64,000 bases of DNA from Bdellovibrionales bacterium (GTDB lineage: Bacteria > Bdellovibrionota > Bdellovibrionia > Bdellovibrionales > CAYMLA01): the NCBI GenBank assembly GCA_965217115.1, contig OZ244239.1, forward strand, positions 224,001-288,000, given 5' to 3'. Shown here one piece after another: positions 1-64,000 of this stretch. How positions within the stretch are numbered: the first letter of the stretch is position 1; each line of letters starts with the position of its first letter. The notes under the pieces are model-generated. The model made no database searches and was not told the origin of the DNA. It saw only the letters and a list, made by a program, of their open reading frames with translations. The position numbers were made by a program, and so were the translations under genes.

Positions 1-2
1 AC

Positions 3-197
3 TCTCCGAGATCCAGAAGATGCGTTTATGGCACAACCTATGGCTTTAGCGGAGATGAAGTATGGGTTGCAGATGGATGCCGAGGCACATTCAAGGTCAT
101 ACTGGCTAGCCAAGGAGGAGGGAATCGCAGAAGAAATCCAAATCCCGATCCAGGAAAGGGGAAGCCCAGGGGACCAAAAAAACCACGACGGATTTAA
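3..197 (+). CDS. 3' end of a DUF3011-like protein (partial, truncated by window start; not in ORF track)
   Basis: Frame 3 reads SPRSRRCVYGTTYGFSGDEVWVADGCRGTFKV...KKPRRI* (TAA 195-197). C-x2-G-x2-(W/Y)G-x5-VWV-x2-GCR-x2-F resembles the DUF3011 repeat. A terminator follows. Confidence 0.65.
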   Translation, partial: SPRSRRCVYGTTYGFSGDEVWVADGCRGTFKVILASQGGGNRRRNPNPDPGKGKPRGPKKPRRI

Positions 198-216
198 TAG
201 TACAAAAGAAATAATT

Positions 217-251
217 AAAATAGCCTCCCATTTGGGGGGCTATTTTTTTTT
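217..251 (+). terminator. Intrinsic terminator
   Basis: AAAATAGCCTCCCA-TTT-GGGGGGCTATTTTTTTTT: GC stem plus long T run, 20 nt after the stop at 197. Confidence 0.8.
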
Positions 252-377
252 AAGCTTCTTCTCTATAATAGTGAATAAATGGCAGAAGAACTCTCTATCC
301 CATAAATCACGGCCTTTGAGGCTGTAATTCCTTCCAGGGCAAAGTGACCTCGACCAAGGTCAGCGGTGAATAATGAC

Positions 378-405
378 TAAAGTTTTACAATGGCCTTGTC
401 GATGT
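378..405 (+). promoter_or_regulatory. Possible sigma28 (FliA)-like promoter
   Basis: TAAA-N16-GTCGATGT versus consensus TAAA-N15-GCCGATAA, upstream of ORF 443. Confidence 0.35.
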
Positions 406-442
406 ATTTTAGTAAGTTAACCAAATTCAGTGAGGTCTTCTA

Positions 443-1093
443 ATGAAACATTCTATCTTTATCTGTCTACTCCTATCCACTGTCATGTTGATGATAACAG
501 GCTGCAGCTCGTCTAGCGATGATGAAGCGGCGATCATCCTAGCCCCAGATAGTTACGAGCAGAGATTAAATAAATCCTGGACCCAAGCTTGTCAGAAAGC
601 TCCCCTTCCTGAGGGGGCTTCTCTACCTCCTTTTGTTACTCCGTCCTTCGAGGGTAGTCTTAGTTTTGATTTAGTGAATGAGAGCTACACTCTAACAAAA
701 AAGTTCTTTATTGACTCGAGTTGCGGTTTTCCAGCTCTTACAACAGTCTACACTGTAAAGCACTTGAACCTAGAAGAGGGGGAACAAATAGGGACGACCC
801 TGAAATTTCCTTTGACTGGGGCCATAGAGAGTCTGATCGCAACAGTTCATGGTTCAGCGGATCTACTAAATAACCTCGAAGAGGACACCGAATATGGCTG
901 TGGCCTTACTTGGGTTAATGGAGAGAATGACTTAACTGGCAGAACCTGTGATCTTGGTCGGGGAGACTTCGTGTTTCTGAAGGGCAAGCGTATAGGATTC
1001 GAGTCAAAATTATCAGGCAGCTCAAACTCAACTCTGACCTTTGGAAGCTGCTTTGAAGGTGGGTCTCAATATTGTCGCTATTCTGCTGAGTGA
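443..1093 (+). CDS. Hypothetical lipoprotein
   Basis: Hydrophobic N-terminus with lipobox ITG-C, then a Ser-rich linker. Several Cys. GAGG RBS upstream. Confidence 0.7.
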   Translation: MKHSIFICLLLSTVMLMITGCSSSSDDEAAIILAPDSYEQRLNKSWTQACQKAPLPEGASLPPFVTPSFEGSLSFDLVNESYTLTKKFFIDSSCGFPALTTVYTVKHLNLEEGEQIGTTLKFPLTGAIESLIATVHGSADLLNNLEEDTEYGCGLTWVNGENDLTGRTCDLGRGDFVFLKGKRIGFESKLSGSSNSTLTFGSCFEGGSQYCRYSAE

Positions 1094-1102
1094 CCCTCCA
1101 TC

Positions 1103-2194
1103 TTATCCTTCTGAAAGAAAAAACCCCAGGTCATCATTATCAGGAGTGCTCTTAAATGAAGAGTGTCTCCAACGGGGTGAATAATCCTTATCTATCAACA
1201 GGGCGCGGACGCCCTCTTGGAACTCACCTCTCTGGACAAGACGATTTACTAAGATCGTCTCTGATAGGAAAGCCTCCTCTAAGGAAAAATTCTGTGACCT
1301 CTGTAACTGCTCCCAAGCGACACAGGCTGATAGCGGTGAACTTGAGAAGAACCTCTTCTTGGCCCTCTCAAGCCATTCAGAAGAGCTTTCAGAAGAGCTT
1401 TGAGAAGAGAGCCCCTGCTGCCCTAATTGATTCAGAAAATCAGAGTAACTCCCCGCCTGACAGAGAGGTTTTAAAACCTCAAGACAGGTGAACATCTCCG
1501 AGTCCCTCTGATTGACCGCTTTTTTAAATGACCCAAGAACTTGGTCAACAACGACTTCAGGGGACGCCCATTTCCAATCTTCTTGACTCAGGAGAGTCTT
1601 CCACAGCAACTCCCTACAAGCGCTATCAACTAAGGTGTCTGCAATCCCCAGGAAAACCCCATCCGAAGCTGAGAAACATGCCCCTGTAACACCCAATAAT
1701 CGTCCGAGACCAAATGGCATTTTATTTAAAAAATAGGAAGCTCCCACATCAGGGAAAAGACCAATCAAAACCTCGGGCATGGCCATCACAGTTCTCTCTG
1801 TGACAATTCGATGGCTCGCACCTACAAATAATCCAATGCCACCTCCCATCAGAATACCATCACCCCACACGATCATAGGCTTTGTAAATTGATGGATGGC
1901 ATAATCCAAGGAGTACTCGACTTTAAAAAACTCTTCGACCTTCTCCTCTTCCCCCGCCTTTGCGTGGAGGTAGAGTTTCTTAATGTCTCCTCCAGCACAA
2001 AATGCCCTCTCTCCTGAACCATCTAAAAAGACAGCTTTTACTTCCTCCCGATTTTGCCAATCATCCAAGCAAACCTTAATTGATCGCAGCATCTCGACGT
2101 CTAAAACATTTAAGACCTCTGGACGATTTAAAGACACATGGCCTAAAATCCCATTCCCATTTAACCTATGTTCTGAAAATATAACCTTTTCCAT
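1103..2194 (-). CDS. Enoyl-CoA hydratase/isomerase family protein, 3-hydroxyisobutyryl-CoA hydrolase-like
   Basis: LNRPEVLNVL, AFCAGGDI, GILMGGGIGL, AMPEVLIGLFPDVG, EFQEGVRALLIDKD..PRW motifs. Confidence 0.9.
   Translation of the reverse strand: MEKVIFSEHRLNGNGILGHVSLNRPEVLNVLDVEMLRSIKVCLDDWQNREEVKAVFLDGSGERAFCAGGDIKKLYLHAKAGEEEKVEEFFKVEYSLDYAIHQFTKPMIVWGDGILMGGGIGLFVGASHRIVTERTVMAMPEVLIGLFPDVGASYFLNKMPFGLGRLLGVTGACFSASDGVFLGIADTLVDSACRELLWKTLLSQEDWKWASPEVVVDQVLGSFKKAVNQRDSEMFTCLEVLKPLCQAGSYSDFLNQLGQQGLSSQSSSESSSEWLERAKKRFFSSSPLSACVAWEQLQRSQNFSLEEAFLSETILVNRLVQRGEFQEGVRALLIDKDYSPRWRHSSFKSTPDNDDLGFFLSEG
1376..1409. repeat. In-frame 12-bp tandem repeat (about 3 copies of TTCAGAAGAGCT)
   Basis: Copies at 1376, 1388 and 1400. 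Encodes the SSQSSSESSSE stretch of the hydratase. Confidence 0.85.
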
Positions 2195-2225
2195 AAAAAA
2201 AGAGGGCCCGTGATATAGACCCTCT
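2195..2225 (-). terminator. Intrinsic terminator after the metalloprotease gene, abutting the next start codon
   Basis: Minus strand AGAGGGUCU-AUAUCAC-GGGCCCUCU-UUUUUU-AUG. Confidence 0.6.
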
Positions 2226-2251
2226 CTGCCCCCCTAACAAGATTAAAAAGA

Positions 2252-4960
2252 TTAATCTTGTTTTTCTTTAATCTCTAATTCTTTCCACTCAAGAACCCAT
2301 TTACGTAGGTCTCTTGACAATGACTTAAGGTCTTCGGTTGGAGATGGAAAAACCGAGGTCATGTGTACCTGCTTTTTTTCATTGAACTCCTGCCGTTGTT
2401 CCCAACCCCAATCGATCGACTCACCTCTTCGAGTCATAAGAAGGGACATTGATTTCTTACGAGTTTCAAAGTCATACACATACTCTGGAACTACTGTGCT
2501 TTTTGTGAATTTAGAGCTGTCATTTTCAAGAATATCATTCTCAAGAACGTCATCCCCAAAAATGTTCTCTTCGAAGCCGTGTACAAGCTCTGAAGCATTG
2601 ACTCCCCGTTTTTGTTCCAGCTCTTCTCCAAGACCATTTGCCCCATGAGTTTCGCCCTTCTGAGACAAACTATAGCTTAGGACTCTATCCAACATCGTAT
2701 CAGCCACATCGTTACTGAGCCCATGGTCCATGAATTTAATGGGAACCACTTTAGCCCTTCCTGAGAAAACAATCCTGTCCTGTCTTCCCATTAATATCAA
2801 ATCTTGCCTAACGATTTCTCTCTGAAAAATTTCAAAATATTTCTTTATAAGATCAAGTGTCTCCTGCTTTCTTCCAGAAATCTCAAGAAGCTGATTAAGC
2901 ATTATTCCTGTCTTATTAGAAACGAGAAGCTCTTTAAACTTCTTGAAAAGTGTTTCACTTAGATGAGGATCAATCGGTTTAAGAACCTTTGACACTCCCC
3001 CTGCAGCCGCAAAATCACCTTCTATCAAAGCCAATTCCTGTTGATGGATTTTTTCATCATAAAGCTCTGAAGGAAAGTAGAAATTCCTTCGCACTGAAGC
3101 AAAGCCTGCATGGGTTGTTAGGGAATCTAAGGCCAACTTCTGCGAACCCACAATAGTGTATGCATAACGAAGCGGACTTAAAAGCAATGGCAATGCCTCT
3201 AGGGGATACCCCTGCAGCAACAAAATCATAGTATACTCAATAGCTCTTTGTGGAAACTTCTCTAGAGTCTCTTTAGCTTTAAAGACAGCTGCCTCTGCTG
3301 GATTTTTTCCATCAACATCAAATCTCTTACAATCTATATAGGTGACCGGACCCCAGTCTCCAGCGTGACTATCCGTACAAAAGGTCGGTACGTCCGCTGG
3401 GTTGTAATCTTTTCCGAAGTAGAGATGCTTTATTGCTTTCTCGTCATGGGACATAACGCGACCCGCCTTCATCATATCCCCTGTCATAGCTCCTTCAACG
3501 AAAGAAATATAGTCCATAACAGAGCTCGTTGCCGTGACACCTTCTGGAGTTTTACCCTCTGTAAAATAGCGTTTAAATATATCTCCTCTCTCGGAGAGTT
3601 TGTAGCTAACCCCGTGGGAACCTGCAAAGTTATGACGTAAACCTAAGGTATGCCCTACTTCATGGGCAGTCACTTCACGCACAAAATCTTGAGCCGCTTT
3701 TAAGAAGGCTGCATCTTCTTCTCCAGAAGCTAATAAATCAGTGAGTGACTCACGGAAACCGTCTGTCCCCTTGTAGAGACAATTCTGATTTGTCTTAAAA
3801 CCTTTTAGTCCAAACTTCCAGTGAAGATTTTTATTCCCATCCTTCTCATCAGCAAAAGAAGCTAAAAATTCTTGTGCCTCTAGTTTACTGGAAACAGCAA
3901 AAGCACTGGTGACATAAACTTGAGCGTGCAGAACCTCACCTGTGCGTGGATCGGCTTGTGCATCTGCATAGGCAAACCCAGCATCATCCCAATCAACCCA
4001 CTGAATTATATTGTAGTTCATACTCGGTGCAGTCTCTGTCTCAGGGGCTTCGACAACTTGAATCAGCTCTTCACCTAAGGCGTTATTCCAGTAAAGAACC
4101 CCCCCCGCCACGGCTTCTTTGAAGTCATTGGGTGTGTTTGCTGAAACAGCGAATGTTATTTTTTTCTTCTCATTAAAGCGCATGGAATAGATTTTAGGAC
4201 GTCCTTCGCTAATGGTCGGAGCCACTTCGAAATAACCAAAAACCTTCTTAGGTTCACCCTCACGAGGGGCGAAGTCAGGAGAAGGACGATAGGGAGTCAG
4301 GTAGTATTTCACAGAGAGAGTCGTGGCATCGATGGAACCTTCATTCTGATCGATCACTCGTACTTGGGCTATCTGTGTTATCTCTAATTGTTCACCACTG
4401 AGATTAATCTTATCTAAATAACTAATTCCAGTTTCTACAGCGTTGTACTCTGGCTTGTAGGCAGAATTACCGAGGTCTGATGCGAAAAATTCTCCGGCAA
4501 CAAATATCTTTGACATTCCTTTATTAAAATCAAGAGTGATGTATCCACCCTTCTCTTCAAGAATATCAAACTCAGCTAATAGTAAGGCCTGTGGCAATTC
4601 ATCGGTTATTATGTGGCCAATGGAAGATTCCAATAAATAAACTTTACCAGATTTCTTCTTAAAAAAGACAACTCGAGATTTAATGGCACTGCCTAAAGGG
4701 ATAACTGGTTGGGAGATTATTTGCCCTTGCAATAAAAACTCTCTCTTCAAGGCCGAGCTATGAATGGACAACTGCTCTCTATCAACTTTTATTAATTTTG
4801 ATTTGCCCGCTAAGGCATCTGCCACTTTAAAAGATTTATGCATGTTTCCATCAGCTGGTTGGGGAGTGGAGATCTCCTTGGAACACCCTGCTGTAAAAAT
4901 AATCACAGAAATCACTGCTGCTAAAAACGAGAACCCATTGGTCAAAGAATTTTTTTTCAC
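2252..4960 (-). CDS. Zinc-dependent metalloprotease lipoprotein (metzincin, DUF5117/DUF4953 EcxA-like)
   Basis: HEVGHTLGLRHNF zinc motif, SSVMDY Met-turn, ADPRTGEVL motif, lipobox TAG-C. Start moved to GTG 4960 behind a GAGGGGG RBS (ORF track starts at 5002). Confidence 0.85.
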   Translation of the reverse strand: MKKNSLTNGFSFLAAVISVIIFTAGCSKEISTPQPADGNMHKSFKVADALAGKSKLIKVDREQLSIHSSALKREFLLQGQIISQPVIPLGSAIKSRVVFFKKKSGKVYLLESSIGHIITDELPQALLLAEFDILEEKGGYITLDFNKGMSKIFVAGEFFASDLGNSAYKPEYNAVETGISYLDKINLSGEQLEITQIAQVRVIDQNEGSIDATTLSVKYYLTPYRPSPDFAPREGEPKKVFGYFEVAPTISEGRPKIYSMRFNEKKKITFAVSANTPNDFKEAVAGGVLYWNNALGEELIQVVEAPETETAPSMNYNIIQWVDWDDAGFAYADAQADPRTGEVLHAQVYVTSAFAVSSKLEAQEFLASFADEKDGNKNLHWKFGLKGFKTNQNCLYKGTDGFRESLTDLLASGEEDAAFLKAAQDFVREVTAHEVGHTLGLRHNFAGSHGVSYKLSERGDIFKRYFTEGKTPEGVTATSSVMDYISFVEGAMTGDMMKAGRVMSHDEKAIKHLYFGKDYNPADVPTFCTDSHAGDWGPVTYIDCKRFDVDGKNPAEAAVFKAKETLEKFPQRAIEYTMILLLQGYPLEALPLLLSPLRYAYTIVGSQKLALDSLTTHAGFASVRRNFYFPSELYDEKIHQQELALIEGDFAAAGGVSKVLKPIDPHLSETLFKKFKELLVSNKTGIMLNQLLEISGRKQETLDLIKKYFEIFQREIVRQDLILMGRQDRIVFSGRAKVVPIKFMDHGLSNDVADTMLDRVLSYSLSQKGETHGANGLGEELEQKRGVNASELVHGFEENIFGDDVLENDILENDSSKFTKSTVVPEYVYDFETRKKSMSLLMTRRGESIDWGWEQRQEFNEKKQVHMTSVFPSPTEDLKSLSRDLRKWVLEWKELEIKEKQD
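2520..2564. repeat. In-frame 15-bp degenerate tandem repeat (3 copies)
   Basis: TCATTTTCAAGAATA / TCATTCTCAAGAACG / TCATCCCCAAAAATG. Encodes IFGDDVLENDILEND. Confidence 0.7.
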
Positions 4961-5230
4961 TGAAATACCCCCCTCAGGTGTACTTAATAGAATTGGGCGC
5001 AAGTTATTCTGAACCTAGACTTTCGGCAAGGTCCCATTTTGAAACCACCCCCTTCTAAAAATTACACTGGGATGCTTTGAGGTATTTAATGAATAATATC
5101 GGTAGCTTACACTTTCATAAGGGTGACGCGCTGCAGACATAATTTTTCCTTCTATGTAAATAATGTAGGATTCTCACCCCCGCTTTTTAAGGGGCTTGGC
5201 GGGAAACTCTATATGGAGAGCTTCTTTTAA

Positions 5231-5456
5231 AAATTTCGGTTCTTTATGATAAATAATAGTGGAACCAGTTTTTTCTGATGAGCTGTTTTTTTTCTAGAGT
5301 CTCTCCCAAAAGAATCCAGCCCTTTTCTTGCTCAAACATCCGTTTGTCACCTTCCATTGCAGGGAAATGCAATGGAAGTCGCCAAGCCAAACTCGCCGAA
5401 AAGAACTGGATTCTTTTGGGAACAGTTCCACTATTTATGACAAAGAACCAAAATTT
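5231..5456 (-). ncRNA. Candidate structured RNA (long rod with branched tip), family unknown
   Basis: 5231-5265 pairs with 5425-5456. 5304-5327 pairs with 5398-5421 (16 bp perfect). Inner hairpins at 5333-5346 and 5351-5378. Most mismatches are G-U on the minus strand. Confidence 0.55.
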
Positions 5457-5457
5457 C

Positions 5458-6363
5458 TTATAAATAGCCGAGTCTAAGAAAAGTTAACAGAGCGTAGCTT
5501 GTTTCCTCTTCTTTAAAGAGTTGAAATGAATCGCGGGGATTCTTGGCATTTCTTTTCTGTTCCACAATAAAAATAAAACGAACCTTATCTGTGGCGTTAT
5601 AATCAAAGCCCACAGCAAGACCAGCATTCTCACGATAAAAGAAATCTTTCTTATCTGATTTAGAGCTCAAATAAGTCTCATAGTAGTGCTTTAAAGATGT
5701 TTGAATCGAGAAATCTTTGGTCACGCGATGGGTGAATTCAAGATAGTGCTCCAAGCTCAACTCTTTATTTTGTCTAATTGTGCTCCAGCCACTGGGATAA
5801 ACTCGGGTGTAAGTCTTCTCCCTATTTAAGTAATACTTTGGTTTCATATGATAAGAAAAATCTGACAACACCGATACAGGTTTACTCAAAGTCACCCAGC
5901 TTCCCAAAGTTCCTGCCCGGCTCTTTTCTTGACTACCCTCACTGGTTGGAAAATAAAATCGCGCCTGTGCCGATAGACCCACATTGCCAGGCAATAGGGC
6001 CAGATCATAATTAGAGAAACTAATAGAAGCATCAGCAAGTTTCACGTCTTGCTTAAGAAAACGACCACGGCGATCGTGCCCTTCAGTCTCATAAATAAAT
6101 GCTGGCCTAAAAGAGATCTTCCTGTCAGAGGACATCTTGTAATTTAGACTTATATAATTATAGGTGAAAACTGACCCCGGTAGAGGCTGACTTGCTTCTT
6201 CCGCGTCAATAGAGGCGATACTAAAACCACTGAGGCTCCAGGGGCTCCATTTACCTGCCTTATAAGTGCTCTTTGGGGCATTCTTTTCATTAAATGCAGC
6301 ATAGGATGAAAAACAGTAAAAAATAATAAAAGAACCCATTAAAATTCTGATGCTTATCCCCAT
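5458..6363 (-). CDS. Hypothetical exported protein, probable outer-membrane beta-barrel
   Basis: Signal peptide ending SSYA. Alternating aromatic/hydrophobic strands (YNYISLNYK, LSAQARFYFP, GLAVGFDYN). Aromatic C-terminus LRLGYL. Confidence 0.6.
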   Translation of the reverse strand: MGISIRILMGSFIIFYCFSSYAAFNEKNAPKSTYKAGKWSPWSLSGFSIASIDAEEASQPLPGSVFTYNYISLNYKMSSDRKISFRPAFIYETEGHDRRGRFLKQDVKLADASISFSNYDLALLPGNVGLSAQARFYFPTSEGSQEKSRAGTLGSWVTLSKPVSVLSDFSYHMKPKYYLNREKTYTRVYPSGWSTIRQNKELSLEHYLEFTHRVTKDFSIQTSLKHYYETYLSSKSDKKDFFYRENAGLAVGFDYNATDKVRFIFIVEQKRNAKNPRDSFQLFKEEETSYALLTFLRLGYL

Positions 6364-6552
6364 AAGACCCTCCCCTCAGATGACTTATATCAAAAATCTT
6401 GATTTCTTCTCCCACACCTTCATTCAAATCACAAGAGCATCCCTAAAAAAAAGCAAATTTTCTTTGCATCACAGATTTAAACACATTTAAATGGTTAGAA
6501 TAAGAGATGTTTAAACTCGAACCGACCTAAAACCTTGGAGTGTACCTGCGTT

Positions 6553-7725
6553 ATGATGATTTTAAGAAAACCTCTCTGGATACTTCCCCTCTTTCTATTG
6601 GCTTCTTTAACGGGCTGTGTGACCTCTCATTTTCAATCTGAAGGTCAGCAGAGAATCAGCATTATGTCCTACAATGTCGAAAATCTTTTTGACACTCTCG
6701 ACGACCCTGGAAAAAACGATGAAACCTATCTGCCCATTGGGAAAAAGAAGGACCCTAAAATTCAAGAAAAATGTAACAAAATCACTTTTGCCCGCTATCG
6801 AAAGCAATGTCTCAATCTCAACTGGTCAAAGAGCACACTCAATAAAAAAATGCAGCGCTTAGCCGATGTTATCTTACAAGTGAACAACGGTTATGGTCCT
6901 GATATACTTGTCTTGCAAGAAGTGGAGAACAAACGAGTTCTTGAACTTCTGCGAAAGAGGTACTTAAAGAAAGCCCAGTATAAAGAGGCTATCTTGATCG
7001 AAGGTCCTGATAAGAGAGGAATCGATGTGGGGATTTTCTCTCGCCTTATACCGTCAAAAATTCCCCGTCTTCATCATGTTAAATGGAAAAAAGGCAGTGC
7101 TCGCAATGGAGAAGATCCAAAACCATCAAGGGGAATTCTTGAGGCTAATTTCATATTGCCAGATAATACACCTCTCAATATTTATGGTGTCCACTTCCCC
7201 TCACAGTACAACCCCTACTCTGTTCGCAAACAAGCCATCGCAAAACTCAATGCTCTTGCCAAATCTAAACCGGCACATCATGTTACCATCGCCGCTGGGG
7301 ACTTTAACGTCAGCAGTGAGGAAAACAAAGCTAAACAGGTCTATTCCAAAACTCTCTCCCCCCAGTGGCTTATCTCACATTACTTAGGTTGTAAGAAATG
7401 TTCTGGAACCTACTATTATCGTAAAAATAACACATGGTCTTTCTTTGATTTAATCCTCTTTTCTAAAAACCTCTCACCAAACACAACCTCTTCAAATCAG
7501 AGTTCTATCTTGCCCTCCAGCTGGAGAGTTGATGTGTCCTCAATTCGTACACCTAAAGATAGTTTGTTTCAGGTCAGTCGTTTTTTAACTCCTGCCTATT
7601 TTAAAGAGGGCCGTGCTCCCCGTGGAGTCTCAGATCATTGGCCCATTTATGTTGAAATTTTATTGCGCAATCCCAATACGATTATTAGTAAGCCTGTGAA
7701 TCCACCCGTAGGAACCACTCATTAA
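6553..7725 (+). CDS. Endonuclease/exonuclease/phosphatase (EEP) family lipoprotein, probable exported nuclease
   Basis: SYNVENLFD, LQEVEN, RGIDV, HFPS, GDFN, FD, SDHWP catalytic motifs. Lipobox LTG-C. Start taken at ATG 6553 (ORF track 6535). Confidence 0.9.
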   Translation: MMILRKPLWILPLFLLASLTGCVTSHFQSEGQQRISIMSYNVENLFDTLDDPGKNDETYLPIGKKKDPKIQEKCNKITFARYRKQCLNLNWSKSTLNKKMQRLADVILQVNNGYGPDILVLQEVENKRVLELLRKRYLKKAQYKEAILIEGPDKRGIDVGIFSRLIPSKIPRLHHVKWKKGSARNGEDPKPSRGILEANFILPDNTPLNIYGVHFPSQYNPYSVRKQAIAKLNALAKSKPAHHVTIAAGDFNVSSEENKAKQVYSKTLSPQWLISHYLGCKKCSGTYYYRKNNTWSFFDLILFSKNLSPNTTSSNQSSILPSSWRVDVSSIRTPKDSLFQVSRFLTPAYFKEGRAPRGVSDHWPIYVEILLRNPNTIISKPVNPPVGTTH

Positions 7726-7747
7726 CAACAACGATCAGGAGCTCCAT

Positions 7748-8659
7748 ATGAGATCAAATTTTAAAAGAGAACAACCACGGGGGAGCAATGGCATTGAGTC
7801 TTCCCCTCTCCTGTCCTTGCTTCTCTTTGTTGTTGTTTTAGCCTCTTGTACGATCACAAGTGCCGCTCGAATAAAAAAGATTAAAGGTAAAAAAATTCTT
7901 ATCTCCCTCCAACGCGGCGAGAGAGTGAAAAAAAAGAGTATCTACGTTATCATTGGTAAAAATAATAAACGTATTGGTTATCTAAGGATAAAAAAAACAT
8001 CCCCACTCAGGGCGTGGGGTTATCTCATCAAGGGGCGCGCTAGAAAAGGGGCCTCGATTTATCGAAGGTCAGACCGAAAATCACACCGAAAATCACGAAG
8101 ACAGAGAGAGGTGAGGAGAAATCACGCCCTAGGGATGCTCGTTGGTGCTAATCTCTCTTCTCTAGAAGTGACAAAGACTTTCAACAGCGATGAATCTGTA
8201 ACTGTAGAGACCACTGGTACTAATATTAATTACAAAATGTTCTACGATTACTCGCTAAAAAAAAGAGGCCCGTGGGTTCTTCGTATGGGCTTAGCCTATG
8301 AGCCATTCATAACTAAAGGCACAGCTTCTCTGGCTATTTGTCAAAATTCCAGGTCTTGCAAAACTAATATCTCTTATCTGCGAACTGATACCCTGCTCTA
8401 TTATAGATGGGCCCATTCCTACTCTCCTTGGTTAGGGATTGGTGCAAGCCTTCTCTTACCGCTATCAAAGGAAAGCAATATGGTCAGAGAAGACGATATC
8501 AACTCTAGTCAAGGCATCACCGTTGCATTTGGGTTAAATAAGAAAATTTCGAGCCGTGCTTTTATTCCATTCAATGTTGAATACAATTATTTATTGTCAT
8601 CCTCTCAGGTCTCCCCATCCCTCATAGGGTTCCAAATTGGCTATGGATTTTTATTTTAA
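7748..8659 (+). CDS. Hypothetical protein: basic N-terminal beta domain plus C-terminal outer-membrane beta-barrel
   Basis: Hydrophobic segment LLSLLLFVVVLA, K/R-rich region, amphipathic strands, C-terminal beta-signal FQIGYGFLF. True start uncertain. Confidence 0.6.
   Translation: MRSNFKREQPRGSNGIESSPLLSLLLFVVVLASCTITSAARIKKIKGKKILISLQRGERVKKKSIYVIIGKNNKRIGYLRIKKTSPLRAWGYLIKGRARKGASIYRRSDRKSHRKSRRQREVRRNHALGMLVGANLSSLEVTKTFNSDESVTVETTGTNINYKMFYDYSLKKRGPWVLRMGLAYEPFITKGTASLAICQNSRSCKTNISYLRTDTLLYYRWAHSYSPWLGIGASLLLPLSKESNMVREDDINSSQGITVAFGLNKKISSRAFIPFNVEYNYLLSSSQVSPSLIGFQIGYGFLF
8073..8096. repeat. Exact in-frame 12-bp duplication (ACCGAAAATCAC x2)
   Basis: Copies at 8073 and 8085. Encodes RKSHRKSR. 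Confidence 0.85.
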
Positions 8660-8811
8660 TGTGAAATATTTCATCAGTCTGTAGGAATAAAATTCCAATG
8701 CCATCAAGTTGCTTGCAATAGCCGCTGTGGTTCCCTATAAAATCACTTGGTAAAATATGATCTAATAATTTAAACCTATCTCTTAAGGTTTTAAATATAG
8801 GAGCTTTTCTC

Positions 8812-9243
8812 TTGCAACCTACCTACAGTGAAACAACTCAAGATATCGAAATCAAGATCAGCCCTTTTTTCATCCCCGAGCAATCCAATGAAGAGGATAT
8901 GTACCACCTTTACGGTTACGATGTAAAAATTACCAATCACAGCCCCCATTCATGTCAACTTATTGGTCGTGAATGGGTTATACGAGATGGCAATAAAGAC
9001 ACGGAATACCTCCAAGGAGAGGGCGTGCTTGGGCAAAAGCCCACCATCGGCCCTGGAAAAATACATCAGTACACAAGTTTTTGCCCTCTACAGACACCCA
9101 CAGGAAATATGCGAGGACGTTACGAGTTTATTGATCATAAAGAAGAGTCTTTCTGGGTGAATGTTCCCGTGTTTTTCTTTAGACCACCATCATCCTTCTC
9201 TCTGCAGCCCATGGAAAAACCGCCATACAACCAATCCCTTTAA
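8812..9243 (+). CDS. apaG: ApaG protein
   Basis: Y-x-V-x-ITN, QLIGREWVIRDG, GEGVLGQKPTI, YTSFCPLQTPTGNMRGRY. GGAG RBS before the TTG start. Confidence 0.92.
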   Translation: MQPTYSETTQDIEIKISPFFIPEQSNEEDMYHLYGYDVKITNHSPHSCQLIGREWVIRDGNKDTEYLQGEGVLGQKPTIGPGKIHQYTSFCPLQTPTGNMRGRYEFIDHKEESFWVNVPVFFFRPPSSFSLQPMEKPPYNQSL

Positions 9244-9249
9244 GACTGT

Positions 9250-11475
9250 CTAAGAGATCATACGAATCACGTTGATAACCCCTCTGATTTTCTGCAATTC
9301 ATAAATAGTTTTATTTAGTTTTTCTGTATCTCCAATGCCCACATCAAAGATACACACTGCCTTCTTATCTCTGGTTGTCTTCACCTGGGCATTATGAATG
9401 TTACAACCCAACATCGTTAATACATCCGTCATAGATTTCAATAGGCCTTGCAGATCTTGACTCAAAATACGTATACGAACAACTTGTTCAAATCCATGAC
9501 CCCCTATCTCAGTAGACCAATTCACATCTACACGACGTAATAAATCCATTTCAAAAGTTCGCTGACAGTCCACTCGATGAATTGTGATCCCCCTACCTCT
9601 AGTAATAAAACCACTGATCGGATCTCCAGGGATGGGCAGACAACACTTAGCAAAATGCACTAATACATCAGGCATTCCATCGACTTCAATGACGGAGATT
9701 GATTTTCTCTTCTTTCTCGTTGTTGGTTTGAAAACCTTGGATATAAAGGATTCGTTACTCTTCTGGCTCTCTGCAACCCCATCTTCCTTATTTGACGAAA
9801 ACCTCTCTACGATGTGACGAACTTCCATCTTGCCATATCCCACACGACAATATATTTCATCTAAATCATGGGCCCCTTGATCTTTTAAGAAACTCTCTAG
9901 TTTATCACCTTTTAATACTTTAAGAGTCGCTATACCGAGTTTACGGAAATCTTTGTCAACCAAATCACGACCAATTGTCAAAGCACGTCCTCTTTGCTCC
10001 TCCTTAACATGGGCACGTATTTTACTTTTCGCACGATTAGTGACTACAAACTTTAGCCAATCCTTAGAGGGGAGTTGATTCTTATTCGTATGAACTTCAA
10101 CGGTATCACCGTTTTTTAGCTTATGTCGTAAAGACACCATCTTACCATTGACTCTCGCACCAGAACAATGGAGACCAACATCTGTATGAATAGAAAAAGC
10201 AAAATCCACAGGAGATGCATTTTCAGGCAACTCCTTTACATCTCCACTTGGTGTAAAAACATAAATTTCCTGATCAAAGAGGTCTGACTTAACCGTTTCT
10301 AGAAGTTCATCCGAGTCCCCCATTTTCTGGTGCCAAGCAATTAATTCACGCAACCATTCGAAACGAGCAGACTCTATATCACTTGCCCCCTGATTATTGC
10401 CTTCCTTATAACTCCAATGGGCAGCAATTCCCCTCTCTGCCACAAGGTGCATCTCTCCAGTGCGAATTTGAATCTCAATACGCTCACCCTCAGGGCCGAT
10501 CACCGTCGTATGCAAGCTCTGGTAATCATTTCCCTTAGGCATGGCAATGTAATCTTTAATTCTCCCAGGAATAGGCTTCCATAGAGAATGCACTTCCCCC
10601 AAAACCTCATAGCACTCAGGAATCGTATCCACTAGAACACGAAACGCGAGCAGATCATGAACTTGCTCAAATTCTAAATTATCACTAATCATCTTCTGAT
10701 AGACAGAGTGCAAATGTTTCGGACGACCGCTGATCGTAAAATTCATGGGGTGGTTTTTTGAAATGACTTCCCTGAGATGCTGGCAAACATCCTCGATATA
10801 ACGTTCCCTCTCTTTTTTCTTACGATTGATTTTCTGCACTAAATCGTAGTATTGGTCTGGAGAAATATAACGAAAACTCAAATCTTCTAACTCAACCTTT
10901 AAAGAACTAATACCAAAACGGCTGGCCAGAGGTGAATAGATATCTAATGTCTCCTGAGCAATTTGAATTTGCTTATTATAAGGCATGTGATTTAGAGTTC
11001 TCATATTGTGAAGACGATCAGCTAACTTCACCAAAATCACGCGAATGTCTTTACCCATTGCCAGAAGCATCTTACGAATGTTCTCCCCCTGCTTCTCGTG
11101 GGTATTGCGAAAACTAATTTGAGTGATCTTTGTAACTCCATCAACCAAGAGAGCCACACTCTCACCAAACTCTTCTCTAATATCTTCTAAAGTCACATCC
11201 GTGTCTTCCACCGTATCATGTAGCAGACCGGTGATAACCGTCTCATCGTCTAAACGTAAATCAGCCAAAATTCCAGCCACTGATGCTGGATGTGTTAGAT
11301 AGGGAAGGCCACTGCGGCGTGTTTGACCCCTATGAGCTTCTTCTGAAAATTTATAGGCTCTCTGAATCAATTCAAGATTTGTATTGGGATTGCTCTTTTT
11401 TACACGAACGAGCAGTTTTTCAAAAGTCGTCGTATTCTCATCTGATATACCGTAATCTACGATGATATCGCTCAT
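9250..11475 (-). CDS. spoT: Bifunctional (p)ppGpp synthetase/hydrolase (long RSH, Rel/SpoT)
   Basis: HD motif LHDTVED, VKLADRLHNMRTL, RIKDYIAMPK, YQSLHTT, EIQIRT, TGS (TDVGLHC, GARVNG), AKCC..IPGD and ACT domains. Confidence 0.97.
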   Translation of the reverse strand: MSDIIVDYGISDENTTTFEKLLVRVKKSNPNTNLELIQRAYKFSEEAHRGQTRRSGLPYLTHPASVAGILADLRLDDETVITGLLHDTVEDTDVTLEDIREEFGESVALLVDGVTKITQISFRNTHEKQGENIRKMLLAMGKDIRVILVKLADRLHNMRTLNHMPYNKQIQIAQETLDIYSPLASRFGISSLKVELEDLSFRYISPDQYYDLVQKINRKKKERERYIEDVCQHLREVISKNHPMNFTISGRPKHLHSVYQKMISDNLEFEQVHDLLAFRVLVDTIPECYEVLGEVHSLWKPIPGRIKDYIAMPKGNDYQSLHTTVIGPEGERIEIQIRTGEMHLVAERGIAAHWSYKEGNNQGASDIESARFEWLRELIAWHQKMGDSDELLETVKSDLFDQEIYVFTPSGDVKELPENASPVDFAFSIHTDVGLHCSGARVNGKMVSLRHKLKNGDTVEVHTNKNQLPSKDWLKFVVTNRAKSKIRAHVKEEQRGRALTIGRDLVDKDFRKLGIATLKVLKGDKLESFLKDQGAHDLDEIYCRVGYGKMEVRHIVERFSSNKEDGVAESQKSNESFISKVFKPTTRKKRKSISVIEVDGMPDVLVHFAKCCLPIPGDPISGFITRGRGITIHRVDCQRTFEMDLLRRVDVNWSTEIGGHGFEQVVRIRILSQDLQGLLKSMTDVLTMLGCNIHNAQVKTTRDKKAVCIFDVGIGDTEKLNKTIYELQKIRGVINVIRMIS

Positions 11476-11526
11476 ACTCGATTCACTTCCTATCCATGAG
11501 CTAAAAAACTCAATAACTATAGAGTG

Positions 11527-11553
11527 TTATCGGCTATTACCAGAAATTTTTAA
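11527..11553 (-). promoter_or_regulatory. Sigma28 (FliA)-like promoter for rel/spoT
   Basis: Minus strand TTAA-N15-GCCGATAA with a perfect -10 box, about 50 nt upstream of the spoT start. Confidence 0.6.
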
Positions 11554-11555
11554 AT

Positions 11556-11588
11556 AAAAAAAAAGACCCGCCAAAAGTCGAGTCTTTT
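11556..11588 (-). terminator. Intrinsic terminator after rpoZ
   Basis: Minus strand AAAAGACUCG-ACUUUUGG-CGGGUCUUUUUUUUU. Confidence 0.75.
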
Positions 11589-11624
11589 ATGTCTCTTTAA
11601 AAATTAAACCTCTCTACTGAGAAA

Positions 11625-11864
11625 TCACCTGTTCAGTTCTGCTTCAATCTGGACCTGTGCTGTTCCCTGGGCCAAATTATAATCATAACCCACATGGCCA
11701 GCCGCCACTTCCCGTAGAGAAGAGACAATGTACTTGTTTTTCTTAGCTGCAATTGTCAAATCAGCCCCTTTTAAGAGCTGCTTTGTACGACGGGACACCA
11801 AAAGAACCAACTCGAAACGATTATTAACTCCATCTAAGCAATCTTCCACTGTTACGCGAGCCAT
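11625..11864 (-). CDS. rpoZ: RNA polymerase omega subunit
   Basis: [28 protein letters not shown]. Lies between gmk and spoT. Confidence 0.97.
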
Positions 11865-11900
11865 CTCTTCTCCCCAAGAATTTATTTAACGAGTTACTTT

Positions 11901-12467
11901 CTACCCTCTTCCCAGGGATTTTTCAATCACTTTTTTAAGCTGTCCATAGGCCACATCAAAGTCATCATTGATAATCTGATGATCAAATTGATCGGCCAGA
12001 GTCATCTCTTTTTTCGCATTCTTTAAACGAATATCTAAGTCCTCTGGCAATTTATCGTCGCGATGCGCAATTCTCTTAAGAAGCTCTTCAATGGATGGAG
12101 GAAGAATGAAAATTGATAGTGCATCTGGATATTTAGCCTTAAAAGTTTCAGCTCCTTGAACATCCACATCCATGATCGCTGTCTTTCCTAAAGCGATAAT
12201 ATCGTCAATTTGATGCTTGGGAGTTCCGTACAAATTGCTGTGAACATTAGCCCATTCAACAAAGTAATCTTCAGAGATCAACTGTTTAAATTTTTCCTGA
12301 TTTACAAAATGATAGGGAAAACCTTCCCTCTCTTTTTGACGCATCTCTCGCGTGGTGTACGTCACTGTATCCACTAATTGTTCAGAAAAATCCTTCAGAG
12401 TTTTTTCAAGGAAACTACTTTTGCCTGCGCCGCTAGGGGCGGCTATAATGATCATCGAAATACTCAT
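11901..12467 (-). CDS. gmk: Guanylate kinase
   Basis: APSGAGKS P-loop, YTTR.MR..E..G..YHFV, FVEWANVHSNLYGT, DVDVQGA, FILPPS. Confidence 0.97.
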   Translation of the reverse strand: MSISMIIIAAPSGAGKSSFLEKTLKDFSEQLVDTVTYTTREMRQKEREGFPYHFVNQEKFKQLISEDYFVEWANVHSNLYGTPKHQIDDIIALGKTAIMDVDVQGAETFKAKYPDALSIFILPPSIEELLKRIAHRDDKLPEDLDIRLKNAKKEMTLADQFDHQIINDDFDVAYGQLKKVIEKSLGRG

Positions 12468-13351
12468 TCTACGTTCTGCACCTGTTCACGAACTCTCTCC
12501 ACTATAGTTTTAGCTTCTACCACCAATTGAGTCAACTCAGGCACTTGGGATTTAGAGCCAATCGTATTGACTTCGCGTAAAAGTTCCTGGGTGTAAAAAT
12601 CCAGTTTCTTCCCCTGAACCCTCTCGCCCATCATGAACTTCTTAAAAACTTTAATATGCTCCTTCAGGCGAACCAATTCTTCACAGATATCTACCTTATC
12701 AATCTGTATGACGACTTCCTGGGCAAGCCTCTGTGGATCAATATCTGAAGGGGCGCCTAATTTTTCTAATCGCTTCAAATAACGTGCTTTCAACTTATCA
12801 TTAGCTTCCCCACGGTATTTCTCAATGCCCTTAAGTACGCACTCTAATTCTAATAACTGACCTTGCAATTCTGATCTCAGGGCCTTCCCCTCACGTTTTC
12901 TCTCCTGACAACACTTCTTCAACGCTTGATTAAACACTTTTAGAAATTCTCTCTTCTCACCGGGGGAAGCCTGTAGGGATTCATCCACAGAAATGACTCC
13001 TGAAACTCCCTCTAACAGAGTCGACATCGTTAAATCATTCTCTAAATTCAATTCTCTACCCATACTCCTGTAGGCTTTTATCCATTTAGAAGCCAACTCT
13101 ACTTTAGGTGTGATCTTTAAATCTTTATTCGTCGCTGTTTTACGTCTCTGCACATAGACATCTACTGTGCCACGGCGAATAACTCCCTGAAGAATTTTCT
13201 TAATATCAGATTCAAAACTCACATACTCGCGGGGAGCGTGACAGCGCATCTCAAAAAAGCGCCCATTCACTGATTTAACGCTGATTTCAAAATTTAAACT
13301 CTCTTGTCTGTGTCTGGCCACACCATAACCAGTCATACTATTCATGATCAT
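12464..13351 (-). CDS. yicC: YicC/YloC family endoribonuclease
   Basis: SMTGYG, SVKSVNGRF, EELVRL..H, GKKLDFYTQELLREVNTIGSK, REQVQNVE. Confidence 0.95.
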   Translation of the reverse strand: MIMNSMTGYGVARHRQESLNFEISVKSVNGRFFEMRCHAPREYVSFESDIKKILQGVIRRGTVDVYVQRRKTATNKDLKITPKVELASKWIKAYRSMGRELNLENDLTMSTLLEGVSGVISVDESLQASPGEKREFLKVFNQALKKCCQERKREGKALRSELQGQLLELECVLKGIEKYRGEANDKLKARYLKRLEKLGAPSDIDPQRLAQEVVIQIDKVDICEELVRLKEHIKVFKKFMMGERVQGKKLDFYTQELLREVNTIGSKSQVPELTQLVVEAKTIVERVREQVQNVE

Positions 13352-14267
13352 TCTCTCCTATATAAGCCAATACCTTTTCCATTTTTTGTGAGGAATCAAA
13401 CCAACAGATATCCTTGTCTCGCTTAAACCAAGTCATCTGCCTTTTGGCAAAACTCATTGTATTCTTCACAATCTCATCCACCAATTCTGTCTTCTGTATC
13501 CTACCCTCTAAATAGGCCTGTGTCTCTTTGTAACCAACACTTTTCATAGGCGCCCACTGAGACAATCCCTGCTCACGAAGGTCTTGCACCTCTTCAATCA
13601 AGCCCTGTTTGAGCATTTCCTGGGCCCTCTGCCTCACCCGTGAACGTAAAACATCCCTATCCACCCTCAAGCCAATCTTTCTGATCGGCCACGGAAGTGG
13701 CTCTTCTTTAAAGTCCCTCTGGATCTGCCCCATGGTTTTTCCCAAGGTTCGAATCAATTCTAGGGCCCGTTGTATACGGTAGCTATCGTTGCCTCCGATC
13801 TTCTGTGCATAATCAGGGTCTTTACTGAGTAATTCTCTATAGAGCTCTGGCAATAATCCCTCAGATATCTGTCTCTGTATGTCCTGGCTCACACTCTCAG
13901 AAATCTCTGGAACGTTGAACATTCCCTTTTCTAAAGCCAGGAAATAAAACCCTGTCCCCCCTGTGACAAAGACCGATGGGACTTGGGATGAAAAACACTT
14001 TTCTAAAACCAGTAGAGAGTCCCTTCGATATTTACCAGCAGTGTATTTTTCTGGAGCTTTAACATGACCTAATAGATGATGCTTTGCTCTTAATAGTTGT
14101 TCTGGACTAGGTCTGGCTGAACCAATGTTAACTTTTTCATAGACTTGGACGCTATCACAATTCAATACCTCCCCCGAAAATTCTTCACAGGCTCTTATAG
14201 ATAAGATTGTTTTACCTGATCCTGTCGGTCCCACTAAAAAAAAAAGCCGTCCAGAGGAGTGACTCAT
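13338..14267 (-). CDS. miaA: tRNA dimethylallyltransferase
   Basis: GPTGSGKT, DSVQVY...IGSARP, GGTGFY, RIQRALE, SVGYKE, FAKRQMTWF. Confidence 0.96.
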   Translation of the reverse strand: MSHSSGRLFFLVGPTGSGKTILSIRACEEFSGEVLNCDSVQVYEKVNIGSARPSPEQLLRAKHHLLGHVKAPEKYTAGKYRRDSLLVLEKCFSSQVPSVFVTGGTGFYFLALEKGMFNVPEISESVSQDIQRQISEGLLPELYRELLSKDPDYAQKIGGNDSYRIQRALELIRTLGKTMGQIQRDFKEEPLPWPIRKIGLRVDRDVLRSRVRQRAQEMLKQGLIEEVQDLREQGLSQWAPMKSVGYKETQAYLEGRIQKTELVDEIVKNTMSFAKRQMTWFKRDKDICWFDSSQKMEKVLAYIGENDHE

Positions 14268-16136
14268 TTAGACAAGTCGTCCAAAATCCCGTTCCATCTC
14301 TTGAAAAGGGTACTCCACATAAACAGGACGCCCGTGGGGACAAAAGCTAGAGGTGGGAAATAAATCCATCTGCTCTAATAAACTCTGCATCTCTTCTCTG
14401 CTCAAGGCCTGGCCTGCACGAATCACTGAATGACAAGCCAGTGTCGCACAGGTATCAATGATCACTTTTTCCATCAAAAAGCTTCCGCCTTCATCTAAAA
14501 TTTTATGGGATAATTGACTGATGGTCTTGGCCAGAGGGCCATCTTTAATTAATACAGGACCTCCCTTAACTCCCACCGTTGCTGGTCCCATCGCCTCTAT
14601 GTGAATACCCAATTTGGCAAGAGCCTCTTTTTGAGTGAACAGTGCTTCCACTTGATCCTCTGGAAGATCTATTGTGAGAGGAAAGAGAAATTCCTGCACA
14701 TCAACATCCCCCCCCTTCCAAGCCGCCATCAAACTCTCAAAAGCCACTCTCTCATGGGCTGCATGTTGGTCAACCAGAACCAATCCACGACGGGATTGGG
14801 CCACAATATATGTTAAATTCGCCTGACCCAAAACCTGCAAGTCCGACCAATAGGCCTTCTGCGTCCCGCCCCCTTGTGACACCAAAGGTGGGGACTGATT
14901 CCGGTGTGTTTTTTCCATTGGATATTCCACTGAAGATTTCACTGAAAAATCCACTGAAGATTCCACTGAAGGGTCCATTGACCCCCCTTCTGATTGCTTT
15001 TCCGATAGCCCCTGAGTTGTTGAAAATTCTTTCTGAGCAAACTGGGTTCGTTCAAACTCTTGGGCCCTAAACTCCAATGAACTCTCTTGCTGTTCTGTTT
15101 TTTTAGGAAGAGGTGAATAGGGCTTAACTCCTAAACCTTCACCTAAAACATCTTCTAGCCATGGTGCTTTTTCTAAACTCTCCCTCAAAGCTCCTTGCAC
15201 GGCGCGAAAAGCTGATTGCCCATCACGAAACTTAATTTGAGATTTTGTTGGATGAATGTTTACGTCTATCTCTTGTGGTGAACACTCCACCCACACTGAA
15301 CAAATAGGAAATTCTCCATGCATCAATAAACTGCGATGGGCTTCAAGCACCGCGGCTTGTAAACTTCTGTCCTGCACCCAACGTCTTTGAACAAAGAGCC
15401 AAATGTTCTTACGAGTGCGAAATGTATTATTTGGAGAACCAAAAACAACATAGGCTTTTATTCCATTGCGCTCAGCCTCTCCAATGTACATCTTATCTTG
15501 GCCCAAGATCTGCTCGACTCTCTTCTTGAGACTCTCCATGGCAGGCCAATAATAAACTAACTTCCCCTTACTGCGCAGGCGAAAACTCACTTTGTGATTG
15601 GATAGGGCTAAGGCCTTTAAAACATCTTTAATAGCGCCACTCTCTGCCACATCAGACTTTAAAAATTTCAATCTTGCCGGGACATTTGAGAAGAGTTCAC
15701 TCACCTCTATGGTCGTCCCTTGGCTTCCACCCACTTTAACCACGTCGGATTTCTCACCAAAAGCGCTCATCATACGTTGGGCATTGTCGCTGCCCTCTAT
15801 TCGAGAAGTGATCGACAGTCGGCACACAGCCGAAATAGTTGCCAAGGCCTCTCCACGAAAACCAAATGAATTTAATGACCACAGATCAGAGGAGTGACGG
15901 ATCTTACTTGTCGCATGCCGTGCTAATGCCAGCTCTAACTCAGAGCCTTTAATACCCATGCCATTATCGGTCACTAATACATAGCGACCACCCTGTTCAA
16001 ATTCCACATCGATCTCAGTGCTTCCTGCGTCGATGCTATTTTCAACCAGCTCTTTAACCAAATGGGCAGGCCTTTCCACCACCTCACCAGCAGCAATCTG
16101 ATCCACCACTTCACTATCTAGTCTCTGAATTTCCAT
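14268..16136 (-). CDS. mutL: DNA mismatch repair endonuclease MutL
   Basis: IAAGEVVERP, ELVENSIDAG, HATSKI, GFRGEAL, DQHAAHER endonuclease motif, ACH, CPHGRP. Confidence 0.98.
   Translation of the reverse strand: MEIQRLDSEVVDQIAAGEVVERPAHLVKELVENSIDAGSTEIDVEFEQGGRYVLVTDNGMGIKGSELELALARHATSKIRHSSDLWSLNSFGFRGEALATISAVCRLSITSRIEGSDNAQRMMSAFGEKSDVVKVGGSQGTTIEVSELFSNVPARLKFLKSDVAESGAIKDVLKALALSNHKVSFRLRSKGKLVYYWPAMESLKKRVEQILGQDKMYIGEAERNGIKAYVVFGSPNNTFRTRKNIWLFVQRRWVQDRSLQAAVLEAHRSLLMHGEFPICSVWVECSPQEIDVNIHPTKSQIKFRDGQSAFRAVQGALRESLEKAPWLEDVLGEGLGVKPYSPLPKKTEQQESSLEFRAQEFERTQFAQKEFSTTQGLSEKQSEGGSMDPSVESSVDFSVKSSVEYPMEKTHRNQSPPLVSQGGGTQKAYWSDLQVLGQANLTYIVAQSRRGLVLVDQHAAHERVAFESLMAAWKGGDVDVQEFLFPLTIDLPEDQVEALFTQKEALAKLGIHIEAMGPATVGVKGGPVLIKDGPLAKTISQLSHKILDEGGSFLMEKVIIDTCATLACHSVIRAGQALSREEMQSLLEQMDLFPTSSFCPHGRPVYVEYPFQEMERDFGRLV
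14914..14985. repeat. In-frame 12-bp degenerate tandem repeat (about 6 copies, TCCACTGAAGAT) in the MutL linker
   Basis: Units at 14914, 14926, 14938, 14950, 14962 and 14974. Encodes GSMDPSVESSVDFSVKSSVEYPME. Confidence 0.85.
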
Positions 16137-16238
16137 ACAGGGTAAAGGGATAACCAGAAGGGGGACTTAAGTCAAAAAAACCCCTTCATAGTTACGGAAT
16201 GGGCCATTTTGATGCGCAGTGCCTTTTTTTTGTAAACT

Positions 16239-16265
16239 TTAAGGAATTCTGAGAAGGACCGATAA
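16239..16265 (+). promoter_or_regulatory. Sigma28 (FliA)-like promoter for the DHH phosphoesterase
   Basis: TTAA-N15-ACCGATAA, about 37 nt upstream of start 16303. Confidence 0.55.
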
Positions 16266-16302
16266 GTCCTTGTAAGCTTCACCAACTGTAGAGGTCCCCT
16301 AT

Positions 16303-17295
16303 TTGAAAGCACTCAGTCAAAAAATTCATCAAGCTGACACCCTTATTCTCACAACCCATAAACAATGTGATGGTGATGGACTTGGGGCTGAACTGGCCAT
16401 GTATCATGCTTTAAAAAAAATAGGAAAAGATGTGCGGATTCTCAATGTCGATGGAACTCCTCAAAAATACAGTTTCCTTAACTCAGATCAAATCGTTCAA
16501 TGTTACGATGGACCAATATCTGCTATAGAGCCCACTGATTTAGCCCTTGTTTTTGACACAAATGATTGTCGTCTTATTGAGCCATTATACTCTGTACTAA
16601 AAACCCACTGCAATGAGGTTTTATTCATTGATCATCATCCTCCTTTAAAAAATGGTCCCCAACCAACACAGAGTTCGTGGGTCAATACTCAAGCTGCTAG
16701 TACGGGGGAGATAGCTTTTGACCTTATTAAAGAATTGGGGATAGAGCTCGATAGAGATATCTGTCGTGCTATTTACACAAGCATCGCCTTTGACACACAG
16801 CTCTTCCGCCTCATACGAAACTCTCCACGCAGCCACGAAATAGCTGCAGTCCTTCTAAAATATGATATTAATTCTGATGAAATTCATCGTCGTCTCTTTA
16901 GCGACTACACAACCGAGAAGGTGGCATTCCTCTCCTCCATGCTTTCTAAAATCGAATATTTTTCTAATAAAAAACTCGCCACCTTAGAAATCACTCGGCA
17001 GGATTTTATAAAATACGACGTTAAACCCGAAGACTCTTACGACCTTGTTGATATAATCATGAACATAGAATGTCTCGAAGGCGCTGTTGTCTTTCGGGAA
17101 GAGGCTCCCAATGAATATAAACTTAGCCTCCGCTCTAAAGGACTCTTTCATGTGCACATCATTGCTGAGGAATTCGGCGGCGGCGGTCATAAACACGCTT
17201 CTGGAGCTTATACTAAAGGGACCTACAAGGACCTAAGAGATTCTCTCATTGAAAAAATGCTTGGCCTCTTAAATGACAAAGATCAATCTGCTTGA
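16303..17295 (+). CDS. nrnA: DHH/DHHA1 phosphoesterase (nanoRNase/pAp phosphatase NrnA-like)
   Basis: H...DGDGLG, FDT, IDHH, ASTGE, DT..F, LSLRS, GGGGH..ASG. Confidence 0.88.
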   Translation: MKALSQKIHQADTLILTTHKQCDGDGLGAELAMYHALKKIGKDVRILNVDGTPQKYSFLNSDQIVQCYDGPISAIEPTDLALVFDTNDCRLIEPLYSVLKTHCNEVLFIDHHPPLKNGPQPTQSSWVNTQAASTGEIAFDLIKELGIELDRDICRAIYTSIAFDTQLFRLIRNSPRSHEIAAVLLKYDINSDEIHRRLFSDYTTEKVAFLSSMLSKIEYFSNKKLATLEITRQDFIKYDVKPEDSYDLVDIIMNIECLEGAVVFREEAPNEYKLSLRSKGLFHVHIIAEEFGGGGHKHASGAYTKGTYKDLRDSLIEKMLGLLNDKDQSA

Positions 17296-17300
17296 ACTTC

Positions 17301-17588
17301 TTAATGATTTAACAATTTATGTGCCTGTTTAAGAACACTCAAGCGGCCTTTTTCCACATCACTCTCACCACTGTACAAAAGCTCTCTTTTCATCGCATTT
17401 AAAGTCGCCTTGACCTCAGAAGACGGACGACCTAAATGGCGCTCCATCTCTTCAATATCTAAACCCACGCGACGCTTAAAATCTCCATAGTCTTTCTTTG
17501 ATAGCATCTCAACATCATTAATAAATTTCTTTAACGCTTTTTTAGACTCCACTAGAGACCTCCATTGGCAATCATTTATTTCTGTCAT
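17301..17588 (-). CDS. Small hypothetical protein
   Basis: 95-aa ORF whose ATG overlaps the stop of the ABC ATPase (TAATG), suggesting translational coupling. No family recognised. Confidence 0.6.
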   Translation of the reverse strand: MTEINDCQWRSLVESKKALKKFINDVEMLSKKDYGDFKRRVGLDIEEMERHLGRPSSEVKATLNAMKRELLYSGESDVEKGRLSVLKQAHKLLNH

Positions 17589-18646
17589 TAACCCATAAAA
17601 GCCGTTGGCTGTCTTCTACGGGGGACAAATTCCACTGAAACCTTTGAACCTATGGTAGGAATTTCTCCATGGCTATGGCCTATAAGATTATCGCCATTTT
17701 CCAAACTAACCTCAAATATCATATGTGAACCTCGGTAATTAATAGCCTTTATTAAACCTTCAGTTCCACCGGTTTCTGATAAAACAACATTCTCAGGGCG
17801 TAACATCACGTCTACGTTATCATCATTTGAAAAAGACACCACCGATTGGCAACGTATCTCTCCCAACTCCGTATTAATAATGCAAACTCCCTCGGCATCC
17901 TTTTGACAAAAACTCCCTTTTAACCAACTTGTTGTACCTACAAAATCAGCCACAAAACGATCCACGGGGTTTTCATAGAGTTCCACAGGAAAATCCACCT
18001 GCACAACTCTTCCATTACGCAAAATAGCAATGCGATCTGCAAAATCAAAGGCTTCCTCTTGAGAGTGACTAACCATAACTGTTGTTATCTTCAACTCTCG
18101 CAATATTTTCTTCACTTCATAGAGTAGACTCTTCTTTAACTCCGGATCTAGATTAGAAAAGGGTTCATCCATCAATAGAATTTTTGGCTGACGAACCAAT
18201 GCTCTGACCAGAGCCACACGCTGTTGCTCCCCACCTGAGAGTTGGTGGGGGTATTGCTTCAAGTGTTCCTTTAAGCCTATGAGATTCATTAATTGGGAGA
18301 AAACCTTCTCGACCTCTGGCTGGGAGGACTTATCTATGCCAAAGACGATATTCTCCCTGACCGTCATGTGTGGAAATAGGGCATAATTTTGAAAGATAAG
18401 CCCCACCTCCCTCTCCTCCGCAGGTAAGTGCTCTGTAGATGATGAAACACATTTCTCCCCCAAATAAATACACCCACTACCCGCCTTTTCTAGTCCCGCA
18501 ATTAAACGCAGCAGAGTCGTTTTGCCGCAACCACTTGGACCCAGAATAGTAAATAATTCTCCTGCTCTAACTTTAAAAGAAATATCGTTTAAGATAGAAT
18601 GTCCCTCTATCTCATAACTGACATCTTCTATGATAATATCTTTCAA
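17588..18646 (-). CDS. fbpC: Fe3+ ABC transporter ATP-binding subunit (FbpC/AfuC-like)
   Basis: GPSGCGKT, FQNYALFPH, LSGGEQQR, LMDEPFSNLD, TOBE-like C-terminus. Operon context. Confidence 0.85.
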   Translation of the reverse strand: MKDIIIEDVSYEIEGHSILNDISFKVRAGELFTILGPSGCGKTTLLRLIAGLEKAGSGCIYLGEKCVSSSTEHLPAEEREVGLIFQNYALFPHMTVRENIVFGIDKSSQPEVEKVFSQLMNLIGLKEHLKQYPHQLSGGEQQRVALVRALVRQPKILLMDEPFSNLDPELKKSLLYEVKKILRELKITTVMVSHSQEEAFDFADRIAILRNGRVVQVDFPVELYENPVDRFVADFVGTTSWLKGSFCQKDAEGVCIINTELGEIRCQSVVSFSNDDNVDVMLRPENVVLSETGGTEGLIKAINYRGSHMIFEVSLENGDNLIGHSHGEIPTIGSKVSVEFVPRRRQPTAFMG

Positions 18647-20250
18647 TGCCTTTGCCTCCCTTGATCTGCAATGTGTTTAGATAAAAATATCAAAGGAATC
18701 AACCCTAAAAGAACAATCATCACAGATGGCAGCGCCGCTCTCTCCCACTCCCCCTCTGAAGTGAGTTCGTAGATCCTCACTGACAGAGTGTCCCAACCAA
18801 ATGGTCTCATCATAAGCGTAATGGGCATCTCCTTCATCGTGTCAATCATCACGAGTAAGAAACCCACCATGAGGCTCTTAGATAAAAGAGGAGCGTGAAT
18901 TCTCCTTAATATCTTCCATTGGCTCGCCCCCATATTTTGGGCCACTTCATCCAGAGAACGATCAATCTCATCACTCTCACTGGAAATATTTTGATAACTA
19001 ACTGCAAGAAACTTAACAATCAAAACAATCAATAGGAGAACAACAGACCCTGAGGTCAAAGCAAGAACATCCCAGCCAAGTAGGTACTCTTGCAATAATA
19101 AAATAGAAGTAAATGCTCCAACGGCCAACACTGGACCAGGCACAGCGTATCCCAACATAGATATTTTTAAAAGATTTCGGTTAAAAGAACTCCTGTCAAA
19201 CCGTCTTCCTGCAACTAACAGGAAGGACAAACTCACTACACACAGGCCCACCATGATTGCCAAGGTCAGAGAATTAAACAACTCTCCCCAATGGCTTACC
19301 TGCTCTGTTAAACCCGCTTCAGCCCAAATTAATATTTGAATAAAGGGAATAATAAACCCTATAAGAACAATTCCAGAACAGTAACAGGGCATAAGAATTC
19401 TTCCCAAAATACCTGGTTTTTTCAATCTTAACCCCGTATAAGATGTCTCACCATGGGAGTTAAACTTCACCTGTTCTCGATAGCGATTCTCCAACATAAG
19501 AAGAATGAAGACAACAGAGATTAACATCACAGATAATTGAGCCGCCGAATTAAAAGAGAAAAACCCATGCCATAATTTATAAATAGCCGTGGTAAAAGTA
19601 TCGTAATTAAACACAGACACTGCGCCGAAATCAGAGATCGTCTCCATCAGTACCAAGGCCAATGAAGCCATAATCCAGGGGGATGCCATCGGCAACGTCA
19701 CTCGTGTCATTCTCTTCCATCTACCGATACCCAGGCTGCGTCCAACCTCTTCATAGGTTCTTCCTTGGGAGATAAAAGCGTTATAGGAGGTCAAATAGAT
19801 ATACGGAAATAGCGATAACGACAGCGACACAACAAGTCCTGCATAGGAGCGAACTTCAGGGATTTGCCAATCAAGAGTTTCGCGGAAAAATGTCGCCAGA
19901 GGACTGCTGTAATCTAAGAGGCCGATAAGAACAAAGGCCAGCACATAGGCCGGCATACTTAGAGGCAGAACAGCCGCCCATTTAAAAAACCTTGCCCCAA
20001 AAAACCGATATCGAGCAAGTATCCATGCCAAGGACACACCTATTGCCGTAGATAAAAGACCCACACCAAAAATCAAGCTCAGCGTATTACCTATTAATTC
20101 CAGAAGTAGGTGGTCAAATAAATGCCGCCAAATGCCAGTGTCAAATAAGAAAAACTGACTCAATAAAAAGAGAAGCGGGCCTATAATAAATATTGAGGTT
20201 AACAACGAGAGGTGCTTCCATGAGTAGTTAAATACAGACGGCATTTTCAA
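18643..20250 (-). CDS. fbpB: Fe3+ ABC transporter permease (FbpB-like)
   Basis: About 12 TM segments, two EAA-like loops (EEVGRSLG, DEVAQNMG), SDFGAV, KEMPITLMMRPF. Confidence 0.9.
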   Translation of the reverse strand: MKMPSVFNYSWKHLSLLTSIFIIGPLLFLLSQFFLFDTGIWRHLFDHLLLELIGNTLSLIFGVGLLSTAIGVSLAWILARYRFFGARFFKWAAVLPLSMPAYVLAFVLIGLLDYSSPLATFFRETLDWQIPEVRSYAGLVVSLSLSLFPYIYLTSYNAFISQGRTYEEVGRSLGIGRWKRMTRVTLPMASPWIMASLALVLMETISDFGAVSVFNYDTFTTAIYKLWHGFFSFNSAAQLSVMLISVVFILLMLENRYREQVKFNSHGETSYTGLRLKKPGILGRILMPCYCSGIVLIGFIIPFIQILIWAEAGLTEQVSHWGELFNSLTLAIMVGLCVVSLSFLLVAGRRFDRSSFNRNLLKISMLGYAVPGPVLAVGAFTSILLLQEYLLGWDVLALTSGSVVLLLIVLIVKFLAVSYQNISSESDEIDRSLDEVAQNMGASQWKILRRIHAPLLSKSLMVGFLLVMIDTMKEMPITLMMRPFGWDTLSVRIYELTSEGEWERAALPSVMIVLLGLIPLIFLSKHIADQGRQRH

Positions 20251-20251
20251 A

Positions 20252-21292
20252 CTACTTGTAACTCACTTCATCCATTAATCTTATAGCCGATGTCTGCAAC
20301 TCGCCAGCCCGAACTAGATTTAGATTATCTTGTTTAAAACTCCCCCAAGACTTAACGATCGGAGACGGTTTCACTTTTGGATTGACTGGATACTCCATAT
20401 TCACATCGGCAAAGATCTTTTGTGCTCTTGCACCCGATAGCCACTCTAATAGCCTCTGCGCCATTTTCTTCTTCTTACTGTATTTAATAATTCCTGCACC
20501 AGAAATATTCACATGAACGCCACGATCCCTCTGATTAGGCCAGAATAGTTTTAGATTCAGGGCTTTTTTCTTTGCATGCAAACGACCTAAATAATAAGTA
20601 TTCCCAATACCCACATCGCATTGCCCCGCTGCAATGGCCTCCATCATTTTAGTATCACTAGAAAAGACAGGGGTTGCTAGGTTTCTAATCCACCCTTGAA
20701 GAACGCTTCTTGTTTTCTGTCTTCCCAAGTGAGCTATCATTGTTGCAACCAGAGATTGGTTGTAGACTTTTTTAGATGTCCGCAGACATAATCGCCCCTT
20801 CCATTTTGGGAGTGATAGGTTCTCATAGGTCGAGAGCTCCGATGCCTTCACCTTATTGGTATTATACACAATCGTTCTGGCACGAACGGAGAGTCCAAAC
20901 CAATGGCCATCATGATCTCGCAGATGGTTTGGAATGTTTTTGCTCAGTATAGAACTTTTTATCCCCGTGAAAAGGCCCTTCACCTCAGCCGCCCAGAGGT
21001 TTCCAGCGTCCACCGTTATCAACATATCAGCCTGGGTGTTCTTGCCTTCAGCCAATAGTCGCTGTAGCAATACAGCCGCCTTGCCCGTTGTATAATTCAC
21101 TGCAATGCCTGTCTCCCTCTTAAACTCCTCCAAAACAGGTTTTAATAGATGTTCTTTTCGGGCTGAATAAACAACCAGTTCTTTTGTCCAGACCGTCTGT
21201 ACAAGTGATAGTATGATCGTAAATAAAAAAACCCAGCCCATCCATTTAGATTCCATAGTGATAGAGGGATAGCTTAGTTGGTGTTTAACCAC
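20252..21292 (-). CDS. futA: Fe3+ ABC transporter substrate-binding protein (FutA/IdiA/FbpA-like)
   Basis: VYSARKEHL, ITVDAGNL, WFGLSVRAR, YNQSLVA, NTYY iron-binding tyrosines, HVNISGAG, NMEYP. True start may be downstream. Confidence 0.9.
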   Translation of the reverse strand: MVKHQLSYPSITMESKWMGWVFLFTIILSLVQTVWTKELVVYSARKEHLLKPVLEEFKRETGIAVNYTTGKAAVLLQRLLAEGKNTQADMLITVDAGNLWAAEVKGLFTGIKSSILSKNIPNHLRDHDGHWFGLSVRARTIVYNTNKVKASELSTYENLSLPKWKGRLCLRTSKKVYNQSLVATMIAHLGRQKTRSVLQGWIRNLATPVFSSDTKMMEAIAAGQCDVGIGNTYYLGRLHAKKKALNLKLFWPNQRDRGVHVNISGAGIIKYSKKKKMAQRLLEWLSGARAQKIFADVNMEYPVNPKVKPSPIVKSWGSFKQDNLNLVRAGELQTSAIRLMDEVSYK

Positions 21293-21485
21293 AATTAGTC
21301 TTGGCCAATAGGAGTTAAGTGAAAGCTAAGTGAAAAAGACACACCCCCGTTCAATGCCTCTGGTTTGTAGGTGTCGACAAGATAAAATAATCAAATTCAA
21401 TAAAAGCTGTATAAAACACGTTTAAACAACGCTCCCATTCATATTTAAGTTTATCTTTAGACGTCGTCGTAGTTAAATCAAGACT

Positions 21486-22259
21486 ATGGGTTCCTATGAA
21501 GTGCATCTACTACCGGCATTAAATGATAATTATATTCCCATTATCTGTGATTTATCCTCAAACTCAGCCCTCGTCATTGACCCTGCTTGTTCTGCAACTG
21601 TTGAAGGCTTCCTCTCTAGACAGAATCTGAAACTCACCCACATACTCAATACCCATCACCACCATGATCATGTTGGTGGAAATCTTGATCTGAAGCGAAA
21701 ACATCCCCAGGTGTGCATTATCGGCATTGATGTTGATGCCCAACGTATTCCTGGAATTGATCGGCGGTGTAGCGAAGGAGAAGTTCTTAAATTTGGTGAT
21801 CTCTCAGCCCAGGTTCTCTTTGTACCCGGACATACTTTAGGACATTGCGCCTATTATTTCTCTGAACTCACCGCCGTTTTTAGTGGTGACGTTTTATTCT
21901 CTTGCGGTTGTGGCCGTTTATTTGAAGGGACCCCCCATCAAATGTGGCAGAGTCTCCTTAAGCTCCGTCAGTTACCCGATGACACCCTTGTTTATTGTGC
22001 CCATGAGTACACACTTGCAAACATTGAATTTGCCCTGTCTATTCTGCCAGAAGATAAGAATCTCTTAGAATTTCAAAGAAAAAGCGCTTTACGACGCCAC
22101 AACGGACAGCCCACGATTCCAACAACGATTGGTGTTGAAAAAGCTTTAAATCCATTTTTACGAGCTGATTCCCCTGAAATACAGGAGTTCTTGGGTATAA
22201 AAGATCAGAATGCAGAGAAAACATTCCTTCAGTTAAGAAAACTTAAAGATCAACATTGA
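21486..22259 (+). CDS. gloB: Hydroxyacylglutathione hydrolase (glyoxalase II)
   Basis: DNY, THHHHDHVGG, PGHTLGH, FSGDVLFSCGCGRLFEG, CAHEYT, NPFLR. Confidence 0.95.
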   Translation: MGSYEVHLLPALNDNYIPIICDLSSNSALVIDPACSATVEGFLSRQNLKLTHILNTHHHHDHVGGNLDLKRKHPQVCIIGIDVDAQRIPGIDRRCSEGEVLKFGDLSAQVLFVPGHTLGHCAYYFSELTAVFSGDVLFSCGCGRLFEGTPHQMWQSLLKLRQLPDDTLVYCAHEYTLANIEFALSILPEDKNLLEFQRKSALRRHNGQPTIPTTIGVEKALNPFLRADSPEIQEFLGIKDQNAEKTFLQLRKLKDQH

Positions 22260-22323
22260 TTTTTCCCTCGAATTTGCCAAGATAACATGAGTTTTTACGG
22301 AATTTTATTTTTAGGAGTCATCC

Positions 22324-24000
22324 ATGGTTCGTATTCCCACCCTATTACTCTCCCTCATTTTATTGAGTCTCCATGTTTATTCTTCTAACCCCCTCCGTCC
22401 TATTCGGGCTGATAATCCCCGGGATACAATGCGTACTTTCATGGAAGCCATGAATCATTACCGCCAGGGAGTTCAGGAGAACAACCCAGACCTTAAAGCT
22501 GATCTCAAACGTGCTATTTCATGTTTAGATTTAAGGGAGACACCCTACCTCCTGCGCCAAGAGACTGGAAAAGAAGCCGCCATACTTATAAAAGAAGTTA
22601 TTGATCGTGTCATTGTGATTGATTACGCCAAAATTCCCGAAACTATCGAAGGAAGAAATTTCTGGCGACTTAAGAACACCAATATTCGTATCACCAAAGT
22701 AGACACAGGCGAACATACAGGTGAATGGCTCTTTAGCCCAAGCACTGTTAATCAAGCCCGTGAGTTCTTTCACAAAATTCGCAATCTCCCCTATCTAGCT
22801 GGAAGCGGACAAGGAGCAAAGTACAAAGAGCCACTTATGCAAAAGCTTATTCCACAATGGGCCAAGAGTAAAACCCTGGGCCTCTATAATTGGCAGTGGT
22901 TCGGAGTGCTCATTGTTACCTTATTTGGAGTGGTTATTCGTCTTCTCGTCTCTCTCGTCTTTTCAATTCTACAAAAGGGCATTACTAAGACAGTGACCCT
23001 CTGGGATGACCGTATTTTCTCTACCATTGAAACTCCCCTCTCACTCATCCTCACCTCTATTTTTTGGTACATTGCGGTGGCAGTTTTACAACTCGAAGGG
23101 CTTTTCCGACAATTTATATTATTGGGCCTACAGATCCTTATCAGCGTCGCTCTGGTGCGTCTAGTCTATCTATTAACTGTTATTTTCTCCGACTATCTTG
23201 AAGACAAGGCCAGAAAAACTGATTTCCCACTGGATGACCAACTTGTTCCACTTATTCGTAAGACTTTAAAGCTTTCAGTCATTGTTCTAGGAGCCCTTAT
23301 CGCTGTACAAAACCTAGGAGTTAATGTTCTCTCATTGCTTGCAGGTCTCGGCCTTGGAGGTCTAGCTCTAGCTATGGCCGCAAAGGACACTGCGGCTAAT
23401 TTGTTTGGCTCAATCATGATTATTCTCGATAAACCCTTTAAGGTCGGTGAGTGGATTGTCTGTGGTGATGTTGAAGGAATTGTTGAAGAGATAGGGTTTC
23501 GCTCGACCCGCGTCCGCACCTTCTATAACTCGGAGGTCTCTGTTCCTAACGCCCAGCTTGCCAGTCAGAATATTGATAATATGGGTAAGAGACAGTACCG
23601 AAGAGTGCGTGCGACTTTAGGGTTAACTTATGATACCTCCCCTGAAAAAATTGAAGCTTTCCTTGAAGGTTTAAGGAATATTGTTTTAACCAACCCATGC
23701 ACTAATAAAGAGAATTTCCAAATCTGCTTTCACAGTTATGGAGATTTTAGTTTGAATATTTTGCTCTATCTATTCTTGGAAGTGCCAAACTGGTCCCGTG
23801 AACTCTTAGAGAGACAAAATATTTTCTTGGAAGTCCTCAAGTTGGCCGAAAAGTTAGAAATTCAATTTGCCTTTCCCACTCAAACGTTGCACGTGGACAG
23901 CTTTCCTGAAAAAAAATCTAATAACATTCCCACTGTCTTAACCTCTGAGGAACTTCGTCAGAAGGCCGAGTCTTTTAAATTTAAAGAGTTAGATACTTGA
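22324..24000 (+). CDS. mscS: MscS family mechanosensitive channel with periplasmic N-terminal domain
   Basis: Signal peptide, NPRDTMRTF, GEWLFS, LAGLGLGGLALAMAAKDTAANLFG, DKPFKVGEWI, IGFRSTRVR, FAFPTQTL. Confidence 0.92.
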   Translation: MVRIPTLLLSLILLSLHVYSSNPLRPIRADNPRDTMRTFMEAMNHYRQGVQENNPDLKADLKRAISCLDLRETPYLLRQETGKEAAILIKEVIDRVIVIDYAKIPETIEGRNFWRLKNTNIRITKVDTGEHTGEWLFSPSTVNQAREFFHKIRNLPYLAGSGQGAKYKEPLMQKLIPQWAKSKTLGLYNWQWFGVLIVTLFGVVIRLLVSLVFSILQKGITKTVTLWDDRIFSTIETPLSLILTSIFWYIAVAVLQLEGLFRQFILLGLQILISVALVRLVYLLTVIFSDYLEDKARKTDFPLDDQLVPLIRKTLKLSVIVLGALIAVQNLGVNVLSLLAGLGLGGLALAMAAKDTAANLFGSIMIILDKPFKVGEWIVCGDVEGIVEEIGFRSTRVRTFYNSEVSVPNAQLASQNIDNMGKRQYRRVRATLGLTYDTSPEKIEAFLEGLRNIVLTNPCTNKENFQICFHSYGDFSLNILLYLFLEVPNWSRELLERQNIFLEVLKLAEKLEIQFAFPTQTLHVDSFPEKKSNNIPTVLTSEELRQKAESFKFKELDT

Positions 24001-24008
24001 AGAGATCT

Positions 24009-24031
24009 CCCCTTAAAATATGCTTAAGGGG
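24009..24031. terminator. Hairpin between convergent genes (possible bidirectional terminator)
   Basis: CCCCTTAA-AATATGC-TTAAGGGG in the 34-nt gap between mscS and the hydrolase gene. Confidence 0.6.
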
Positions 24032-24034
24032 CTA

Positions 24035-25045
24035 TTAAAGATTAAAGGCCTTTTTCCAAGCTCCAAAAAGCAGTCTCGAAATATCTTTTCCATCAATTTT
24101 TCTATTCTTATTCCGCCAGCGTACAAGTCGATTTCCATTGATTTCAAGGCCCCATATAGGGTTTATCATCTCTGGCTCCATTGAGAAACGTGCATTTAGG
24201 ATGATATCTTTATCTCCAGTCACCCAGCCGTCAGTGAACCAGTAGAAATCCTTAATGCTCTCCTTTAATTTGGCATCCACATGGGCAAAAGTGCTCTGAG
24301 GTAGCAAAGCCCTGGATTCACCTTCAACAACTTGATTCTCTCTGTTGGGAAGAATATAAAAGCTGTCAGCAAAAATTTCCCCTCGATAAAGGTAGAGTGA
24401 TCTCCACTGAAACAAATTATTTAATGTGGGCATGGTACGGGCTCTCTCTATCTTGTGTCCCCTTGATTCTGCTAATCTCCTCTGTTCTAAACTTGCCTGG
24501 TGATTTTGCCAAAAACCAAAAGTCGTGTAGAGAGACACAAGCATTAGGGATAGAATCGTGCCCCTCTTTTTCTTAGTTATTTGCGTGTACACACAACCTG
24601 TTAATAAAATACTTGTAAAAAACAAGTCCACTATGGGTAGGACATCCAGTGCGACACGGTACAAAGAGAATGGCCAGAACCAGACAGTTCCGTAGGAAGT
24701 GAATATATCAACGAACCCATGGGTCGCCATGCCCACAAGAACCACCTTATAGTAAAAAGAGAAGGGGGTCTTTCTCTTATAATAGAGCCATAGAAGGAAG
24801 GTAAATAACAGCGAGCCTATGGGAATAAAAAAAAGGGAATGGGTAAAATGACGATGGTAGAACAGACCCACCATTGGGTTTTGATGTAAACCAAAGATCA
24901 CATCTAAGTCAGGAAACATCGCACTCAAGGCGCCTATCCACCACAGGGAGTGGGGTCTCTCTTCTCTATCGATGTTATCACTTTTAGCTGCAAAAACCAT
25001 CTGTGTGGCGGCTGCGCCTAAAAGCCCTTGAGTGACTGGATCCAT
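24035..25045 (-). CDS. Membrane-bound metal-dependent hydrolase (YdjM family)
   Basis: MDPVTQGLLG, PDLD, HRHFTHS, THGFVDIFTSYGT..FWPF, multiple TM segments. Confidence 0.88.
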   Translation of the reverse strand: MDPVTQGLLGAAATQMVFAAKSDNIDREERPHSLWWIGALSAMFPDLDVIFGLHQNPMVGLFYHRHFTHSLFFIPIGSLLFTFLLWLYYKRKTPFSFYYKVVLVGMATHGFVDIFTSYGTVWFWPFSLYRVALDVLPIVDLFFTSILLTGCVYTQITKKKRGTILSLMLVSLYTTFGFWQNHQASLEQRRLAESRGHKIERARTMPTLNNLFQWRSLYLYRGEIFADSFYILPNRENQVVEGESRALLPQSTFAHVDAKLKESIKDFYWFTDGWVTGDKDIILNARFSMEPEMINPIWGLEINGNRLVRWRNKNRKIDGKDISRLLFGAWKKAFNL

Positions 25046-25252
25046 TTAATGAGAGTAGCTTATTTCCGAGCTATTAAGGAAGGATTTCAATGATTTTTTG
25101 ATACACAACGACGTCAGAAGATAAATTCAGATATGGAAATAATGACTCTGTGCATAAAATATCAAGTGACAGTTTAACTCTCATCCCTAAACCCTTGACT
25201 CTTAAACGGCTCCCATGGGACTCCTGTTTTGAAATAACTAAGGAGAAATATT

Positions 25253-27883
25253 ATGTCCCGTCCATCAAGCATATTAACAGCTCTTATTGGAGTCTTTTTC
25301 ATAGGAACCCAGAGCGCTCAAGCTCAAGAGGGAGAGGGCAAAGCCTCTGTTCCCTCTACAAACATTGAGAAGATCCAAGTCACGGGTTCCCACATTAAGC
25401 GGATCAATATAGAAGGCCCCTCCCCTGTTCAAATTCTCGACCGCGAGGATTTAAAACAGAGTGGTTATAACTCCATCTCCGATGTTCTGCGTGATATTTC
25501 AGCCAGTTCTTTTGGAGCCCCCCGCGAAGCTTCTGGAGGTGGAGCTGAAGGTGTGGCGGCGACTGTCAGTCTCAGGGGATTGGGCCCTGATCGCACCCTT
25601 GTTCTTCTCAATGGCAAACGTATTTCCATCGGCCCCGCTGATCTTAATCTCCTGAGCATGGCTGCTGTGGAGCGGATTGAGATTCTTAAGGATGGCGCTT
25701 CTGCCACCTATGGCTCAGATGCTCTTGGGGGAGTTGTCAATATTATCACTCGAAAGGACTATCAGGGCTTCCGCTTTGAGGTTCAACAATCAGCCACTGA
25801 ACTTAAGGGGGGTCAAAAAGGTCATTTTAACTTTATGACTGGACACAACACACGAAAATTTTCAAGCCTGGCTGTTCTGAGTTACAAGAACAACGACATT
25901 ATTTATGATCGTGATCGCAAATGGACGTATTTAACAAATAAGGATCGTTTTAGCACTCTTGGCAATCCTGGCAGTTTCTACAATACAACTCCTGTGACCC
26001 AAGAGGATGGAACAATCGTCGATGAAGCAACGGGGCTTATGCATGCTGATCCTGAGTGTCCTGCGAGTCTTCTCGTCCAGGATGCCAATGGCGAGCACTG
26101 TGCCTTTAATTGGTCAGAATTTTCCACGTCTCTACCAGAGATAAAACAACTGGCCTTCCTAGGGGATTCAACCTACGAGTGGTCTCCTGGTCATAAGATT
26201 TTTTCCCGTCTAAGCTATGTTCAACGTCAGGTCAAATACATCTATGCATCCACCCCTGATATCTTCAATATCCCAAATCCTGGAAATCTACCTGATGCTA
26301 CGAGTGATCCCATTCAAGCCCTCTATCGCTTGACCGATCTAGGTGACAGGGTCAGTGAACTCACATCAGATGTTTTTGGTCTCCTCCTCGGAACTTCGGG
26401 TGAAGTCGGAGCCAGCTGGGAGTGGACTGCTGAGGCCAATATTCGTCAAGAAGACACGGTGGATCGTGGCACCAACGGTTTTGCCCGCAAAGATGTCCTA
26501 AGTGAATTGATCGCTACAGGGGTGTACAGCCCTTTTGCAGCAGGTGATAAGGGGGATGTCTCTTCAGCTGCCCATGTCAGTGAAGCCAAGGATCACAAGT
26601 TGGTTTACAACTTAGAACTTAAGGCCGCAGGTGAGATCATGGACCTTCAACACGGTCCCCTCAATATCGCTGTTGGCACAGTGGGTTCCTGGGAAGAATT
26701 TGAAACGACGGTGGACGATGTCACGAAGGCGGGGAACCTCTATGGAGGTGCTGGTACCGAAGGAGAAGGTTCTCGTAATATCCAATCCCTCTACACCGAG
26801 CTCTCGGCCAATGTGCTTCCCAACCTCGAAGTTCAGTGGGCAGGTCGAATTGATCACTACAATGATTTTGGCACAACGGCCAATCCTAAATTGGCTTTGC
26901 GTTGGCAAGTTCGCCCGGATCTTCTTATACGTAGTTCTGCAGGCACTGGCTTTCGCGCGCCCACCACTGACAACCTCCATGCAGGAGAAAGTTATGGCTA
27001 TCCCACCTTTATTGATCACGTCTCTTGTGATAGACAGAAGAAGGCAAACGGTGGTGATATCGACCGAGGGAACACTCCCGATTGCTTTGCGAAACAATAT
27101 AAAGTTCGGAGTGATGGCAACAAAGATCTCGAAGAAGAGAAATCCACATCCTACAATATCGGAGCTGTTTACCAACCGACGAAGAACCTTAGTTTTGGCC
27201 TTGATCTTTGGAAGATGCAAATTAAAAATTCCATTGGAGTTAGTTATGGAGCCATCACCCAGGCTGAATTTGCAGGGTCTGATTTAGGAGCCCACGGCAT
27301 TAAGATTGATCGTTCGACTGATGATAATGGTACTCCTGATGATCCTAGTGATGATATCCAGAACGTTGGGACTTTGAAGCAAATAACAGCCCCCTTGCTT
27401 AATCTCTCCCAAACTGATCTTTCAGGTCTTGATCTTGTGGGAGAGTACAACTTTCGCGCTCCCTATCTATCAAAGACAAAAGCTCAATTTCGTTTAGAAA
27501 GCTCTGTTCTCTTTGAGTACAAAGAGACCCCTTTCCCTGGATCTGTCACTGTTGATGAAATCGACATGAGCGGCTCTCCTCAATGGAAGAGCTCTGCTTC
27601 CCTGGCCCTGTCCCGCCATGCCCATTCCCTGTATCTATTGGCAAGAACGATTGCTGGCCAAGAAAAAGAGGTGCGAGAATGGGGTCGTATTCCTGAACAC
27701 ACAGAGTGGGATTTACAGTACAAATACAGCGGCGAGCACTACGGAGCAGTGACAGTGGGAGTGAAAAACCTTTTCGGAGACACTCCACCCATTGACGATT
27801 CAAAGGACGCTGATCAGGGAAACACCGATCTCTACGAGGAAGTGGGAAGATACGTCTATGTCAATTACTCCTACGAAATATGA
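25253..27883 (+). CDS. TonB-dependent receptor
   Basis: Signal peptide, TonB box EKIQVTGS, plug motifs LRGLG..RTLVLLNG and ERIEILKDGASATYGSDALGGVVNIITRK, GFRAP, VKNLF, C-terminal YVNYSYEI. Confidence 0.95.
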   Translation: MSRPSSILTALIGVFFIGTQSAQAQEGEGKASVPSTNIEKIQVTGSHIKRINIEGPSPVQILDREDLKQSGYNSISDVLRDISASSFGAPREASGGGAEGVAATVSLRGLGPDRTLVLLNGKRISIGPADLNLLSMAAVERIEILKDGASATYGSDALGGVVNIITRKDYQGFRFEVQQSATELKGGQKGHFNFMTGHNTRKFSSLAVLSYKNNDIIYDRDRKWTYLTNKDRFSTLGNPGSFYNTTPVTQEDGTIVDEATGLMHADPECPASLLVQDANGEHCAFNWSEFSTSLPEIKQLAFLGDSTYEWSPGHKIFSRLSYVQRQVKYIYASTPDIFNIPNPGNLPDATSDPIQALYRLTDLGDRVSELTSDVFGLLLGTSGEVGASWEWTAEANIRQEDTVDRGTNGFARKDVLSELIATGVYSPFAAGDKGDVSSAAHVSEAKDHKLVYNLELKAAGEIMDLQHGPLNIAVGTVGSWEEFETTVDDVTKAGNLYGGAGTEGEGSRNIQSLYTELSANVLPNLEVQWAGRIDHYNDFGTTANPKLALRWQVRPDLLIRSSAGTGFRAPTTDNLHAGESYGYPTFIDHVSCDRQKKANGGDIDRGNTPDCFAKQYKVRSDGNKDLEEEKSTSYNIGAVYQPTKNLSFGLDLWKMQIKNSIGVSYGAITQAEFAGSDLGAHGIKIDRSTDDNGTPDDPSDDIQNVGTLKQITAPLLNLSQTDLSGLDLVGEYNFRAPYLSKTKAQFRLESSVLFEYKETPFPGSVTVDEIDMSGSPQWKSSASLALSRHAHSLYLLARTIAGQEKEVREWGRIPEHTEWDLQYKYSGEHYGAVTVGVKNLFGDTPPIDDSKDADQGNTDLYEEVGRYVYVNYSYEI

Positions 27884-27927
27884 GCCCAGTAACACTTCTC
27901 TAATCACACCCCATTGAAAATGACGAC

Positions 27928-27949
27928 GGAAGGTCTCTATTGACCTTCC
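27928..27949 (+). terminator. Hairpin after the TonB-dependent receptor gene
   Basis: GGAAGGTC-TCTATT-GACCTTCC, with only a weak T tail. Confidence 0.45.
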
Positions 27950-27987
27950 TTAGTCAGTTAAGTTAAAACACGACTGTGATCTTTTCT

Positions 27988-28061
27988 GGTGGTGTAGCCA
28001 AGAGGCTAGGCAGCGGATTGCAAATCCGTCGACGTCGGTTCGAATCCGGCCACCACCTCCA
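27988..28061 (+). tRNA. tRNA-Cys (GCA)
   Basis: Acceptor GGTGGTG/CACCACC, anticodon arm GCGGA-TTGCAAA-TCCGT, T arm GTCGG-TTCGAAT-CCGGC, discriminator T, encoded CCA. 74 nt. Confidence 0.97.
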
Positions 28062-28161
28062 ATCTAGAGTTTTCTAAAGACTTAAACCAAAGAATCAGAG
28101 TTTCGCTAATTCGGAGTATCTAATGACTTTAACAACTCGACAGAGGGATAGTTTTTTGGTT

Positions 28162-28270
28162 TTAGTAACGAAAATCAAATAGTGTAGACTCTTTTACACC
28201 CGGTAATCTAGCAATGGTTCTCAAAGTCGTCGCCTTTGGATCGCTCTTGCCAGATACAATGACGTGTTTG
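28162..28270 (-). pseudogene. Fragment of an XRE-family HTH gene (C-terminal half only)
   Basis: Minus strand reads KHVIVSGKSDPKATTLRTIARLPGVKESTLFDFRY*, resembling the XRE 'G..P...L..IA..LGV....LF' tail. No start codon N-terminal to the motif. Confidence 0.5.
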
Positions 28271-28312
28271 CAAAAAAATTCTATTTTCGTTACCTGTAGG
28301 CATTAAAATCTG

Positions 28313-28624
28313 CTACGCCACATCTAAACCAACAGACTCAACACTCATTTTAACCCTCAAACCAAATACCTTTTGCAAATACTTATCAATGGACTTGGTG
28401 GAGATTTTTTTTCTCCCTTGCACAAAATCTGACACATACTGGATAGAGAGTTCCGCTCTATCGGCAAAAGCTTGAAGCCCCATAGAGGTGATCGTCACCC
28501 TCAAAGTATCTTCCAAACCCATGCCCTCTTCATTAATCAAAGTTGTCACATAGGCTTGGGAAAATTCGAGATCCTCAAATTCAGATGCCACCAATTCATT
28601 AAAATCCTTGTGCCTATTTGCCAT
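28313..28624 (-). CDS. HTH protein, addiction-module antidote-like antitoxin
   Basis: D..F..AY N-terminus, then MGLQAFADRAELSIQYVSDFVQG HTH. GGAGGAG RBS. Confidence 0.65.
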   Translation of the reverse strand: MANRHKDFNELVASEFEDLEFSQAYVTTLINEEGMGLEDTLRVTITSMGLQAFADRAELSIQYVSDFVQGRKKISTKSIDKYLQKVFGLRVKMSVESVGLDVA

Positions 28625-28653
28625 AACTCCTCCAATACTTAAAGCAAAAAAAT

Positions 28654-28956
28654 CTAAGCGGCAATCTCCACGGTCATTTTGATTTTAGCCTTGCTTAATT
28701 GATCTTGTAGGCAGAGTTTCACTGCTAGTTTTTCAGAGAGCTTCGCTTTTTTAGCAATCCTCAATGCAAGCTTGGGACTGACTAATTGTCGACCCTTTTC
28801 TATATCGCAAACAACACTCTTGGAAACTCCAAGTTTTTTGGCCATATCCACTTGAGTTAAATCCAAGGCCGTTCGAGCTGATCTGAGGAAATCACCAAAA
28901 GACAACTCCCCTATTTCTCTCTTAAGCAAGTTTGATACTTTATTTTTAGTACTCAT
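28654..28956 (-). CDS. XRE-family HTH protein, HigA-like antitoxin
   Basis: LSFGDFLRSAR...LTQVDMAKKLGVSKSVVCDIEKGRQLVS. GGAGG RBS. Overlaps the end of the toxin remnant. Confidence 0.8.
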   Translation of the reverse strand: MSTKNKVSNLLKREIGELSFGDFLRSARTALDLTQVDMAKKLGVSKSVVCDIEKGRQLVSPKLALRIAKKAKLSEKLAVKLCLQDQLSKAKIKMTVEIAA

Positions 28957-29138
28957 GTTTATTAACCTCCAATATCGTGACCATCGTTATTTTCTGCTGA
29001 TCGGTTTCCTTAAATAAGCCTATAGGCTCTATTTAATCTAACGGACCTCTGCCCCTTTCGATGACCCTTTAACGGTTCATCATGATAGGCAAGCTACTTT
29101 GAAAATCTCTTTGTGGCAGTAACTTCAACAGACTTCAT
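28946..29138 (-). pseudogene. Degraded RelE/HigB/YoeB-superfamily mRNA interferase toxin (not in ORF track)
   Basis: MKSVEVTATKRFSK*LAYHDEPLKGHRKGQRSVRLNRAYRLI*, then a frameshift to ETDQQKITMVTILEVNKHEY*. Premature stop, frameshift and apparent internal deletion. Confidence 0.8.
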
Positions 29139-29145
29139 CTATAAC

Positions 29146-29175
29146 AATGATACGGCAAAATACCGTATTATTCAA
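29146..29175 (-). promoter_or_regulatory. Sigma70-like promoter overlapped by a palindromic operator (TA autoregulation)
   Basis: Minus strand TTGAAT-N17-TATCAT. Inverted repeat AATGATACGG (29146-29155) / CCGTATTATT (29163-29172), one mismatch. Confidence 0.65.
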
Positions 29176-29351
29176 GAGCTTAAAAATTTTAAATATAACT
29201 CTCTAGAATCAGGCTATTTTCTCAGATATGTCATTATTTATAGTGAGTTTGCACTAAAGATATAGGCTCTTATTTAATTTCCTGTGCCGGAGAGAGTTGC
29301 CTCAAAAAAATCGATGAAAATCGGGGGGCGGGTTGTTACTCTTAATGACCA

Positions 29352-30899
29352 TCACTTGATACCTGATTTTTTTCGGATGATAAAAACCGCACAGAGTAGG
29401 GATAAGCCTATGAGTAAGAGTTTATAGAATAATTCTGAGTCTTTTTGTTTTTTTACTGATGACAGATCTCTTTTTCCTCTGGCAATAGCAGCAGGGCTCC
29501 TAGAGCTATCTGCAGATTTATTTAAAATACCTGCCACATTGCTACTTTCATCAAAAACAATTTTGATATTACTTTTAGAGAAATCACCTAACTTAACATA
29601 AGCTATCTCCCATGTATCCACTGGCGACGCTATCATAAGTTCAGCTGAATTTTTTTCCTGGGAATAACCCTCCTCTGATGGATAAGGGTCACCATATTCA
29701 CGGCCAATTCTCTCAAGGTCCTGGCTTAGTAGTTCTTTCTGCAAGGCTTTTATTTCAGAGGACGATTGATTCGTTTTCCAGCGTTCAAGCTGTTCTCTTC
29801 CTTGTTCAAGCAGTCGGGAATAAGTCCCTGCAATAGTGGACTTTCCCAAAGAACTGAGTTCTCTACCTTGTAACTTAATCGGAATGGCCGCTACTAACGA
29901 TTTGAAGTCTGTCCCAATATATAAACCTGATAGAGATTCATATATTTCTCCATAGGATTTATCTTTATTTTGTATTAGTCGGGATATAACAGTTTGTTGA
30001 TTACTCGGCACCCAAGTTTTTATATCACTTGTTGGAGGTGGTGGGTAGTGACTATAATGGAAATTATGAGAAATCGTTTTTCTTACGATTTCTATATATT
30101 CATTTTGATATAGATCATCAGGCTCTAAACTTCTATTAATTTCTACGCCTATATCCTGATCCTGAAACCCCAGCTTCCAAGTTCTACAATCAAAAGAGTC
30201 CTCATAGGAAAAAAATTGACCAGAGATGGGCTTGGTTAACCAACATTTTGGATTAGAACCCAGAGGAGTTAAGCTGTTGGAAGGAGGCTCTTGATCGTCT
30301 CTATTACCTTTATTATCTCCATTACTTCTATTACCTCTTCTCCCCCAATGCTTGTAATACAAAGACCCACTAGAGACAGAAAATACAATCCTACCACTGT
30401 CGTTCGGCATCCCATCTTTTAAAACTATAATAAAAGCTCCATACTTGCTCTCAAAAAAAGACTTCCATCCATATCGCTCCTCACCGGCTGCCGTAACATA
30501 CGCATATACATAATTATATTTTATCTCATTTCTACTATCACCTGTACTAGCCCTATCAAAAATAACGTCTTCACCATTACTTTGAAATTTAAAAGATAAA
30601 TTCCCTTTATAGAGCTGACCTCCTTGTTCAGTCCCCAAACCGGAGTCAGCTAAATCTAAACTTATCTTAATATTTTTGATATCAATGCTAGATAAAATAG
30701 GTTCTTCACTTAAATATAAATTTTTCCACTCATTAAACTGAGTTGTCTCTTCAGGAGAGAAGTCCATAGAAAAAAGGGCCTTCTCAGCTGACTGAGTAGG
30801 ATTATCACTGTTAACATCTCCGACATCACTGTTAAGATCTTCTACATCAACGCCTTCACAACCTAGAATAAATACAAATAATATGAGTATACGCTTCAT
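29352..30899 (-). CDS. Hypothetical lipoprotein with C-terminal membrane anchor
   Basis: Lipobox ILG-C at residue 14, C-terminal hydrophobic helix LLLIGLSLLCAVFII followed by RKK, GGAGGGG RBS. AT-richer than flanks. Confidence 0.7.
   Translation of the reverse strand: MKRILILFVFILGCEGVDVEDLNSDVGDVNSDNPTQSAEKALFSMDFSPEETTQFNEWKNLYLSEEPILSSIDIKNIKISLDLADSGLGTEQGGQLYKGNLSFKFQSNGEDVIFDRASTGDSRNEIKYNYVYAYVTAAGEERYGWKSFFESKYGAFIIVLKDGMPNDSGRIVFSVSSGSLYYKHWGRRGNRSNGDNKGNRDDQEPPSNSLTPLGSNPKCWLTKPISGQFFSYEDSFDCRTWKLGFQDQDIGVEINRSLEPDDLYQNEYIEIVRKTISHNFHYSHYPPPPTSDIKTWVPSNQQTVISRLIQNKDKSYGEIYESLSGLYIGTDFKSLVAAIPIKLQGRELSSLGKSTIAGTYSRLLEQGREQLERWKTNQSSSEIKALQKELLSQDLERIGREYGDPYPSEEGYSQEKNSAELMIASPVDTWEIAYVKLGDFSKSNIKIVFDESSNVAGILNKSADSSRSPAAIARGKRDLSSVKKQKDSELFYKLLLIGLSLLCAVFIIRKKSGIK
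30300..30335. repeat. In-frame 9-bp degenerate tandem repeat (4 copies)
   Basis: TCTATTACC/TTTATTATC/TCCATTACT/TCTATTACC. Encodes GNRSNGDNKGNR. Confidence 0.6.
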
Positions 30900-30950
30900 A
30901 ACAAAAAGCTCCCCTCCTTTAAAAGAGACAGGTCATTCCCATTTATATTA

Positions 30951-31000
30951 TAGCAACCAGAAGAACCCAGAACAAACCAGAGCAAAGCAGAACAGGCCAA
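30951..31000. repeat. Intergenic 10-bp degenerate tandem repeat (5 copies, about AACAAACCAG)
   Basis: TAGCAACCAG AAGAACCCAG AACAAACCAG AGCAAAGCAG AACAGGCCAA. Confidence 0.65.
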
Positions 31001-31148
31001 AAGCCTCGCTTTCCCGGTGGTTTGTCATGAATTATATTTCCTAAATGCTTTATATCTCTGGAACTTCCAGGGATTTATGATAGACTGCCATGGCGCAAAG
31101 CTGCGGGTTGGATAAAAAAATACAGAGGCTCGTTAATAGGATCAATCT

Positions 31149-32477
31149 ATGCATGAATTTTCTCCACTCAGATCTCTTCCCGAAAAATCTCCCTACAGCT
31201 CTAAAGATGTTTTAGTTTTATTTGGTGAACTCTTCCCTGGGGGATACGCTAACGGGCTTGTTAATGGGGCGAAAAAACGTGGAATGAAAATCATCTACTC
31301 CACAGTCGGTCGCCGTGATAAGGACCCTAACAACGGTCAAAGCATTCTCCGCCCCTTAAATGCAGAGGAATTAGAGACATGCCCCCAACCCCTTATTAAT
31401 ATCCCCCTTGAGGCGGGTTGTGACATGGAGCCGAGTCTCTCTGGCCCCACTCCCATCGAGCAGATGGGAAAAGTCAAAATGAGTGACTGGCAGCAAGTGG
31501 AGCTTGATTGGCAGCAAATTGAACAATCCCGTGAAAGAGCCAATGAACGCTTTAAAAATAATACCGAGGCATTCTTCTCAGAGATAGAACCCCATATTGC
31601 TCCGGGAAGTCACGTCCTCTTTGCCCATCTTATGGCAGGAGGAGTCCCGAGGGCTAAGATTTCTATGCCTATTATGAATCGAGTTTTTAAGGGGCAAGGA
31701 GATCGGCATATTCCCTCCCAGGATTTCTATGAATCAGATCTAGGGAAGTTTAGTTTGTTCAACTTTAAGGAAGTGACTTCTGGAACCCTTAAACACCTAC
31801 TCACAGCCTCTAAAGAACTCAAAAATAAAATTGAATCCAACGGAGGCCATGTCAACTATGTTGCCTATGGTTACCATGGAACAGAAATTCTCGTAAAAGA
31901 GAAATTCACCTGGCAGACCTACACTCCCTACTTCCAAGGCTGGGCTAAGAGAGAATTAGAAGACATCGCCTATGATTTCTCTAGTAAGAGTGGAACTCAA
32001 ATCAGTGTTTTTAACTGTCCCGAAATTCTCACCAACTCCAGCTCTGTTTTCAATGGTGTCGAACTCTCTCTCTATCCATTCTTAGGTGCCCTGTCTCGGT
32101 ATAAAGAAAATCCATACATTAAGGGCATTCTGGATCATTGTTTTTCACGCCTTAAAGATGATGTGACTCTGGATCAAATTCTGTCATGCACTGACGATTA
32201 TATGACTTCTGATCTCACCCAAGAGTATTCCCAGTTTGATCTATGGCCACAGTCTAGCGGCAGGGAACAGATGGAGCAAATGCTGAGCACCTCTAGTAAA
32301 CTAAAGGAGCTGCATAAAGACCCTAAGCAGCTTATCACCTTCAGACTCAGTGAACTTATCTTCGAAACCTGTGGAGAAATCATGCTCGATAAGAGCTGGG
32401 CTTTAGAAAAACCAGTTTGGTGGTTAGGCCATGACCTTCTTAGTCAATGTGCAAGTAACAACGAGACGACTGCCTAA
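31149..32477 (+). CDS. fabMG: Enoyl-ACP reductase, FabMG family
   Basis: DVLVLFGELFPGGYANGLV..AKKRGM.I...TVGRRD, INIPLEAG, FAHLMAGGVP, YVAYGYHGT, YTPYFQGWAK, FNCPEILTNSS resemble FabMG as I recall it. Not database-verified. Confidence 0.7.
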   Translation: MHEFSPLRSLPEKSPYSSKDVLVLFGELFPGGYANGLVNGAKKRGMKIIYSTVGRRDKDPNNGQSILRPLNAEELETCPQPLINIPLEAGCDMEPSLSGPTPIEQMGKVKMSDWQQVELDWQQIEQSRERANERFKNNTEAFFSEIEPHIAPGSHVLFAHLMAGGVPRAKISMPIMNRVFKGQGDRHIPSQDFYESDLGKFSLFNFKEVTSGTLKHLLTASKELKNKIESNGGHVNYVAYGYHGTEILVKEKFTWQTYTPYFQGWAKRELEDIAYDFSSKSGTQISVFNCPEILTNSSSVFNGVELSLYPFLGALSRYKENPYIKGILDHCFSRLKDDVTLDQILSCTDDYMTSDLTQEYSQFDLWPQSSGREQMEQMLSTSSKLKELHKDPKQLITFRLSELIFETCGEIMLDKSWALEKPVWWLGHDLLSQCASNNETTA

Positions 32478-34444
32478 GCTGACTTCTTTCCCTTCAACCA
32501 CGACTTCATGACTGCTCCCAGATCGCGGTTTAAGAAATCATCATTTTTAACTTTCTGTTTCTTCTTTAAGCGTATGATATTCAAAGCTCTTTTGGCTTCA
32601 ACCATGCTTGGAGATTTTCGTAGAACCTCCTCTAGCTTATTTTGTGCCAGAGAGCTATTCCCCTTATGCATAGCCAACATACCCTCTAAATACATGTACA
32701 AAAAAGATTGCCGATTCCCTGGAGGAATCGTCGACATTGATTTATCTATGTTTTTAATTATCTCCTCTCTATTCTGCGTGTTTATCATGCATAGCTTCGC
32801 CCATACTATGTACTCTTTTAATTCTTCTGCATCTGGATGAATAACATTGACCTCTTTAAGAATCTCCAATGCCTCCCGACCCTTGTTATTCTGTAGGTTT
32901 GCTTTGGCCTCTTCCATCCTATCATGAACTTTAATTCTTAATTTCAATGTATCCTTCTGGATTTTTTCTTCATACTCTTTACGCCTCTCTGGCGAACTGA
33001 CGTACTCCATGGATTCCTCTAAACTAGAGATGATTTCATCTCTGGCCACAAAAGACTTACTCTGTGCATCTTGTGATAGAGGGAGATTTTCAATGAACTC
33101 CTCAAAAACCATACGTATTTGGGATGATTCTGACCCCAGTCCTATCCCTAAATACTTAAACTGCTCAAAAGCATTTTTCCCACTCAGCTCTCTTTGTATA
33201 TTCTGAAGATTCTCGATCAATTCTTCTTCAGAACAATCTTCTATATGATCTTTACTAAAACTAATGAGTCGTTTAGACACAAGTAGATACAAACCTCTTA
33301 GAATATCTTCACTTGAAACAGTATCTACCTTAAATAGATCTTTGTACTTACGACTTTCGAGTAAAGTTTTTTGTAATATCTGATTATTTTTAAATAAAGG
33401 TTTCCTAAATATCTCATGACCCAGCTGAAACCGTGATCCTTTTATAAGAGAAGCACCTTCAAAGTGACGATAAAAACTCTCCAACCACTCAGGATGAATC
33501 GTCGACATCACCCAATCGTGAAGATAACTAGTCAGCTGATCAGAATCAATATGAAGCTTCTCTAGTTTTACATCAACAGGGATAAACCTAAACTCAATGT
33601 TTTTAGATACCACCCAACGACTCAGACGCAGTATGATCTGATATTCCAGAGCTAGAAGAAAAGAGTGGGGACTAATAACATTAGCCTTAATTAATTTCAC
33701 CCCCAATTTCTCAGACTGGTCTACCTCAGGGTCCCCCAGTACTCGATTCAGATCATCAGCCTTAAGATAGCCCATCTCAATAAGAAGATTACCCAGTAGT
33801 GAATCCTGTCGATTGGTACTCACCGATATAATTTTACCCTCTGACATACTAATCTGGCTCTCTAATCCAGAGCTTTGCTTTAAGGTTAGCTCCCCAGTGG
33901 AACACGTCTCTATAAGAAGACTCAGGAGCATGGGAAATTCAAAACCATGTATCTCCCTAAGCGCACCAACCGAGCGACGAATTTGTACAGGATTATTTTT
34001 ACTCTTATACAAGATATCATTAATAATCTGTCGAGAAGATTGGCCTTGAAAATCTTCCCCTCCCATCACACGGTAATGCCTATCTAATCTTTTGATTAAG
34101 TCTTCTGGAGCAAATGGCTTCTGTAAATAAAAACAAGCTTTTACACTAGAGATCGCTTCTCTAATAAAATACTTATCCTTAAAAACCCCACTCATAAAGG
34201 CAATATCTATCTGAGTGTTTTTTATTTCATTACGTACTTTAAGGGCAAGATCCACTCCCGTCATACCTGAAAGCAAGACATCTGATAGCAACATTTGATA
34301 GGTGTTTTCTTGAATTTTTTTGAGAGCCTTCTCAGGACATTCAACATGATCGACGGAGTAACCAGCCTCTTCCAGGGCGATCTTCAAGACGGAAGCCAAC
34401 GCTTCATCATCTTCTAAAATCAAAATTCTCGCTTTATTATCCAT
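32474..34444 (-). CDS. Response regulator: REC + DUF4388/MshEN-like + degenerate J-domain + TPR
   Basis: ILILEDD, LLSDVLL, FMSG, LQKPF receiver. TGELTL...GKII. LLGNLLIEMG/KLGVKLIKAN...EYQ. YLGI...SPERRKEYE. C-terminal TPR-like helices. Confidence 0.8.
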   Translation of the reverse strand: MDNKARILILEDDEALASVLKIALEEAGYSVDHVECPEKALKKIQENTYQMLLSDVLLSGMTGVDLALKVRNEIKNTQIDIAFMSGVFKDKYFIREAISSVKACFYLQKPFAPEDLIKRLDRHYRVMGGEDFQGQSSRQIINDILYKSKNNPVQIRRSVGALREIHGFEFPMLLSLLIETCSTGELTLKQSSGLESQISMSEGKIISVSTNRQDSLLGNLLIEMGYLKADDLNRVLGDPEVDQSEKLGVKLIKANVISPHSFLLALEYQIILRLSRWVVSKNIEFRFIPVDVKLEKLHIDSDQLTSYLHDWVMSTIHPEWLESFYRHFEGASLIKGSRFQLGHEIFRKPLFKNNQILQKTLLESRKYKDLFKVDTVSSEDILRGLYLLVSKRLISFSKDHIEDCSEEELIENLQNIQRELSGKNAFEQFKYLGIGLGSESSQIRMVFEEFIENLPLSQDAQSKSFVARDEIISSLEESMEYVSSPERRKEYEEKIQKDTLKLRIKVHDRMEEAKANLQNNKGREALEILKEVNVIHPDAEELKEYIVWAKLCMINTQNREEIIKNIDKSMSTIPPGNRQSFLYMYLEGMLAMHKGNSSLAQNKLEEVLRKSPSMVEAKRALNIIRLKKKQKVKNDDFLNRDLGAVMKSWLKGKKSA

Positions 34445-34452
34445 GTAAAACT

Positions 34453-34480
34453 ACATCGGTCAAAACAGAGATAAAATTAA
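34453..34480 (-). promoter_or_regulatory. Sigma28-like promoter, near-leaderless, for the response regulator
   Basis: Minus strand TTAA-N16 (or TAAT-N15)-ACCGATGT, 8 nt before ATG 34444. No SD sequence. Confidence 0.45.
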
Positions 34481-34738
34481 ACTTTCTTTTTCCTCCCCTA
34501 TTGAATAAATAGTTATTTATTTCAGGTACTTAGGAGGAATTTCCCCCAAAATACTCAGATGACCAGATTATGGGCAAAGTCCATTGAATTCCTATGTATT
34601 TAGTGGTATCCCTAGCGCTATGGTTTTTCTCCATGGCTCTGCCTAGAAAAAACCGTTATAAACAATAAAAATGTAGGCTTTCTAAAATTATAACTATTAT
34701 AGAAACGCTCAAACACAAAATGAATCAAGGTGGAGAAG

Positions 34739-34915
34739 ATGGCAAAAAAAGGACGGGTTATTGTAACTTTAGAATGTACTGAAGCTAGGAAGGAAGGGAA
34801 ATCACCCTCTCGCTATACAACCACTAAAAATAAGACCAAAACACCACAGCGTCTTGAAAAAATGAAATACAATCCAACTCTACGTCGGCACACGATGCAT
34901 AAAGAGACCAAATAG
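34739..34915 (+). CDS. rpmG: 50S ribosomal protein L33
   Basis: [15 protein letters not shown]...SRYTTTKNK...[19 protein letters not shown]. Start ATG 34739 behind GGAG. Confidence 0.95.
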
Positions 34916-34946
34916 CCTCTTAAAATATGCTTAGATAATTACACAT

Positions 34947-37900
34947 CTAATCTACCGCGTTTATTATCTTTGTGAAAGATTTTAAGACATCCCGACGATC
35001 TACGCGAAACTCTTGTGAATTTAGTTTATGCCAACCTATAAAACCTAATTTATTCAAAAATGAATCTTGCCTAGGTATTTTTTTATGGGAAAAGATATAA
35101 GTCAATAATGATCGGCGCATAGAAACGTCATCTAACTCACTCATTTTTAGAAGGGTCTTATCAAAGAGTGGAAATGCTGCTAAAACCTCATCCTTCATTA
35201 ACCAGCCGTCTCGATCTCCATCAAATCTTTGAAAGATCACTTCTACGGATAACAGTATTTGTAGAAATGTTCCTAACTGAGCGTATTCATAATCTCCCTC
35301 CTCAATCCAATTTCGAAAACTAACCTTCTCAATCACTGTATTAATATAATCCTTATCCCATACCAACCCTTCATCCTCATCTATATTATTATTATAGAAA
35401 CCCCCACCGCTCACCTCTGTTATTCCTCTGCGATAACGCCCTTTACTCAAACTCCAACCCAAAGGACTCTGGCTATCTTTAACAAACAAGCTCACTAAGC
35501 CTTTCATTAATTTAGGACTATCCGAGAAATCAGAAATAACACTGCTGTAAAACTCTTTAGAGAAACAAGAAAAAACCAATGAAGGCCTTTCATAAATGTC
35601 CAATCTATCTGATTTGCATTTATCCTTAAGAGATTGATAGATCTCTTTTGCATGTGAAGCACCTGATAAAACCATCAGTATTAAATTAACTGCCTCTGCA
35701 TGGTTAATCAATCCATCTCCATTTGAATGATAGGTCAGAATATCAGCATTTAATGCAAGAAATTTCCAGGTTCCATCTATCCTAGGATCAAAGAGCCCAA
35801 ATTCATAGGCCAACTTTTTGAAATCTCCATAGATCGTCTCAAGAGACTCCCCTTTTAGATCAGAGCCTTCAAGGGAATTCTGATTGTAACCTGAAAGAAC
35901 AAGCCTGACTAAAGAGTTTTTCCAGCTAATCTGAGTTAAGTCCTTATGGGTGTAATATATAGAAGATTCTCTAGAAAAATATAATCGTTCTTTTTTATTA
36001 TGCGCTAAAGAAAAATCAATATTAATGACTTCAAAGAGATTCTTTAAATCCTCGGTTATAAGGTTCTCCTTGGACTTAACCTGCCAAATAGAAACATACT
36101 CCTCCCAATTTTCTCTTAAATCGAGAAGAGAATACTTCTTACCTTCTTCGCGATATATGTCATTAATGAAACCCTGAACATTCAGCCACTGATCAATGTC
36201 CGATTTCATATTAACAATCGTCTTATCTGTAACAACGGTTGTTCCTAAATTAGCTTCGCGTCCAAAAATTTTCTGTAAAACATTATTTAAAACATGGGAA
36301 AGTGTCTCCATAGAAACTTCGGAAAACCTCACTCCAGAATCATAAATACCTCTCATTATATCTTCCATCTCTCTTAGGGAAATACTCTTGCCTTCTTTAA
36401 GAGATAAAACACTTCTCAACTCCTTAGACCATATCTCGATAAACCCCTTTAAATGATTTAGACCAGGATAGGTCACAAGCTCTTCTTTAGAGAGATATAT
36501 ATTTATCTGCCAATATGCTATATAAGTAGCTGAGAGTCCTTTCAAAAAATAGGCCCATTCACCTGAAACCACAAGGTCCTTATCTCCCCCAATCAATCCG
36601 CCTTTAACACTTGTGATCAATGGCTCATACTTGTCTACGAGCTCCACTATTTCCGACCAAGTTTCTTCAAATACTTCTTCTCCAATTTGAGGGGCCATGG
36701 TTGTGAAATTTCTTATGTGTAAAACGCCATTGAATTCATCAAATGTTGATCCCCAATCTTCAAATATTTTTAAAACTCCTTCGAGATCATTAACTACCTG
36801 TGCCCAAGGTAAATGCTCCAATGAGAATAGAGGTAAGTGAAGTTGCAATTTCAAATAAAACTGATAGGCATTATTAATAACCTCTGGAACAGCCCTTATA
36901 TCCTTGGAGTTCCAAATATCCCCTCTTCCTCCTACAAACATCGTCTTTACGTGGGGAATCTCTTCACTCCACTCTAAGGGAAATAAAGGGTCTTCTGGAT
37001 AGTACTGATGTATATCTTTAGTCGCTTGAACGATCTCTGACCAACGAAAATACCCTCGCCCATTTAGCTCAGATGCCTTTGCCAGAGCATTAAAAATGAG
37101 TCTATAATCTAAACTATTAAAAGCAAAAGATTTATCTGGGTGCTTTTTATAAATACTCCAACGAGCAAACTCCACATAAATATGTGAGAGACTCTGTAAT
37201 ATATGTTCCAACTCATGGGGACTCACTAAATCACTGTTCTCTCTGGCTAAAGCCATCTGAAATAAGTTTTGTAGAACCCTTTCATCCTTTAACATATCAG
37301 GGATAGAGACTTCCAAAGCTTCTTCAATCGTTTGTAAAAAAGATGAGACATCAGAAATCCGAATACGACCTTTCTGGGCTTTAAAGTTAGAACTAATAAT
37401 ATTGATTGCCCGTGAAATATCTTTTTCAAACTGGGAGAACTCTTCCTTCGGAATTCCCTGTTTCAAGGCCCAGATATTAGATTGATTAGCTAAAATCTTT
37501 CCTACATCCGTCCAAGTCTGTAACTTTTTAGAAGCATAAAAGAAATCCTCCCATGTCCACTTATCTCTATTTCCTCCAATGACCATTGCTTTAAAAGATC
37601 TAACCCAAACCTCTGACTTTTCATCAGACATATCTCTATTGAAAAAAGGTTTTAGAAAAATAGCGACTTCTCTTGAGCCTATAGTTCGTTTATCCTTCTG
37701 CAAAACACGAGATAAGTTTCTCAACATGAGTTTTAGAGATTCCGGATGTTTTGTGAACCCATCTGGGCCTTCTTTATTTAATACTTCTCTATGCTCTCTT
37801 AGAGAAGACAAATAAGACAAATACATCTGAGATGTTCGCTTAAGAAGCTTAACCCACTGCCCTTCTCTTATAATAAAATCTCTCCCTCCTGTAATAATGA

Positions 37901-39995
37901 ATCTAAAGTTCTTTAAATAGTCAGGTTGAAATATCTTATCTAACACAGAATCTGTATCATCATTATTTTTAAGCCATTCTCTAACAATATGCCCTATTCT
38001 TTTTATTGATATGGATGTACCCGTTGATTCTATTAAAAAACTAATATCTCTCACAATAAGATCTATATTATCTAGGAAATTCTCCCAATCCTTGTGAGCT
38101 ATTTTTTTTGCAAGAACCTTTTTGGGAAAGAGATAGTCTATACTCTTCTCTAATCTAGAAAAATGATGCTTAAGATATTGACTTAATAGCAGAAACATAT
38201 TTAGTTCCTTGAGATTTATCGTTTGACGACTTCCCCCTAAAAACAGTCTCTTTAACTCAATAGTTTTACGAATAAGTTGTCTATCAATATGACGACCATG
38301 GGTTAGTTTTAATGTCATATTTATTAATATGGACAGCTCGTCAACAGAAATTTCTGTGATTCCCTGTCGTGAAATAGCATCCTTTAATATGCCCGCGATT
38401 CTCTGAAAGGATTCTATTTTTTCGTTAGGTGATGACAGTTTTCTGTATCTCTGACTGTACTCACCGCGAACATATTCACGCCATAAACCCTGAGTTAGGC
38501 TAATCAAAGACTTCCACTCACTGACCTTAATAATATGTGCATCGCCACCGATAAAAGTTTTTTTATACTTTAACAAAACCTTATAAATATCCTTCAAAAA
38601 AGAGGGTGACTTCGTAGCCTTTCCATCTTGATTCTCAATTAATTCCATAAGACCAATAAGAGATTTTAATTCATACACCCCTTTAGACTTGCGTAAATAG
38701 CTTGTTATTTTAGAGGACGCGGCTTCTAAAGATAGTAAGGACCTCTCAAAGAAGAGCTTCTCTGATTCACCTATTTTTCTTGGATCCCACTTTAATAAAT
38801 AAACTTTATGATATGGTTCTGAAATTTTCTGGATTTGATGAAGCCCTTCTGCCCAATAAGGAATTTGCAAAAACTCTTCACTTCGTAGAGATGTTCTACT
38901 ACCACCAATAAGAAATGATTTTACCGCCATGAGAGGCTCTAAATCATAATTAATTTGGACCTTATCTGGCCACAATACATGCATTTCATTTAATATCCTT
39001 GTTATTTTATTTGTTGAAATAGCTTCCTTGTCATATTTTTGACTTATATAAGAAAAGAAATGACTTAAATCGTCAGTGATACCCCGAAACGAAGACCAAG
39101 ACTGAGCGTGCCAAATGCTCTTGTCTTGTTGCCTAATAATATCTACACGCAAATACTGCGAAAATGAAAAAGAGAACAACTCCACAAAACCAGGCCACTG
39201 ATGGGGCAATACTTTATCAACAGGCCCTCCAATAAATGCATCTTTAGACTCCCCTACTAGGGATAGGTACGTTCCTACCTGTGATGCAAACATCCATTTC
39301 TTCTTTGGTTGAACCAGTGACTCTAAACTTTTCAAAAAATGAGGGAAACGAGATATCTGGTACTCTTTATTGTTATTTTCTAATAACTTTCCTATACGCC
39401 TTTGAACATGATTAAATTCCTTAAGCCCTACCTGAAGACGATGTTCTTGTTCTTCATTATAATTAGGCCATTTTTCTTTAAAAGAGAAAATATCCATATA
39501 CGGCCTTAAAGCCAATGACATTTTGACCAATTCATCAAACACAGACACAAAACGTTTTAACTCTTGATGGGTTAACGATTTTTCATCTCCTCCCAACAAT
39601 AGCGCTTTGACTTCCAGTATGTAGGAGAGTGTCTCTACTGATACAGGAGTTTTAGTGACATATTTTTCTAGAAGATAAATAATCTCTTGAGATGAATATC
39701 TCTCTTTGCGAGAACCCTCAGCATGCCTATAGAAAATTCTAACTCCCTTTCCCAAGCATTGCCAAAACTGTTGCACCTCTTCTTCCGAAGCTGTTTGATT
39801 AAAATACTTATGCATCCACCCACGAGTTTGCGTAAAACAGGACCCTTTTTTAGAGTCTAGACGTAGAATCGTTTTTTCTTCACTCTCATCAGACTGCTTA
39901 TTCAAAAATTTCCCACAACCTGAAAAAACAACTAAAGAGGCAAACACTATCATCGTATTGAGGCAATATGATCTCTTGAAGAGATTAAAAAACAT
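34947..39995 (-). CDS. Giant helical-repeat lipoprotein with C-terminal EF-hand-like loops, function unknown
   Basis: Lipobox FSG-C27, about 10 repeats of K-x2-(F/L)-(I/L)-GG-x4-h-x3-(E/Q/D)-(W/L/F), DGDRDGWLMKDE EF-hand. Confidence 0.75.
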   Translation of the reverse strand: MFFNLFKRSYCLNTMIVFASLVVFSGCGKFLNKQSDESEEKTILRLDSKKGSCFTQTRGWMHKYFNQTASEEEVQQFWQCLGKGVRIFYRHAEGSRKERYSSQEIIYLLEKYVTKTPVSVETLSYILEVKALLLGGDEKSLTHQELKRFVSVFDELVKMSLALRPYMDIFSFKEKWPNYNEEQEHRLQVGLKEFNHVQRRIGKLLENNNKEYQISRFPHFLKSLESLVQPKKKWMFASQVGTYLSLVGESKDAFIGGPVDKVLPHQWPGFVELFSFSFSQYLRVDIIRQQDKSIWHAQSWSSFRGITDDLSHFFSYISQKYDKEAISTNKITRILNEMHVLWPDKVQINYDLEPLMAVKSFLIGGSRTSLRSEEFLQIPYWAEGLHQIQKISEPYHKVYLLKWDPRKIGESEKLFFERSLLSLEAASSKITSYLRKSKGVYELKSLIGLMELIENQDGKATKSPSFLKDIYKVLLKYKKTFIGGDAHIIKVSEWKSLISLTQGLWREYVRGEYSQRYRKLSSPNEKIESFQRIAGILKDAISRQGITEISVDELSILINMTLKLTHGRHIDRQLIRKTIELKRLFLGGSRQTINLKELNMFLLLSQYLKHHFSRLEKSIDYLFPKKVLAKKIAHKDWENFLDNIDLIVRDISFLIESTGTSISIKRIGHIVREWLKNNDDTDSVLDKIFQPDYLKNFRFIITGGRDFIIREGQWVKLLKRTSQMYLSYLSSLREHREVLNKEGPDGFTKHPESLKLMLRNLSRVLQKDKRTIGSREVAIFLKPFFNRDMSDEKSEVWVRSFKAMVIGGNRDKWTWEDFFYASKKLQTWTDVGKILANQSNIWALKQGIPKEEFSQFEKDISRAINIISSNFKAQKGRIRISDVSSFLQTIEEALEVSIPDMLKDERVLQNLFQMALARENSDLVSPHELEHILQSLSHIYVEFARWSIYKKHPDKSFAFNSLDYRLIFNALAKASELNGRGYFRWSEIVQATKDIHQYYPEDPLFPLEWSEEIPHVKTMFVGGRGDIWNSKDIRAVPEVINNAYQFYLKLQLHLPLFSLEHLPWAQVVNDLEGVLKIFEDWGSTFDEFNGVLHIRNFTTMAPQIGEEVFEETWSEIVELVDKYEPLITSVKGGLIGGDKDLVVSGEWAYFLKGLSATYIAYWQINIYLSKEELVTYPGLNHLKGFIEIWSKELRSVLSLKEGKSISLREMEDIMRGIYDSGVRFSEVSMETLSHVLNNVLQKIFGREANLGTTVVTDKTIVNMKSDIDQWLNVQGFINDIYREEGKKYSLLDLRENWEEYVSIWQVKSKENLITEDLKNLFEVINIDFSLAHNKKERLYFSRESSIYYTHKDLTQISWKNSLVRLVLSGYNQNSLEGSDLKGESLETIYGDFKKLAYEFGLFDPRIDGTWKFLALNADILTYHSNGDGLINHAEAVNLILMVLSGASHAKEIYQSLKDKCKSDRLDIYERPSLVFSCFSKEFYSSVISDFSDSPKLMKGLVSLFVKDSQSPLGWSLSKGRYRRGITEVSGGGFYNNNIDEDEGLVWDKDYINTVIEKVSFRNWIEEGDYEYAQLGTFLQILLSVEVIFQRFDGDRDGWLMKDEVLAAFPLFDKTLLKMSELDDVSMRRSLLTYIFSHKKIPRQDSFLNKLGFIGWHKLNSQEFRVDRRDVLKSFTKIINAVD

Positions 39996-41310
39996 AGGTC
40001 ATCCCCCCGAAAATACGATCATTCTCAGTATATCTGGAAATAAAACCAGTTCTGCTCTTAGCTTCTGCCGATAGTAATTCTAATCCTGCAAATACATCCC
40101 ATTTCGTTCCAATTCTATGAATAAAATCGATGACCGTAACCGTTCCTTTTTGTGATAAATCTCGCAACCAAGTCATTTTTAAAGTTGATTGACCTAAGAG
40201 ACGTTTAAAATGAATTTTCACCGCATTTTGATAATTAAATCGTCCAAAAAAGATAGGTTCGTCACTAAAACTGTAACCCTCTTCGCGGCTCTCTCCTCCA
40301 GAGATGGTTAGGTAAGAAAGACTTCCTGACCAATTTCTTTTTTCCATTGATACATCAACTGAGTATCCTTTAGAGTTATTGTAAACCTGGTTAACAAAAT
40401 ATTCTTCAAATTCAGTTTTTACTAGCCTTTCCTGAATATAAGAAATAGACGCCGTTGTTGAGTCAGAAAAACGATAACCTAAATCACCTGATACAACCTC
40501 TTCCTGGAAAAACCTGGGAAGTAATGTGACCTCAATAAGAGGCTTTTCTCTGATTTTTAACCGTGGACGATAGCTCAGTAATAATTGATTTGCTGGTTTC
40601 ATACCATATGCACCTCTCATCCACCATCCGTCTTTCCCTCCAAACTCTAATAAAACTCCATGGGAAGGTTTGATTAAGAGGCTCTCAAGGTCGGGATGGA
40701 TAGTTTTATAATTAATTTTGGAGACCCCTGTTCCAAGCTGAAATTTCTTTGGCGGGGACTGAAACCATGGGTTACGAGATTCTATATTCCCTTCTCTCTC
40801 CCTTATAATAGGGCCATGATCGGGAATAAATGCAGGGGAGAAAAAAGCAACCCAACGTACTTGAGGACGAATCCGTTCAACGAAAAGTCCTGTTAAGCCT
40901 TGGGCTTTAGGTTTAATATAATTTGAGCGATAACGGGGCTCCCAAAGCCCAAGGCTCCAATCACGATCTATCTGACTCCAAATTATTTTTTTTCGCCCCA
41001 GAGAGATGCGCCAATTGTTATCCTCCCAAGAAGTGTAGACCTCAGATAGATTATAATCCAATTCCTTCTGTTCATAAGTTAATTTCAAATCTAAGGGGCT
41101 TTTAAAAACACTATTGACCAAAGGTTTGTGAAGAAAGCGGGCTTCAAATTTTGATCCTTGCAAAATGCCAGCCTGTTCTGACAAACCGATGGAGGAACTC
41201 CATGTATTCTTAGATAGAGCCGAGAAGTGCAACACATCCTCAGCCAAAATGACTGAGCCGTATCCACCTAAGGTCAGTAAAAATATGGTCACTGCAAATA
41301 ACTGAATCAA
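39985..41310 (-). CDS. Hypothetical outer-membrane beta-barrel protein
   Basis: Start moved to TTG 41310 behind GGGAG, which gives a signal peptide (ORF track starts at 41409). ISLGRKKIIWS..D..W.LGLWEP, amphipathic strands, C-terminal GGMTYVF. Overlaps the downstream gene by 11 nt. Confidence 0.65.
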   Translation of the reverse strand: MIQLFAVTIFLLTLGGYGSVILAEDVLHFSALSKNTWSSSIGLSEQAGILQGSKFEARFLHKPLVNSVFKSPLDLKLTYEQKELDYNLSEVYTSWEDNNWRISLGRKKIIWSQIDRDWSLGLWEPRYRSNYIKPKAQGLTGLFVERIRPQVRWVAFFSPAFIPDHGPIIREREGNIESRNPWFQSPPKKFQLGTGVSKINYKTIHPDLESLLIKPSHGVLLEFGGKDGWWMRGAYGMKPANQLLLSYRPRLKIREKPLIEVTLLPRFFQEEVVSGDLGYRFSDSTTASISYIQERLVKTEFEEYFVNQVYNNSKGYSVDVSMEKRNWSGSLSYLTISGGESREEGYSFSDEPIFFGRFNYQNAVKIHFKRLLGQSTLKMTWLRDLSQKGTVTVIDFIHRIGTKWDVFAGLELLSAEAKSRTGFISRYTENDRIFGGMTYVF

Positions 41311-41571
41311 GTTACACTCCCTATCTATTACTTCCTGTAATTGAATGGGTAGACTAAGTAATTTTAATAGGAATTGCCAGATATTGTCGGTGAAAAGAAT
41401 ATTTTTCAAAGGCTCATAAACCCTGAAAAATTTTTTTCACCGCTCTATTTTGATTTGAAGATGGACACTCTGAAATTTTTACAATAAACTCAAATAACAA
41501 CGATTCTTTATGTATTGAGTGCAGAATCCTATAGAGATACCCAGAAACCCTAGAGTAAGCAGAGGAATAGA

Positions 41572-43731
41572 ATGAAGGAAAAATCAGAGAGAAAAAACTG
41601 GCTAAAGATACTTGTTATTCTTCTCATTCTCATCTTGAGCTATTCTTTTTTTACTTTTGATCTAGGTCAGTATCTAACACTTGATTACCTAAAATCTCAA
41701 AGGCAGTCCTTGCAAGCCTATTACATAGGCCATCGATTTTCTACTATTCTGATCTTTACGGGTGTTTACATTCTTGTAACCGCCCTTTCATTGCCTGGCG
41801 CCGCAATTATGACTCTTGCAGGAGGAGCTATATTTGGCACAGCCATAGGGACTATCACTGTTTCTTTTGCAAGCACCATTGGAGCAACACTGGCTTTCTT
41901 GGCCTCTCGTTTTTTGCTAAAAGACTATATTCAGAGCAAATTTGCTTCAAGGCTTAAGATAATAAATGAAGGTGTGGCTAAGGATGGGGCCTTTTTTCTT
42001 TTTACGATGCGTTTGATTCCTGCATTTCCATTTTTTCTTATCAATTTGGCCATGGGACTAACATCTATTGGAGTCATAACTTTTTTCTTTGTCAGCCAAA
42101 TTGGGATGCTTGCAGGCACGTTGGTTTTCGTTAATGCTGGTCATCAATTGAGTCAGATTACTTCTTTGTCAGGAGTTCTATCTCCAAATCTCTTAGGCTC
42201 TTTTGCTCTTATAGGTATTGCCCCCTTTATCTTCAAAGGTTTTATTGGCTATATTAAATCTCGCAAATATCTTAAAAAATATAAGAGCCCTAAGAAATTT
42301 AATTATAACCTCGTTGTCATAGGCGCTGGTTCAGGTGGTCTAGTCACCTCCTACATTGCTTCAGCGATTAAGGCTAAGGTTGCTTTAATTGAAAAACATA
42401 AAATGGGTGGAGATTGTCTCAATACAGGGTGTGTTCCTAGTAAAGCCCTCATCCGCTCTGCTAAAATGGTTCACTACTACAGAAACAGTCAAAAATACGG
42501 CATTGAATCTGTTGATTTTAAATTTAACTTTGCAGATGTTATGGAGAGGATTCAATCAGTTATCAAAAAAATCGAACCCCATGATTCCATTGAGCGATAC
42601 TCTGATTTAGGAGTTGATTGTATTCAGGGAGAGGCAAAAATTCTTTCTCCCTATGAGGTCCAAGTCAATAACGAGATTATCACGACTAAGAATATTATCA
42701 TCGCAACAGGGGCGCGCCCCTTCGTCCCGTCTATTCCTGGGTTAGAGGAAATAGATTTTCTTACCTCTGACAATGTGTGGAATTTACGAGAGCTTCCAAA
42801 AAAAATGATCGTTCTCGGTGGTGGGCCTATAGGTAGTGAGCTGGCACAGGCCTTCCAAAGACTTGGAGCTGAAATCACAATGATAGAACGTGGCTCTACC
42901 ATTATGGGGCGAGAAGATGACGAGATCTCTGCTGCGGTTATGGAGAAATTTCGTCATGACGGGATCAATCTACTGACCGAACACTCTGCCAAAAAAATTA
43001 TTAAAGAGAATGATCAACAGTCTCTTATCTGTGAAAAAAACAATGGCGAGGAGGTTAAGATTCCATTCGACAAAATTCTTCTCGCCCTCGGGCGAAGAGC
43101 TAACGTCACGGGTTTTGGTCTGGAAGAACTAGACATCAAGATAACAGAACGGGGAACCATCCAAGCCGATGAGTTTTTAAGAACTAATTACCCTAATATT
43201 TACGTCTGTGGTGATGTTGCTGGTCCCTATCAATTCACCCATACGGCTGCCCATCAGGCATGGTATGCTGCTGTGAATGCTCTTCTCTCTCCTATAAAGA
43301 AATTCAAAACTGATTATTCCGTTATCCCATGGGCCACGTTCACCGATCCAGAGGTTGCACGGGTGGGTCTCAATGAAAAAGAGGCTATCGAACAGAACAT
43401 CTCTTATGATGTGACCACATATGGAATTGATGATCTTGATCGTGCCATTGCCGACGACACAGACTATGGCATTGTCAAAGTTCTTACCGAGCCTGGCAAA
43501 GATCGCATATTAGGTGTTACCATTATGGGCCAGCATGCAGGAGATATTATTGCCGAATTCATTTTAGCGATGAAATACAACCTTGGTCTCAACAAAATAC
43601 TCGGCACAATTCATATTTATCCTACAAATGCAGAAATGAATAAATACGCCGCAGGTAATTGGAAAAAAGCCAACGTTCCTCGGAAATTATTAAAATTAGT
43701 TGAAAAATTTCATGCTTACCGAAGAGGTTAA
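41572..43731 (+). CDS. VTT/TVP38 (DedA-superfamily) membrane domain fused to a class I pyridine nucleotide-disulfide oxidoreductase
   Basis: N-terminal LSLPGA..TLAGGAIFG, MRLIPAFPF. C-terminal GAGSGG, GGDCLNTGCVPSK, GGGPIGSE, GDV, FTDPE, IHIYPT. Confidence 0.9.
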   Translation: MKEKSERKNWLKILVILLILILSYSFFTFDLGQYLTLDYLKSQRQSLQAYYIGHRFSTILIFTGVYILVTALSLPGAAIMTLAGGAIFGTAIGTITVSFASTIGATLAFLASRFLLKDYIQSKFASRLKIINEGVAKDGAFFLFTMRLIPAFPFFLINLAMGLTSIGVITFFFVSQIGMLAGTLVFVNAGHQLSQITSLSGVLSPNLLGSFALIGIAPFIFKGFIGYIKSRKYLKKYKSPKKFNYNLVVIGAGSGGLVTSYIASAIKAKVALIEKHKMGGDCLNTGCVPSKALIRSAKMVHYYRNSQKYGIESVDFKFNFADVMERIQSVIKKIEPHDSIERYSDLGVDCIQGEAKILSPYEVQVNNEIITTKNIIIATGARPFVPSIPGLEEIDFLTSDNVWNLRELPKKMIVLGGGPIGSELAQAFQRLGAEITMIERGSTIMGREDDEISAAVMEKFRHDGINLLTEHSAKKIIKENDQQSLICEKNNGEEVKIPFDKILLALGRRANVTGFGLEELDIKITERGTIQADEFLRTNYPNIYVCGDVAGPYQFTHTAAHQAWYAAVNALLSPIKKFKTDYSVIPWATFTDPEVARVGLNEKEAIEQNISYDVTTYGIDDLDRAIADDTDYGIVKVLTEPGKDRILGVTIMGQHAGDIIAEFILAMKYNLGLNKILGTIHIYPTNAEMNKYAAGNWKKANVPRKLLKLVEKFHAYRRG

Positions 43732-43786
43732 AATCACCCAGAATGATCACTTATATTACAGAAGTTAATAGACCGTGTGCTGATTT

Positions 43787-46700
43787 TTATTTTAATCCAA
43801 CAAACTCTAAATCTCCGAAGCTCTTATGTAAACGCTCTACCAACGCCAAATTAGTTTTAACTCTAAAATCCTCAGAGATATCCAAATAAGTCACTCTCTT
43901 AAGATCATTCAAAAACACCGACACGGACACCTTCGTCTCACCCGGGAACTCTTCACAAATATTCTTCAATTCCTCCAATTGACTCTCAACAAATTTTTCA
44001 GACAGATTAAAAGTAATCCCTCTAGAGGATGTCATTTTCTCTTCTATAATCTCAATGTCATCAACGATCACTTTGAAGTGCCCCTCTTTTTGCTCTAATT
44101 TCCCACTCACAAGAACTGGATCATCAGTATTCACTTTCGCCTCAAGATCCTCATACGCATCTGGAGGTATTACCAGCTCGATCGTGCTACTTAAGCCCTC
44201 TAAATAAGCAAAGGCCATTTTTGTTCCTTTCTTGGTGATAAAAAGCTTCTGCCCTCCTATAATTCCAGCAAATGTCACTGGGCATTGACTTACAACCTTA
44301 CCAAAGTGAGTTTTTCCCTTAATCTTAGGTAGACTTTCATATTTCTCCTCATCCATATCTTCAATGGAACATGACGTCCACAACCTTAGAAATCTATCCA
44401 ACCCATTTAATGGATGATCGCTCAAGTAAAAGCCCAAGACCTCTTTCTCATATTGCAGACGAGTTTGCCGTGTCCATGGAGGAAGACTATCTAAAACTAC
44501 TTTTTGTTCAGCCGCTTCCTCCGAGATAGAAAATAAACTCACCTGACCAACCTCTGCATCATGTCGATTTAACTCGGCCCTCTCCAGAAACTTTGTGTAT
44601 CCATTCAATAAACTAGCCCTATTATAATCAAAGCCATCAAGACCACCTGCTTTAATTAGGCACTCAACCACCTTCTTATTGACCCGACGTAAATCAATCG
44701 TATCAAAAAACTCTTCCAATGATGTAAATTGCTGGGACTCTAAACTATTGCGGCCCTCGATAAGAGCCTCCACTGCCGCTGACCCTACACCCTTAATCGC
44801 CCCCATACTGTAAAACACCATGTTATCTCTTACATCAAAGAGAATCGATGATTTATTCACATGGGGACTGCCCACCTCAATATCATGCTGGCGAGCATCC
44901 TTTACAATACGCACAACTTTATCCGTATTATTCATTTCAGAACTCAATAGACCACCATAAAACTCTGCAGTGTAATGGTTTTTTAACCAAGCTGTTTGTG
45001 CTGTAATCACGGAATAGCCCGCTGCATGGGATTTATTAAACCCATAGGAGGCAAACTTAAACATCAATTCAAATAGCTCTTCGGCTTTCTCCTTATCAAA
45101 TTTCTTGCTCACTGCACCTTCAATAAAACGTGCACGCTGCTGCTCCATCTCGGAAGTGATTTTCTTACCCATCGCGCGACGAAGCATATCGGCTTCACCC
45201 AAAGAATATCCAGCAATCTTTGCTGCAATTAACTGAACCTGTTCTTGATAAACGATAATTCCGTGGGTCTCCTTAAGAATTTCTTCTAACTCGACAAAAA
45301 GATATTCTACCTCTTCTGTTCCATGGTGTCTTGCTGTAAAAGATCGAATCATGTCCATCGGGCCTGGACGATACAATGACGTAATTGCCATAATATCGGC
45401 AAAGCTTGTCGGCTTAATCATCCTCGTCGCATCGGTAATTCCATCCCCTGAAAATTGAAAAACTCCCGTTGTATCACCACGGGATAATGTCTCATAAATA
45501 GCCTTATCGTTAATATCAATTTCTTCAGATAGAATCGTTTTATTCCGATTCTTTTTTATAAGGTCTAAAGAGTGTTGGATATGTGTTAAAGTCTTTAATC
45601 CAAGAAAATCAAATTTAATTAAACCCATCTTTTCAGCGTACTTCATATCATACTGAATAATGCTCTCTCCGTCTGACCCTCGTGCTAATGGAGAATAATT
45701 CACCAATTCTTGATCGGCAATAATCACACCCGCTGCATGAATCCCCGCATGGCGGACTAAGCCTTCAATCTTTAGAGCAATGTTAATCAAATTGTTAACC
45801 TGCGGATCCATCTCCATCAATTCAGACAATTTTGGCTCTTGCTCTAGAGCTTTGGTTAAATTAATATCTAAATCATCTGGTATGAGCTTAGCAATAGGGT
45901 CGACATCTGAATAGAGCATCCCTAAGACTCGCCCCACATCACGCACGGCCGCTTTGGCCTTTAACCTTCCGTAAGTAATAATTTGTGAAACATTTTCTTG
46001 GCCATACTTATTTGTCACATAGTCTATTACCTCTCCACGGCGATCCTGACAAAAATCAATATCAAAATCTGGCATGGAGATACGCTCAGGGTTCAAAAAT
46101 CTTTCAAAAATTAATTCATTAGACAACGGTTCTAAATCTGTAATTCCTAAACAATAAGCGACAAGACTGCCTGCACCTGATCCTCGTCCTGGCCCCACAG
46201 GAATACCGCAACCCTTTGCCCAGCTAATAAAATCCTCTACGATTAAAAAGTAACCATTAAAACCCATACTATCAATCACTGACAATTCATATTCTAAGCG
46301 ATCATTATACTCTTTTAATAGCTCTTTAGAAAATTTCCATCCACGCCCACGCAAAAAGTCTAAACGCACCTTTAAGCCATCTTCACTTTTTAAACGAATA
46401 GCCCCTGTCAGAGACAGCCCTCTCTCAGTGGGAAACACAGGCAAATGATAAATCGCCTGCCCCTCTTTATCTTTAAGCTTAAACTCCACATTACAACGGT
46501 CACTGATTTCTAAAGTGCGCTCATAAACCTCTGGCATATCCGAAAAGAGATCCCTCATCTCTTTGGGACTCTTAAAGTAAAACTGATCAGTCCCAAGTTT
46601 ATAACGATTTTCATCCATGATTGTTTTATTGCTACCAATACACACAAGAACTTCTTGCCCCAACTGGTCCTCTTGCTCGGTGTAATGCACATCATTGGCC

Positions 46701-47311
46701 GCCACCAAGGGTATTCCTAACTCTCTTGATAATTCCATTAAGAACGGATTAACTGTCTCCCATGCAGGCACGCCAGTGCGATTCATTTCTAAATAGAATC
46801 TATCTCCATAGATTTCTTTAAAAACATTTGCTTTGCGCTTAGCCTCATCTGGACCACGATTTAAAAATGTCCACGGAATTTCTCCTTGAAGTCCACCCGA
46901 AAGAGCAATGAGACCCTGATTATGTTCTTGTAAAATTTCATAATCAATACGAGGGCGATAGTAAAAACCTTCCTGATAACCAATGGTTGATATTTTAGTC
47001 AGCCTTTGATAGCCCTTGTAATCCATCGCTAGCAAAACCAGTTTACGATTGGGCGTCGATATTGCATCACGATCTTGAGTCTTCTCATGGCGACTGCCTG
47101 GAGCTATTAAAACTTCCAAACCAATGATCGGCTTAATTCCAGCACTCTTACAAGAGAAGTAAAACTCTGCCGCACCAAACATATTGCCAATATCGGTCAA
47201 AGCCAAGGCGGGCATCCCCCACTCATTGGCCTTGCGAATTAAATCTTCACTACGACAACTTGCCTCTAATAAAGAATATTGAGAATGTGTATGTAAATGA
47301 ACAAAAGACAT
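43787..47311 (-). CDS. dnaE: DNA polymerase III alpha subunit
   Basis: FVHLHTHSQYSLL PHP domain, GPGRGSGAGS, FERFLNPERISMPDFDIDF, HAAG, KFDFLGL, YGFNKSHA. Start ATG 47311. Confidence 0.98.
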   Translation of the reverse strand: MSFVHLHTHSQYSLLEASCRSEDLIRKANEWGMPALALTDIGNMFGAAEFYFSCKSAGIKPIIGLEVLIAPGSRHEKTQDRDAISTPNRKLVLLAMDYKGYQRLTKISTIGYQEGFYYRPRIDYEILQEHNQGLIALSGGLQGEIPWTFLNRGPDEAKRKANVFKEIYGDRFYLEMNRTGVPAWETVNPFLMELSRELGIPLVAANDVHYTEQEDQLGQEVLVCIGSNKTIMDENRYKLGTDQFYFKSPKEMRDLFSDMPEVYERTLEISDRCNVEFKLKDKEGQAIYHLPVFPTERGLSLTGAIRLKSEDGLKVRLDFLRGRGWKFSKELLKEYNDRLEYELSVIDSMGFNGYFLIVEDFISWAKGCGIPVGPGRGSGAGSLVAYCLGITDLEPLSNELIFERFLNPERISMPDFDIDFCQDRRGEVIDYVTNKYGQENVSQIITYGRLKAKAAVRDVGRVLGMLYSDVDPIAKLIPDDLDINLTKALEQEPKLSELMEMDPQVNNLINIALKIEGLVRHAGIHAAGVIIADQELVNYSPLARGSDGESIIQYDMKYAEKMGLIKFDFLGLKTLTHIQHSLDLIKKNRNKTILSEEIDINDKAIYETLSRGDTTGVFQFSGDGITDATRMIKPTSFADIMAITSLYRPGPMDMIRSFTARHHGTEEVEYLFVELEEILKETHGIIVYQEQVQLIAAKIAGYSLGEADMLRRAMGKKITSEMEQQRARFIEGAVSKKFDKEKAEELFELMFKFASYGFNKSHAAGYSVITAQTAWLKNHYTAEFYGGLLSSEMNNTDKVVRIVKDARQHDIEVGSPHVNKSSILFDVRDNMVFYSMGAIKGVGSAAVEALIEGRNSLESQQFTSLEEFFDTIDLRRVNKKVVECLIKAGGLDGFDYNRASLLNGYTKFLERAELNRHDAEVGQVSLFSISEEAAEQKVVLDSLPPWTRQTRLQYEKEVLGFYLSDHPLNGLDRFLRLWTSCSIEDMDEEKYESLPKIKGKTHFGKVVSQCPVTFAGIIGGQKLFITKKGTKMAFAYLEGLSSTIELVIPPDAYEDLEAKVNTDDPVLVSGKLEQKEGHFKVIVDDIEIIEEKMTSSRGITFNLSEKFVESQLEELKNICEEFPGETKVSVSVFLNDLKRVTYLDISEDFRVKTNLALVERLHKSFGDLEFVGLK

Positions 47312-47312
47312 T

Positions 47313-48854
47313 CTACTCCCACTCAATGGTTCCGGGGGGCTTGCTGGTCACATCATAAACCACACGGTTAACCCCTGAAACTTCATTAGTAATTCTATTA
47401 GAGAGATTTTTCATAAAATCTGGGGAAAATGGGTGCCAATCAGCCGTCATACCATCTTGACTCGTCACTGCCCTAATCACTAAAACCTTTTCATAAGTTC
47501 GCGCATCACCCTGAACACCCACCGTCTTCACGGGTAATAAAACACAAAATGCCTGCCAAATTTTATCGTAAAGGTTTTTATCTTTTAATTCACGGATATA
47601 AATATCATCACAATCGCGTAAAACATCCAGTGATTCTTTTGTCACTTCTCCCATGATACGAATGGCAAGCCCTGGTCCTGGAAATGGATGACGCCAAAGC
47701 ACATCTCTTGATAAACCTAATTGCTTTCCTAAATGCCTCACCTCGTCCTTAAAAAGTTCTCTCAAGGGCTCTACCAAATCCAAATCCATCTTATCTGGCA
47801 AACCACCCACGTTGTGATGGGACTTAATCGTCGCCGATTCTCCACGGAGGGAAACACTCTCGATCACATCTGGATATAAGGTCCCCTGCGCCAGCCACTT
47901 CACCTGATTCGGTAAGTTCTTTGTCGCCTCCATAAAGACATCAATAAAAAGACCACCAATGATCTTTCTCTTTTTCTCAGGATCAGAGACACCACTTAGT
48001 TTCTCTACAAAAAGTTCACTAGCATCTACCCCTTGAACATTAAGTCCTACTTTTTGATAGAGATTTAGAACGCTTTCATATTCATTTTTTCGCAATAAAC
48101 CATTATTAACAAAAACACAGTGCACTCTCTGAGCACCTAATGCCTTTGTTAACAAAGTTCCAACTACTGTTGAATCCACACCTCCACTGATAGCACAGAG
48201 AACATGATCCTCAACGCCTACTTTTTGCCGAACCGACTCCAACAAATGCTCGGCAATGAATCCAGAATTCCAAGTTTTCTTAGCCTTGCAATACTTCTGA
48301 GCAAAATGTTGGAAGAGCTTTTCACCATGCTGAGTGTGACTCACCTCTGGATGAAACTGCATGGCCATCACGCCAGGCCCCTCCATCGCCGCTGGATGAT
48401 TGAACTCCGAATAAGCTGTTACACTAAACCCAGGAGGAGGAGCCTTTAAAATATCTCCATGACTCATCCAAACTTTTTGTTTCAGAGGAACACCATAAAG
48501 ATCTCTCTTCCAGCTGATCTCATTATCTCCGTATTCTTTCGTTTCAGCTTTTTCTATAACACCGCCAAGCTCTTTAGCTATTAGCTGCATTCCATAACAA
48601 ATACCCAAGAGTGGAGCTATCTCCGCAAGCTCTTTCACGGTCCTATGTGGAGAGTCTTCATTGTTCACAGAGCTAGGTCCACCACTGAGAATAATTCCCG
48701 CGGGATTCATTTTTTTTATTTTTTCAATATCTACATCATAGGGAAACAACTCCGAGTAATAACCCAACTCTCTAAAACGTCGGGCAATCACTTGAGTTAG
48801 TTGTGACCCAAAATCCAATATTGCAAATCCACCATGCACAGTTTCTACTGCCAC
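47313..48854 (-). CDS. guaA: GMP synthase (glutamine-hydrolysing)
   Basis: LDFGSQ, GICYGMQ, QFHPEV, SGGVDS, QGTLYPDVIES, HPFPGPGL, KPPGTIEWE. Confidence 0.98.
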   Translation of the reverse strand: MAVETVHGGFAILDFGSQLTQVIARRFRELGYYSELFPYDVDIEKIKKMNPAGIILSGGPSSVNNEDSPHRTVKELAEIAPLLGICYGMQLIAKELGGVIEKAETKEYGDNEISWKRDLYGVPLKQKVWMSHGDILKAPPPGFSVTAYSEFNHPAAMEGPGVMAMQFHPEVSHTQHGEKLFQHFAQKYCKAKKTWNSGFIAEHLLESVRQKVGVEDHVLCAISGGVDSTVVGTLLTKALGAQRVHCVFVNNGLLRKNEYESVLNLYQKVGLNVQGVDASELFVEKLSGVSDPEKKRKIIGGLFIDVFMEATKNLPNQVKWLAQGTLYPDVIESVSLRGESATIKSHHNVGGLPDKMDLDLVEPLRELFKDEVRHLGKQLGLSRDVLWRHPFPGPGLAIRIMGEVTKESLDVLRDCDDIYIRELKDKNLYDKIWQAFCVLLPVKTVGVQGDARTYEKVLVIRAVTSQDGMTADWHPFSPDFMKNLSNRITNEVSGVNRVVYDVTSKPPGTIEWE

Positions 48855-48885
48855 ATCATTCTCCTGATAATACTTTAATAAAGAA

Positions 48886-50355
48886 TCACAACAAATGGTA
48901 ATTTGGAGATTCTTTGGTTATGCTCACATCATGCACATGACTCTCCTTCAAACCCTGGGGACTGATGCGTACAAACTCTGCCTTCTCCTGCAACTTCTCT
49001 ATGTTTTTTGCTCCCAAATAACCCATACCCGATTTTAGACCACCAACAAGCTGATGCAAAATACCAGAAACTGGCCCCTTAAAAGCCACCTTACCCTCAA
49101 TTCCCTCTGGCACTAGCTTCTCGGCATCAAACACATCTGCCTGTCCATAGCGATCTTTTGACCCTTTGCCCATGGCTGCCAAACTGCCCATACCACGATA
49201 GGATTTATAACTACGGCCCTGATACAAAATCAGTTCACCAGGACTCTCACCTGTTCCCGCTAAAAGGTTTCCAATCATCACCGTATTAGCACCCGATGCC
49301 ACGGCTTTTACAATATCTCCAGAAAATTTAATTCCACCATCGGCAATGATTGTCTTGCCTTTTTTTCTTGCCACCTCGGCACAATCCATCACTGCAGTGA
49401 TCTGTGGCATTCCCACACCAGATATAACACGCGTCGTGCAAATACTTCCAGGACCTACCCCCACCTTCACTACATCTGCGCCACTATTGAAGAGACTCTC
49501 TGCTCCTTCAGGTGTTATCACATTCCCTGCGACAATGACCAAGTCAGGATGTTTGCCCCTCATATGCTCCACCATTTTTAAAACATTTTTTGAATGGCCA
49601 TGGGCCGTATCAATCGTCAATACGTCCACCCCTGCTGCAATCAGAGCCTCAGACCGATCTACAGAATCTGAACCCACACCCACCGCAGCTCCCACCAATA
49701 AGCGCCCGTGGGAATCCTTTGATGCCATAGGGTATGCCTTGGCTTTTTGAATATCTTTAATCGTGAGCAATCCTGATAAGTGCCCCCCTTTATCAACCAC
49801 AAGAAGTTTTTCAATACGATACTGATGAAGAAGTTTCTTAGCTTCCTCCAAGGTCGTCCCCTCAGAGGTTGTCACTAAACCATCCTTTGTCATCACTTGA
49901 CTCACAGATTGCTGAAGATTCGTCTCAAAACGAAGATCTCTGTTCGTCAAAATGCCCACGAGTTTTTTGCCTTTTTCAACGACAGGTAGACCACTGATAG
50001 AATATTTCTTCATTAATTCCAACGCATCCTGGACCGAGTTATCTGGATTTAATGTGATAGGGTCCATGATCATGCCACTTTCATGCTTCTTCACCTTTTC
50101 CACATGGAATGCTTGATCTTCAATGGACATATTCTTATGAATTATACCCAAGCCGCCATGTTGAGCCATCATCTGAGCAATCTTACTCTCAGTCACCGTA
50201 TCCATTGCCGCAGAAATAATCGGAACATTTAAATAAATATCTTTTGCAAAAAACACCTTTGTCTCGACCTCAGAAGGAATCACCTCCGAATACTTAGGCA
50301 CAAGCAAAACATCATCAAAGGTCAATGCATAACGAAAGTTCTCTTGCTTCTTCAT
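48886..50355 (-). CDS. guaB: IMP dehydrogenase
   Basis: LTFDDVLLVP, SAAMDTVTE, CBS pair, GVGPGSICTTR, IADGGI, YRGMGS, VPEGIEG. Confidence 0.98.
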   Translation of the reverse strand: MKKQENFRYALTFDDVLLVPKYSEVIPSEVETKVFFAKDIYLNVPIISAAMDTVTESKIAQMMAQHGGLGIIHKNMSIEDQAFHVEKVKKHESGMIMDPITLNPDNSVQDALELMKKYSISGLPVVEKGKKLVGILTNRDLRFETNLQQSVSQVMTKDGLVTTSEGTTLEEAKKLLHQYRIEKLLVVDKGGHLSGLLTIKDIQKAKAYPMASKDSHGRLLVGAAVGVGSDSVDRSEALIAAGVDVLTIDTAHGHSKNVLKMVEHMRGKHPDLVIVAGNVITPEGAESLFNSGADVVKVGVGPGSICTTRVISGVGMPQITAVMDCAEVARKKGKTIIADGGIKFSGDIVKAVASGANTVMIGNLLAGTGESPGELILYQGRSYKSYRGMGSLAAMGKGSKDRYGQADVFDAEKLVPEGIEGKVAFKGPVSGILHQLVGGLKSGMGYLGAKNIEKLQEKAEFVRISPQGLKESHVHDVSITKESPNYHLL

Positions 50356-50382
50356 ATTTACCCTACCTTTTCTAATTTCCTT

Positions 50383-50904
50383 TCAATACCAGGATTTATA
50401 AATTAAATAATTATCAGGAGACTTGTTAATTACTATTTTCTCCTTCTCCGATAGTGGACGTATAACTTTACCTGGATTACCAAAAACCAACATCCCATCC
50501 TCTACGACAGTTCCCTCTGTTAACAATGTCCCTGCGCCAATCAAGCAACCTCTACCGATTTTTACCTGATCCATAATAATAGCACCCATCCCAATTAAGC
50601 TGTTTTCTCCTATCTCACAGCCATGGATCAAGGCCCCGTGACCAATGGACACGCGATCATCTAAAGTTGCACCACATTTTTTATAAGTTCCATGGATAAT
50701 CGCCCCATCTTGAATATTGCACTCCTTCCCTACCCTAATCGAGCAAACATCCCCGCGAATCACGGCCCCAAACCATATCGATGATCTATCTCCAATTTTT
50801 ACGTCACCAATCACAGAGGCCGTTTCAGCAATAAACACATCCGCACCAATATGGGGCTTTACCTTATCACTAACATTGGTTCGATCTCTAATTTCTAACA
50901 ACAT
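50383..50904 (-). CDS. Gamma carbonic anhydrase family protein (YrdA/CaiE-like)
   Basis: Hexapeptide repeats, IGDV.IG, RGD, NIQD..IIH, IGH..LIHGC. Confidence 0.9.
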   Translation of the reverse strand: MLLEIRDRTNVSDKVKPHIGADVFIAETASVIGDVKIGDRSSIWFGAVIRGDVCSIRVGKECNIQDGAIIHGTYKKCGATLDDRVSIGHGALIHGCEIGENSLIGMGAIIMDQVKIGRGCLIGAGTLLTEGTVVEDGMLVFGNPGKVIRPLSEKEKIVINKSPDNYLIYKSWY

Positions 50905-50929
50905 TCATCGATCTCCAAGTAAAGAAAGA

Positions 50930-51457
50930 TCACATTAAATACTTATGGGACCTTAATTGTGCGTAATTAGAAATATCTATTCCCTGAGCCACATCTGTTG
51001 GGTCAATCTCCATTACGCGACTCTCTTGTATGAACTGAGCAGTGCCATAAAATGGAGTTTCTAACTCCAAACAAATAGTCATTACATCCTCTATAAGAAC
51101 ACGCATTTTACGCAGATTTGGGTGGTTTTTAAAATACAAAACTCCATACTGCTGTTGTCTTGAAATATCAGTAAACACACACTTAGAAATTTCTAAATTT
51201 AAACTCTCTAATAAATTTAATAAAAAACTATCTCTCGTTTTGGACATCCCGTTCTTGAGCTTTTGATCAACAAGTATCGCCGCTTCAAGAGGATTTAAAA
51301 AAATAGGAAGGGACACTGTGGTATTCTCCGATTTCATAATCATCATCGGACACTCCATATTCCCAGTTAAAGTCACTCCGTAGGGGAACAATCTAATGGT
51401 TTCACTCTTGAGTGAATGCTTAAAAACCTTATCTATCGGTATCGACATCTTGTTCAC
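50930..51457 (-). CDS. Bifunctional nuclease (DUF151)-like protein
   Basis: P.MI.K....SLPIFL...EA..I pattern and size. Divergent. Confidence 0.55.
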   Translation of the reverse strand: MNKMSIPIDKVFKHSLKSETIRLFPYGVTLTGNMECPMMIMKSENTTVSLPIFLNPLEAAILVDQKLKNGMSKTRDSFLLNLLESLNLEISKCVFTDISRQQQYGVLYFKNHPNLRKMRVLIEDVMTICLELETPFYGTAQFIQESRVMEIDPTDVAQGIDISNYAQLRSHKYLM

Positions 51458-52776
51458 AATACTAACTCCCCCCTGAACGTGTTAGGCATTGAACGGGTGA
51501 CACTGACGTTAACAGTTCTCCCTATCAAATTTTGATTTCCAAAAAAATGGACTAATTTGTTGTGGGAGGAACGGCCAGACAAAGTTTTTCGCTTATCATC
51601 CCATTTTTCTACCAACACAGGGAATACTTGGCCCTCATACTTCTTAACCAGCTCCATAGAGAGTTCATGATGTCTTGTGAACAAGCGATCTAGTCGTTCA
51701 CTTTTCACCCCTTCTTCAATCTGGTTTGTAAACTGAGAGGCCTTAGTAAAGGGACGTGGGCTGTACTTAAAGGCAAACAAGGTTTCGTATTGGGCCTCTT
51801 CGAGTAAACTCATGGTCAACTCAAAGTCTTCTTCTGTTTCACCAGGAAATCCTACGATAATATCTGTAGAAAAAACGACCTCTGGTATTATTTCCCGAAT
51901 CATATTTAACTTCTCTAGATAAATCTCACGGGAATAACCTCGATTCATCTCAGATAGAACCCTCGTACTTCCTGATTGAACGGGGAGATGGATATAATCA
52001 CATATTTTTTCACGATACTTCTGACTAATCTCACACAGCTCTCTATCAAAATCCTTAGGGTGACTTGTTGTGTAGCGAATTCTTTCTATACTCGTGTCTT
52101 CGGCCACTGCCTTGAGTAGATGAGAAAAATGGGCCCCGCACTCTGATTTATACGAATTAACATTCTGTCCAAGTAGAGTGACTTCCTTCACCCCCCTGTT
52201 CACTAGGTTTTGAATATCTTTTATCAAATCTTGTAAGGGGCGACTCTTCTCCCTTCCCCGTGTGTAAGGGACGACGCAAAAAGTGCAAAAATTATCACAG
52301 CCTTTGGTGATATTCACAAAAGTCGACACTCCTGGGTTTCGTACCAAAGTGTCTACATGGTAGGGCTCTCTATGACGGAATCGGGCTGAAACTAATTTCT
52401 TGTTTTTCTCCCTCACTTCAGAAATAATTTCAGGAAGGCTATCAATCGCATCTGTACCAAAGACAAAATCCAACGCCGGAATATCATCAAGTAGGCGCTT
52501 TTTCTCCTGTTGCCCAACACAGCCGCCAACCCCAATCATTAAACGGGGGTTTTTCTTCTTTAACAGACGATAGCGGCCCACTTCAGAATGCACCTTATGC
52601 ACGGGCTTCTCACGCACGCTACAAGAGTTAATAATAATCACTTCAGCCTGATCTGGCGACATCACTGGCGAATAATTCTGCATCTCTAATAAAGAGTACA
52701 TTCTCTCCGTATCATTCACATTCATCTGACAACCGTAGGTAGAAATATAAACCCCACCCACTCTCTGAGTCTCCAT
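51454..52776 (-). CDS. miaB: tRNA-i6A37 methylthiotransferase
   Basis: TYGCQMN..D, NSCSVRE, GGCVGQ, GCDNFCTFCVVP radical SAM motif, LLGQNVNSY, DIIVGFPGET, TRAM domain. Confidence 0.97.
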   Translation of the reverse strand: METQRVGGVYISTYGCQMNVNDTERMYSLLEMQNYSPVMSPDQAEVIIINSCSVREKPVHKVHSEVGRYRLLKKKNPRLMIGVGGCVGQQEKKRLLDDIPALDFVFGTDAIDSLPEIISEVREKNKKLVSARFRHREPYHVDTLVRNPGVSTFVNITKGCDNFCTFCVVPYTRGREKSRPLQDLIKDIQNLVNRGVKEVTLLGQNVNSYKSECGAHFSHLLKAVAEDTSIERIRYTTSHPKDFDRELCEISQKYREKICDYIHLPVQSGSTRVLSEMNRGYSREIYLEKLNMIREIIPEVVFSTDIIVGFPGETEEDFELTMSLLEEAQYETLFAFKYSPRPFTKASQFTNQIEEGVKSERLDRLFTRHHELSMELVKKYEGQVFPVLVEKWDDKRKTLSGRSSHNKLVHFFGNQNLIGRTVNVSVTRSMPNTFRGELVL

Positions 52777-52817
52777 CAGTATCCCTTTGCATTAGAAGCC
52801 TAAATGGGTTATAAGGG

Positions 52818-52834
52818 GACTCCCTAAGGGAGTC
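52818..52834. promoter_or_regulatory. Perfect palindrome in the divergent miaB intergenic region
   Basis: GACTCCC-TAA-GGGAGTC. Confidence 0.35.
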
Positions 52835-52874
52835 AATCACACTGGCGATATTGTTTAATTTATGGAGTCTTTAT

Positions 52875-53420
52875 ATGGATTTAGCCTTTAAACCACGACT
52901 GGATAGCTCAGTGAAATGGACGCCGCTCCCCCAGGAATTCGTAGGGCAAATCCAGGAGATCTTTGAAGAGAATTTTCAGGACAGTTTCGCTCAAAACCAC
53001 TTCATTGTACAAGGGCAGGTCTATCCCCAGGAGATTCTCCTGAGAATTGGCCACATTGCTAAGAGCAGCATAAGGCAAAAGAACTTTGAGGCTTCCATTG
53101 AGTACAATCAAAAGACAGATGACCTCAAGGAGTGTATCTATATTGCTGTTGATCTTATCGCCTCGCTTATGACCGATTACCTAAAGATAGAAAATCTTGA
53201 AGAAGACTCTGATAAGAGCTTCTACTTTCCCCTTGAGTGGAAAGAACACAGAGTAGAGAAAAAGGTCATTTATCTTAAATCCTCTTCCGTAAATACAGAA
53301 CTTGAAGCCAAAGCGGATCAATTATTGGGGAGTTATGCAACAGAAGAGCTTGTTACAGAAATCGACACTGCTACAGATGCTCTCGATCATTCCTTCCCAG
53401 ACCCAGAACTCTGTCATTAA
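52875..53420 (+). CDS. Conserved-looking acidic hypothetical protein
   Basis: Open frame with GGAG RBS before ATG 52875 (ORF track 52851). WTPLP and NTELEAKADQLLG motifs, family not named. Confidence 0.65.
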   Translation: MDLAFKPRLDSSVKWTPLPQEFVGQIQEIFEENFQDSFAQNHFIVQGQVYPQEILLRIGHIAKSSIRQKNFEASIEYNQKTDDLKECIYIAVDLIASLMTDYLKIENLEEDSDKSFYFPLEWKEHRVEKKVIYLKSSSVNTELEAKADQLLGSYATEELVTEIDTATDALDHSFPDPELCH

Positions 53421-53436
53421 TTAAAGTCGATCTCAA

Positions 53437-54033
53437 TCATCCTTGTCTCTTTAAAGACCGTCTTTTCCATAGCCAAACTAAAACTATAATTAACCCTAGA
53501 ATAAAAATCGCTTTCTGGGTTCTCTTTATATAATCAATTATCATCTCGCCATAAATATAATAGAGACTAAAATAACTCACCGTCGATACCGTGCAAGCTA
53601 TCAAATCACAAAAAGCAAAACGCTTAAATTCCATTTTACCTAAGCCAGCCGTTAGAAACAGACCATTACGCACTCCAAAGGGTATGAAGCGACCCAGTAA
53701 TAAGGTGACGACCCCATATTGTTCATAGAAATGAGATATCCTGCTCACCTTATCTCGCGAGATCATGTTAGCAAAGAGGCGAAAATTCCATAATTTTGGC
53801 CCCATATGTCTACCCAACTGATAGCATATTAAATCTGATAGGTAAGCTCCGAGAAAAACACTGATAAATAGCTGGCTCAGGAGTTCTGGATTCTGAACTG
53901 CCAGGGTTGCTGACACAAAAAGCATTAAGTCTTCAGATACAGGTATGTTAAATCCAGCAAGCAGAAGAAGAAAAAAAATAATGTACGGTGCCCACAAAAT
54001 GTGACTCTGTATAAAATTTAAAATAAGATCCAT
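53437..54033 (-). CDS. DedA family membrane protein
   Basis: GFNIPVSEDL, G...SD...Y.LGR, YG..TLLLGRFIPFGVR, AG..KM...RF...D. Confidence 0.9.
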   Translation of the reverse strand: MDLILNFIQSHILWAPYIIFFLLLLAGFNIPVSEDLMLFVSATLAVQNPELLSQLFISVFLGAYLSDLICYQLGRHMGPKLWNFRLFANMISRDKVSRISHFYEQYGVVTLLLGRFIPFGVRNGLFLTAGLGKMEFKRFAFCDLIACTVSTVSYFSLYYIYGEMIIDYIKRTQKAIFILGLIIVLVWLWKRRSLKRQG

Positions 54034-54034
54034 T

Positions 54035-55249
54035 CTACTCTTTACCCTTACTTCTCTGTCTCTGTTTATCTATAGGATCTAAAACCACTTCCTTTTGTTT
54101 ACGTATAGCCTTATCTATCTTCGTAATTAAACCTATATCCGAAGGAGTTACAAAGTTAATCACTTTTCCTGATCGGCCAATTCGTGCCGTGCGGCCAGTG
54201 CGGTGAAGATAATCGTCAGTTCTTAGGGGTAGATCAAAATTTAACACCCAACTAATATTCTCAATATCTATGCCTCGTGCGGCAACATCTGTCGCAAACA
54301 AAACTCGGTAGGTTTTAGATATGAACTTTTGCATGTCAGATTTTCTCTCCAATGCAGTCCTTTCACCATGAATCAGACCAACACCCACAGAACATTTTTT
54401 ATTCTGCAAATAGAGATACGATTTCTCTAACCATGACTTCGTATTAAAAAATACAATTCCTTGGGTCTCCTTATGCTCATCCAAGAACTCCCTTAAAGCA
54501 GCCATTTTGTGTTTAGAATCCATCTCTATGTTGGAAGTTTGCACTTTATTAACAATCTTGTGGGCTCCATCAATCATGATCTTTTCAAACGATGTCTCAG
54601 TAAAAATCTCATTCACCTTCTCTTCAAGATCAGAGGGAAACGTTGCACAAAACAACCCCACCTGTAAAGATTTCGTCTTCATCTTTCTATAAAGCCTCCC
54701 AATAGAAAGATTAAATCCCATGTCCATCAAAAGATCGACTTCATCTAAAACTAGTACCTGCACATCCTCAAGATGAATCTTTCCCCTCTGGATTTGCTCT
54801 TCAATTTTTTCAGGGCTCCCGATAAGAATTTCAAAACAAGACTGTTCTAGAGGGATATCTCGACCTCTCTTATCCCCACCAACTATAAGCTTCACCCTTA
54901 AACGTATGTGATGGCAGATAGACTTTATCACTTTAGATAACTGAACTGATAATTCACGGGTCGGAGCTAAAATAACAACCTTGGGTCGCCCTGGACGAGT
55001 CTCCACTCCATTTTTCTCTTCCTCTGCCTTTGCTATTTCCAATATCGGCCACGCAAAGGAAAAAGTCTTGCCACTGCCTGTCTGAGCCACAACCAAAGGT
55101 GACTTTCCTTCTAGAAATACAGGAATAGTCGTTCTTTGAACATCCGTAGGCTCTTTAATGCCATTTTCACTTAAAAATGAAGACAGCTTTTTTGATAATC
55201 CCAACGCTTTTAAATCCATATTAATACCATCTATATTATTTACAGCCAC
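54035..55249 (-). CDS. DEAD/DEAH-box RNA helicase
   Basis: Q motif PTDVQ, AQTGSGKT, PTREL, DEVD, CAT (motif III), TDVAARGID, HRTGRTAR. Confidence 0.93.
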   Translation of the reverse strand: MAVNNIDGINMDLKALGLSKKLSSFLSENGIKEPTDVQRTTIPVFLEGKSPLVVAQTGSGKTFSFAWPILEIAKAEEEKNGVETRPGRPKVVILAPTRELSVQLSKVIKSICHHIRLRVKLIVGGDKRGRDIPLEQSCFEILIGSPEKIEEQIQRGKIHLEDVQVLVLDEVDLLMDMGFNLSIGRLYRKMKTKSLQVGLFCATFPSDLEEKVNEIFTETSFEKIMIDGAHKIVNKVQTSNIEMDSKHKMAALREFLDEHKETQGIVFFNTKSWLEKSYLYLQNKKCSVGVGLIHGERTALERKSDMQKFISKTYRVLFATDVAARGIDIENISWVLNFDLPLRTDDYLHRTGRTARIGRSGKVINFVTPSDIGLITKIDKAIRKQKEVVLDPIDKQRQRSKGKE

Positions 55250-55272
55250 TTAAGTGTGTTTTACGCCATATC

Positions 55273-57030
55273 TTAGCTCGAAGCACTCGTGTACATATCA
55301 TAATAATGTCTTTTTTGGGCTAATAATTCTTTATGAGTTCCTCTTTCAGCGATTTCTCCACCCTTAATCAGCAATATCTGGTCACACTCCTCAATCGTCG
55401 AAAGACGATGGGCAATCACTATCACTGTTCTCCCCTGTAAAATCAAAGAAATAGCGTCTTGAACCAATTTCTCTGATTCAGGATCTACCGACGATGTCGC
55501 TTCATCCAAAATAATAATTTTAGGCCTCTTCACCAGCGCGCGGGCAAAAACAATGAGTTGCCTCTGACCATGGGAGAGATTCCCCCCCTGCTCCTTAACT
55601 TCAAATTCCCACTGCCCAGGAAGTTCTTCCACGATTTGATCCAAACCCACAACACAGGCAGCTGCCTTAATATCCTCTAAAGGAATAGACGAGTCACCCA
55701 TGCTAATATTAAAAGACAATGAACCCGTAAAAAGTGTTATCTCCTGAGGAACAATCGCGATCTCCCTGCGCAATAAAAATGGCTCTATCTCTTTAAGATT
55801 CTGCTTATCTAATAGGATATCCCCTTCATAACCATCATATAACTTAGACAAGAGTTTAATGATCGTCGATTTGCCACCTCCTGTTGGGCCTACAAGAGCA
55901 ATGGAACTTCCTTGGGGAACAGTAAAACTCACTCTCTTTAAGATATAGTTCATCTCTGATAGATCATAGCAGAAAGAGACATTATCAAACTCTACACAGC
56001 CCTTATCAAACTGTGGTTCTTTGTCTCCACTGATAAAATCCTTTATATCAAGAATACCAAAAATTCTTTCAATCGCAGTGAACACCCCTTGAATCATCGC
56101 CATCCGACTGCCTAAACTTTTTAGAGGCTCAAACAACGATTGCACATATTGAATAAAGGCAACGATAATTCCCAGGGACAGTCCACTGAATAATTCACTG
56201 GACACCCCAAACCATTTAAGTGACGTCCATAAGACTACACCAATAGCGATTGAGGAAATTCCTTCGATCACTGAGAACATAAGCGCATCCACATTCACAC
56301 TACCTATTTGCGCCTTTCGCGCTTCTTCATTCAATGAAAAGTATCTCCTCTGAGACTCTTCTTGGGCGTTAAGAACCTTTAGCGTATTAGAACCTTGCAT
56401 GCACTCTTGCACATAAGCGTTTGCAGCCGCGACTTTTTTCCTTGCTCTTAACATCGCCTTTTTTAATTTCTGCGAAAAAAAGTTTATAGCCCAAATTCCT
56501 ATGAGCAACATAGATAACACAACAAGAGAGAGCTTAATATTCAGGGCAAACATTCCAAGCAAGCACCCCAATAGAACGGCGATATCCACAATGGCACTTA
56601 GAATACCCTGGTCAAGTGATGCACTCAAATTATCAAAATCACCCGTTGTTCTTGTCGCTAATGCCCCACTTAGGGTCTTATCATGGTAAGCGGCCTTCAA
56701 ACGTAAAATATGTTGAGCCAAGGCATTGCGAAGATGCATAATCATTCTATTCACAGCAACAGCCGCCATAATGGCCTGTCCTGTACGCAATAAATAGTTC
56801 AAGGTAACTAAGAGAAAATACATCGCTCCAACCCAATAGAGGGTCTCCGTTTCACCTAAAATAATTCCATCATCAATCCCTCTCTTGAATAGATAAGGGA
56901 TTAGAGCATTCACCAGAGCAATAAAAGGGACAAGAAACAGACTGAAATAAATATATCTCTTGTTCTCCGTAAAATAAGGCCATAGACGTTTCAAGCTCAA
57001 TAGATCTTCACGAATTCCTTTATATTTCAT
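55273..57030 (-). CDS. ABC exporter half-transporter (MdlB/BmrD-like)
   Basis: 6-TM domain plus NBD with GPTGGGKS, degenerate signature LSHGQRQ, IILDEATS, IAHRL. Confidence 0.9.
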   Translation of the reverse strand: MKYKGIREDLLSLKRLWPYFTENKRYIYFSLFLVPFIALVNALIPYLFKRGIDDGIILGETETLYWVGAMYFLLVTLNYLLRTGQAIMAAVAVNRMIMHLRNALAQHILRLKAAYHDKTLSGALATRTTGDFDNLSASLDQGILSAIVDIAVLLGCLLGMFALNIKLSLVVLSMLLIGIWAINFFSQKLKKAMLRARKKVAAANAYVQECMQGSNTLKVLNAQEESQRRYFSLNEEARKAQIGSVNVDALMFSVIEGISSIAIGVVLWTSLKWFGVSSELFSGLSLGIIVAFIQYVQSLFEPLKSLGSRMAMIQGVFTAIERIFGILDIKDFISGDKEPQFDKGCVEFDNVSFCYDLSEMNYILKRVSFTVPQGSSIALVGPTGGGKSTIIKLLSKLYDGYEGDILLDKQNLKEIEPFLLRREIAIVPQEITLFTGSLSFNISMGDSSIPLEDIKAAACVVGLDQIVEELPGQWEFEVKEQGGNLSHGQRQLIVFARALVKRPKIIILDEATSSVDPESEKLVQDAISLILQGRTVIVIAHRLSTIEECDQILLIKGGEIAERGTHKELLAQKRHYYDMYTSASS

Positions 57031-58742
57031 AGACCTTCTCTGCCTCTTCCTGATTTTATCCCAGGAAATTTCTCTGCCATCTTAGAGTAGGAACCAGAGT
57101 CTAAGATCACTCCCTGTTCTAAAACAATGACTCTATCGACTTTTTCGAGTATAGAAGATCTATGGGATGAAATGAGCACAGCCTGTTTATCTGAAAAAAT
57201 CGTCTCAATAAGTTTTTTCTCTGTCGATTGATCCACTGCTGATAAAACATCATCTAATATAATCAATGGTGTTCCACGCAAGAGAGTTCTCGCCAAAGAG
57301 AGTCTCTGTTTCTGACCCCCTGATAAACGCACCCCTTTCTCTCCGACCTGAGTTTCCCAGCCATCGGCAAAGGCTTCAATATCGTCATAAATCATGGCCT
57401 TTTTAGCTGCGTCTCTAATAGACTCACGACCTAGCCCTTCTGCACCTAAACCGATATTCTTCTCCACCGAATTAGAAAAGACGTAAGCTGTTTGCAAGGC
57501 ATAACCAATTTCTTGACGATAGGATTTAATATCAAGATGAAAAATGTCCCCACCATTCCAAAATATAGCCCCCTCAGGAGGCTGGTGGAGTTTATTAATT
57601 AAATGAAAAAGGGTGGTTTTACCTGAGCCAATTTTTCCCCAAATAGCGACTTTCTCTCCATGGTTAACATCAAAGGAGATGTTTTTTAAAGAGAAGGCAT
57701 CGTCTTCAGAAAAACGATGGGATAGATTTTTTATTGATAATAGAGGCTGACTCTTATTGTAAGAATTCCTTTCCAAGTCTCCAGACTCACATTCTTCATC
57801 AAAAATTTCATCAATCCTCTCAAGTGCAGCTAATGCTTGTTGATAGATAGAGATTAAAATACCAATCGCTGTTAATGGAAATACGAGTATTCCAATATAT
57901 ATACTAAAGGCTAGTATATCTCCCACAGTGAATCGACCATTAATAACTTCGTATCCACCATAAAGGAGAACAGCTAATTTAGAAATTCCTGTGGAAAGTG
58001 CCATTAAAGGGAACAACACTGTTTGTATCTTAATGAGTTTAATATTTGAATTGTAAACATTAAAAGTCTTCTCACGAATTTTTTTTAAAAATCCCTCATT
58101 AGCACTATTAGACTGAATAACATGGATATTACTGTAAGCCTCAGTCACTAGATTTGTTAAATCCCCTAAAGCCTCTTGGTTGTGTTTTGAGCATTTGTGT
58201 ATTTGTGGCATAAGCAATCTCGCCACAAAGATCATCAAACCCATGGGCAAAAGACATAGGAAAGTCAATAATCCGTGGACCTCGATCATTTTACTCAAAA
58301 TGAATACTAATAAAAAGATCACATTCAAAAGTTGTAACATACCAAAAGCGACCATCACTCTTAAGTGATTCACGTCATTTGCTATGCGAGAGACAACACC
58401 ACCCAAACCATGGGTTAAATAAAACTGATAGGGCAAGTAAATAAGTTTTGTAAAGAGGTCATTCTTAATCTCCGCCTCTATTTTTCTTCCTGGCCAAAAG
58501 AACAACATCCGTGACAGAGAGCGAATGATTACTTGTATCGCCCCTAATAGTACGATGAACAGAGCCAGCGAAGCAAGCCCCTCTACATCCATGCTCACAG
58601 AGAACGAATTTACGATTTCCCTGGCACTCTCAGGAATTTCTAATGCGACATAAGTCGTTAAGCCAAGGGTTATTAAACCACCCAGATACCATCGCCAGAG
58701 AGGACGTATATAATGCAATAGAAAACCAAAAAGCTTAGCCAT
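57027..58742 (-). CDS. ABC exporter half-transporter (MdlA/BmrC-like)
   Basis: 6-TM domain plus NBD with GKIGSGKT, LSGGQKQR, degenerate Walker B IILDDVLSAVD. 4-nt overlap with its partner. Confidence 0.9.
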   Translation of the reverse strand: MAKLFGFLLHYIRPLWRWYLGGLITLGLTTYVALEIPESAREIVNSFSVSMDVEGLASLALFIVLLGAIQVIIRSLSRMLFFWPGRKIEAEIKNDLFTKLIYLPYQFYLTHGLGGVVSRIANDVNHLRVMVAFGMLQLLNVIFLLVFILSKMIEVHGLLTFLCLLPMGLMIFVARLLMPQIHKCSKHNQEALGDLTNLVTEAYSNIHVIQSNSANEGFLKKIREKTFNVYNSNIKLIKIQTVLFPLMALSTGISKLAVLLYGGYEVINGRFTVGDILAFSIYIGILVFPLTAIGILISIYQQALAALERIDEIFDEECESGDLERNSYNKSQPLLSIKNLSHRFSEDDAFSLKNISFDVNHGEKVAIWGKIGSGKTTLFHLINKLHQPPEGAIFWNGGDIFHLDIKSYRQEIGYALQTAYVFSNSVEKNIGLGAEGLGRESIRDAAKKAMIYDDIEAFADGWETQVGEKGVRLSGGQKQRLSLARTLLRGTPLIILDDVLSAVDQSTEKKLIETIFSDKQAVLISSHRSSILEKVDRVIVLEQGVILDSGSYSKMAEKFPGIKSGRGREGL

Positions 58743-58756
58743 AAGAAGGCATCAGA

Positions 58757-59314
58757 CTAATCTGTATACTCCTTGAATGCAAAGGTCCCCATCTCTCTAT
58801 TTTTTATAACATGGGGTGCCTCAAACAAGCGTCCATGGAAAGAGATATAAATCCCTGGCATGGCTAAATAAGAAGCCATTATGGCTTCCACAAAATTCTG
58901 TGTTGCATCCGAATCGTCAAAGCCGAGGGGTCTCATGGCCCCCGTAAAAATGACCGGAACCCACAACTTATCGTGCTTGATTCCCTTCCAGATGTAACGA
59001 GCCGTTATCTCCATCGTATCAGTTCCATGGAGTATGATAATAGGCTTGCCCTCCCCTAAAACTTCTTTCACACTCACGAGAATTTTCTCTCGATCTTCAT
59101 CGCACATCTCAAGAGAATCCAGGGAGAGAATTTCCCTGATATCAACCTTATTATAGGGAAGACGCATTTTTCCTAGAATTTTATTTTTTATAATGGATTC
59201 ACGATTAGACAAACTCCCATCAAATTCATCATAACTTTTCTCTATAGTTCCACCAGTTGTAAAAACGATGATATCTCTTCGTAGGTTGTCTACCTTTTGT
59301 CCGTTCATTAACAT
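58757..59314 (-). CDS. Short-chain L-asparaginase (N-terminal domain only)
   Basis: FTTGGTIEK, DSLEM, HGTDTM, FTGAMRP, SDA..N. Confidence 0.85.
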   Translation of the reverse strand: MLMNGQKVDNLRRDIIVFTTGGTIEKSYDEFDGSLSNRESIIKNKILGKMRLPYNKVDIREILSLDSLEMCDEDREKILVSVKEVLGEGKPIIILHGTDTMEITARYIWKGIKHDKLWVPVIFTGAMRPLGFDDSDATQNFVEAIMASYLAMPGIYISFHGRLFEAPHVIKNREMGTFAFKEYTD

Positions 59315-59315
59315 T

Positions 59316-60275
59316 TTAGTTAACCATCTCTTTTTTTAGTAACCACTGGTGAACTGTTTGCAATAATTTAAGAGTCAACCCCCGGCGCTTTAGCTTCACG
59401 TGGCGACCTTCCAGCCAAACCGTCTCTTTGGGCTCAGGCGTCAACTCCTGTTGCCTTTCCATACTTATCTTAGGAAAGAGTTCTTCCTCTCTCCCATAAA
59501 TAAGAAGAAAATCCCCCTTTAACTGAGGGAGGTGCAATCCTGGTTCTAAGCTGCTAAAAGCTTGACTCACTTCATTAGCAGCGATTTTCGCCAGAATATG
59601 AAGCTCTTTGGCTCCTAAAAAAGGGAACTCTTTCCTTCCCTTTTCTTTAAAATACTTATAAGCCAACTCCCCTATCTCAACTCCACCATAACCCAGAGTC
59701 ATCGTCACAAATGGTCGATCAAAGTAACTCGATAGCCTCTGTCCTAAAGGAGAAAAAAGCGTTCCAAGACTCACCGAGACTAAATTCAATCGCGAAGTAT
59801 CAACAAAATCCTGGGCGTAAAGCCATTTCGTAATAGATGTAATTTGACCCGGTATTTTTTCTATTGATTCAAGAATACCCCATTTCAACCATTCATGGAT
59901 TTTCTCAATGTCCAGAGAAACAGGAATCGGGTAATCATAAGTTATAACAATGTTTCTTCCAAAGAGATCTGCTAGTTTAATGGTTTCCTTGGCTGTATCA
60001 AAACCTGCCATAAGGAATATCACAGGAAGTTTCTCTCCCTGCTTTATATCACTGGGAACTTGCATATAAATTTTTATCTCACCCACTGTCTTTTGATATA
60101 AAGTGAGTTCTCTAATAGAGCTTCTATTGCCGTGCTCTCTATGGTCTTTGCGAATGGAAACACTCCAATCACGATAGCCAATCTCAGCAATCACTTTGCT
60201 AATATCAGTCGACCATATTGCTTGAACAGACAAAGTCCCTAGAAACAAAACAATCATTGGCTTAAATGACGGCAT
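59316..60275 (-). CDS. Exported alpha/beta-hydrolase-fold protein
   Basis: Signal peptide ending VQA, KLPVIFLMAG, VDTSRL...SVSLG nucleophile elbow, LLIYG.EE, GRH near the C-terminus. Confidence 0.65.
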   Translation of the reverse strand: MPSFKPMIVLFLGTLSVQAIWSTDISKVIAEIGYRDWSVSIRKDHREHGNRSSIRELTLYQKTVGEIKIYMQVPSDIKQGEKLPVIFLMAGFDTAKETIKLADLFGRNIVITYDYPIPVSLDIEKIHEWLKWGILESIEKIPGQITSITKWLYAQDFVDTSRLNLVSVSLGTLFSPLGQRLSSYFDRPFVTMTLGYGGVEIGELAYKYFKEKGRKEFPFLGAKELHILAKIAANEVSQAFSSLEPGLHLPQLKGDFLLIYGREEELFPKISMERQQELTPEPKETVWLEGRHVKLKRRGLTLKLLQTVHQWLLKKEMVN

Positions 60276-60569
60276 AAAATCTCCCCTATTGGACGGAGAA
60301 GGATACTAACAAATAGATGTTTTTTGGACAAAAACTAAGGGTTTTGCACTTTTTACAAGTGGCAGATTAGCTCATAATGAGACACCCACGGCAATTACTT
60401 GTGAGAACGGAAATAAAGAGTTCTGCCCGTCAGGAGCAAGTTAAGCCTATGTCAGCTTAGCTGAAAATGGATTAGATCACCTTTAAAGAAATTAAATACA
60501 CTTTGTTTATAAACTTGACATAATTGCGCCTTGCAAATATTTAAGAACTTCACTTAAAAATCCGAGGCG

Positions 60570-60598
60570 ATTAAAAGGAAGGAAAGCCTTCTTTTAAT
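60570..60598 (+). promoter_or_regulatory. Stem-loop in the leader of the 60631 operon
   Basis: ATTAAAAGGAAGG-AAAG-CCTTCTTTTAAT, about 30 nt upstream of the GTG start. Confidence 0.4.
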
Positions 60599-60630
60599 AA
60601 ACCTTAGGACCTTTAGCTAGGATGTATTAA

Positions 60631-62319
60631 GTGAGCTTTAATTACGACAAGTCAAAGGAGAGTGCAGATCAAGCGACCCAGTGGTCTTCTTACAGTGATT
60701 TATTTATGGCTCTCTCTGTTATTTTTCTTCTCATGTATGTCACTTCAAGTGTTCGTGAAGGCGCCACCAATATTCAGAAATTTTCTCAATATCAAGAATT
60801 AGTTCAGGAGGCTGATGATCTTCGCGAACAAAACCGTGTCTACGATGCTCTCAAAGATGACTACATACGAAAACAAGCCACTGAAAAAGAAACAGCAACA
60901 TACAAAGAGCTCATGAGCAAACTCAACCTCCTACAAGAAAAAAATAAGAATGAGGCCGGCGAGCTACAAAAACAAGCAAATGACAACCGCGACAAGGCCA
61001 AAGCCCTCAACAAATACCAGCAAGTTATTCGAAATATCATCAACAGTAGCTATGTTGCTCGGGCTCGTATAAACCAACGTGATAAAAAAATTGACACTCA
61101 AAAAGAGGTCATCACTCAGAAAGAAAATCTCATTGAAAAACGTATTTCAGATATACGTAAACTAGAAGAGACTGTTAAGTCTAAGAAACGCACTATAGCC
61201 AAAGGTAAATATCAGATTAAGAAGACTAAAACACAGCTTCGACGTAAGATCACGCAACTCAAGCGATCCTACAAAAATCAAAAAATTTCACGCACTAATA
61301 TGCGCAAGAAAATTGCATCCCTTGAAAAAAACACACGGAAGCAGCTCAGATCTTTAAAACAGAAAAACAACCAATCAAAAACTCAGCTAAAGCAAGCTAG
61401 TCGCAAAATAATCTCTGTTAACAATGCCCTTCTTCAAGCCAAATCCACAATTTACACACAGGGCTTAGAAAAAGAAAAGCTCGCTAAACAACTCACTCAG
61501 GAAGCGGAGAGGACACGGAAAAGAATTTCTAAAACAAAAAGAGAATTTCAAGCTCAACGCAAGCTTGATCGTAAACGCTTTAAGAAAGCTCTCTTAAAAG
61601 AGGCCCTTTCAAAAAAACAGATCGCTCAAAAAGAGAAGAGATTTCGACAACAAACTCAGAAAAAACAACTTCAGCTTAAACAGAAAGTCTCTAAGCTCAA
61701 GAGGAAAATGGATCTCACTCAGGGCCAACTCCAACGGGCCAAATCGCAAATTCAAGCACGCCAAAAACTGGCCCAACAGATTCTTCGTAATTTTAAGAAA
61801 ACAGGTGTCGCAGCACAGGTAAATCCACGCACAGGAGATGTGGTTCTGTCTTTTGGCAAGCAGTACTTTAAAACAGGTGGCTCCAAGTTAAACCCAGAAA
61901 TGGTCGCCCAACTTAAAAAATTCATGCCTATTTATGCAAAAAGCCTCTTTCAGAACTCCAAGATGTCCGAAAAAATCAGCAATATTGAAATCATTGGTTT
62001 CGCCTCACCTACTTATAATGGAAAATACATTGATCCCAATAGTTTGAAACCCAGTCATCAAAAGGCAGTTAGTTACAATCTAGACCTTAGTTTTAAACGT
62101 GCCAAGTCCATATTTAATTATATATTCGACATCAATAAGATGACATACAAATATCAAAAACACATTCGTCCAATGGTTAAGGTCACTGGTCGAAGCTTTT
62201 TAGCCGAAGGAGCCCAAGGACGTAATATCGCCAGCAGTTTAAAACAAAAAGAATACTGTAAAAAGTTTAATTGTAAGAAGTCTCAACGAGTTATCATTAA
62301 ATTTAATTTAAAAAATTAG
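60631..62319 (+). CDS. MotB/ZorB-like protein: TM helix with conserved Asp, long basic coiled coil, C-terminal OmpA-like domain
   Basis: WSSYSDLFMALSVIFLLMY. K/Q/R-rich heptads at about aa 45-390. FKTGGSKL...FMPIYAKSL, IEIIGFAS, NLDLSFKRAKSI, SQRVIIKF. Confidence 0.8.
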   Translation: MSFNYDKSKESADQATQWSSYSDLFMALSVIFLLMYVTSSVREGATNIQKFSQYQELVQEADDLREQNRVYDALKDDYIRKQATEKETATYKELMSKLNLLQEKNKNEAGELQKQANDNRDKAKALNKYQQVIRNIINSSYVARARINQRDKKIDTQKEVITQKENLIEKRISDIRKLEETVKSKKRTIAKGKYQIKKTKTQLRRKITQLKRSYKNQKISRTNMRKKIASLEKNTRKQLRSLKQKNNQSKTQLKQASRKIISVNNALLQAKSTIYTQGLEKEKLAKQLTQEAERTRKRISKTKREFQAQRKLDRKRFKKALLKEALSKKQIAQKEKRFRQQTQKKQLQLKQKVSKLKRKMDLTQGQLQRAKSQIQARQKLAQQILRNFKKTGVAAQVNPRTGDVVLSFGKQYFKTGGSKLNPEMVAQLKKFMPIYAKSLFQNSKMSEKISNIEIIGFASPTYNGKYIDPNSLKPSHQKAVSYNLDLSFKRAKSIFNYIFDINKMTYKYQKHIRPMVKVTGRSFLAEGAQGRNIASSLKQKEYCKKFNCKKSQRVIIKFNLKN

Positions 62320-62326
62320 GAGTTAA

Positions 62327-63298
62327 ATGATGTTTTCACAACAAATTATTCAAGGCATAATTGACAATCTAGTTCTCTTTGCTACAGATCTTCTCCTTCC
62401 ATTAATGCTCTTTAGCTTTGTGCTTGCGCTTATTGTTCGTGGATTGATCTATTACTCTATTTCACGCCATGCATGGTTTGCCCGTGAATTCGAGATGCGC
62501 GTGACGGATTTTCTTGAAACAGAAGATTACCATAAAGAGATCTCATTCTTCCCCACTGTTAAAAGAATTCTAGAGCGCACGTATTATGAAATTTTTGAAG
62601 TTCGCGCTATTATAAAACGACGTAATCCAGACTATATTATGTCCTTAGGTGACCGTGTTTTTCTTATTAATCAAGGTGTCGCTTGGCTTGTTCATGATAT
62701 TCAGAAGCAAGTCCGCCACTTCCGCCATGGAAAATCTGAGAACCCTCCTAAGATTTTACAGATGACAAAGAGTATATTCCAAAAAAATCCAGCCTTTAAT
62801 AGGATATTAGGCCTAGTCCCCGCTGCTCCAGTTAATAATATTCTCAACATTCTTCCTGGGGTTTTTGTCATTGCCGGTATCTTTGGGACTTTCCTAGGAA
62901 TTATGAAAGCCTTGCCCGAACTCGGTGGTATGGACCTCGCTAATGGAGAGCAATCAAAGATGGTCATGGATCAATTTCTTTTAAAGATCTCTTTTGCCAT
63001 GAGTACTTCTTTAATGGGTATCATGCTTTCAGTTTTCCTTAACTTCTATAACACTCTTCTCTCACCCGATAGGAAATTTATAGAAATTGTTGAACGCTTT
63101 GAAAATACGATGGATCTTCTTTGGAATCGATCAAGTAATAATTTACTTCCTGAGAATATCTCTAACTTTGATCAACATAGGGACCCCATTGATGCTCTTG
63201 CCGAGGATGCCATTCAGAGAGAGATCTCAAAAGAGAAAGCACTCTCAAAAAGCGTCTCTCGAATGTCGGAAAAGGTCAATCGAGACAAGGCATCTTAA
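62327..63298 (+). CDS. MotA/TolQ/ExbB/ZorA-like ion-channel subunit
   Basis: One N-terminal TM, a cytoplasmic domain, then a TM hairpin PGVFVIAGIFGTFLGI ... FAMSTSLMGIMLS. AGGAG RBS. Confidence 0.8.
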   Translation: MMFSQQIIQGIIDNLVLFATDLLLPLMLFSFVLALIVRGLIYYSISRHAWFAREFEMRVTDFLETEDYHKEISFFPTVKRILERTYYEIFEVRAIIKRRNPDYIMSLGDRVFLINQGVAWLVHDIQKQVRHFRHGKSENPPKILQMTKSIFQKNPAFNRILGLVPAAPVNNILNILPGVFVIAGIFGTFLGIMKALPELGGMDLANGEQSKMVMDQFLLKISFAMSTSLMGIMLSVFLNFYNTLLSPDRKFIEIVERFENTMDLLWNRSSNNLLPENISNFDQHRDPIDALAEDAIQREISKEKALSKSVSRMSEKVNRDKAS

Positions 63299-63307
63299 AG
63301 AAAAATT

Positions 63308-64000
63308 ATGAAAAAAAGTATTCTATTCTGTATTTCTAGATACACTAAGGAGGGACTAGACTTGATCTACGTCAACAAGAACTCCTTTGTCATTGGTCGC
63401 TCTAAGGAGGCTGATGTTGTATGTATGCATAGAGGGGTGAGTCGCAACCATGTACGGGTCTATGCTAAAGGATCAGAAATCCTCATTGAAGACCTTGGTA
63501 CCTCCAATAACACTAGAGTAGACGATATCGTCCTCCCCACTAATGAGCTTATAAAATATACCCCAGGGACAAAATTAAAATTAGGAAGTTGTAACGAAAC
63601 TTATTTCATAGATATGTACCGTTCTGAGCTTTCCATAGAAGAAGAGGCCGATGATTACTACCAGTCTATTAAAGAAAAAGCACTGACTCTACGTCAAAAA
63701 TCTGATAATGAAATCAAAAGTCTTTTCAGTCAAGCTAGGGAAGAAGTTGAAAAATTATATAGACAAGTAGAGAGAGATACAGAGGAAGAGCTCCAAGAGA
63801 AAAGGGCTTCAGCCCGTCAAAAGGCCGAGCAAGAGGCCATGGGCATACTCTCCGTAGCTAAAGCTGAAGCACAGAAAGAACTAAATAAAATTGAGGATGA
63901 AAAGAATGTTCTTCAAAAAAAATTACAGCAGGAATTAGAGAGCGACTTAGAGAATAAACGGAAAAGTAGCCTTGAAGAGATCAAAGAATATCAAAAGAAC
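63308..64000 (+). CDS. FHA-domain plus acidic coiled-coil protein (partial, runs off window; not in ORF track)
   Basis: ATG 63308, open to the end. FVIGRSKEAD..VSRNH..IEDLGTSNNT FHA motifs, then E/K/Q-rich heptads. Confidence 0.85.
   Translation, partial: MKKSILFCISRYTKEGLDLIYVNKNSFVIGRSKEADVVCMHRGVSRNHVRVYAKGSEILIEDLGTSNNTRVDDIVLPTNELIKYTPGTKLKLGSCNETYFIDMYRSELSIEEEADDYYQSIKEKALTLRQKSDNEIKSLFSQAREEVEKLYRQVERDTEEELQEKRASARQKAEQEAMGILSVAKAEAQKELNKIEDEKNVLQKKLQQELESDLENKRKSSLEEIKEYQKN

Follow-up and report, generated by a model that had tools for sequence, protein, structure and literature searches.

Three adjacent genes at the end of the window (the whole stretch of 64,000 nucleotides of Bdellovibrionales DNA that was analysed) on balance probably form one conserved chromosomal module of the Bdellovibrionota, in which a ZorAB-related, peptidoglycan-anchored, proton-driven motor is combined with a dedicated giant partner protein for a housekeeping task. 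The module is neither canonical Zorya nor MotAB nor TolQR, and we read the trio as a novel form of 5:2 motor whose 'tail' is supplied by a separate protein. Ion-driven 5:2 motors power flagella, gliding, type 9 secretion, Ton/Tol transport and Zorya immunity, and each new use has so far meant a different conversion of membrane potential to mechanical or signalling work. No description of the set was found in the literature searched, in agreement with a first reading made from the letters of the DNA (the sequence-only reading), which had called it possibly uncharacterised.

A conserved set of three genes

The genes, termed B, A and C in their order, all lie on the plus strand, with 7 nt between B and A and 9 nt between A and C (Table 1); the list of ORFs agrees here with the sequence-only reading. 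A consensus scan of the intergenic region upstream of B reported no promoter-like site.

Table 1. Features of the three-gene locus, with positions in the window.
Feature	Position	Strand	Basis
Intergenic region, 5' of operon	60276..60630	+	Neighbouring ORF 59316..60275 on - strand, i.e. divergent
Gene B, MotB/ZorB-like subunit, 562 aa, GTG start	60631..62319	+	ORF; PADLOC ZorB1 6.8e-25
B residues 1-42, short cytoplasmic N-terminus and single predicted TM helix with Asp23	60631..60756	+	Hydrophobic segment 22-42
B Asp23 codon	60697-60699	+	
B residues 43-140, conserved membrane-proximal segment (ALNKYQQ.IRNIIN)	60757..61050	+	Alignment A5
B residues 141-385, variable heptad-periodic predicted coiled coil, Pro-free	61051..61785	+	Periodicity, charge
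B residues 386-562, ZorB/OmpA-like peptidoglycan-binding domain	61786..62316	+	ZorB1 model, 8vvi_A
B motif Y482-A491	62074-62103	+	Within peptidoglycan-binding domain
B Cys543	62257-62259	+	Within peptidoglycan-binding domain
B Cys548	62272-62274	+	Within peptidoglycan-binding domain
Gene A, tail-less ZorA-like putative channel subunit, 323 aa	62327..63298	+	ORF, profiles, fold
A TM1, ~residues 14-46	62366..62464	+	Hydrophobic segments; helix 2-65 in AF2 model
A cytoplasmic domain TM1-TM2, residues 47-165	62465..62821	+	Invariant columns, AF2 model
A TM2 (~168-197), periplasmic loop (198-216), TM3 (~218-244)	62828..63058	+	Channel helices
A C-terminal cytoplasmic 79 residues	63059..63295	+	Stub, variable linker, small-residue C-terminus
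Gene C, 5' part, 231 aa visible	63308..64000	+	ORF open at window end
C FHA domain, Pfam residues 28-93	63389-63586	+	Pfam FHA 2.4e-10
C coiled-coil start, ~residue 105	63620	+	Period 3.72 in visible coil

The synteny of the trio, which had been proposed as a check, was compared in 80 fetched Bdellovibrionota loci; matches were found in 251 species genomes, and the proportions given here are those of the 80 loci. The order B then A, pointed out from the window, is general: in 78 of the 80 the gene immediately before A is B, the other two having A at a contig edge. The arrangement is far from one of chance. Clustering of the neighbours places A in 79 loci, B in 77 and C in 74, and the next family, a generic two-component one, in only 14; B-A-C is the only conserved gene set among these loci. 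The C-terminal domain of C is encoded downstream of A on the same strand in 57 of the 62 loci with at least 5 kb of downstream sequence, and next to A on the opposite strand in two more (L076 and L079), giving an A-C adjacency of 59/62. Two loci with room have no C (L014 and L054) and another (L044) has only a short FHA protein. It might be argued that the three genes are mere neighbours with no shared function. We give this hardly any credence: both adjacencies hold over three classes while all other neighbours vary, and C stays beside A even when inverted.

The absence of adjacent zorC/D/E or flagellar genes, noted earlier for the window, extends to the relatives, as none is co-conserved in the 80 loci. 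Neither gliding genes nor a kinase or phosphatase gene is co-conserved with the module in these loci, and the Zorya effectors (ZorC/ZorD, ZorE, ZorF/ZorG) are not found beside A and B in the relatives or in the window, which is seen to position 64000. Of the 38 other window ORFs that were scanned, those matched by Pfam are housekeeping genes (DnaE, GuaA/B, RelA/SpoT, MutL, ABC transporters), and there is no flagellar, kinase or defence gene among the 38. The window region is core chromosome. The A protein is ~50% identical across three classes, and class labels cluster on its tree, with 13 changes against a mean of 28.4 for shuffled labels and none of 200 shuffles as low; the tree, made with FastTree only, is not clean by class, for which the minimum would be three changes.

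The predicted channel and wall-anchor subunits

The A protein is predicted to be a three-helix channel subunit of the ZorA/TolQ/ExbB type that keeps only a stub of the ZorA tail. It has three predicted hydrophobic membrane helices, of which TM2 and TM3 carry LPG..GIFGTFLGIM and SFAMSTSLMGI; the motifs quoted in the sequence-only reading (IFGTFLGIM and FAMSTSLMGIM in A, QWSSYSDLF in B) are all in the translations. Among 28 sequences, K79, L82, E83, T85, Y87 and E88 are invariant in the cytoplasmic domain, as are P177, G184-M193, S228 and G231 in the membrane region, and the AF2 model of A has helices with short strands at 73, 159-160, 164-165 and 271. TM3 ends near residue 244, and the 79 residues that follow it match the earlier estimate of ~80. 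They begin with a stub conserved at W266, N272, F281 and D286, which is followed by a linker that varies and by a C-terminus of small residues that is conserved; the stub corresponds to the base of the ZorA tail, the alignment running to profile position 308 (8vvn) or 271 (E. coli ZorA). In E. coli ZorA, by contrast, the tail extends from Gly223 to Thr729 (~500 residues) and is reported to be conserved across Zorya types. Homologues of A in the loci have 303-436 aa, and no longer relative occurs among 2296 candidates, which is weak evidence.

Zorya ZorA-ZorB (types I and II; PDB 8QYD, 8VVN, 8VVI) is nearest to A in both sequence and fold, and the likeness spans TM2 and TM3 (LPG..G.GTF.G.M) and continues into the first turns beyond. 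The A1 profile has five distinct matches at E<=1 among PDB sequences, all of them ZorA (8vvn, 6.6e-06; E. coli ZorA, 1.1e-04 to 3.8e-04), and in Foldseek the first five ranks are ZorA chains (5.7e-04 to 2.2e-03) and the next are TolQ and ExbB, the TolQRA and TonB-ExbBD complexes among them, at E 3.2e-03 to 5.3e-02. Among library models, 18 PADLOC ZorA models match A, while NCBIfam ZorA models all score far below cut-off (best 34.4 bits against a curated 100), NCBIfam tolQ gives E 0.91, and Pfam MotA_ExbB matches residues 172-246 at E 1.1e-04 with 22.3 bits, under its cut-off of 22.9. Homologues of A carry precomputed PF01618 and PF28082 assignments, the latter being ZorA-like_t1.

The B protein has one hydrophobic segment, at residues 22-42. 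Its Asp23 is kept in 69 of the 71 B proteins that were aligned, with gaps in the remaining two, and is the predicted ion-carrying Asp of the MotB/ZorB/TolR type. The segment that follows (residues 43-140) shows 50% mean column identity in alignment A5 (35 sequences), with invariant positions that include E87, Y91, L94, M95, L98, L100, L101, E108 and L112. Beyond it, the coil has a period of 3.54 (power 141, shuffle maximum 90) and no proline, and the Pro-free coiled coil of the window protein comprises ~360 residues; in the 71 B proteins, 295-601 residues (median 381) separate the TM helix from the binding domain. The coil had been described as basic, and in this genome it is so, residues 43-400 having 99 K+R against 35 D+E. 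Net charge across the family, however, has a median of +7 and a range of -8 to +74 (71 aligned proteins), and the strong basic charge is a peculiarity of this genome and not a family trait.

The C-terminus of B had been called OmpA-like. Pfam OmpA has no match on the window protein at E<=1, but a peptidoglycan-binding domain is shown by PADLOC ZorB1 (6.8e-25, spanning residues 359-562), by a profile search that matches 8vvi_A, a type II ZorB chain (1.6e-06), and by the segment Y482-N-L-D-L-S-F-K-R-A491, which is the canonical YNxxLSxxRA. In this motif N483, L486, S487 and R490 are each present in 71/71 aligned proteins; the equivalents of ZorB Y151, N152, L155 and R159 are conserved. The cysteine pair C543 and C548 is likewise found in 71/71, which fits a periplasmic location. 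The wall-binding domain is closest to that of ZorB, and the conserved cysteines and the membrane Asp add to the likeness. A difference is that in published work on ZorB no linker separates the membrane helix from the peptidoglycan-binding domain, a feature that the authors tie to sensing, whereas B has a 300-600-residue coiled coil in between. An α-helix rises 0.15 nm per residue, at which the B coil, as one straight helix, would extend ~53 nm. This is far above the ~9 nm quoted for the distance from membrane to wall in E. coli, and the geometry is unexplained.

Taken together, the PADLOC, NCBIfam, Foldseek and PDB profile matches support the earlier proposal that A and B stand nearer to ZorAB than to the flagellar MotAB pair. 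A motility stator, flagellar or gliding, is very unlikely. Bdellovibrio both swims and glides, and B resembles MotB and PomB in its single helix with Asp, its linker and its C-terminal OmpA-like wall anchor; there is also a weak match to Pfam MotB_plug (16.5 bits against a cut-off of 24), mainly over the TM helix. MotA, however, crosses the membrane with four helices and bears a large torque loop in the cytoplasm, whereas three helices are predicted in A, and MotA is found neither among PDB sequences at E<=1 with the A profile nor among the Foldseek matches listed. Flagellar context is absent, no flagellar or gliding genes are co-conserved, and the linker is a coiled coil of several hundred residues.

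The giant third protein

The sequence-only reading took C to be an FHA protein. The domain is there (Pfam FHA 2.4e-10; 41.1 bits, cut-off 20.7), but the 231 visible residues are the start of a giant, bitopic coiled-coil protein. Full-length homologues have 860-1550 aa (1369 aa in L002, 1122 aa in L028) and are laid out as an N-terminal FHA domain, a coiled coil of 560-1230 aa, a single membrane helix and, at the C-terminus, a conserved domain. A hydrophobic stretch of 17 residues (mean hydropathy >=1.6) occurs ~185 residues from the end in 50 of 54 C proteins, and the N-side of the membrane helix is the more positive in 47/54. The predicted topology is N-in/C-out, with the FHA domain and coil, at least 80% of the protein, in the cytoplasm and a C-terminal part of ~145-200 residues in the periplasm. 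It had been observed that A is tail-less and that the extra length is in B. This is so; but the coil of C, on a polypeptide of its own, gives the system a long helical element in the cytoplasm as well.

The C-terminal domain is all-helical, has ~165 residues and is modelled at pLDDT 91-98. No Pfam family is common to more than one of 46 members, there are no PDB fold matches at E<=0.001, and the domain is of a previously undescribed kind. It is present in 634 representative proteins and forms the extreme C-terminus in all 150 listed. As to the FHA domain, the window protein has the Gly-Arg, Ser-x-x-His and Asn elements (G30-R31, S45, H48, N67), and the Arg/Ser/His triad is retained in 26 of 35 aligned homologues. 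It is missing in the other nine, all from one Bacteriovoracia clade; thus phospho-dependent binding cannot be universal. The suggested link to phosphothreonine signalling is thereby partly backed: the triad is kept in most homologues but not in these nine, and no kinase or phosphatase gene is co-conserved.

Pfam Yop-YscD_cpl also matches the N-terminus of C (1.9e-08 in the window, 1e-08 in L028), and C shares with SctD/YscD-type secretion proteins the order of cytoplasmic FHA domain, one membrane helix and periplasmic domain. The FHA domain of YscD is not known to have the phosphothreonine triad, and that of C lacks it in the one clade. C differs in the 560-1230 coil residues between FHA domain and membrane and in its all-helical periplasmic domain without known relative, and there are no secretion genes near the module.

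The topology of C raises the possibility of an energiser of the Tol-Pal/TonB kind, in which A/B would pull C by its membrane helix, as TolQR does TolA, for a periplasmic or outer-membrane process, for example maintenance of the division site or of the outer membrane. TolQ and ExbB are also among the fold matches of A, and C, like TolA and TonB, would be a bitopic third partner with one membrane helix, an N-in/C-out charge bias and a conserved periplasmic domain. We nevertheless consider this improbable. The binding domain of B is of the OmpA/ZorB and not the TolR/ExbD type; the bulk of C is predicted to be cytoplasmic and bears an FHA domain, while its periplasmic part would be too short to span the periplasm like TolA or TonB; and the module has no Pal/TolB or TonB-dependent partners.

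Possible roles of the module

In the explanation that we prefer, that of a housekeeping motor with a dedicated partner, A and B would assemble as in the rest of the class, as A5B2, and proton flow via the B Asp would turn or switch A relative to wall-anchored B. C would be the output element, doing in trans what the long ZorA tail does in Zorya; it would connect the membrane motor with a target in the cytoplasm that its FHA tip holds. The core chromosome, the mostly class-wise inheritance and the lack of effector genes are the reasons for which a housekeeping role is thought likelier; it may be an envelope, polarity or cell-cycle task, in preference to flagellar rotation or accessory phage defence.

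A more specific proposal, which is tentative and which we would not expect to hold in every part, is that this is the first 'tail-in-trans' ZorAB-type machine, a chromosomal 5:2 motor confined to the Bdellovibrionota, largely vertical in its inheritance and serving housekeeping of the predatory cell, such as control of polarity, envelope or division, not immunity. A tail-less ZorA-like ring would turn round a B dimer anchored to the wall by a ~50 nm stalk, and would pass its output to membrane-anchored C, of 0.9-1.5 thousand residues.

Alternatively, the trio might be a divergent, unclassified type of Zorya anti-phage system, whose motor senses envelope damage and in which C takes the place of the ZorA tail and of the soluble effectors alike. 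Of all known families, ZorA and ZorB are the most similar to A and B, and the two elements that Zorya function is reported to require, peptidoglycan binding and a long helical element in the cytoplasm, both appear to be present. This is nonetheless unlikely, if less so than the other alternatives. No nuclease or other enzymatic domain is found in C, and no PADLOC family matches full-length C homologues at E<=0.01. The order is B-A, ZorC/D/E/F/G are absent, the third gene is of a new kind, and no further gene is co-conserved with a trio that is kept across the phylum in core chromosome. The identity of A across three classes, together with the class clustering, is unlike a typical mobile defence system, and the direct connection in ZorB that its authors tie to sensing is replaced in B by 300-600 residues.

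The module keeps the ZorAB core and relocates the long helical parts, to a stalked wall anchor and to a separate, FHA-tipped cytoplasmic filament, and the trio is retained on the core chromosome throughout a phylum whose members are mostly predators. Should it prove to be a housekeeping machine, immunity would not be the only use of Zorya-type motors, and Bdellovibrio and Peredibacter would offer a genetically tractable system for studying how a coiled coil hands membrane rotation on to a target in the cytoplasm. If the tail-in-trans proposal holds, Zorya would represent one specialised member of a larger family of motors that transmit signals; a defence role, on the other hand, would make the trio a new type of Zorya, one with no recognisable nuclease.

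A comparable combination of parts is known from the Agl-Glt system of Myxococcus, where a TolQR-type motor works with bitopic TolA/TonB-like proteins and the long cytoplasmic coiled-coil protein AglZ. The protein families differ from those of the module, and Bdellovibrio has its own Agl homologues, according to a published account.

Conservation of the gene set

The sequence-only reading described three co-oriented genes separated by gaps of 7 and 9 nt, and the ORF call bears this out, with all three on the plus strand: a gene for a MotB/ZorB-like subunit (B) is followed by one for a ZorA-like channel subunit (A) and by a third gene (C), which encodes an FHA domain and a coiled coil and is cut by the window end. 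All ORFs upstream of the trio lie on the opposite strand, and those matched by Pfam are housekeeping genes (an asparaginase-type protein, two ABC exporters, a DEAD-box helicase and a VTT/DedA protein). It had also been stated that no zorC/D/E or flagellar genes adjoin the trio within the window. This agrees with a Pfam scan of 32 further window ORFs, which include DnaE, GuaA, GuaB, RelA/SpoT, MutL, MiaA, Gmk, a TonB-dependent receptor and an MscS-type channel, and amongst which no flagellar, protein-kinase or defence gene was detected at E ≤ 1e-06. At the same threshold, two minus-strand ORFs with overlapping ends, of 1682 aa (34950-39995) and 474 aa (39988-41409), matched no Pfam family. The G+C content of the window is uniform (0.37-0.44), and a promoter scan of the intergenic region upstream of the trio gave no site.

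Genes of the trio in the window, from the ORF call
Gene	Position	Strand	Product
B	60631..62319	+	562 aa, GTG start
A	62327..63298	+	323 aa
C	63308..64000	+	231 aa visible, 3' part beyond window

Relatives of A turned up in 251 genomes in a pattern scan that took a single genome for each species, and the best 80 loci of these were examined; by record title they come mostly from Bdellovibrionia, Bacteriovoracia or Oligoflexia, with nine lacking a class rank. B immediately precedes A in 78 of the 80, and in the other two A lies at a contig edge. When the flanking ORFs were clustered, 79 loci contained A, 77 contained B and 74 contained C. A family made up of paralogous histidine kinases and response regulators ranks next; it occurs in only 14 loci and at scattered positions, and all further families are lineage-specific housekeeping neighbours. 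The B, A and C genes travel together, and the synteny check suggested for them shows the set kept across Bdellovibrionota. Where at least 5 kb follow A (62 loci), the FHA and C-terminal domains of C are found in a single ORF right after A in 50, and the C-terminal domain lies downstream of A on the same strand in 57, some of the ORFs being split. C is absent from two loci (L014 and L054), and in a third (L044) the C position is occupied by just an FHA protein of 466 aa. In L014, the place of C after A is taken by an ORF (10377-19868, plus strand) that contains Calx-beta repeats, exceeds 3164 aa and runs off the contig. Two Oligoflexia loci have a C-like gene that adjoins B and A in inverted orientation, convergent in L076 (10918-14028, minus strand) and divergent in L079 (5291-7909, minus strand); an FHA N-terminus was not detected in either.

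The A proteins are approximately 50% identical across the three classes. On a FastTree phylogeny of A, the class labels, which are the loose ones given by submitters to metagenome bins, need 13 changes, compared with a mean of 28.4 for shuffled labels (none of 200 shuffles was as low) and a minimum of 3. This degree of identity over three classes, broadly following class lines, is one argument against the trio being a phage-defence system. The others are that the region is core chromosome, that effector genes are absent and that C has no enzymatic domain, and we lean away from a defence role. We also lean away from a role in motility, against which the absence of flagellar genes counts. One locus on the tree (L004) is a 4.7-kb contig labelled Thioalkalivibrio sp., with A and B the same by BLAST as those of a Bdellovibrionales locus from the same sample series (L005); the A rows of the two are identical, and L004 is probably a mis-binned contig rather than a case of gene transfer. 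Two contigs of one metagenome bin (L007 and L008) carry identical A genes, which reflects either duplication in the assembly or a recent duplication event.

The putative motor subunits A and B

Residues 172-246 of A score 22.3 bits against Pfam MotA_ExbB, narrowly missing the cut-off of 22.9. On the same helices, PADLOC placed 18 ZorA models (top 2.9e-09); the ZorA models of NCBIfam matched far under their cut-off (34.4 versus 100 bits) and its tolQ model gave an E-value of 0.91. When a profile built from 28 aligned A homologues was compared with all PDB sequences, five matched at E ≤ 1 and every one was a ZorA, namely the Shewanella type I protein (6.6e-06) and four E. coli constructs (1.1e-04 to 3.8e-04). 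The alignment covers the second and third membrane helices (TM2 and TM3) and continues into the first turns of what in ZorA is the base of the tail. An AlphaFold2 model of A (pLDDT 78, pTM 0.63) shows three long helices of membrane length plus a helical domain in the cytoplasm that contains a few short strands. The model's top five matches in a PDB fold search are ZorA chains (5.7e-04 to 2.2e-03, TM-scores 0.41-0.54), followed by TolQ and ExbB; MotA is absent amongst the matches listed. The earlier judgement that A is nearer to ZorAB than to flagellar MotAB is therefore upheld by the PDB profile, PADLOC and fold matches. Many A homologues also carry a precomputed match to PF28082, named ZorA-like_t1 in the Atlas, a family that was not part of the Pfam copy used for our scans. 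The legend of Fig. 4 in PMC12505986 names a small cytoplasmic beta-sheet as the mark of Zorya-type A subunits; the short strands of the A model fit such a sheet, as weak evidence.

A ends 79 residues past TM3. Amongst 2296 candidates no longer relative, tailed or fused, was found at E ≤ 0.001, which is weak evidence. In all 28 aligned homologues, a linker of variable length precedes small residues, mostly in the order K/E, A/V, S/A (for example KAS or EAA); from its sequence, this conserved extreme C-terminus looks like a putative docking peptide. The Atlas contains short ZorA-named proteins, with representatives of 359 and 409 aa, in clusters where Bacillota and Nitrospirota are the commonest phyla, so tail-poor ZorA-like proteins exist outside Bdellovibrionota.

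B has a single hydrophobic helix (residues 22-42), in which the transmembrane Asp23 is conserved in 69 of 71 aligned homologues, the other two having a gap. Conservation is good over residues 1-140 (a mean column identity of 50% in 35 sequences). The middle stretch is variable, proline-free and heptad-periodic (period 3.54, power 141 versus a shuffle maximum of 90), and it separates the helix from the C-terminal domain by 295-601 residues (median 381 in the 71 homologues). The sequence-only reading had called this subunit strongly basic, which is correct for this genome (99 K+R versus 35 D+E in residues 43-400) but not as a family trait, the net charge across homologues having a median of +7 and a range of -8 to +74. 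For the last 180 residues, PADLOC gives a ZorB1 match at 6.8e-25. A profile of this domain has a sole PDB match at E ≤ 0.01, 8vvi_A (1.6e-06), listed in Table 1 of PMC11890865 as ZorB of the Sulfuricurvum kujiense type II ZorAB structure; with the single B sequence the best PDB E-value was only 1.9. The motif Y482-N-L-D-L-S-F-K-R-A491 is the counterpart of the ZorB YNxxLxxxR residues, mutation of which is reported in PMC11946911 to have abolished peptidoglycan binding. N483, L486, S487 and R490 are each present in 71/71 sequences, as are both Cys543 and Cys548, a conserved pair that fits a periplasmic domain.

Architecture of the C protein

In L002, the closest relative with complete flanks, the gene that follows A codes for 1369 aa; in Peredibacter sp. 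HCB2-198 (L028) it codes for 1122 aa. Its product begins with an FHA domain (Pfam FHA and Yop-YscD_cpl), a domain in which an Arg, a Ser and a His are the phosphothreonine-binding residues. The window protein has G30-R31, S45, H48 and N67, and the triad is present in 26 of 35 aligned N-termini; the nine that lack it (L018, L027, L028, L030, L036, L037, L038, L039 and L046) all belong to the Peredibacter/Bacteriovoracaceae group, one Bacteriovoracia clade, and the loss looks like a single event within it. The clade keeps the FHA fold signature, with a Yop-YscD_cpl match of 1e-08 in L028.

The FHA domain is followed by a proline-free, mostly acidic helix of 560-1230 residues with a period of 3.5-3.7. 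In L002 (P0121, 10997-15103), the acidic coil at residues ~210-580 matches the NCBIfam DivIVA/Wag31 model (1.8e-14, 54 versus 260 bits) and, also below cut-off, Scy, FliH and ATP-synthase stalk subunits. Homology to DivIVA/Wag31, Scy or FliH was set aside because the scores are far under the cut-offs, and the matches probably reflect shared coiled-coil composition. A coupling of B and C lengths was unsupported in 40 loci (rho 0.23, p 0.16).

A hydrophobic segment, defined as 17 residues that average a hydropathy of at least 1.6, is found in 50 of 54 full-length C proteins, a median of 185 residues before the protein end. Its N-side flank is more positive than its C-side flank in 47 of the 54, which fits an N-in/C-out topology. 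The C-terminal domain is modelled as a helical bundle (pLDDT 91-98 across residues 100-240 of the 250 modelled). Amongst 46 members no Pfam family was common to more than one, no PDB fold matched at E ≤ 0.001 (best 0.95), an Atlas search gave no usable match and PADLOC found nothing in two full-length C proteins. A profile of the domain matched 634 proteins at E ≤ 0.001 (386 at E ≤ 1e-30) amongst 1.84 billion representatives. It is the extreme C-terminus in 150 of the 150 matches listed, in proteins of up to 1612 aa, and amongst these the domain is, as judged from sequence, restricted to the C protein family.

Relation to known motors and a possible mechanism

A literature search, in which subscription journals were mostly outside the scope, found no description of the B-A-C trio; PMC13147790, PMC12034629 and PMC12204202 deal with other systems, and the survey of MotAB homologues in PMC12505986 omitted Zorya-type proteins from its phylogeny. 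In the supplementary files of a Bdellovibrio bacteriovorus Tn-seq study (PMC6561027), the four FHA-annotated genes are the Bd0472-0474 group and a neighbour of a ribosomal-protein gene, and the 'tolQ protein' gene is followed by an ExbD gene; annotation alone equates none of these FHA and tolQ genes with the trio.

In the Zorya accounts of PMC11946911 and PMC11890865, a wall anchor and a motor are combined with an extended helical element in the cytoplasm that signalling requires; no linker separates the anchor from the membrane helix, and the C-terminus of ZorA forms the filament. The trio has the same three elements in another arrangement, with the anchor on a long stalk and the filament from a separate gene. 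Compared with Zorya, it is without the extended tail of ZorA, a ZorB free of any linker and neighbouring effector genes; it also lacks the MotA-type A subunit and flagellar context of MotAB, and the TolR/ExbD-type B subunit of TolQR and ExbBD. We therefore assign the trio to no narrower group than the 5:2 motor class at large, in which it would be a new variant related to ZorAB. By analogy, we propose that it would work most like ZorAB and, more loosely, like TolQRA and ExbBD-TonB, which also have a third, bitopic partner.

In MotAB, ExbBD, TolQR and ZorAB, a ring of A subunits around two B helices passes protons by the B Asp, and proton flow turns or switches A relative to the wall-fixed B. 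A and B of the trio may form a similar proton-conducting complex, with B anchored to the wall through its ZorB-like domain. The output would then pass through C, with its membrane helix and conserved periplasmic domain placed at the motor and its long cytoplasmic coiled coil relaying the signal to any target bound by the FHA tip. A complex prediction for L002 combined A with two copies of B residues 1-140 and with the membrane helix and C-terminal domain of C; its scores, 0.02 and 0.01 where the mark is 0.32, count neither for nor against binding.

As a straight helix, at the textbook rise of 0.15 nm per residue, the B stalk would measure ~53 nm in this genome. This is several times the membrane-to-wall distance of 9 nm given for E. 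coli in PMC11946911, and the stalk must therefore fold back, tilt or lie along the wall. Such a stalk would make wall binding constitutive, not proximity-gated.
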